64,000 bases of DNA from Blastocystis sp. Blastoise (lineage: Eukaryota > Protista > Bigyra: Opalinata), in the NCBI GenBank assembly GCA_039096225.1, contig JBBPEB010000033.1:930001-994000 (forward strand). The letters are read 5' to 3'. Positions within the stretch are counted from its first letter, which is position 1; each line of letters opens with the position of its first letter. Shown here piece by piece: positions 1 through 64,000 of this stretch. The notes beneath the pieces are model-generated. The model saw only the letters and a list, made by a program, of their open reading frames with translations, made no database searches and was not told the DNA's origin. The position numbers and the translations under genes were made by a program.

Positions 1-827
1 TAGCAAATAACTCTCTTTGCATATTAGTATAGAATAAGGATTGAATTGAAGAAACACTTTTTTTTTTAGAAAAATCTTGTTTTTTTTTGAAAAAGTAGGC
101 GAGAAATAACAGTTGTTTTTTCATTTATTTTTTTAAATGATATTTGTGAATATGATGCTTTAAAAATTTACTAATATATATTTTTTGATATCATCATAGT
201 ATCCTTCATGTGCAAACGTGAGAATAATATTAATATATAGTTTTGTTTGTTTCATTTCCTCAATTATATATATCATTATTGTTAACATAGATACCATTAG
301 ATATATGAAATGATATAGAAAGCGTTCTAATGTTTTAAACAGTATTTCTCGTTGCTTTTTGTGAATTGAATACTTTTTATGCTTATTATCAGATAAATTG
401 GCATGCAACTAGTATGAAATGCTGATTGAGTCATGGCCATGATTCTCTGTTGCTATTTCAGTAGTTTTCCTTAATTATATTTTGAATTAGTACTGTTTGA
501 GTATGATTAGATAATATTATGTATTGATTTAAACTCTGACATAGACAGCATAATATTTGAATGACTTTCTAAATAAAAAGAATTACAAAAAAGCAGATAT
601 AAATCATATTTCTTGAATTGAATAGTTGGATCTCATTATTTTTATTTGTCTATAATTTATGAATAATATTGATTTACCTTAGTATAGAATAAAAGAAGTT
701 CTCAAAAGGAAATGTCTACTGTAAAAAAAACGATTATATCATATGATTGATATTCAATAATATATGTTTAGAATAAATAACAAAAGTTATTAATAACAAA
801 TTCAAGACACTGTTCACAACAAGTTAT

Positions 828-841
828 CACTATGAGGTTTT
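828..841 (+). repeat. Left terminal inverted repeat of the CACTA element
   Basis: tat|CACTATGAGGTTTT. Confidence 0.9.
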
Positions 842-3800
842 TCATGGAAATAAAATGCACACAGTCGCCAAATTACTTTGAATAGTGCTTTTGGTTTATT
901 CCTGCGTCATTATGACGGATTCTTTGTCATAATAAACAAATACTTTCTTTTTAATTGGATATTACTTATATAAAAAAATAAATAATTGGCTCTTTTATCC
1001 AATCATTTTTATTTTGAAGTATTCAGTTTTTATAATTGAGAATTTAAAAGAATTCGTTTTTTGTATTGAAATTGTTAAATTTATTAAACAAAACACTTAT
1101 TTCACAAACCATATACATATACTTATAAACAATAATAGCAATAATAAGAATAATAAAAATAATAGTAATAATAGTAAGAATAATAATAGAAATAATAGTA
1201 GTAAATAAAATGTAATTCATAATTTAGTTCATTTTATAATTTCTATACAGCTTGTTCTCTATATATAAATAAAGGAAAAATAATGAAAAGAATATATAAA
1301 TACAGTATCATTTGGAATCTGAATGTATAGTTTTACTTTATTTACTTATCCTATAAAAAACAATTATTAAAATTAAATAATAACTAAATATACTGTGAAA
1401 TCGTTAAAAACTGAACATTTTCATTGCTATATAAATATATATAAAATATATTTTAAGAACGATATACATTATAAGGACTCTACGAAACTGTTGAAAAGAA
1501 ACTATAAATATATTATCTTCAAATATTTATATATATACTATATCGACTATCAAGATTGATGAAGATCCTAAAAGTATATTGTGTTAACATTAAAGAACCT
1601 AACGAAAGATATTGAAATAGAAATTTGTATATACTATAGTCTTAATTGAATAAAAAAGAATAATATTTGAACTTATATAGTTATTTGTTATTGAAACAAA
1701 ACAAAACAAATTTAAAATAAATCTTTAGAAATAAAATAAAATATGAAACAGAAGAAAATTAAAAAGAAAAGAAAAGAATGACCACAAAAAATTATGGACC
1801 ATATATTAAGCTTTGTATGGTATTTCTTCACAGCATAATTTTAATTGATCAATAGTTGTTTTATTATGTATATATTCATATCCCATCATATATGGAAAAG
1901 GAACTACTTGAATCCATTGACATCTCTAAAAATAAATAAATATCATATAGAATATTAAGACTTACCATTTGATGATTTATATCATTCATAGAGATTCTAG
2001 ATCCATCTATATAGTGTTGACAAGTAAATCCAAAATAATCCATGAATTTTTGTTTATTTTTCCTATTTATCATAGATTCTTTGACACATTTCATAATATG
2101 TAAAGGTTTTATGTTATAATCAATTAAAAACTTATTCTTATACATAATCATCACTTTGCATATATATTTACTAGGGTCACGCCGCAGGTCCGGGGCCTAA
2201 CGGCACCGGACCGCGGCTGCAATGAATAATAAGTGTTTTGTTTTTATTCACTTTCTTTCCTTATTATCTACTATATATTATATAATATATATTATTTATT
2301 AAATATTATCTATAATATGTTACTTATTATCTATAATATGTTACTTATTATATATTATATATATTATTTTATTAACACTTCTTATACTCTATATGGAGAG
2401 TTACAATCATATATTGATTGTAATCAGGTTCAATTCCTGATATAAGAATTAAATTGAATTTTTTGAATAGTATCTGAAAAACTAAAAACAATACTTTAAA
2501 AAAAATAAGAAATCGTTTTTGAATCATTATATTTGTTATTTATTATTTTAAAAATATATTTTGTATTTATAAATAGTTGAGTTACTGCTTTAATTATTAT
2601 GGAGTTTCTAAAGCTAATAAATTTAGAAATGGGTCACAATGTTAAGTATTGAAAGTCATTATTATGTAAAATCATTTTAAATAGATTATAATAAGGTAGT
2701 TTACACTTTCTTTAACCATTTCATAAAACTAAAACGAATCTAACACAACAAAGTCAACATTCATTTTCACTTTAACGACTTAAACACATAATTTTAGAAT
2801 TAATATTAATAATGTCACTCTAAAAAGCATTTCTATACATAAAAGTGTCAGCAATATCGCTTGTAAAGAGACTTCACCATTTTGATATCCAGTGTATCAA
2901 AATAGTTTTAGACATAACTTTCACACAATATAGATCTCATTATGTCATATATTACTTATAGTTGAATGTCTTGAATCTCTGACCTAAAGACCCTTTTTTA
3001 TACATTTTGAAAAGTTAACACACTTATAGTTAATTTAAAAAGCTTATATTTTAACACTATGCTCAACATAACTCTATCAATACATTAGCTACCATTTTGA
3101 CACTCTTTATAAACATTTTTCATTTGGTCATACACTTTGTCAAGAGTATTTTTGTCCCTCCTTTTAATATAATTCAGACTATAAATAATAGTTTGATAAA
3201 TAAAATGTTTTATATTGAATCTCGTCCTTTGGATAATTCATTTCTACATTTTAAAAAAATAATCCCTTTAAACTTGTTTTTAAAAGTCAAAATTTTCATA
3301 GTATAACAAAAACACAATTTTAAAAGAATAGACTTACTCTTTAAAATTTCTGAACAACTCAAACGCATTCTTAATTCACTTGTCAAAAATGAAATTCTCT
3401 TATTTTTTAATATGTTGTAGAGTACATGTTGTTCTATATTAAACAATTTCTATAATTTTAAATCTCTTAATTTAATAACCTATTTTTTCACATTTCTTAT
3501 TGCTTAAAATTTTACACATAATTAAATATATAAATGAAAGTGGAGAATACAAAACTTAATAATAACTCAATCATTGATGTAATTATATCGCTAGTCTATA
3601 TCAGATTAGGTGATAAATGAATGTTATTATAAATTAAAACAATATTAAGGACCACATACTAATAACATTAACTAATTTCAAAATTATCTTAATAGTAAGC
3701 ACAATAAAAATTATAAAAAACGAACAAAACAAAAATAAATAAATAATACTAAGAAAACAGATAATAGAAAGATATTATCTGTGAAAAAAAAAATAATAAT

Positions 3801-3844
3801 AATAAACAAAGCAAAACAAAACAAAACAAAAATAAAATAATATG

Positions 3845-3990
3845 TTAAGTATGCCAACCAAATTAGAAGAACCTATAGAAATAAAAGATAAATATATATA
3901 TATATACCTTCAGCATTAAAGAACTATTCACACCATCACTATATAGATAAAATATATAGATATATATATTAAAAGAAATATAAATATTTG

Positions 3991-4028
<38 letters not shown>

Positions 4029-5166
4029 AGATATATTTTTATTATTAAAATAAAAGCCAACATTAGGGTGATAAGATCCCCTATTAGAAAAGACACCTAT
4101 ATATAATAAATAATAAAAAATATATAAACAATAAAAATATATATACCTTCTAAAGAAGGAACAGAAAAATAAGTATCATATCATAACTGACTTGAAGAAC
4201 CTATATATAATGATAAGATAATTAATAAATTAAAAAAAAAAGAAAGGAAGAAATAAGTATATACCTTTCATTACCTATAATAGAAGACTCGATCAGAATA
4301 GAAGGACCTATATATAAATAATAAATAAAAATAAACTAAATTAAATTAAAAAAATAGACATACCTTAATTATTAACACCTTCAGCAACCACACACACAAC
4401 AATAAAAGAACCTATAAAGAAACAGTAATAGACAAATAATAAATAAAAAAAATAATAATAAATGAATGACAATATATATATATACCTTTAATACCATAGG
4501 AACAGTCTATCTGATCACCAACAACATCAACAGCAGTATTGAAAGCATCAGAAGAACCTAAATATATATAAAAGTAAAAAAAGAAAAATAAATGAATGAC
4601 AACATACCTTCAACACTACACAGATATCTTCATCTACACCACTGTTTACATGCACAGCAACTGAAGAACCTATATATATATATAGAAATAATAAAAAAAT
4701 AATAATAAAATATAAAAATAAATTAAATGATTGGCAACATACCTTCAATACAATAAGAAGAACCTACAATCACATCATTAGAACCATTAGCATCATTTAA
4801 AACAACAGAAGAACCTATAAATAAAGAAAAGTTAAAAAAATAAAAACAAATCATTGACAACATACCTTCACAGTTAGCATAACAGGCAACACCACCACCA
4901 CTGCATAATTCAAATAGCATAGAAGAACCTAAAATAATATAATAAATAATTTAAAAAAAAAGAAATGGAAAAATATATACATTAAAGACCATCATAGCAA
5001 GTACCACCAAGACCAAGAGCATACACAACTGGATTTTATTGAGTAGAAGAACCTAAATATGAATAATAATAACAAATAGATATAATATACCTGATTTTCT
5101 TTGAAATATAAATTATTTTTTATTTCCAGACCTCCTCCTGGATGACATTTTGTTGTTTTTAGACAT
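3845..5166 (-). pseudogene. Tandem micro-exon array (about 12 exons, internal ones 31-72 nt) carried in the Helitron
   Basis: Repeated ag|GTTCTTCT...GAAG|gtat units separated by 35-86-nt introns. Peptides include GSSMLFELCSGGGVACYANCE, GSSVVLNDANGSNDVIVGSSYCIE and GSSDAFNTAVDVVGDQIDCSYGIK. Several stops and frameshifts are present. Confidence 0.65.
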
Positions 5167-5525
5167 CTTATTTAATAATATAATATACAATTAAGTATTT
5201 GAATATGTATTTAAGAATCCTATTTCATTTGTATTAATAAATATAATAGGGTCTATTTTCAAAATATGCTTCTTTAAACATAATAGAAATCAAAAAAAAC
5301 CTTAATTTTTCATTGATTTATTTACTAAAGTAATAATTGGGTCATTCTTATTTAAAATCATTTTGGGTACCCAAAAAACATAGTTCTTTACTCTTTTTTT
5401 AAATATTTAATTATATTGATTGACTGAGTATGTTTTATTTATTTATTTGATATTGTTTAGTTATTATTTTTATATATATTTGTATGTATATATTTATTTA
5501 TTTAAAATAATACACTTTTCTATAG

Positions 5526-6070
5526 GATTCTTTTGTATTTGTCTTGGTTGTGGTAGTGAAGGGTTCTTGAAGTGGTCTTGGTTGTGTGTAATGGATTACT
5601 TTGTTTCAGGTATATAAATATATTATTTATTTCTTAAGATCTGTTTTTCTTTTTGTTAATTCGTTTTTATTATTTATTATTTTTATTATCAATATTATTT
5701 ATTTAGTCTTTACATATAATTTATTCTATATATTATTAATAATTTTTATTCTATAGGAAAGAAACTTCAATGGATGTGTTGTGGTCTTCGTTGCTAAATA
5801 TTTTCCTTCTTTAATCTGTCGTTCAAGGTTATTTTAAAGGTATATATTTATATTTTATTTATTATTTTTATTATTTATTGTTTACATTTTTTTTTATTAT
5901 TTATTTATTTATTTATTATTTATTTATTCATTTTTTTTATATGTTTATTTATTTATTAATTATATATATATATATTTATATATATATTTATTGTTTATTA
6001 TTTATTTATTTATTTATTTATTTATTATGTTTATTTATTGTATATAGGTTTAATATTCTTCTTAGTTTTT
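5526..6070 (+). pseudogene. Exon-like fragments divergent from the micro-exon array
   Basis: tatag|G...CAG|gtatat and tatag|G...AAAG|gtatat blocks (~5526-5609, ~5757-5839) in intron-like T/A-rich sequence. No recognisable protein. Confidence 0.35.
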
Positions 6071-6485
6071 TTTTTCTTCTTTCTATCTTCGTTCTTCTTC
6101 CTTCTTACTTCTTCCTTCTTCCTCATCCTTCCTACTTACTTCATTCTTCCTTCCTTCTTCTTCCTTCTTCCTTCTTCTTTCTGCCTTCTTTCTTTTCATT
6201 CTTTACTTCTTCCTCCTTCTTCCTTCTTCCTCATTCTTCCTTCATTCTTCGTACTTACTTCTTACTTCTCCCTTCTTCTTCACCTTGGTTCTTCATTCTT
6301 CTTCCTCCTTCCTTCTTCCTTCTTTCTTCTTCCCCATCCTTGATTCTTCCTATTTCCTTCTTCCTCATCCTTCTTTCTTCCTTCTTCTTCATCCTTCCTT
6401 CTTACTTCTTCATCCTTCCTTCTTAAACTTCCTCCTTCCTTCTTCCTTCTTCCTTCCTACTTCCTACTTCCTACTTCCTCCTTAT
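6050..6485. repeat. Degenerate (CTT)n polypyrimidine tract, ~430 bp
   Basis: Almost only C/T on the + strand. Confidence 0.85.
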
Positions 6486-6899
6486 TATATATATATATAT
6501 ATATTATTATTATTATTATTTATAAACTCCCTTTATGCTCTAGAAGGAGAGAAACAATCATTATAGATTGTTTTCAGGTTCAATTCCTGACATGAAGTCT
6601 TATTTTTCTTTTTCTTTAATATTTTTTACGTATTATATATATATATATATTTTCTCTTTTTTTAAACTTATTTTTATCTCTTTTAGATTATACCTTTTAA
6701 ATTTTGACATTATATACATATATCTAACTGTTTATAGTTTTTTTAGACTTCCTCTTCTCAACAACAGTCACAATGAGAACAAATCCATTTTAACTCAAAC
6801 AACTAAGTCATCTCAAAACTGTTTGAATCAATTAATATAGACGTCTATGACATAATTTATCAATTTAAACTGATTTTCAACTCTCAAAAGTAAGCAAAC

Positions 6900-7950
6900 C
6901 AAACACACATGTTGACTTTAAAACGTTAAACTCAGTATTAAAAGATAGTTTTTATAGAGTGGACATAAAACATTGATTTAAACAAAAAGGAATGGAAACA
7001 ATTCACTCTTGATACAACTTTACCATTTGACAAAACACTCATCCACAATATTTTCCAAAGTTCTTTTGTTAAAGTGTTTATATAGACATATTATGTATAA
7101 AATGAAAGTCAACTTCTTGAATCTCTTTGTTTAAGATAGTTTTTAAAATATTATGACAAATTGACAACCTTTAACTTATTAGTTAAAGCTAATATTTAAA
7201 GAATAGACTTGATTCAGACATATAAACACAACTGTCATCATCATAACACTTTTAAAGACACTTTACCATTTGGTCATACACTTTGATCAACATATTTTCG
7301 TCCCTTCTTTTAACATAATATAGATCATACACTCTAGTTTAATGAATAAAAGCTCTTATTTTGAATCTCGTCCTCTAAGTCACTCATTTTTACATTTTTT
7401 TAAATTTAAGACCCTTAGAGTTGACCTTTTGACTCAATTTTTCCACAGTGCACGAAATTCACGATTTTGCTCAAACTGAAGTAAAAATAAATTTTAAATA
7501 ATAGTCACAACACCTCACACATCCACTCTTTAAAAATTATTTTAACTGTACTTTTGATATGTTGTAGAGCTACTACAGCTGTACACTAATTAATATCTCT
7601 AAATTTTTTATTCAAAGTCTAAGACTATGTTTTACACATTCTTTTAAATTTGACAACCTTAAACTATTTATTTAAAGCTCTTATTCATAGAATAAACTTG
7701 ACTTAACATTCTATACACATATGCAAACCCTTTTTCTTTTTAAGACACATTTTGTCATTTGGTCATACACTTTGACCTTCATAATTTTGACTCTTCTTTT
7801 AACATAGTATAGAGTATTATCTCTAGTTTATTAAATAAAAGTCATTATATTGAATCTCTCACTCTAAGACCACTTAATTCACATTTTTCAAAATTGTCAT
7901 ACTTAAACTCATTATTTTAAGACTCTGTTTCTACTATAGTAGTTTGATGA
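6900..7950. repeat. Helitron-internal ~245-bp satellite with ~490-bp dimer periodicity (also at ~2750-3450 and ~10370-11900)
   Basis: ttgaatctc occurs at 2971, 3215, 7117, 7361, 7850. Its reverse complement gagattcaa occurs at ~10443, 10932, 11420, 11663. catttggtcatacac recurs every ~490 bp. Confidence 0.75.
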
Positions 7951-8943
7951 CCTATTGATTACTATGATACAATATTAGTCGATTATAAGAAGATCGAAGA
8001 AAATATCGATCACTCAAAAATCGTCTTCAGGAGCTCAAAATCGCTACACCTAGGTTTTCTGACCTCCTGAATCAGAATATGATGTCAAATTAAGAATCTA
8101 AATTTGACCGTTAAGGCCTCACGTGTTCAATATGAAAAAGTATTAAAAAATAGATAAATATAAAGAATAAACACGGATAACGTATATTGTGGGATTGAGA
8201 AAAAATCAAGTTTACCCCATGTTTATTTTCCAATTGTCTGGTCAACAATTTTTATCGGGGTCATCCCAAAGAGCCAATCAAAAACGACTCAAAAATCATG
8301 TTTTCTGTTCTTTTATTAATAACTTTTTAATTATAAATAATATCGCTTAACTAAATATACGGTGCACAACTACACGTTATATCGTATTGAACTGTGTTTC
8401 ACTCAAAAGTTAACTCCCCGTAAGTTTAGAGGAGTTGCGGCGACAAACTATAGTATATAGTAGCCAATCAAATGCATTCTCCAAAAACTGACCAATGGGA
8501 ATTTTTTTGCCTATTCTCATATATATAGTAATGATATATAGAACTAGTAACGTCAAATATATAATCATCTTCTTTCAATAAAAACATTTTTTTTGCGTCT
8601 CGTCTCATTTTGACATCAATACATAATGGAAAATATTTTAAGATGTTCTATATAAATTATAATTGATATGATTAACAATATATACTTTAATATTGAATGT
8701 GTTCAGCTTAATGGTCGTAATTGGTATAGAATGACTTATTGACTCTTTTCGTAAAACTTGTTCAAGTTGTTCAGTGAGATATACCCTGTCAGATTCTATT
8801 ATAAATTATAGAACAATAGTGAAGTATATACCATTTAATTGTCTCATCAGCAAGTTATTAAAGTAATAGTTAATACCTTTAACAATATTTTCTTGAAACT
8901 CCTCAATTCTTTTTATTTGGCTTGATTTATCGTTAGAATTCAT

Positions 8944-9065
8944 AATAAAAAACAAAATAAAAATTTAGATTACTTTTTATCATTATAAAATAACCGCAAA
9001 ATATATAATAAAAATAACCGCAAAATATATAATAATCCAATTTATTTATATTCTAATCAAACAGA
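8944..9065. promoter_or_regulatory. 122-bp bidirectional promoter region with a 2x24-bp direct repeat (aaaataaccgcaaaatatataata, 8987-9034)
   Basis: Lies between the divergent ATGs at 8943(-) and 9066(+). The tandem repeat is seen directly. Confidence 0.6.
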
Positions 9066-12000
9066 ATGAATAAGAATTCTAGGTTAGTTAATGCTTCAAG
9101 TAAGCTTAATACACTCAGCTGTATGTTTGCTTATATATAATATATACAATAAAAAATAATCGCTAATTGAATGAAAAAATTTCCTTAATATTTGTAAAAA
9201 ACACATACTATATAGTGTCATTGTTAGAAGATGATAATAATTTTCAAGAATCACTTCAATCGATAAATAATGATAATGCATTTATAAATGATATTGTGGA
9301 AGTAGTTAGAATCGATGAGAGTAATCTAACTATTATGGAGAAACTGGCTTTATCAATTAAAAACAATACAGTATGTTATATAATGAATCAAATAATCATT
9401 AACTTAAATATAGGTAACATATTCTAATAGAAATGTAGAAAAAGAAGATATTCAACAAATTATTTTTAATCACTGGTCTTCACTAAATATAAGTCAACAT
9501 AAATTGAAAGATATGTTTGAATTTACTAATGAGATAATAAATATTGTGAATCCTTCATTCCAGCAACTAGCTGTTCCATTAAGAGGTCAAGATGCTCTTC
9601 GAAAATATCTCAATCATGTCAATAGAGAGCAACAGTACAGAACTATATATATATCCAACTGTTGTCAACAGCTACTAACGTATGGTGTTGGAAATGAATA
9701 TCCTCCATCCGAAGAATTAGTATGCAATAATACATCATGTACAGATAATTCTTGTATATATATATATCATTACTATATATATGAGAATAGGCAAAAAAAT
9801 TCCCATTGGTCAGTTTTTGGAAAATGCATTTGATTGGCTAATGTATACTATAGTTTGTACCCACAACTCCTCTAAACTTACGGGGAGTTAACTTTTGGTT
9901 GAAACACAGTTCAATACGATATAACGTGTAGTTTTGCACCGTATATTTGGTTAAGCGATATTGTTTATAATTAAAAAGTTATTAATAAAAGAACAGAAAA
10001 CATGATTTTTTAGTCGTTTTTGATTGGCTCTTTGGGATGACCCCGATAAAAATTGTTGACCAGACAATTGGAAAATAAACATGGGGTAAACTTGATTTTT
10101 TCTCAATCCCACAATATACGTTATCCGTGTTTATTCTTTATATTTATCTATTTTTTAATACTTTTTCATATTGAACACGTGAGGCCTTAACGGTCAAATT
10201 TAGATTCTCAATTTGACATGATATTCTGATTCAGGAGGTCAAAAAACCTAGGTGTAGCGATTTTGAGCTCCTGAGGACGATTTTTGAGTGATCGATATTT
10301 TCTTCGATCTTCTTATAATCGACTAATATTACAGCATTGTAATCAATAGGTAATTAAACTACTATAGTTAAAACAAAGTCTTAAAATAATGAGTTTGAGT
10401 GTCACAATTTTGAAAAATGTGAATTAAGTGGTCTTAGAGTGAGAGATTCAATATAATGACTTTTATTTAGTAAACTAGAGATAATACTCTATTCTATGTT
10501 AAAAGGAGAGTCAAAATTATGATGGTCAAAGTGTGTGACCAAATGACAAAATGTGTCTTAAAAAGTAAAAGGGTTTCTATATGTGTTTAGAATCATATAT
10601 TAAGTTTATTTTATGAATAAGAGCTTTAAATAAATAGTATAAGGTTGTCAAATTTAAAAGAATGTGTAAAACATAGTCTTAAACTATGAATAAAAAATTT
10701 AGAGATATTAATTAGTGTACAGCTGTAGTAGCTCTACAACATATCAAAAGTACAAAGAAAATAATTTTTAGAGAGTGGATGTGTGAAGGGTTGTGAGAGT
10801 CTTTTTAAAAATATTTTTACTTCAGTTTGAGCAAAATCGTGAATTTCGCGCACTGTAGAAAAATTGATTTAAAAAGTCAACTCTAAGGGTCTTAAATTTA
10901 AAAAAATGTGAAAATGAGTGACTTAGAGGACGAGATTCAAAATAAGAGCTTTTATTCATTATACTAGAGTGTATGATATATATTATGTTAAAAGAAGGGA
11001 CAAAAATATTTTGATCAGAGTGTATGACCAAATGGTAAAGTGTCTTTAAAAAGTCTAAAGTGATGACTAATTTGTTTATAGAGTCATATAGAGTCTACTA
11101 TGTAAATATTAGCTTTTAAAAATGTGATTAAGTCTTTCAATTAGTAAAAATATGTTCAAAGAGAGTCATAAAATGAGAGTTTTAAGAAACAAGATATTGT
11201 TCAGTATACACTAAGAGACACTCTACAACATATCAAAAATATAGCAAAAACTATTTTTAGAGACTGCATGTGTAAAGGGTTGTGAGAGTTATTGAAAAAA
11301 TATTTTTACTTCAGTTTGTGCAAAATCGTGTTTTTGGAACACTGTAGAAAAATTAACTTAAAAAATCAACTCTAAGGGTCTTAATTTTAAAAAATGTGAA
11401 AATGATTGACTTAGAGGACGAGATTCAAAATTCCCCCTCACTTTCATATAACTAGAGCACATACTCTATATTATGTCAAAAGGAGGGACGAAAATATTTT
11501 GGTCGAAGTAAATGAGCAAATGCAAAAGGTTTATAAAATGTCTTAAAGTGATCACCAATGTGTAGCTAACGCTATACTGAGTATAGTGTGTAAATATTAA
11601 CTCTTACAAATGAGTTTAAGTGTCTTAACCTTTCATAATGTGTCAAAAAGGGTCTTTAAGAAAGAGATTCAAAACATTTACTTTTACTTAATAAATAGTG
11701 TGATAAACTCTATACTATATCAAAAGACTGACGGAAACTGTTTTGATACAGTGGATCTTGAATGGGTAAAGTCTATTTAAAAGTCACTTTTTCGAGTCAT
11801 TTATGATTAAAATAAGTATTTGAGACAACTGAAGAAATATTAACTTTTTAAATAATGTTTTAGTTGTCAAAGTGACAATGAATGTTGACTTTGTTATGAT
11901 TAAAACTTTCTAATTCTTTTAAAAATTATTAAAATGAGTTAAAATTATTTTATTATGCTTATTTAAATGAATTTTATAAATTAAAAATACTTCAAAGTTC

Positions 12001-12491
12001 TTCACATTGTTACTCATTTCTAAAGTTGTTGACTTTAAAAACTCAAAAAATGCTTAAAACAGTTGTTTAATTATTTATAAATACAAAATATATTTTTAAA
12101 ATAATAAATAATATATAATAATACAAATTTCGTTTTTAGTATCTAAGAAATTCTTTTAGTTTTTTACATATTATAAAAAAAAATCTAAAAGATACTTATA
12201 TCAGGAATTGAACCTGATTACAATCATTTACTGATTATAACTCTCCATATAGAGTATAAGAAATGTAATAAATAATAGATAATAAATAATAATATACAGT
12301 AAATTAAAAATAATAGATAATAGATAATAAATAATAATAGATAATAGATAATAAATAATAATATATAATAAATGATAAATAATAAATAACAATAGATAAT
12401 AAATGATAAAAGATACAAAAAGCCAAACATATATGATTTTATGCAGCCGCGGTCCGGGGCCGTTAGGCACTGGACCTGCGGCGTGACCCTA

Positions 12492-12528
<37 letters not shown>

Positions 12529-15205
12529 TTTATCTTTTATTACTATTATTATTAGATATATATTCTAATATCTTTATTCAATATCATTTATGATTATATT
12601 AACATAAACCAGTAACTACTATTATTTCTATATAATTTTATTCTTTTATTATTGTGTCTAATATAAATTAATATATAAAAACGATATTAACTATATCTAT
12701 TGTTAATTCCTTCTTAAAATCTCCATCATTTTTGTTTTATCTATTATCCATTATATAGATACAAAATGTATATGTATGTCCATTATAGAAAGGATAAGAC
12801 AAATTCTTATATCTCCGAAGTTAATACAAGATATTCAGTACTATCAGAAGGATGAAATTATCAGTATTTTAGAAAATCAGGATACTATGGATCCAATTAA
12901 TAATAATCTACCTAGTTACTTGTTTGGTAAAAACTTTAAAAGATACGTATATGATGTCATTAATTCAGGAGATATATTCCTTGCATTCTCTCTAACTACT
13001 GATGGAATATCAGTATTTAACAAAGCCGTTACAGAACAAAATATATCATGTAATCCTATCTTGGTTAAATTGCTTAATTATAAGAACAGTAGAAAATATG
13101 ATACAAGACGCTTCTGGACATATACATGTGTTGAAGAAAGACATATTAACGTTATGTTACAAATAGTAGTTGAGGAATTTAGACTACTTTATGAAGGTAT
13201 TGATATGGATGTTGTAATTAATGGAAATATTGAGAAAAAGAGGGTTATTGGAGTTCTTTTAGATGTCTTTGGAGACACATGTGCTATATCTAAAATTGGT
13301 GGGTTTATGGGTCCAGCGTCAACTTACCCCTGCAGATTTTGCAATATGAAGTGCGACAGGCATAAAATATCATTCCACGAAGGTATAAAAAGTTCTTATC
13401 AAACAATAAAGAATTATATTATTTCTACTGAAAACACAATTAATATCTATTATCCATGTACTAATAATCATATGTATGAAAATAGAAGTTTAATAAGAGA
13501 TAATCATGATGATATATCTATATTATATGACTGTTTTATTAAAAGTTCAAAACTTTATGATAATTGTTTCAATAATACATCCTATCATGTCTACGATAAG
13601 GAGGATTACGAAAAAATAAGACATTTAAATCCAAAAATTCCTTCAAAAGAGTCAATTAAAGTTAAAGCATCACCCTTTGAATTACTATCCTATTTCGACC
13701 CTTCCTCTTCATTCTCTATTGATATAATGCATTTATTTGAAAATGTTACAGACTTATTACTATGCCTTTTATTTAACTTTTGTTCTGAGAAGTATATAGC
13801 CAATCTTTCAAAGAAAAGATCTCAAAAGCAATCTTTAGAACTTCTAGGAAAAATAGCTTTAAGTAAAGAAAACATATCAATATTAGAAGAAAGAATTAAA
13901 TGGATTAATAGTTTTTATAATGACTGTGAATATCAATTCCGTTATATTCTTGATGAAATAAAATTTAGGAAACTAACAGCGCATACAAAAATCTACTTTA
14001 TATCAAAAATATTTCCTATTATTTCCTATGATTTTAGTTATACAGACTCAATGATTATTCCTTTAATAGATATATTCGCTGTTATAGTTCATGATGCTAA
14101 TGTATTAACTTCTAATGACACTGAAGAATTAGAGTTACTAAAAACAAAGTGTTTTATCTTCACATTTCTTAGTGATTTAGTACTTCCTAATGAATTGATT
14201 AACTCCCAAGTACATACTATTCAACATTTATCTAGTTGTATAATTAACTCTGGATCGTTATCTATATCGTCTACATGGGAATCAGAGTCTTATTACTCTA
14301 AAGTAAAACACATTACTCAATCAAGGAATGAATTTAATACTTCATGTTCTCTGGCTTTTTATATACATGAAAGTATAAAACTAGCATCTATTAATCAACA
14401 GAGAGAAAATACTAATGATATAAATGAATTACACTTTGGAAGAGTTATTATACAAGAACCTCTATTAAATACATATACTACTAATTATCTTCCTTTTAGT
14501 GAAATAAGAATAAATAAGAAGTATAATTGCAAACCAAATGTTACTAGGGTTTGTGGAAAGAAAAGGTTAGACAACAAACAATTAACTCCTGATGATACTT
14601 ATAATCTTTTATATTTACTTATTAATGAGGATTCTCAACGAATTAATTCTATTTTATTTTATGACATAAATATAGATGAACTCACATTTCAACAAAGGAT
14701 TGATTTATTAAATGATAAATTTATATATGAAAATGTAATAAATAGAATGAAGAATATAATTCCATTTTTTTATTCTCAAATTCTTGTCAATGATCGAATA
14801 GTGTTTTCTATTTCAGAGATAGATCAAGGAGTAGAACGTATAGATAACTCCTATCTTATGTATTTTGATAACAACGATAGATTTACACCTCATTTAATTA
14901 AATCATTATATTATATTCAAATAGAGGATAGAATGTTTATTAGTTGTTATGATTATCAGGAGTCATCACCATCAACAACAAATCTATATTATTTTTTTAA
15001 TTCATCAATAGAAAGAAGATCACACAATAAACAATTAATAAGTACACAATATAGAATAGGTTATAATAGGTTTATGCCGGTATGGAAGTTTCTTGCATCA
15101 AATATTATTGTTTGTGACGTAAACATAGCAGGAGTAAAAGATCTTGCTCAATATAGAAAGGTATATAATATATTAATATCTTTAATTATTAACCTATATG
15201 TATAG
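9066..15205 (+). CDS. CACTA/En-Spm (Tnp2-like) DDE transposase, 998 aa; exons 9066-9120, 9216-9370, 9414-9753, 12759-15205
   Basis: The 809-aa ORF has En/Spm motifs (LTTDG, DTCAISKIGGFMGPASTYPCRFC, IDIMHLFE, HTIQHL..GSL..STWESES). Three upstream exons join through GT-AG introns in matching phase, total 2997 nt. They supply the N-terminal Cys cluster (ISNCCQQ..VCNNTSC) ahead of CMSIIERIRQIL. Confidence 0.85.
9760..12492 (+). mobile_element. Non-autonomous Helitron (2.7 kb) inserted in the (TA)n of transposase intron 3
   Basis: The 5' TATATATCATTACTATATATATGAGAATAGG matches the other copy. The 3' hairpin at 12446-12482 is followed by CCCTAG|T at 12492, flanked by (TA)n. No RepHel ORF. Confidence 0.85.
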
Positions 15206-15849
15206 AAAGTCCATGATAAAAAGAAAAGATCAAACAGTAAAGTTAAAACAGTATCAGAAACAGAAGTAATTACGTATACAGTATATATTCCACGAGATAA
15301 CATAAAGAATAATGGACTTCTATCTAAACAATAATCAAAGTTAAAAATAGTACTTATGATATTCATGTTTAGGAAAAACAAAATTAGTAATATCTATTCT
15401 TATCATTTCTTTTATAGTATTCTATTTATTATATTTTAGAGTTTTTAAAACACCCATTCTTTTTCATTTTTCTATATATAATCATTTATTCAAAATTTTT
15501 GTTCGGTTTTATAATAACATTTCAAGACAAATCTAGTTATTTAAACTATATGTTGCAAAAACAATTTATTTATATCATTTTTTTTATCAATTAAATTCAA
15601 TAAATTGAAGCATCTATTATACTAATATTATTTTTTTTAGTATTCACTAACAATTAAAATTAATTATGAAATTAAATATCAATAATGTAGAAAAACTTAA
15701 AGAATACAAAACATAACTTATTTATAAATGTATATATATTTGAGTTAATAAGTTTTTCAAGAATGTATATCACACTTTGAGTCCTTTCAAAATGTTATTA
15801 TTTGCAATAGAACATAAATTGGACATTAATAGAAGTGATAAATGTTAAA

Positions 15850-17300
15850 TCTATTATATTATAATTTTAGAAACAAATCTTAGGATGACCAGAAAGAGTT
15901 AGATGAATATTTATTAAGAGATGTAACAAGAAAAGTAACAGTAATATTATATTTGGACAATAAGCACAGTAGTATCAATAATTCTAGAATGAAAAATAGA
16001 ATATAGGTAGTAGTTAAAGAATAAACATTATTAAACTAAATTCTAGTTTTAATAACGGCAAAATGAAGTCATTAATAATTTGAAACCAATTGTTAAGGTG
16101 ATTTCATTAATTGTAGAGCAAGCAGGAGAAATAATAGTAGATAAATAATATAACTATTACTACCTGCAAGAAAATGATAATTACTAACTATATCATGTAT
16201 AAACACGGTATAAAAAGAATGAAAAATATGCAAAAGATTGAAGAAACAAGTAATAATGACGTAACCATATAAAATATAAGTAGTAATATGACAGAATAGT
16301 AGCATAAGTAGTATCGGAAGCTGCAAGATAAGTAGTAATAAAGTAATAATGAAATCATTATTAAAAACATTCACTTGTAATAATACAGTAAGATAATAAC
16401 ATAATTAGTAGATAATAATAAGAGCATATTTTGATAATTTTACATATTATAATACATATTATAAGTAATGATATAGATTATTATATTGGTGTTTTTAGAA
16501 TACAAATTTAAGTAGCAAGAAAAGTAGTAAAAGGATAGCTAATAGAAAAAGAACAACAACATGATAAGGGCAATTATACAATCATGTAAGTTTTATTAAA
16601 GTGAGTAATTAAAATCATATTCAGGCTAGTAGTAGGATAAGTAATAGTATGATGACAACAGGAAATAGTAGAATGAGAATAGTTAATGAAAAATAATTTC
16701 ATTGTAGTTGAATTTATAGATGCAATATTATTTGTAGCAGAAACAAATGAAAAATACAATTAGCAAGATAATTATCAGTAGTATAGAAGTACTCATAGTT
16801 ATTAAATATATTCTAGAATCAGAATAGAATAAATACTTGTATTGGCACGATAATAAGTAGTATAACAAATAGAATAGACTGTATTGTTAAAAGTAACAGA
16901 CGATATTGTAAAAGTATGTAAACAATAATAATTATAGTAAAGTAGAAGAGAATAGTGAATAGTACCAGGCACAGAATTACTAGTAGAACCAATTATTTTA
17001 ATCTGATAAATACTAAAGAATTTTGTAGAACTATTGAAATTATCAGTACTAAAACTCGAAGTATAGCAAGTTCGATAAATAGTAGCATAAATAGTAGGAT
17101 TAGCAATACAATTATATGGCAAATAATCAAATAGCCATAAAAAAAAATCGTAAAAATTGAAAAAACGATACACATAATGAGTAATATGTAATTACTTAGT
17201 AATAAAGAATGAAGCTAATATTTTGTATTACGATGAAACCAATAATACAATGATAAAAATTGCAAATTAGTATATAAGCATATTAAGAATGAAAGGATAG
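15850..17300 (-). pseudogene. Decayed Thr/Ser/Tyr-rich surface-protein-like gene inside the CACTA
   Basis: Fragmented minus-strand ORFs (e.g. TIYATIYRTCYTSSFSTDNF..IYQ..GSTSNSVPGT) with the same codon/strand signature as the host gene at 34-41 kb. Many stops and frameshifts. Confidence 0.4.
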
Positions 17301-17319
17301 TAGATGCAATTAAAGCAAT

Positions 17320-17890
17320 AATTGCAGGATAGGAAACGACATGACTCTATTAAAAGAAATATAGGAAATATAGGAAGAATTGTAAATAACAAATTCGATA
17401 ATTAAAATAGGAATAGTAGTAAATAATAAATCGTTGATCTAATAATTAGGATAGGAAGAATAGAAATAATAATACAAATTGATTCAATAAATAGAAAGGA
17501 AGAATAGGATGAATAAGAATTAATTTTTGTATATAATTGATCTAATAAGTATAATAGGAAGAATGGAAATAATAATAAATTATTGTATATAATTGATTCA
17601 ATAATTAGAATAAGAATAATACGAATAATAGTAAATATTATTAAATAATAAATTCAAGAATTCAAATATGAAGAATAGGCATAACAGTAAATTTTTGTAT
17701 ATAATAGATCTAACAATTAGAATAGGAAAAGTAGAAATAGTAGTAAATAATAAGTTATTGATCTAATAATTAGAATAGGAAGAATATATATAATAATACA
17801 AATTGATTCAATAAATTATTCAATAAAAAGAAAGGAAGTATAATAAATAATTGTAAATAATTGATCAAATAATTAGAATAATAATAGTCA
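17320..17890. repeat. Degenerate minisatellite, ~50-60-bp unit (aattgatctaataattagaataggaagaatagaaataataata), about 10 copies
   Basis: Recurrent ttgatctaataa..aataggaagaa motifs at ~17435, 17538, 17595, 17705, 17758, 17862. Confidence 0.65.
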
Positions 17891-19078
17891 TTAGTAGCCT
17901 AAATTAATGGTAGAATATATAATTAAAAAATTCAAATCAAAAAGTATATATTTCTCTTTTTTAATTATAATTAATGCTTCTTTTTACCTATAAAAATAAT
18001 ATTAAATAGATTATAAAACATATTGAATCAATATATAAAATATACTAATGAAAAATAATTGAAATATGATATATTAATTAAAACATTTTATTCTATACTT
18101 CTACTATAAAGGTAATAAGAACCACGTAATCATTCACTGGAAAAAAATTCTTTTACCATAGAAAACATTAATTTATGATATATCTAAATAGACGTATAAA
18201 TGAATAAATGTAAATAAATATACACATATAAAGAAAAAAGAAAATGTGAACTCAAATCTACACTTTTGAAAAATATTATGGGATCAAACTACATAAGTAC
18301 ATTCTGATACCCATGCTTATGTTTGAAGTAAACCAAATTTGAGTCTATATATAAATAAGTATGAGATACAATACACAATGCTAAAAGATAACAATGTTAT
18401 GCTTACATATTTGATTATAAATACAAATTATGATCACAATGAATATTTTTTGATATTGATAACATAATATATTTAAAAGATAAAAGAAGAATGTAATAAC
18501 AAACAGTCCTTTTGGAAAAAAATTCTATTTAAAAAAATTCCCATGAATTGAATTTTTTAACTTCTTTTCTTTTTAAATATAAATACCGACAATAAAACGT
18601 TTTACAAGTCAGAACACACACTATTCAAACTTGCTTTTTATATTCCATCACTTTCAAAAAGTGGATGAAAGAAAATCATTTTGTCAACAGTCCTAGAGAT
18701 TGATACAAAGTCGTTTAATAATTGTTGACATCACTCAAATGCCACATCTGAAGGAATGAGATGTTTTAAGACATGATTAAAAGACTTAATTATCTGGAAC
18801 CTTCAAAATAACTATTTCTAGGTCTCCAATACAGTTATTTTATGATGATTATAAAGTGCTATATAAAACTATTCATAAAATAGTTATTAGTATTTGAAGG
18901 TCTTATTAATACAATAAAAAAAGTTTCAAACTTCTAAGTTGAATTCTTATTCCCGTAAATATATTTAAAAAAAACAATTCTGGTCTGAACATCCATCAGA
19001 CAAAATGGCCTTGTTTTTTCTGTTCACTGTAAAAAAATTAGTTTTTGGTAAATACTGGTATTGACCCGTAATAATATA

Positions 19079-19212
19079 TTTTGGGTGTTTTTATGAAAAT
19101 TTGGTAATTTTCAGGTTATTTTTGTATTTCAGTTGTATTTCCCGAAGGGAAATCAAGTGAAATCAAAAATACCTGAAATATTACCAAATTTTCATAAAGA
19201 AAACATCCAAAA
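19079..19212. repeat. ~134-bp imperfect palindrome with C-GAA-G triloop upstream of the tyrosine recombinase
   Basis: The arm tatgaaaatttggtaat-tttcaggttatttttgtatttcagttgtatttccc pairs with gggaaatcaagtgaaatcaaaaatacctgaaatattaccaaattttcata around GAA at 19144-19146. Confidence 0.9.
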
Positions 19213-19766
19213 GGTATTTTTCAAATTTTTAAATGGAAATTTTCGATTTTATATAATATAACAGAACCATTATTTACATGAAATGTTACTACATACTTAA
19301 GCTATGAAAACATTAATTCATTAATGAATGATTCTATCTCATACTATATTTAAAGAAAAATAAGAATTAATATTCCTCTTAGCACCACTAACTAATAGCA
19401 TAACATAATATATGAGTGATTAATAAATTAATATTTGATATTTTGACATTTTTTTATAAATATTGTCCAAACTAGATATTTCTATTTCTATGACTTTATT
19501 AAAGGCAAATATTGATATATAAACTGGTCATGAATATAACTATACTATCATATTATATTTATTTTATTAGTTATTTAGTTATGTATGTCTTTTACAATGT
19601 TTTAAATGAAAATAAAAATAACTGTACATTTTTATAATGAATTTAATACAAATAGATGATTATTAAACACATATTTCATAATATACATAGTAAAAAAGAT
19701 TAAAATATAAATAACTAGTAACAAATTTATTTGACATTACATTTTTAATTATTTTTTATTTTTGAT

Positions 19767-20867
19767 ATGAGTGAGATAACGGAACTTAAGAATATAATAC
19801 CTTCTAAAAGTGCCCCACGATATACTATTTATTATAATCAATTTTGTGATTACTCTAAACAGCATGATCCTAAAAATGAGAAAACAAGGGAAGTATTATT
19901 AGAATCCTATATACAATATCTTATAGATAATAAAATGAAGCCTAAAACAATTAAAACCCGTCTCTGTGCTACATATAGAATGATATCAGCTAAGGAAAGC
20001 TATATCATAAACCAGGTAACAGTTGAGAATATTAAATGTGCTCTACGTAACTATACCAAGTTGTGTCCTCCTCCGAAACAAACCCCTTTCTTTTCAGAAG
20101 AACAATGCCGGCAATTTCTTGATAATCCATACAATGATTTGAAGATGATACAGTTGAAAGCTTGTATGGTGATAGCCCTTCACGCTGGAATGCGTCGTAG
20201 CGAAATCTATGATTTAAAGAGAAAAGATTTAGAATTTCTTTCTGATGGTGTTCATATTAATATTGAAAGGAGCAAAACAGACCAGTCTGGTGAAGGATTT
20301 ATTGCAATAGTACCAAGAGAGAAAGAGAATGATTACAAGCTATATAATATAGTGAAGAAATACTATGATACCTTGCCAACTGATCCAGAAGGACCCCTTT
20401 TTCCATCTGTTACTGATGATACATTTGATATGAGAAAGACTGGAATAAAGGCAATTGGTGATTATCCTCGTAGAATAGCTACACTCCTTGGACTTGAAAA
20501 TCCTGATGCTTACACAGGACACTGCTTCAGAAGAACGATGGCGACTCTTGCTGCTGAACATGGTGCGACATCTGATGATCTCATGAAGCAAGGAAGGTGG
20601 AAAGGACATGATGTAGCTAGTCATTATGTTGGAAATACTAATAAGAGAAGATTAGAATTAGCTAAAAGAATCTTACCTCCATCTCCAAAGAAGAAGAATG
20701 CTGATATGGTTTCTGTTTCTGTTTCTCCTACTCGCGATCAACTGGGGAATGTTATGTCTGCTTTATTTAATAACTGCAGTTTAACATCAACTACTATTAA
20801 TATAAATGTAGTGCGTCAAAAAGAAATAAATCAGTCTCAAACGATTTCCCAAGAATTTTCTATTTAA
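19767..20867 (+). CDS. Tyrosine recombinase (phage-integrase family, Crypton-like), 366 aa, intronless
   Basis: Full catalytic set: GMRRSEI (R), RSKTDQ (K), YTGHCFRR (HxxR), GRW (W), VASHY (Y). An N-terminal core-binding-like region and a C-terminal FNNC..TININV tail are present. Confidence 0.92.
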   Translation: MSEITELKNIIPSKSAPRYTIYYNQFCDYSKQHDPKNEKTREVLLESYIQYLIDNKMKPKTIKTRLCATYRMISAKESYIINQVTVENIKCALRNYTKLCPPPKQTPFFSEEQCRQFLDNPYNDLKMIQLKACMVIALHAGMRRSEIYDLKRKDLEFLSDGVHINIERSKTDQSGEGFIAIVPREKENDYKLYNIVKKYYDTLPTDPEGPLFPSVTDDTFDMRKTGIKAIGDYPRRIATLLGLENPDAYTGHCFRRTMATLAAEHGATSDDLMKQGRWKGHDVASHYVGNTNKRRLELAKRILPPSPKKKNADMVSVSVSPTRDQLGNVMSALFNNCSLTSTTININVVRQKEINQSQTISQEFSI

Positions 20868-21331
20868 AATGACTTGAAAACACTTTGTTTTCAGTCTTTT
20901 TCAATTGTAAACTGAATTGTTTTCAGGTTTTTTTGTTTTGTTAAAAAAATTGAAATTTTCCATAAAAATTTGAAAAGATCATTTTATTAATTTAATTCAT
21001 ATTATTGACTCTTAAAACAACATTTTCTTCAAACTGAATAATAAAAAATCATTAAAATACTGACTCCATTAATTATTAAAATTGTGATTGTTAAGATAAT
21101 AAAAAAATATTTTACATTATGTGACCAACAGAAGAAAGAAAATGATGTCAATTTGAATATATAATATATATAATATAGTTTTTAGAGTCAAAAAAAGGAG
21201 TTCACTAAAAAAGTCTCAAAATTTTGTCAAAATTTCTATATTTTGACTAAGTCTCTAAAGGAAGTCTTTTTTTATTGGCCAAATTTGTAGTTTAATGAAA
21301 TTAACCAATCAAAAGCAAAATATGTTTTAGG

Positions 21332-21345
21332 AAAACCTCATAGTG
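21332..21345 (-). repeat. Right terminal inverted repeat of the CACTA element
   Basis: AAAACCTCATAGTG|tat. Confidence 0.9.
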
Positions 21346-21574
21346 TATGTAAAAAATATATATATGATGATATATATGAGAGTCTATTTAAATAGCATAT
21401 ATATTGAGTTCTATACATTATAAAGAGAAATGGTGCATTTTAGTAAAACTGAATGAACAAAACAATGTGAATATGGGAAAAATAAAGCAATTCTTATACA
21501 TATATAAAAAAAGTAATTATTGTAAATACACTAAATGATTTACAAATGCTAATAATATGTTATAAATAAATGTT

Positions 21575-23540
21575 TTATTCGATATTTTTCATCTTAATAA
21601 CATAATATTCCTGACAAGGAATTTGTCTAATGTTAAGATTGGGAAGTGTAATAGTAATATTGTCACCATCTATAGATGAAAATAAATAGAGAGATATATA
21701 ATAATTATGTTTACTATATTTATGTAAATAATATAATATATATATATATAATTAAAAATAAGAATATATATATAATAACAATATCAATAGATACTTTTCT
21801 TGAATTCGACTGGTTTATCGGATCCCATTAAGGTCATAGTACTGTTATTATTGAGAATAGGAGAGGTAATCGTGACCGTATTCTCTACAGGCCATTCAGG
21901 AAGTATTAAATAAACAGCACTTAAATCCTTACGTTCTGTGAAATATACTTTCTTATCTTCATCTTGAACTCTCCAAGGAATACTCTTATATATAGCTTCA
22001 CCGTTGACTTTCATCCAATCACCAAGTTGAAGAAGACGCTCTTGAATAATAGGAATAATACGACCATCACCTGTAGGTCCAATGTTTAATAACTATAAGA
22101 TAAGTTATATATTATTGAAATTATTAAATAGATAATATTAATATAATATTAATATATAATAACATATAATACTAACATAATAATGAATAAAATATTATAT
22201 AATAATAAATATAATAACATATAATATTAACATAATAATAAATATAATAATAACAATAAATAAAACTACTATATAAATACCATATTACCACCATAAGCGA
22301 TAGTAGGAATAAGTTTATCTAAGAGTTCTCTGAAAGTAAAGAATTTATTCGTATAGAAGTCTTCAGTTCTATCATACCCCCAAGAGGTCTTTTGAATGGT
22401 CATCGCCATTTCCCATTTATGAGGTAATAAATGACCAGGTTCATAACGATCGGGACCACTATAATAACCACCATGATTCTGACGCGTATCCTTACCCCAA
22501 CGGTCATTAACGACAACAGTATCTTTTACAGGAGACTCATTATATATATATATATATATATATAAATATATATATATAAAGAAGACTATAGAGGATACTA
22601 TGAGTAATATTCATTTATATTATAAGTGTTTATATATATAAATAAAAGAAGAATATATAGGATGCTATATACATATATATAGAATGACATACAACCAAGC
22701 AAGGAATTCTTTCGATCTCCAATATTCAACAGGTGCCATATATTCACCATCCCCCCAAAGGAGATCAGGCTTATAAGTATTCACTAATTCTTTAATCATA
22801 GGAAGATAATGAGTATCGACATATTGTTGAGTTTTCCAACTATTCTTTTGATCTTGAAGGAATAAAGGATTGAACCATTCATATAAACTATGATAAGCAC
22901 CAAAGGTCATATTGTGTTTACGAACAGCAGTAGCTAATTCACCAAGGAGATCTCGATGAGGACCTACATCCTTAGCATTCCAATTCCAAGTATATTTCGA
23001 AGGAAACATAGTGAAACCTTCATGATGCTTAGAAGTTAAAACAACATATTTAGCACCTAATTATCAACAAAAATTATTGAAAAAAAAGAGAATTAGTATA
23101 AATAATATAATTATAACTAACTAGAAAATAACTAAAATCATTGAACATACCAGACTTTTGAAATACTTCAGCCCAACGTTCAGGATCGTACATTTCAGCT
23201 TTAAAGTCTTTAACAAAGTCTTGATACTTGAAGTTTTCTCCATAAGTTTTCTTATGGAACGCAACAGTCTCAGCATCACCACTACTAAGCTTTTGCCTAT
23301 AAAAAAGATTTGTATACTAAGTGTGAATAATCAATAGAAACAAAACTCTTATATAATTATCAGTAACTCATACCAGTACCATTCAGTTTTGAATGAAGGA
23401 ACAGCAAATAAACCCCAATGAATGAAGATACCTAACTTAGCTTCATCAAACCAAGAAGGAAGAGGACGGCTATCAAGAGACTCCCAAGTAGGGTCATAAG
23501 CAAGTGCTAAAGCAACAAATAATAAGCATAAGAATCTCAT
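21575..23540 (-). CDS. FUCA: Alpha-L-fucosidase (GH29), secreted, multi-exon
   Basis: Signal peptide, then [86 protein letters not shown]. Stop TAA at 21577-21575. Confidence 0.95.
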
Positions 23541-24720
23541 TGCTGCCAGTTAACAATAAAATAGAAATGAATATTTCTGGTTAATACTTCATTTTGGAGA
23601 AACTTGACAGTATTCATGATTCATTCAATTCTAAAAGAAATAACAGCGATTATTTCGATTTGAATAAGACAAGTTCTCATTCTATTCATGAATATTCTTA
23701 ATGAAGAAATAGACTATAAAGAAAACGAATTGGGGAAATAAAAAACACAAAAGTGTTGTTGAGAACCAATCAGAATGCCAATAATCAAGAATGATGACTC
23801 AATCTTTGTTTTATTGTTTTTATAGGAACAATTTGTAAACTCATTATTCTTTCATCTTCAATATTGATTATCTCTTGGATAATTCCTTTTTTAGTTTCCA
23901 AAATAATATTCAAAATGTAATTAGTTCCATAAACATTGAAATGTCATGTTTCTATTTCGTTAGTAATCATTTAAAAAATATAACATTTTCGTTTATTTCA
24001 TATAATCTTTTCTATGATTGGTAATTTATATTTCTTTTTATGAATCCACAATATGTATGGAATAGTTAGATATCCAATTTATTAAATAAAAAAATACGTT
24101 GAAAGATTTCTTTAGAAAGCCATAAAAGTATTGAAAACGTCAAAATAATCCTTGTCATGAATAATACTAACAAAAAAACTTTTTTCTTTAAGATTTGAAA
24201 GAAAAAATAATAATTGATGTAAATACTCTGAAAAAAGGAACCCAATAATTATATACATATTACTCTACTACATTTGAAAAGTTGTTTTATGACACTATTT
24301 CTTATTTTCGATCCAATAAATAATAGGAATATAATTCTTTTAAGAATTTGAAAGAAACACAAGTCAATCCCATTCTATTCGATGAGTAAAAATCATTTGC
24401 CCAAACTTGATAATATTCCCAAGAAATATCTAGAATAATAAAAACCACTCTTTCTTCTAGTTATATTGACATAAAAAAATAAAACGAAGTGTAAAAAAAG
24501 ATATTTCCCAAGAATATATAGGAAATACATGGGTGAATACACAAATAATAACGATTTTAAGGGTCACTCAACAATATATCCAGAAAATAATAAAAACCAC
24601 TCAATTCTCCATGATAATAACCACAAATTTATCGTTTTTCTCTAGGCTTCTTTTCGTTTTTTTTACATTGTGTGGTCTTCTAAAGTTAAATATTTTTTTG
24701 ATTGCATTATATCTTCAAAC

Positions 24721-25836
24721 ATGAATAGTGTATGTTTATAATTTATTCATAGTTTTTCTATTATACATATTGCTTTGTTGGATATGCTTAGATATTTTAT
24801 TATTTGGACTCAAATTAATTTAATTTTTCTTTTTTTAGGTTCCTGAATTTAAACTTGTTCTCGTTGGTGATGGTGGTGTCGGTAAGACTACTTATGTCAA
24901 GAGACATGAAACTGGTGAATTTGAAAAGAGTTATATTGCTACTCGTGGTGCTGAAGTACATAGATTAACTTTCAATACTACTTGTGGTCCTATTATTTTC
25001 AATGTTTGGGATACTGCTGGTCAAGAAAAACTTGGTGGACTTCGTGATGGTTACTAGTATGCTTTTATTTTTTATTCTTATTTATTTTCTTGCATTATTC
25101 ATTATTTATTTTGTTATTCTATGACTATTTATTTTTAATTTTTATTATTTATTCATCTTTTATATAGCATTGAAGCTGATTGTGCTATTATTATGTTCGA
25201 TGTCACTGCTCGTACTACTTACACTAACGTCCCTAACTGGCATCGTGATTTAACCCGTGTTTGCGGTAACGTTCCTATTGTTCTTGTTGGTAACAAGGTA
25301 TATATATTTTTTATTATACATATATTTTAATAAATGATTATTATTTATATTTATTATATTAATGTATTTTATGAATTATTTTAATAATAATAATAACAAT
25401 ATATATATAGATTGATATGAAAGAAAGACGTGTTAAGGTTAAGAATATTACTTTCCATCACAGACATAATATGCCTTATTTCGATTTATCTGCTAAGAGT
25501 AATTATAATCTTGAACAACCTTTCCGTTGGTTAGCTCGTAAACTTGTTCAGTATTTATATGATATTATATGTTATTATTATTAATATTAATGTTTATTAT
25601 GATTTATATTATTTACTATTATTATTATATATATGTTAATTATTTAAAACAAACATTATAAAATATTATTATTAACAATTTATTATCATTATAGAAATCA
25701 ACAACTTGAATTCACTGATGGTCCCAGACTTCTTCCTCCTGAAATTATCATGGATCAACAACAAATCAGAGATATTGAACAAAATATCAAAGAAGCTGAA
25801 AATGCTCCTCTTCCTGAAGATGATAATGAAATCTAA
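24721..25836 (+). CDS. RAN: Ran GTPase (5 exons, first coding exon 9 nt)
   Basis: [63 protein letters not shown], acidic tail PLPEDDNEI*. Missed by the ORF track because the exons are short. Confidence 0.95.
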
Positions 25837-26119
25837 ACAAATCATTCAAGAAATTTCATTATTACATACACCTCTTTTGTTTTTATATAATCTCAAGTTT
25901 TATTGTTAGAATTAACATTAATATACTAATAATTTTCTATATTATGTGGTTGATTCCTTTTTTTTATTAGTCTGTCTTACTATATATTTTCTATTTCTGA
26001 CTTTGTTGTCTTGTTCATTCAAATATTTATATAATTCTAAACAACACACCATACTTTATATACAAAAAAAAATAAACATAAAACAAAAAAAGAGAACATA
26101 TATATTATATAGAAACCAT

Positions 26120-30504
<4,385 letters not shown>

Positions 30505-31825
30505 TATAAAAATAAATAAAGAAAGAGATAATTTGTTTTATTTAACGAAAAAGAAAACCATAAATCAAAAAGATAAAAATTCTAACTGGAAAAGAAGAGA
30601 AAACCAGAATTATTCATCATTATTTTTTATTTGTTTAAATCCTTTTATTGTTGTTTATTCTTAGTATCAGCATAATTATATATTTTATTTGATATCCATG
30701 TAATGGGTGTGCTTTGAATTTCCATGTTTTAGCAAGGTCAAGATTCAATTATTGTAAATGTTTTATTTCTATGTTATAATTTGAAGATGCTTATCAATTG
30801 CATATAAATTAGTGACCATTTAGAATCAATAGACATGACCAAATTAAATAATTCTATAGATCGATTATGTATCTTTTCTTAAAACTGTTTGTCTTATGTA
30901 AAATGAAATATTGAAAGTATGTATATGATTTCGTAATGTATATAAACAAGTAGGTTCGTTCTTCCTTCAACGAATTCTTTGATTGCTTGAATTCTATGGA
31001 ATTTAATGAATGATTTATGAAAGAAATATTTAAAATAACTAAGGAATTATCGTCTAAAATAAAGATAAGATAATATAATAATAAGAATATATTTTATTTT
31101 GATAGAAATGTATGATACAGGTATGAACTAATTTCTGTACAGGTATTTAATAGATAAAATTAATATAATATACAGATTATAGTATTACAATTATATAATG
31201 TAAGTAATAAATCAATTGTTATACACTGTTTCTATAAATTTTTCATATTATTCATTAAAAAACGATGGTATCGACATTATTGGATCATTATATAGTCATA
31301 TAATAGAGACTATTAAAAAATATTATAATAACCGTCTATGTTTTTATCAATGGATAAATAAGTTATAGAATTAATTATCAATCATATTTAAAATATGAAT
31401 TTTAAAAATATAGATTCATATTAATAAAAACGTTTATTAGAGCTCTATAGCATTACATGTTAGTTTTAATAAAATAGAATATAGAATCATTGATCTATTT
31501 CCTGTATAAACAATAAATGAGTAGTATCATTATTATGTTGTTTTATTTATTCAAAAAATGTATACACTTTTTATATTGAAAACTAGTAAATGAAGAATTG
31601 ATATAATAGTATAAGTTTACATAATACTATTTTAATTCATAATTATATAAACAATTTAATAAACATAATAAAACTTTATAAAAAAATATACATAATCAAA
31701 GATTTATGAACAATATGTAAAAACTAAAGATTGATTAAAAATAGATAAACAAATTGAAGTATAAATGAATAGAGAGATAACAAATATAGATATAAGATAA
31801 AACAGAAAAAAGATAAAATAAAAAA

Positions 31826-33397
31826 TTATTCTCTTCCCCATACTTCATAATCTTCTACTCTAAAATAATTATAATCATCAGGATCATTTGTATTTACAAA
31901 TAAAGAGTTCTTTTGAGGAGTATTAACAGATGTAAAAGACTTCAAATGATTCCATGCCTTTTTATCCGTTGAATGGCAACAATCATATATACCTATATCA
32001 CAACCAATTCCAAAAGTTGGACCATAGTTAGAATCACAATATATACCTCTACCTTCATTATTATGTCCATATTGAGTAGGAGCAATATTATGTTCATTAC
32101 TTAATGTAAATATAAATTCTTTTGAACGAGATTTATCAACTATAAAATTGTAAAACATATAATTATATATATGATGAATATATACCTTCTAAACCAGATT
32201 CCCAATTTTGATCTGTATATCCTCCAAATATATTAATATGATTATTATGACCTATATGCTTAATTATAGTAACTGTTTCTCCTTGATTATCACAGTACTT
32301 ATGAAATTCACTTGCTTTATAGTCATGTTCACTTGCTCTATATATATAATGATACAATATATTATATAATCATACCTAAATAATAATTTCCATTTCTTTT
32401 CTTTACCAAGCCAATTCACTAATGGCTTTGTAAGTTCTTTATTTATAATAGTTGATTGCTTGAACCATCCTGGAATCATTGCTTCTTTCGCTTCTTCTCT
32501 TCCTTCATCACCAAATAATTCAACCATTTCTTTTTCTAATAATTCTTTATTAATATCACTTATCTTATCTTCTTCTATATCTATATATCCATTATTCACA
32601 TATTCAGTAATATATTCAATATATTCATATTTCTTATTCATATAAAAACCTTTATCTATAGGTTTATAATTAATAAATCCATTATCATAATTCTTAACAT
32701 ATTCATTCCATAATCCATTCTTAACTAAATATTCTTTAATAGTATCATTCGTATTTCCATTAATAATCAAAGAAACTTCATTCCCTTCTTCATATTTATT
32801 CATATTTCGATCTCTTTTTTCTCTACAATCTATTAATTCTATAGGAATTACTAATCCACAAAATTCAAATAAATTTAATATTTGTAATTGTTCTTCATAA
32901 GAAAAAGAATCAAAATCTACTTTCTTTCCATTCAAATAATCTAATAAATAATATACAAAAACATCTTGACCTTCATAACAAAGAAAAATAGTTCCATCAT
33001 TCGTTCTTTTTCCTTCTTCACGTTGTTCTTCAATATAAGAACCTTTCAACGAATCTAAAACAGATTTCGATATTTGAAAAACAGGACCATTATTCGTAAA
33101 TCGAATCAAATCCATATCATCATCATCATCATCATCATCAAAGAGTACATCACTAATCCTATCTTTTCTAACCATAAACTCTTGATCTGAGGAAGATTTC
33201 CTGAGAATTTCTGATTTATCATCATTATTATTCACGGATTCATATCCTGTATTCACCTTAATACTTTCTATAAATCTTTCAAGATGATTTCCAAGACTCA
33301 TAACGAAAGAAAAAATATTCACTGAATCTTTTATCATTTCTTCATACATCTTTAAACCTTCATTCAATCCAACAAATGAACTTATATCAAATGGCAT
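31826..33397 (-). CDS. TLDc-domain protein with an N-terminal BTB-like region (3 exons)
   Basis: WKLLFR|ASEHDYKASEFHKYCDNQGETVTIIK..IFGGYT..EFIFTL..YGPTFG..DI..FRVEDYEVW. Confidence 0.88.
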
Positions 33398-34257
33398 TTT
33401 CCTTCTTTCTGTTTTATATCAAATAAATAAAAATAATTTTGTAAAAGAATGACAACAATAAATACCTAGTAGTTTTTTAATCATGTTTTTTCCCTATTCT
33501 TAAAATTAATAAAATGGTTTAGTTTTTTGGATGAAGAGATTCTACACTTTATATACATAGAACATTCTTGCGTCACTCTCATTGTGACTTTTCACATCAA
33601 TTTTCTAATTCTCAGATACTTTTTGTTTTCATTGATTCAAAAAATCAAACCATTTTTAGAGAATCTATCAATTTTACAGCATATATTAGTTCTTGGATAT
33701 TAGTGGAAGCCTTTAGATAAACAATGAACTACTTTAAAAAATAATAAGAAAATAAAATGACAAAATTTTGTTAGATGGGTTTTAAAATCCATTTACTAGT
33801 TCTGAAATATTTATATACTTATAAGATGTTCTGATTTATAATGGTAAAATTTATTTTTGTATTGAAACATAAATAATAACAAAATTTTAAACATTTTTTT
33901 CTATTTGAAGAGAGGCATAAGAATGATTAAGTAAACATATGATTTTCATTTACATAAATGGTGTTAGATTATTTTAAAACAAAACAAATGAATATAGAAA
34001 ATCTCGAATATTGTTCATAATAGAGTATTAAGTGAAAAAGGATGAACCAATATAGAAAAAATATATAAACTTTAAAAACTTTCAAGAAGTTAACATATAT
34101 AACAATAAGAAATATAAATATAGAATCAACTAGATATTAGGAAGATTATCGTTAAGGATAATAGAAAAGAAATAATATATCAACGAATAGTAATACATAT
34201 ATATATAGAATAGTATATTGAGACAAAAAAATTAGAGAATACAATAACAACTAGATG

Positions 34258-35180
34258 TTATTGTATGGATTTGATATATAAAGATTGATGATCTGATATA
34301 TAAAGACTAAGAATACAGTTTTTAGATAAGATTTTTTGTTTCTTTCTTTCGTTCTTGTTTCATGGTACTATCACGTCTCTTCTTAGCATCTTTATCAGCA
34401 GTACTAGTAGGAGAACTATATATAGATCATTAGGAGGTGATATAGAAGAATTCATTTTTATTATTTGAGATATAAATAGATATTATAATCATAAAGTATA
34501 TATTATAATATAATTATGAAATTATAATAAATAATAAATATAATATAATATATATATACGATTTCTTTGATTTAGAAAGATTGACACTTGACTTTCTTCT
34601 TGGTTTACTGATTGAATGAGATCGCTTCTTTATTGTGAAACGTTTAGCAATAACTAATCCAATAGCAATAAGAAGAACTAAGATAACAACTACAGCGATA
34701 ATGATAATAATAAGAGTAGAATCAGTAAGTGTTCTTAACACAGGTGTAGATTCAACAACAAAAGTAAGGCCTTGAGGGAAGAATCGACTAGCACCATCAT
34801 AAACAAGAGCAGTTAATTTGGGTTGAATATCAATTAAACGATTATATACATCTTTAGATTCAGAAGAAGGAGTAGTAATACGAACACTACTACACATTCT
34901 TTCAATACTCTATAGGGTATAATAATAGTATTTAGGATGATATATAATAATATAATATAATAATATAATAGTAAATATAATAATATATAATAAAATATAT
35001 ACACCATAGGCACAATCGACATCATCAAATATAGCTATTTGTTCAGATGACACTCCTAAGTTATTTCTGAATATGGTAATTAATCGTGGTTTTACTTGAG
35101 ATTCATAATTACGAGTAGTAGCATTATTAGATATTAAAGAGAAATCAATATATACAATATCTTTAGGAGGAACTAAGGGA

Positions 35181-35250
<70 letters not shown>

Positions 35251-35970
35251 TTTATAAATATTTGTTTATTATATATTATTCTAAGATAATATTATGATAT
35301 ATATACAGCATTCAGAAATGAGTGGTTCATCCCAAATAGGTGCATCATATCCATTTTCTCTACAGAATCTTCTGTATGTACCAATATATCCAGAAGGACA
35401 ACGAATAGTAGCATATTCATTAGCGGAAGTAGAAGGCCATGTAGAATCTGATTTACAATAATTCACAGTACATGAATATAAACCAATACCACTTAACTCA
35501 GCATAATTAGAATCATCATTACTTTCTATATATATACAGAGATATATAATGATGAAATTGTGCATATAATAGTTTATAATATATAATAATAGTTTATAAT
35601 AGATAATAATAATATAATAGATAATAATAAATATAATAGTATATATATACGGTCGACGGTCATTCGAATGACATTATAAGAGTTCGTATGTTCAGTCATC
35701 CAAATATTCACATCTTGGAAAGCAGAAGTAAATAAACCATCATCATTAACACTTAATAAATCTTTAAATGTTTCACCATCTTCACTACCTGATAAAGTGA
35801 ATTTACGAGGATGACGACGATTAAAGGTATTTCCTGAGGTTAATACAACTTTATTAATATATTCAGATCGATCATAATACCATGAATATTGAATAAATCC
35901 AGGTAAACCATTTTCTCTCCAACTTGTACCTGTACGATCATCAAAAGCCATAGCAGGAGTATTCTGACGC

Positions 35971-36017
<47 letters not shown>

Positions 36018-39000
36018 CAATAATATAAATACATTTTGATAATGTTCACTATCTTTAGGAAGACCATATACAGAACGAAGTACACAAGTACCTTCTAATA
36101 ATTGAACAGCAAAATCGAAATATATAGTTGTATTCATCTTTGTATTTTGATGTATAGATACAGCTACTTTATTAATACCATTACGAAGGAAAGAAGAAGA
36201 AATTGATGCTCTATATAGAATATAATTATATATATATAAATAATTATTAATATTGATTCAATAATCAATACATATTGTAAATGAATAATATGAATAACAA
36301 TAAAAAAAAATACTTTCTATAAATAATATCATCATAAGATTTAGAAGCATGTGACATAGAAGTAGCACGAGCATCAACATTCTTTCTCATAACTTCAACA
36401 CCATTCATATATAATATATAACCATCACGAACAAGAATATCATATTGGAAAATAGGATATTTCTTAATATCATCAACACTAAATTCAGATCTAAAGAAAG
36501 CAACACCATTCTGTTTAAATGTACCCCAACTACCGGTCTTTCCTGTTTGCCAAGAATTATCAGTAACATATTCATATTTATACCAATTTTGATTTGGTAC
36601 AGTACCAATATTTGAATAAGTATAAGCACTATTAGCACTTAAAGAATATTTTAAAGTAAAATATTTAGTCATTTCTTTTTCATTAGAAGCTAACATAAAA
36701 GAACCTAAGATTTCATCATCACCTTTTAATACTTTTAACTGACTATAAGTAGCCCAACCACCTTCAGTATTTGTAGTTCCTATTTTAACTGTATAAGTAC
36801 CTTCTCCTATACATACTTTATAAGAATAAGTATTAGCAGCAGAAGTCCATGTTTCAGAATATATCGAAACACCATCTTTTGTAACTGAATAGAAATCACC
36901 AATAGCAGCAGAAGCACGTGTGAATGAAACAACATAATTACCATTATCACATGATCCTACATGGAAAGTAAGAGTTTTAGAATCTGATCCATATGTATTA
37001 CTACAAGTAAGTGTATAAGCAAATGTACCAACTTCATTAAATTGACCAGAAAGAGTACCAGCAATACTATTATAACTAACAGTACGAGGAAGAGAAGGAG
37101 AAAAAAGTAATGTAGTATGAGGAGCATTAACAGTAATAGAAATAGGAGTAAATACAAATCCAGAACTAGTAGATACTAAACTAGCACCCATTGTTATAGT
37201 AGGCTTAACAGTAAATGCTATATATTATATTCATTATATATATTTTTTATAAAAACATAATATAAATATATTTATTTTAAATAATGAAATATAACATATA
37301 TATATAATATACTCGTATCAAAAGATCTTGTAGAAGCTTGAGTAGCAGCAATTGATTCTTGAATATATATAATATTATCATTACGAGTAACAGAATAAGT
37401 ACAAGTATTTCTATAGATTAGTGAAAATTAGTTTTTATTCAAATAGAAAAATGAATTAAAAGAGAATCAAGTTAGTACTTTATATATATGGAAATATAGA
37501 AATATTATATACCTTCCAGAACATATAGCTACAACATCATATACATTCATAGGAATACATAATGCCCAAGTAATGGCACCACGAATATTAGTTTTGGATT
37601 CTTTTACTTCTTCACTATATAATAATAATGTATAAATATATTAATAAATCTATATATATACCCAATTTTTAGAGTGATAGATCCTTGATAATTATTATCA
37701 GTAACGAAATTAAATGAATTACCATATTGACAACCAGTAACAGATAAAGTAAATTGATAAATAGCAGAACCACCATCATTAGAAGCAGTTAATGTATATC
37801 TATAGAATATATGAGAATATTTATATATAGATTCTATTATATACATAATTAAAAAATGTGTATTTGAAAATAAATAAATAATAATAATATTAATATATAA
37901 ATACATTGTAGGTGCAAGTGATTCTTTAGGAGTACCAGAAATACGTCTATTTCTTGTAGAGAGAGTAATACCGGAAGGAAGATTAGGAGAAATAGTTAAA
38001 GAAGAAGCAGTATGATTATAAGCAATAGACCAATTAATAGTATCTGTCATAGAGAGAACAACTGAAGTGATTGGAGAACCATTTGTACCGTTACGAACAA
38101 CGAGACCACTAGGTGGTTCAATATCTATAGAAATATATATTTATTATCTATTATTGTTAAGTAATATAACAATTGCTAATAACATGAATAAATCATTATT
38201 AAATAAATAATAAATAAATAATAAATAAATAATAAATAATATAAATAAATAAATATAAATAAAAATAAATACAAGTGATTTGGATAGTGATCATAGTAGA
38301 TTGAGTAGTTTGAGTAGTACTAGTAATATAATAATCTCTGAGATCAATTTCTTCAGTAGGTATACCTGTAATAGCACCAGAAGCAGTATTAAAAGAAAGC
38401 CCAGAAGGAAGAGTAGGAGTAATAGTATAAGGACTTAAAGAGCTTAAACCAAAGAGAACAGGTCCATTTTCAGGAATAGTAACTCCTTTATAATAATGAG
38501 CAACAGGAGATGTATATGTAAATTGAGCAGAAGGAAGATGATAAAGAGAAGAAGCAGGAATAGCTTCAAAAGTAGTTGTTGTAGGAGTTTTCCATTGGAA
38601 TTGTAATCCGAAATGAGTTGTATGTGCAAAATATTCAATAAAAAGAGTATGATAACCTATACAGATGTTATTATTATTATATATTATAATTATTATATAT
38701 TATATATCAATTTCAATAGAATATATATATATACCAATAGTATCAAAGATTCTTTCATATGTAGTTGTATTCATAGCAGTCATGCAACCCCATTGGCGAA
38801 TAGCAAGTGTGTCATCGATATAAACACGTGCACCATCCATACTCTATATATATGACAATAATAATAATATATAATAATATTATATATATATACATTAATA
38901 GCAAGAGTATAAGTACCAGTAGCAGGTATATATAAATAACCATTAAATTCAGTAAAGAAATTAGATCCAAAATTTACAGGTAAACCAGGCCAAATATAAT

Positions 39001-41079
39001 CTCTATAAATATATAAACATAATGATAATATATATATAATGATAATATATATATAATGATGATATATAAATACTCAGATTCTTCCCAATTGATAGTATAA
39101 TCAATACGTTCAACTTGTTTTGAAAGTAGACCAAGAGAGAAATATTGAAGAGAACAAACATTAGACGTAGATACAGTATAATAACTACCAGTTAAACCAG
39201 GAAGTAATTCAGCTATATATATATTGAGTTATATTATTATTAGTATTTATAATATACTATTAATATAGATATTGAATTTAGTAGAAGCAGTTCCCATAGG
39301 GCCAGTAGCAGTAACAGTATAAGAAGTAGAGGCACTTGATACCTATATAATAATATAATAATAATATATAATAATAATAATAATAATAAGATAATATATT
39401 TATTAACATACAGTAGGTATACCAGCGATGACTCCAGTAGTAGGATCAATAGTAAGACCATTAGGAAGAGTAGGAGTAATCGTATAAGATGTAACTATAC
39501 CACTACCGATAGTAGGATAACGATTAGGGATTCTACTATTCATTGCACCCATAATATCCTTATATGCTAAGAAAGATGGACCACGACCAGCATAAGTCAT
39601 AATAGTACTATCGATAATAGTTTCAGCAATAGAGGCTGTAGTTGATTTGTATTTAATAGAGAGTTGAGGAGCAGTACCACCATGTTGCATATAAAGAACA
39701 TGTACTAAATGTATACCTATATAAATATAGAATTATGTTTTAAAATAGTAAACATAATAATAATAATAGTAATAATAAACATAATAATAATAAGCATAAT
39801 AATATAATAATAATATACCTGCAGTAAGAGAAGCAGTATTAGATTTAGAGAGAGGTCCATTACGACTACATCCATCATTATTAACAACAATAGTATTATC
39901 AATATATAATATAGAACCATCATCAGAAACAATACTAAATGTATATGTAGCATCTGTAAATATACGTATATAACCAGTAAATATAGCAGTGAAATAATCT
40001 AAAAATCTATATATATATGTATTGTTTAATTCCATTATATATAATATAATTTATAAAAAAAATTATAATAAAAAAATAATAAATATAATAATCATAATAA
40101 ATATAAGAATAAATATATCTACCTTTCATCTAGTCCAGACCAACTGTGAGAATCATCATCAGGACGATATTGATCACTAAATTCAAATTTAGTTTCTAAT
40201 TGACATTTATCTGCTTCATTTGAAGTAAACCATTCCATAGAATGCATAGAACAACCTAAAGTACGTGCATAATAACAGCCACTAAAACCATTTGTAGATA
40301 ATTCAGAAGACTCTATATAGATAATAATATAAATAAAATAATATAATAATAATAAAATAATAATTTAATATAATAATAAACAATAAAATTTAAAAAAAAA
40401 ATTAATAACAATATATATACGAATAAAGCTAATATTAATAGTTGTAGAGATGCTTCCAAAAGTATTTGTAGCAGTAATTTGATATTGAGTAGTAGAAGAA
40501 GTTTGAGTAGGTGTACCATAAATTAATCCAGTAATATTATTAATAGAAATACCTGTAGGTAAAGAAGGAGAAACAGTGACTTGAGAAAATATAGTATTGG
40601 ATCTCATAGGTAAAGAATCCATAGGTACATTAACAACAATCTTTTGACTATCAAATCCATAAGAGATTGTAGTAGGCATATCATAAACTAAATATTCATA
40701 TAAGAATAAAATTTATTAATTAAAAAAAAGAATTTTAAAAATAATATTAAGAAAAAAAAACATACTTCCAATATAAACTTTTACATAATTAGTTCCATCA
40801 GTTACATAATATTCTGTTCTTTGTTGACCACGGACAGGAGTACCATAAAGCTTTTTATTTATAAAATAAAGACCATCGGGTAATTCAGGATTCAAAGAGA
40901 GATTATTACCAGTACAAGTCATTTCTTGCATAGCTATACCTTTGACTAAAGTAAAGCTACTTGTAGGGCAAGATAATCTACTAGGTTGAGCAACAGCAAT
41001 TGCTATATAGGAATATTATTTCAATAAGTATCTTCATCATATTCATACCTAAGAAAAGAAGAAGAATATTCCACTTCAT
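34258..41079 (-). CDS. Large type-I membrane surface protein with He_PIG (putative Ig) repeats, PA14 domains and a galactose-binding/F5-8-like region
   Basis: Signal MKWNILLLFL; repeated P.LP.G..I...TG.I.G.PT; PA14 motif YTFSIVSDDGSILYIDNTIVVNNDG; AFDDRTGTSW..PRKFTLSGSEDGETF; TM LIIIIIAVVVILVLLIAIGLVIA followed by a basic tail. The 3' end is approximate. Confidence 0.85.
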
Positions 41080-42272
41080 TTATATTGTGAAAATAAATAT
41101 TTTTTTGAAGATCAAGACTATTTAGAAAAAGTATTTCATATTATTTCTAATTTTTAGCTTTTAAACACATAAGCCTTCAAACATTGGTTAAAATTAGTAA
41201 TAACCAATGAAATATATTGTTTTTCATGACACAATATTATCTTCTCTATCTTTTTTATGTTTTTGAATGAGATTTGTATGAATAGTGTTGAGTAAGACAC
41301 AACGTCACCACAGAATTATTTCATACAACCTTTTTAATAATAACGAAATAACCAATCAAATCGGTTCTTAGGAAAATTTTTGGTATTGGTTGGCTACTAA
41401 TTGTGTCTACTTCATTTTATTGGAAGAGATCTCCTAGAAAAAGAGTGTTTTAGAATTCTTTCTCTCTTATTATTGTCCATTATTGTTGAATCATGGACTT
41501 GAACTTGTTTTGAACATTCATTTTGACCAGATATCATGCAATTATTTGCATATTCACTGAATAGTCAATAATACATCGTCACTACATTTGTCTTCAGAAA
41601 ATAACGAATATAAAAACACAGTAACTTAACTTTTTATTATATTGTTGACATATAATGAATTAATTATTATTAAAAGAATAGGACAATCTTAAATAGAGTT
41701 CCTGAAAAAGATATGTACATTTAATTAATCATAGAAATAGTGTTTTGAATTGCAATAGTTTTCAAAAGACTTAAATTATATAGTTTATTCATCATATTTT
41801 GACTATAGTATTGCTCTGTTAATGAATATATTGTTAGGTTCTATTAAATCAGTAATATAAAAACATATAAAAGAGAATTAGATCAAAGTAAATTATATAA
41901 AAGATATTTAAACAATTGCTGACGTGTAAATCTTATAAATTTAATAAAATTTTGACTGATTATGATATAGATAATATTTTTTTAGTTTTCTTTTATAGTA
42001 TCTTATATATTATTATAGAATAAACGATGTATTCTATGTCTCTTTAATGAATATTAATATTTCTTTTGAGAATTCAAGTTAGGAAGTTTCAAACCAATTG
42101 TTTATTCATATAGTTATACTAACCTAATGATTGCTATTCACTTGAAATACATGAATATAATCTTACGTTTTGAATAATTAAGATATATGAAGTAGAAAAA
42201 CATAATAAATTTTTTTGTTTCTTTTTGTCAAAATATGAAATCATATAACTAAAGAATGAATAAAATTCCTGA

Positions 42273-42344
42273 GGCCTGCTGGTCTAGTGGTATGATTCTC
42301 GCTTAGGGTGCGAGAGGTCCCGGGTTCGATTCCCGGGTAGGCCC
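42273..42344 (+). tRNA. tRNA-Pro (AGG)
   Basis: GGCCTGCTGGTCTAGTGGTATGATTCTCGCTT-AGG-GTGCGAGAGGTCCCGGGTTCGATTCCCGGGTAGGCCC, followed by a T-run Pol III terminator. Confidence 0.97.
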
Positions 42345-43150
42345 ATTTTTTTAATTTGTATAATTTTTTGAGAAGCTATCTTTGTTATGTTTTTTATAAA
42401 ATATAAAGATTTGGTTATTTTTCTGTTCCTATCTATTTTCATGAAAAGACGATAGGTATAGATTTTCATAAAGTATTTTTTGGTGTGTTAGTTGTTCTAT
42501 TGATATCAATATCTACAGAAAATAATATATAACAAAGAATAATATGCATATATACTAATTCTAGAGAATACTATAGTCACATATAATGATAATTATTCCA
42601 TTAAGTAATGTTCAGTGTTCTAATATATATTGACTCAAATATAAATGAAAATATATGATTATAATAATGAAATGATGATAGATTTTGATATATATATTAT
42701 TTTTGTTCATTTTTAATATTCAATATATATTCTATATATATTTTTTAATTAACATATTCCAAAGTCTTCAATTATTTGTAGCAAGAATAGTATATACATG
42801 ATATATATACTTATAAAATAATAAAAAACTGTTCTTTTTCAAAATTAATTCCTTTTTTATATTAATAAATCTATCTTAACTAACACAAAAATTTTCCATA
42901 CATTTAATTAAATATAATATAGAATAAACGATAAAAGTTATAATACATACAGATCATAATTTTAATTTATTATTCACTGAAGATTAATGCTGTTTTTTAT
43001 TTTCATTTATTACAAATAGCGTCTAATAAAAAGCTCATTTTTCATAGATACAAGAAAAAATCCAGTAATATATATCTTTCACAGCATAAAAATAGTTGAA
43101 GATTTCAGATAAAAAGTAAAGTATAACAAAACATTGATTAGCAATTCATA

Positions 43151-43930
43151 TTATTCATCATGCATATAATTAGTAATAATTGTATCAAGTATAGTTTCAT
43201 ATTTTTTAATGATATCTATGTTCTTCTCAAAGAATGAAATAGAATATGTAAAAGCAGAATCATCATAACATTTGATTCTTTCAATACGTTTACATATAAT
43301 TTCAAATTTTTGAATAGTTTCTTGAATATCAGAGTTTGTATTAGACATTAATATGTGAAAGTGAAATGTATTGAATGATATAATCTTCGTACATAACTGA
43401 TTCCATATATACATAAATAATATGCCATTAGGATTTGTTTTTAAATGACAACTTGAGACACCATGAAATGAACTATTAGAACATAAAAATACATAATGCT
43501 TAGCTTCCTTAAAGCTATGAAAACTATCCATTGCATATAATATACCACCTAATACATCTTGACAATGACTTTGACAACCTTTTGCAAATCCACCATAATC
43601 AGGCATTTGATAAAATGAAAAATCAAATACAGATTTATAATTATTACGGTCATATATAGGAGACTTACATAAATGAAAAATTTCTGTATCATCATAATCA
43701 CGAAATACAAAAATCTGAGCCACAACATCATTCTTCATATGAATTCGATTGCAAAATTCACCTTCAAATAAACGTTTGACAAATGAAAGAACTAATCGTT
43801 GATAATTAGCCTCTGTATTTACAGAAGAACGAGTACAACCAAATATGAATGAGAAGAAAAAACCTTTATAATGATTTAAAGGAATTCCATTCTCACATTG
43901 TGATTGATGACCATTATTCATGTCTTTCAA
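43151..43930 (-). CDS. von Willebrand factor A-like domain protein with degenerate MIDAS (start uncertain)
   Basis: FSFIFGCTRS (resembles D-C-T-G-S), FRDYDD, QDVLGGILYA and VFLCSNSSFHG (resembles I..DAP.HG) match the protist vWA family. The frame is open a little further upstream, to ~43975. Confidence 0.65.
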   Translation of the reverse strand: MKDMNNGHQSQCENGIPLNHYKGFFFSFIFGCTRSSVNTEANYQRLVLSFVKRLFEGEFCNRIHMKNDVVAQIFVFRDYDDTEIFHLCKSPIYDRNNYKSVFDFSFYQMPDYGGFAKGCQSHCQDVLGGILYAMDSFHSFKEAKHYVFLCSNSSFHGVSSCHLKTNPNGILFMYIWNQLCTKIISFNTFHFHILMSNTNSDIQETIQKFEIICKRIERIKCYDDSAFTYSISFFEKNIDIIKKYETILDTIITNYMHDE

Positions 43931-44889
43931 ATGTCTCAGATCAAGTATCTTCTTGATTGAATGATAGAGGAATTGCTAATTTATTATTATATCATAGTAT
44001 TGATGAAATAATAAATAAACAAATAAAAGAATTTCCCTCTTTTCTATTTGTTTTATTTTTGCTTTAATTTTGAAAAACTTTAATTTTTTATATTCTAGAT
44101 AAAGTCAACTATATGAGATTGAAAAAAATTAGCATTTTGTTGATGATGAATTCGTTTTGATGTTGATTCATATTGTTAATTATCGCTTAATAATTGAAGA
44201 AAGTCTTTAGAATAAGTTTGAATGGAAAATAAAAAATAAGCTTCTATGTTGTACATCAAATATAATCTTCAATTAAAGCTGATTTACAATAAATTTACGT
44301 TACTTTTTTCAAATCCATTTTTTCATATGAATAAATCAATTTGATTATTCTAAATTATAAAAAGGAATTCACTATCATATATGAAGTGTTGTGTTTTATA
44401 AAGGAAGTAAAAACAAAACACTATCATTCACTTATTAAAAAATAAAAATTCGATACAAACAATAGAAATTGATAATACTCTCATAAGGAGATAATTAAAA
44501 TTAAAAAACTAAAAAACAAAAAATAGTTTTCACTGAGTATTCTTTCGAATACATATAATACAAATTATATACTAAAATAATTATAAATGATATCATATAT
44601 CATTCTAATGAAAATTTAAAAAATAATTATAAAAATATATAATTCAATGAATAGAAATTGTATATAAATATAGAATAACATTGTAAAATTTAAAAAGTTT
44701 CATATATAATATTATTTAGTTTACAATAAACAAGAAAAAGAGATATATATAAAATTATATATATATAAAACACAAAAGATTGATACAAATAAATAAAAAC
44801 AAAAATATATATATAAACAAAACAAATAAATACATATAAACAAAACAAATAAAAATTAAATAACAATAAATAATATATATATATATATA

Positions 44890-61846
<16,957 letters not shown>

Positions 61847-62263
61847 TTCCAACATAATTGACACACTCAGATAATATAATAATTCTATATTTTAAATGAT
61901 AATAATGGATATATTATGAAGGAATAAATATGTTTCTTTAAAGTTGAAAAAACATGAATAAAGTTAGAAAGTAACGGCAATTTTGAATTTTCTATTTGTA
62001 CTTTCTTTATATTCATCCAAATTAAAACTGAGCTATTCACATGAAATACTATAATTATCAATTATAAAAAGCATATATTAGAATATATCATTTATAAAAT
62101 GTAAGAAAAAACGTCATTTAAACATTTGAATATGTAAAACAATATTTTTTTTTCACTCTTCATAATTTAGACACCATTATCTTCATTTGAACATTTAAAA
62201 AAATATTTTAAAAAGAAGCAAATAACTGTGTCAATAATCAAAACAAATAAAAAATTAAAAATT

Positions 62264-62335
62264 GGGCCTACCCGGGAATCGAACCCGGGACCTCTCGCAC
62301 CCTAAGCGAGAATCATACCACTAGACCAGCAGGCC
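62264..62335 (-). tRNA. tRNA-Pro (AGG), identical to 42273-42344
   Basis: Exact reverse complement of the first copy. Confidence 0.97.
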
Positions 62336-62631
62336 TCCATAAAAGTTAGAGGGTTTATGGCTATATGAGCAGTATATTCGCATATCTCAAAACATAGTAA
62401 TTGAAATCCTTAATTTTTTAAAACCCTTTTTGTATGAAACTGTATATATTTAGTTCTATTTCATTGATTGATTAATTCTAACATTAGTTAATTTTTAATT
62501 TGATTGATTTCAGAATTATCTATCTGGTTTCACTGTATTCAATAAAAAGTATGCCAATTTATGATTCACCTGTTTTATTGATACATATCTATATCTAGAC
62601 AAACAACTTTATTTATTACTATTAGAAAAAT

Positions 62632-63361
62632 ATGAATAATAAAGATACAAAGGAGTATATTTTCACACTTATACTGAGTGATTCATATTTTTTAGTCTTT
62701 TATATGCTCTATATTGTGAGCGTAGCAATTCAGGTATGCATACAATCTTAATTTTTATATATATTATGTGTTTTATGAAGAATTCATCACTTATAAAAAT
62801 TATATTTCTTAGTAAAGGATTCAGAGAATGAAAAAGATACTAACCCTGATAGTGTATACAATTCAATCAATATATTTTTTTGTTAGTAACATAAATATTT
62901 AGAATCAAACAGAGACTTTTAGTATTCCTTGCGGTCTTACAGATAGTTTTCAAACTGGTTACGTGTACAAAGAATCTGAATTAAAGGATGAAAATGCTGG
63001 ATTATTAAAATTTAGTTCTCAAGATAAAATACGTGATTATCAAGATCAAGATTCTGATCATCATTATAAAAGCCGAAGTGAGAATGAGCAGCTGAATATG
63101 ATATTAAATATTAAAGAGCTTGCTTCTGATGATTTAAGGAAGCCATATCCATTTTCTGTAGCAAAAACGAATTCTATAAATGAACAACAATTTGATAGTG
63201 ATTCTTATGATAATGAGTTAATCAATGAAGTTAGAGAATGTCTGGAATATATTGTGGATATAGTTGTAAAAATGAATCAATTATCTTCTGAAATTGAATT
63301 AAAAGAAAAAAATGATACTCCTCCAAAAGATGACAAACATGGATCTAACACAAAATCATGA
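62632..63361 (+). CDS. Hypothetical acidic, hydrophilic protein (multi-exon; 5' end uncertain)
   Basis: Open D/E/N/S-rich terminal exon ~62902-63361, preceded by short GT-AG introns. Confidence 0.45.
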
Positions 63362-64000
63362 TAAGTATCGTAATAAAAAAGGAAACCAAATTGTTTGTGA
63401 TACTAGAGTGTTATTTATTTTATTTTATTTAATAAAAATTTACTTTTATTTTTTTTTATGTGATTGTTGTTGTCATTTATTCTTAGATTATGATACTTTC
63501 TTTTGACTTTTTTCTATATCACCTTCTCTAATATTGTTTTATTACTTTTTACTAATCATTATTATATTTTCTTATCTTTCTTTTTGTTATATAATAGTGT
63601 TCTTATTGTATAATACTCTATACAGATATTTCAGTTTCAAATATATATTTAATGTTGATATTTATTGATATGATATTTCAACAATGGTCAGTTTATATAT
63701 GCTTTGTTACCATTGATTATCCAAATATTGTTCAAGCATTCTTTATAAAGTTAATTTCTTGTTTTTAAGATAGAATCAAGTATTTATGTGAAAATTTCTA
63801 AGCAATTATCTTTAGATACAGAAAATAAAAACAATTCTATCATTTTATTGCTATAATAAAGCATAATCAAGACAATCAAACACACATTTACTATTAGTTA
63901 ACATAAAATAATTGGTTTGACTTCTACTTCATAGCATTGTAAACTGATACATGCAATATATGAAATAGATTTCTGATAAATCTACGTAAAACACAATTAA

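Follow-up and report, generated by a model that had tools for sequence, protein, structure and literature searches.

The 20.5 kb between positions 828 and 21345 of the DNA that we analyzed (64,000 nts from Blastocystis sp. 'Blastoise', from a tortoise gut; the window from here on) are, with a probability of about 90%, a single CACTA transposon into which two Helitrons and a separate tyrosine-recombinase (YR) element later inserted. The first-pass annotation of this region had as its headline a new class of CACTA element with a built-in YR, and it offered a nest of independent insertions as the alternative. The evidence favors the alternative: all three inserts have their own ends and other copies in the genome, and the YR is a lodger, not an integral part of the CACTA element. 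Has a DDE transposon recruited a tyrosine recombinase in a eukaryote? The answer here is no. What remains useful is that a nest of three insertions in a transposon has been cleanly taken apart in a Blastocystis genome (33.3 Mb, 23% GC), for which the published genome paper reports bulk repeat percentages only (PMC12129017), together with a compact family of Blastocystis YR transposons for which we define the exact ends, a terminal palindrome that is conserved, and a pair of copies with and without an intron.

The host (828-21345, + strand) is a DNA transposon of the CACTA (CMC/En-Spm) type, as judged from its TIRs, its TSD, paralogous ends, and its transposase profile, and it measures 9,521 bp after subtracting the three nested insertions. 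The perfect 14-bp TIRs and the TAT TSD that had been described are present. Read directly from the sequence, the left TIR CACTATGAGGTTTT is at 828-841 (+ strand), its perfect inverted match at 21332-21345 (- strand), and the two TSD copies at 825-827 and 21346-21348. These ends are of the same type as those of its relatives in the genome, which have CACTATSAGG or CACTATCAGCG as termini and, when complete, 3-bp TSDs of their own (AGT for the C30 element, ATT for the C4 copy, GTT for the C3 copy). The ~20 nts that follow the left TIR resemble the left end of a 13.6-kb CACTA family. On the other side, the right subterminal region, in two parts (18947-19069, and 20977-21345 with the right TIR, both + strand), aligns to four paralogous right ends, which are 73-76% identical to 20977-21345 and terminate in ...CCTSATAGTG. 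When we searched the genome for further TIR pairs, as the first-pass annotation had suggested, a single pair was found: the exact 14-mer occurs at two sites in 33.3 Mb, both of them the ends of this element; that is, the composite is single-copy. Its left flank has no second occurrence in the genome, and no tRNA or Rfam family was found within positions 1-23000 of the window. With CACTA/En-Spm elements it shares 5'-CACTA termini, 3-bp TSDs, conserved subterminal regions, and a long variable interior, and it differs from them in that its host is a stramenopile gut protist and that this copy has been interrupted three times. The element inserted at a TAT, duplicating it, and its own ~9.5 kb comprise two ends, a small divergent ORF, a multi-exon DDE transposase gene, and ~3.7 kb of copy-specific DNA.

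The homology of the transposase was demonstrated via profiles, the direct Pfam search with the 809-aa protein of the main ORF (12776-15205, + strand) having no match even at an E-value of 10. Comparing the profile of the transposase family alignment to that of Transposase_21 using hhalign results in a match over 463 columns with a probability of 99.8% (E-value 1.6e-28), by which the proposed En/Spm transposase is indeed of the CMC/En-Spm type. Transposase_21 is present in 8 of the 10 distant matches of a transposase profile search, and DUF4218 is touched in 6 of 10 family members. Residues D76, D167, and E504, invariant across the family, are a candidate DDE triad, and the main ORF also includes a CRFC cluster and a DxMH motif. 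Thus, a large transposase, the DDE core, both motifs, and the profile-to-profile match all resemble CACTA/En-Spm (Transposase_21 with DUF4218), whereas the sequence has diverged too far to be matched by Pfam directly. The closest paralog is only 42-47% identical. A second transposase exon lies upstream (9414-9766, + strand), as seen by tblastn with the paralog P0013 and by tblastx to the C30 element. Residues 71-170 of P0013 align to 9450-9752, residues 171-956 align to 12755-15121, and what lies between the upstream and the main exon is Helitron B plus 262 bp.

The second, divergent ORF of the first-pass annotation exists as well, on the minus strand and split by Helitron A. Its distal part (1879-2170) is an open frame that matches an ORF of the C30 element, and its proximal part (8535-8647) is open after removal of Helitron A. 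With Helitron A removed in silico, the frame is open for 135 codons from 8647 to 1879, and the product has 31% identity over 86 aa, spanning the junction, to a 228-aa ORF of the C30 element. This small partner ORF is conserved. It matched no Pfam family, and no similarity to TnpA was detected, in which the element may differ from other CACTA/En-Spm elements. In this analysis, the Helitron-removed DNA and the spliced models were examined as joined sequences, and the exon pieces were searched separately. With the Helitrons taken out, open frames and homology continue without a break through the two insertion sites, which supports the Helitrons being later insertions in the CACTA element.

The two Helitrons themselves had been correctly recognized, and their ends, hairpins, insertion between A and T, and other copies all identify them as such. 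Helitron A (2171-8534, - strand, 6,364 bp) has near-identical copies at C29:210409-216780 and C8:69420-75787 (99.3-99.4% identity); it starts with 5'-TCATTAC..., finishes with ...hairpin...CTAG-3', and sits between a host A and a host T. Helitron B (9767-12492, + strand, 2,726 bp) has at least 28 other copies, at 90-94% identity. It has its ends in common with Helitron A, relative to which it is inverted, and Helitron A consists of ends like those of Helitron B with an insert of 3.8 kb. Both start with 5'-TC and have a GC-rich hairpin ~10 nts before the 3' end, followed by CTAG-3'. Among the copies compared, a host A precedes the 5' TC in 12 of 12 ends, and a T follows the 3' CTAG in 10 of 10. 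Such ends, the 3' hairpin, insertion between A and T without a TSD, and the presence of Rep/Hel genes in the same genome (at least 50 ORFs with Helitron_like_N, ~1,500-1,640 aa long) are all Helitron-like; the difference is that the two nested copies have no Rep/Hel ORF and are non-autonomous. The micro-exon array that had been noted corresponds to a periodic array inside Helitron A (~125-135 bp period, roughly 3850-5170) with splice-like motifs, in which the micro-exons are putative; TTCTTCC repeats follow at 6074-6483. Helitron A landed within the small divergent ORF, and Helitron B where exon and intron meet, upstream of the main exon of the transposase.

Between the transposase and the right subterminal region, 15206-18946 is DNA that comparison to the relatives finds in this copy only, and in which an ORF scan finds no intact gene. 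A decayed surface-protein gene had been proposed there, and we do not recover it: the longest open frame in 15206-18900 has 129 aa, and that frame, the one that was searched, has no counterpart at the protein level in the rest of the genome. What the region does contain is a tandem array of 56/112 bp at 17477-17880, with weak likeness (69%) to repeats on other contigs.

The third insert is a Crypton-like YR element of 1,907 bp (19070-20976, + strand). Its sole ORF (19767-20867, + strand) encodes 366 aa without an intron, matches Phage_integrase with an E-value of 3.9e-13, and has the catalytic residues R143, K170, H252, R255, W278, and Y287 all in place, in agreement with the catalytically complete YR claimed before. 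The boundaries of the element are sharp, and three copies, each in unrelated flanks, have exactly the same ones: the one in the window, a near-identical one at C14:81345-83291, and a diverged one on C15 (~648.1-650.06 kb). Outside a 41-nt GT..AG intron, the window and C14 copies differ by two substitutions and one single-base indel. The intron is present in the C14 copy and precisely lost in the window copy, at the point between 20234 and 20235, and the window copy is the only one with this loss. The C14 copy is not frameshifted: when spliced, it encodes exactly the same protein as the window copy. The unit has no LTRs or TIRs, and no RT or RNase H is found beside the YR, RT genes being present only elsewhere in the genome. 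A DIRS-like YR retrotransposon is ruled out by such a one-ORF 1.9-kb unit with no adjoining RT/RNase H. Two further subfamilies have the same architecture, with two copies each at 99% identity, and elements in all three subfamilies are 1.6-2.0 kb long and start with a conserved palindrome of ~135-150 nts.

Could the YR be integral to a new class of CACTA element, serving the DDE element as its resolvase or as an additional recombinase, much like Tn3-family resolution or ciliate Tec elements? It is indeed enclosed by perfect TIRs, shares its strand with the transposase, and is catalytically complete. However, it is carried by a 1.9-kb unit with its own ends that is found elsewhere without CACTA DNA, the four paralogous CACTA right ends show no break at 19069|20977, and a tblastn search finds no YR in either the 13.0-kb C30 element or the 13.6-kb nine-copy family, both complete CACTA relatives bounded by TIRs and TSDs. 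The genome has 11 YR loci versus more than 50 transposase loci, and a single YR locus besides that of the window is within 5 kb of a transposase. The first-pass annotation had looked to a YR at the same position in independent insertions; the composite exists once only, and the relatives have no YR. Family copies without a YR and standalone YR homologues with their own ends, which it had named as evidence against its headline, were both observed. As is established, cut-and-paste CACTA transposition yields no cointegrate that would need resolution, which also counts against a built-in YR. Because the YR unit has its own ends and copies elsewhere, and the relatives are YR-free, we reject the built-in resolvase as scarcely credible.

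A nest can also become mobile itself. In Fusarium oxysporum, MarCry-1_FO is a composite of a Mariner and a Crypton that moves on the Mariner TIRs and has amplified into several copies more than 97% identical, with TIRs and TSDs in common (PMC3212892). Like MarCry-1_FO, ours is a DDE transposon with a Crypton-like YR within its TIRs, and TIRs and TSD being perfect, it could in principle still move as a unit. Unlike MarCry-1_FO, it is single-copy, with one TIR pair in 33 Mb, and the YR unit demonstrably moves alone. Moreover, the upstream transposase exon is severed by a Helitron, the partner ORF is split, and the nearest transposase paralog is only 42-47% identical. We find it highly improbable that the composite now moves as a whole, and this CACTA copy is probably no longer autonomous. 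As for the order of events in the nest, judged by the one measure of how closely each insert matches its nearest copy (Helitron B at 94% identity, Helitron A at 99.3%, and the YR element, leaving aside the intron, at ~99.8%), Helitron B would have come first, and the order of Helitron A and the YR element is uncertain.

The YR element inserted 369 bp from the CACTA end, within the right subterminal region, and one may ask if that is pure chance or if YR elements prefer CACTA subterminal DNA. The C15 copy lies ~1.3 kb from a CACTA right-end fragment, which could hint at such a liking, and one copy of the third subfamily is 3 kb from a transposase ORF. On the other hand, in 5 of the 7 characterized copies, the flanks (out to about 0.6-3 kb) have no similarity to CACTA DNA, the insertion points, apart from a preference for Y-G-N ahead of the 5' end, have no sequence in common, and transposons are anyway concentrated in repeat-rich regions. 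Site choice is thus an unlikely explanation of the association, and chance nesting remains our reading.

To what kind of element does the YR unit belong? Crypton DNA transposons, reportedly treated by Goodwin et al. in 2003, are the closest in layout. They include the CryptonS of stramenopiles and the CryptonA and CryptonI of animals (Kojima and Jurka 2011, PMC3212892), and animal Cryptons are also devoid of terminal repeats (PMC3212892). In common with Cryptons, our elements have a YR as sole gene, intron-containing, no RT, no TIRs or LTRs, sharp boundaries without a TSD, and mobility as a unit. They differ in their small size and in the conserved palindrome at the extreme 5' end. In contrast to CryptonS, they have neither the conserved CryptonS C-terminal domain nor a peptidase gene, and no TATGG termini; at seven YR junction pairs, no consistent terminal direct repeat (4-6 bp) or TSD was seen.

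In the window copy, the palindrome (19073-19221) is imperfect and folds into a long hairpin with a CCC-GAA-GGG tip, at -51.8 kcal/mol versus -18.7 +/- 3.0 for shuffled sequences (z = -11.1). Across the three subfamilies, 12 of 50 pairs are kept despite changes on both sides, and there are conserved unpaired bases. A core motif of the hairpin arms, TTTTCAGG, is repeated at the 3' end of the element (20915-20976), a layout expected of recombinase binding sites for the excision and reintegration of a circle. The YR serves its own element, probably through such a circular intermediate. A YR adjoining a long imperfect palindrome with conserved unpaired bases resembles, and does no more than resemble, the integron attC/IntI and CTX-phage/XerCD systems; an ordinary duplex site, its binding arms inverted, accounts for the palindrome equally well. 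Exact loss of the 41-nt intron, with only three other differences between the two copies, may point to spliced RNA as the origin of some copies. We offer tentatively, as possible though doubtful, that these are an undescribed group of 'hairpin Cryptons', defined by the imperfect 5'-terminal palindrome and its fixed unpaired bases, in which the palindrome is perhaps folded like attC or the CTX site, and some copies perhaps arise via spliced RNA and RT acting in trans. The family is good material for studying the selection and cutting of ends by Crypton-type elements.

Wider relatives of the YR were sought by word-indexed searches, which yielded seven or eight proteins only, among them P0104, left out for its bacterial-looking context; a PDB sequence search for such relatives had no match. 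The nearest language-model neighbors of the YR are eukaryotic YRs, and some of these have an ALOG or a DUF3504 domain. The layout of our element recurs with a recombinase of 29% identity in an unrelated public sample. As a separate observation, two of the YR copies in the genome have flanking repeats, of 21 and 27 bp.

The composite CACTA element at 828-21345 is bounded by perfect copies of the 14-bp terminal inverted repeat (TIR) CACTATGAGGTTTT, which can be read directly in the sequence, plus strand at the left end (828-841) and minus strand at the right (21332-21345), with TAT directly outside each. Because this DNA is so AT-rich (a repeat search gives 637 inverted pairs in 23 kb), a 14-bp inverted repeat by itself is weak evidence. 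We take the ends to be real because the exact 14-mer occurs at two sites in the whole genome, the two ends of this element; because other elements have right ends that terminate ...CCTCATAGTG or ...CCTGATAGTG and match the final ~370 bp here (20977-21345) at 73-76% identity; and because complete relatives have 3-bp target-site duplications (TSDs). One relative, of 13.0 kb, lies at C30:156418-169454 (C-numbers are assembly contigs) between AGT/AGT. A 13.6-kb family with a 13-bp TIR, CACTATCAGCGAT, has two copies that are mutually 99.95% identical, C3:1151381-1165003 (extracted loci L046/L032/L033) and C4:1024081-1037703 (L047-L049), with TSDs of GTT/GTT (C3) and ATT/ATT (C4). The TIRs and TAT duplication described in the first-pass annotation are therefore sound. 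The left flank of the element occurs once in the genome.

Some smaller features of these relatives can be recorded here. Nine transposase loci of equal score belong to the 13.6-kb family, whose elements carry a tandem array of ~2.6 kb internally; the left TIR of the C3 copy begins with A instead of C. Close to the window's far end, at 62845-62854, there is another right end of CACTA type, ...CCTGATAGTG and then TAT.

The main transposase ORF (809 aa; 12776-15205, plus strand) has paralogs at more than 50 loci of this genome, with identities of 35-47%, and a direct search against Pfam gives it no match. A profile built from ten members of the family retrieves 95 proteins from a library of 1.84 billion; eight of ten distant matches tested carry Transposase_21, several of them also DUF4218, and six of the ten family members themselves touch DUF4218. 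Profile against profile, the family aligns to Transposase_21 over 463 columns with an hhalign probability of 99.8% (E 1.6e-28), bringing into register the motifs TDG, GD...PCRFC, DxMH..N and H..HL..G..E, which bears out the earlier call of an En/Spm transposase. D76, D167 and E504 are invariant across the family. Since ends, TSD and enzyme all fit, the element is a member of the CMC/En-Spm superfamily.

The tyrosine recombinase (YR) inside this element matches Phage_integrase at 3.9e-13, and with R143, K170, H252, R255, W278 and Y287 all in place it is predicted to be catalytically complete, as had been proposed. The question is whether it belongs to the CACTA element as an integral gene, which would make a new cargo-carrying class with a built-in resolvase, or whether it is a lodger. 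The 1,907-bp unit that holds it (19070-20976) has a second copy at C14:81345-83291 and a more diverged third at ~C15:648.1-650.06 kb; the three copies share their first bases, AATAATATATTTTGGG..., and their last, ...TTTGAAAA, in unrelated flanks. At the right ends of relatives at C28:427k, C30:169k, C28:311k and C3:404k, the counterpart of 18947-19069 joins that of 20977 onward with no insert, and a tblastn search of the complete elements on C30 and C3 gives no YR. The genome has 11 YR loci; leaving aside the window's own, a single one has a transposase ORF within 5 kb, and for five of the seven characterised YR elements the flanks have no similarity to CACTA DNA. With its own ends, copies elsewhere, and CACTA relatives that lack it, we reject the YR as a built-in gene: it is a lodger, and the region is a set of nested transposons, all of known kinds. 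What the first-pass annotation observed is largely right; it had offered a nest of independent insertions as its alternative, and this part stands, since the YR unit is mobile alone and the Helitrons have copies of their own. The genome search that it proposed, for TIR pairs and YR homologues, gave one TIR pair, standalone YRs and other CACTA elements without one, the outcome that it had itself named as refuting a built-in recombinase. A DDE+YR composite, MarCry-1_FO, is known to have amplified (PMC3212892); the CACTA+YR composite here, in contrast, is unique and single-copy.

The two Helitrons are mutually inverted and have both ends in common. A DNA search of the genome finds two other copies of the repeat at 2160-8539 (99.3-99.4% identity) and at least 28 of that at 9755-12584 (90-94%). 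The exact ends are 2171-8534 for Helitron A (6,364 bp, minus strand) and 9767-12492 for Helitron B (2,726 bp, plus strand). In Helitron orientation, all compared copies begin TCATTAC... and close with a GC-rich hairpin and then GTGACCCTAG; the preceding host base is A at 12 of 12 ends and the following one T at 10 of 10. Exact ends, genome copies and A|T insertion confirm both as Helitrons, and both are non-autonomous. Each of the three Helitron A copies also contains an array with a period of ~125-135 bp (~3850-5170, minus strand), with acceptor-like ...TATAG|GTTCTTC and donor-like AAG|GTATG motifs.

Computational subtraction of the three nested units leaves 9,521 bp of CACTA sequence. With Helitron A removed, a minus-strand frame is open from 8647 to 1879 across the insertion site and matches a 228-aa ORF that the C30 element carries at its left end; the second divergent ORF noted earlier is thus present, but split. 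The transposase paralog P0013 aligns in two blocks, residues 71-170 to 9450-9752 and 171-956 to 12755-15121 (both plus strand), which places Helitron B at the junction of an upstream exon with the main one. In the NCBI model, P0001, the transposase gene starts only at 12776. Given this damage, with the upstream exon cut off, the CACTA copy is probably no longer autonomous.

The decayed surface-protein gene, also proposed as cargo, is unsupported: the longest open frame in 15206-18900 is of 129 aa, and nothing in the rest of the genome matches it at protein level. Inside the CACTA element, at 17477-17880, lies a 56/112-bp tandem array that is 69% similar to repeat arrays at C2:791.5k, a region that also resembles 22088-22280, just beyond the CACTA element.

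Two substitutions, a single-base indel and a 41-nt block are all that separate the window and C14 copies of the YR element. The block (L025:3588-3628) starts with GT, ends with AG and interrupts the C14 gene between codons 156 and 157, at the point corresponding to 20234|20235 in the window. The exact 366-aa protein is recorded in the database for both C14 and C22, the contig on which the window spans 930001-994000, so the C14 gene model is spliced. Other copies examined have an AT-rich insert ending TATAG at the same codon position, and the window copy is the sole intronless one among them. Judged by this shared position, the intron is ancestral and was lost exactly by the window copy. The deleted stretch runs exactly from GT to AG, not as the AGT microhomology at the boundaries would predict, and this points to a putative route through spliced RNA and reverse transcriptase (RT). 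Conversion of a resident copy by cDNA and passage of the entire element through RNA would both fit the sequence. The genome has at least 20 long RT ORFs or frames, a dozen of ~2,400-2,800 aa and most without stops. The assembly (33.3 Mb, 34 contigs, ~24% GC) also has at least 50 long Helitron Rep/Hel ORFs (~1,500-1,640 aa). Lind et al. (Genome Res 2025; PMC12129017) give repeats solely as bulk percentages, and their estimate of 5.6-7.5% may be too low for such recent transposon activity.

The YR's language-model neighbours are eukaryotic YRs, and some of these carry the Crypton-related marker domains ALOG or DUF3504; we treat this kinship as a lead only. Besides the window's own subfamily there is a 1,979-bp one (C15:124766-126744 and a C26 copy, 98.9% identical) and one of ~1,617 bp (C15:711606-713222 and C28:303206-304822, 99.0%). 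All three subfamilies have a palindrome of 135-150 nt within ~10 nt of their start. The window's folds at -51.8 kcal/mol, against -18.7 +/- 3.0 in shuffles, and 12 of 50 pairs survive across subfamilies although both partners have changed. The core, GTAATTTTCAG / CTGAAATATTAC, does not vary, one unpaired T included, and a core, TTTTCAGG, is repeated at the element's 3' end. [quoted passage not shown] Neither 'hairpin' nor 'palindrom' occurs in the text of the Crypton paper PMC3212892, and a library search by keywords gave no title or abstract describing a hairpin-bearing Crypton. A near-perfect ~137-nt hairpin (z = -9.9) also lies directly upstream of a recombinase ORF in a Logan contig from an unrelated public run (L051:85-221; SRR11450242; 46% GC), whose recombinase is 29% identical to that of the window.

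Long imperfect direct repeats (~21 bp and ~27 bp) flank two YR copies (L015:735-765 and 2743-2775, at C15:124.7k; L022:570-598 and ~2205-2245, at C28:303.2k) but not the siblings of these copies; a YR crossover core does not fit such repeats, and nor does an ordinary TSD. A lone 108-bp piece of the 5' palindrome (L050:1122-1228; C28:404121-404227) begins at the normal 5' boundary and breaks off inside the right arm.
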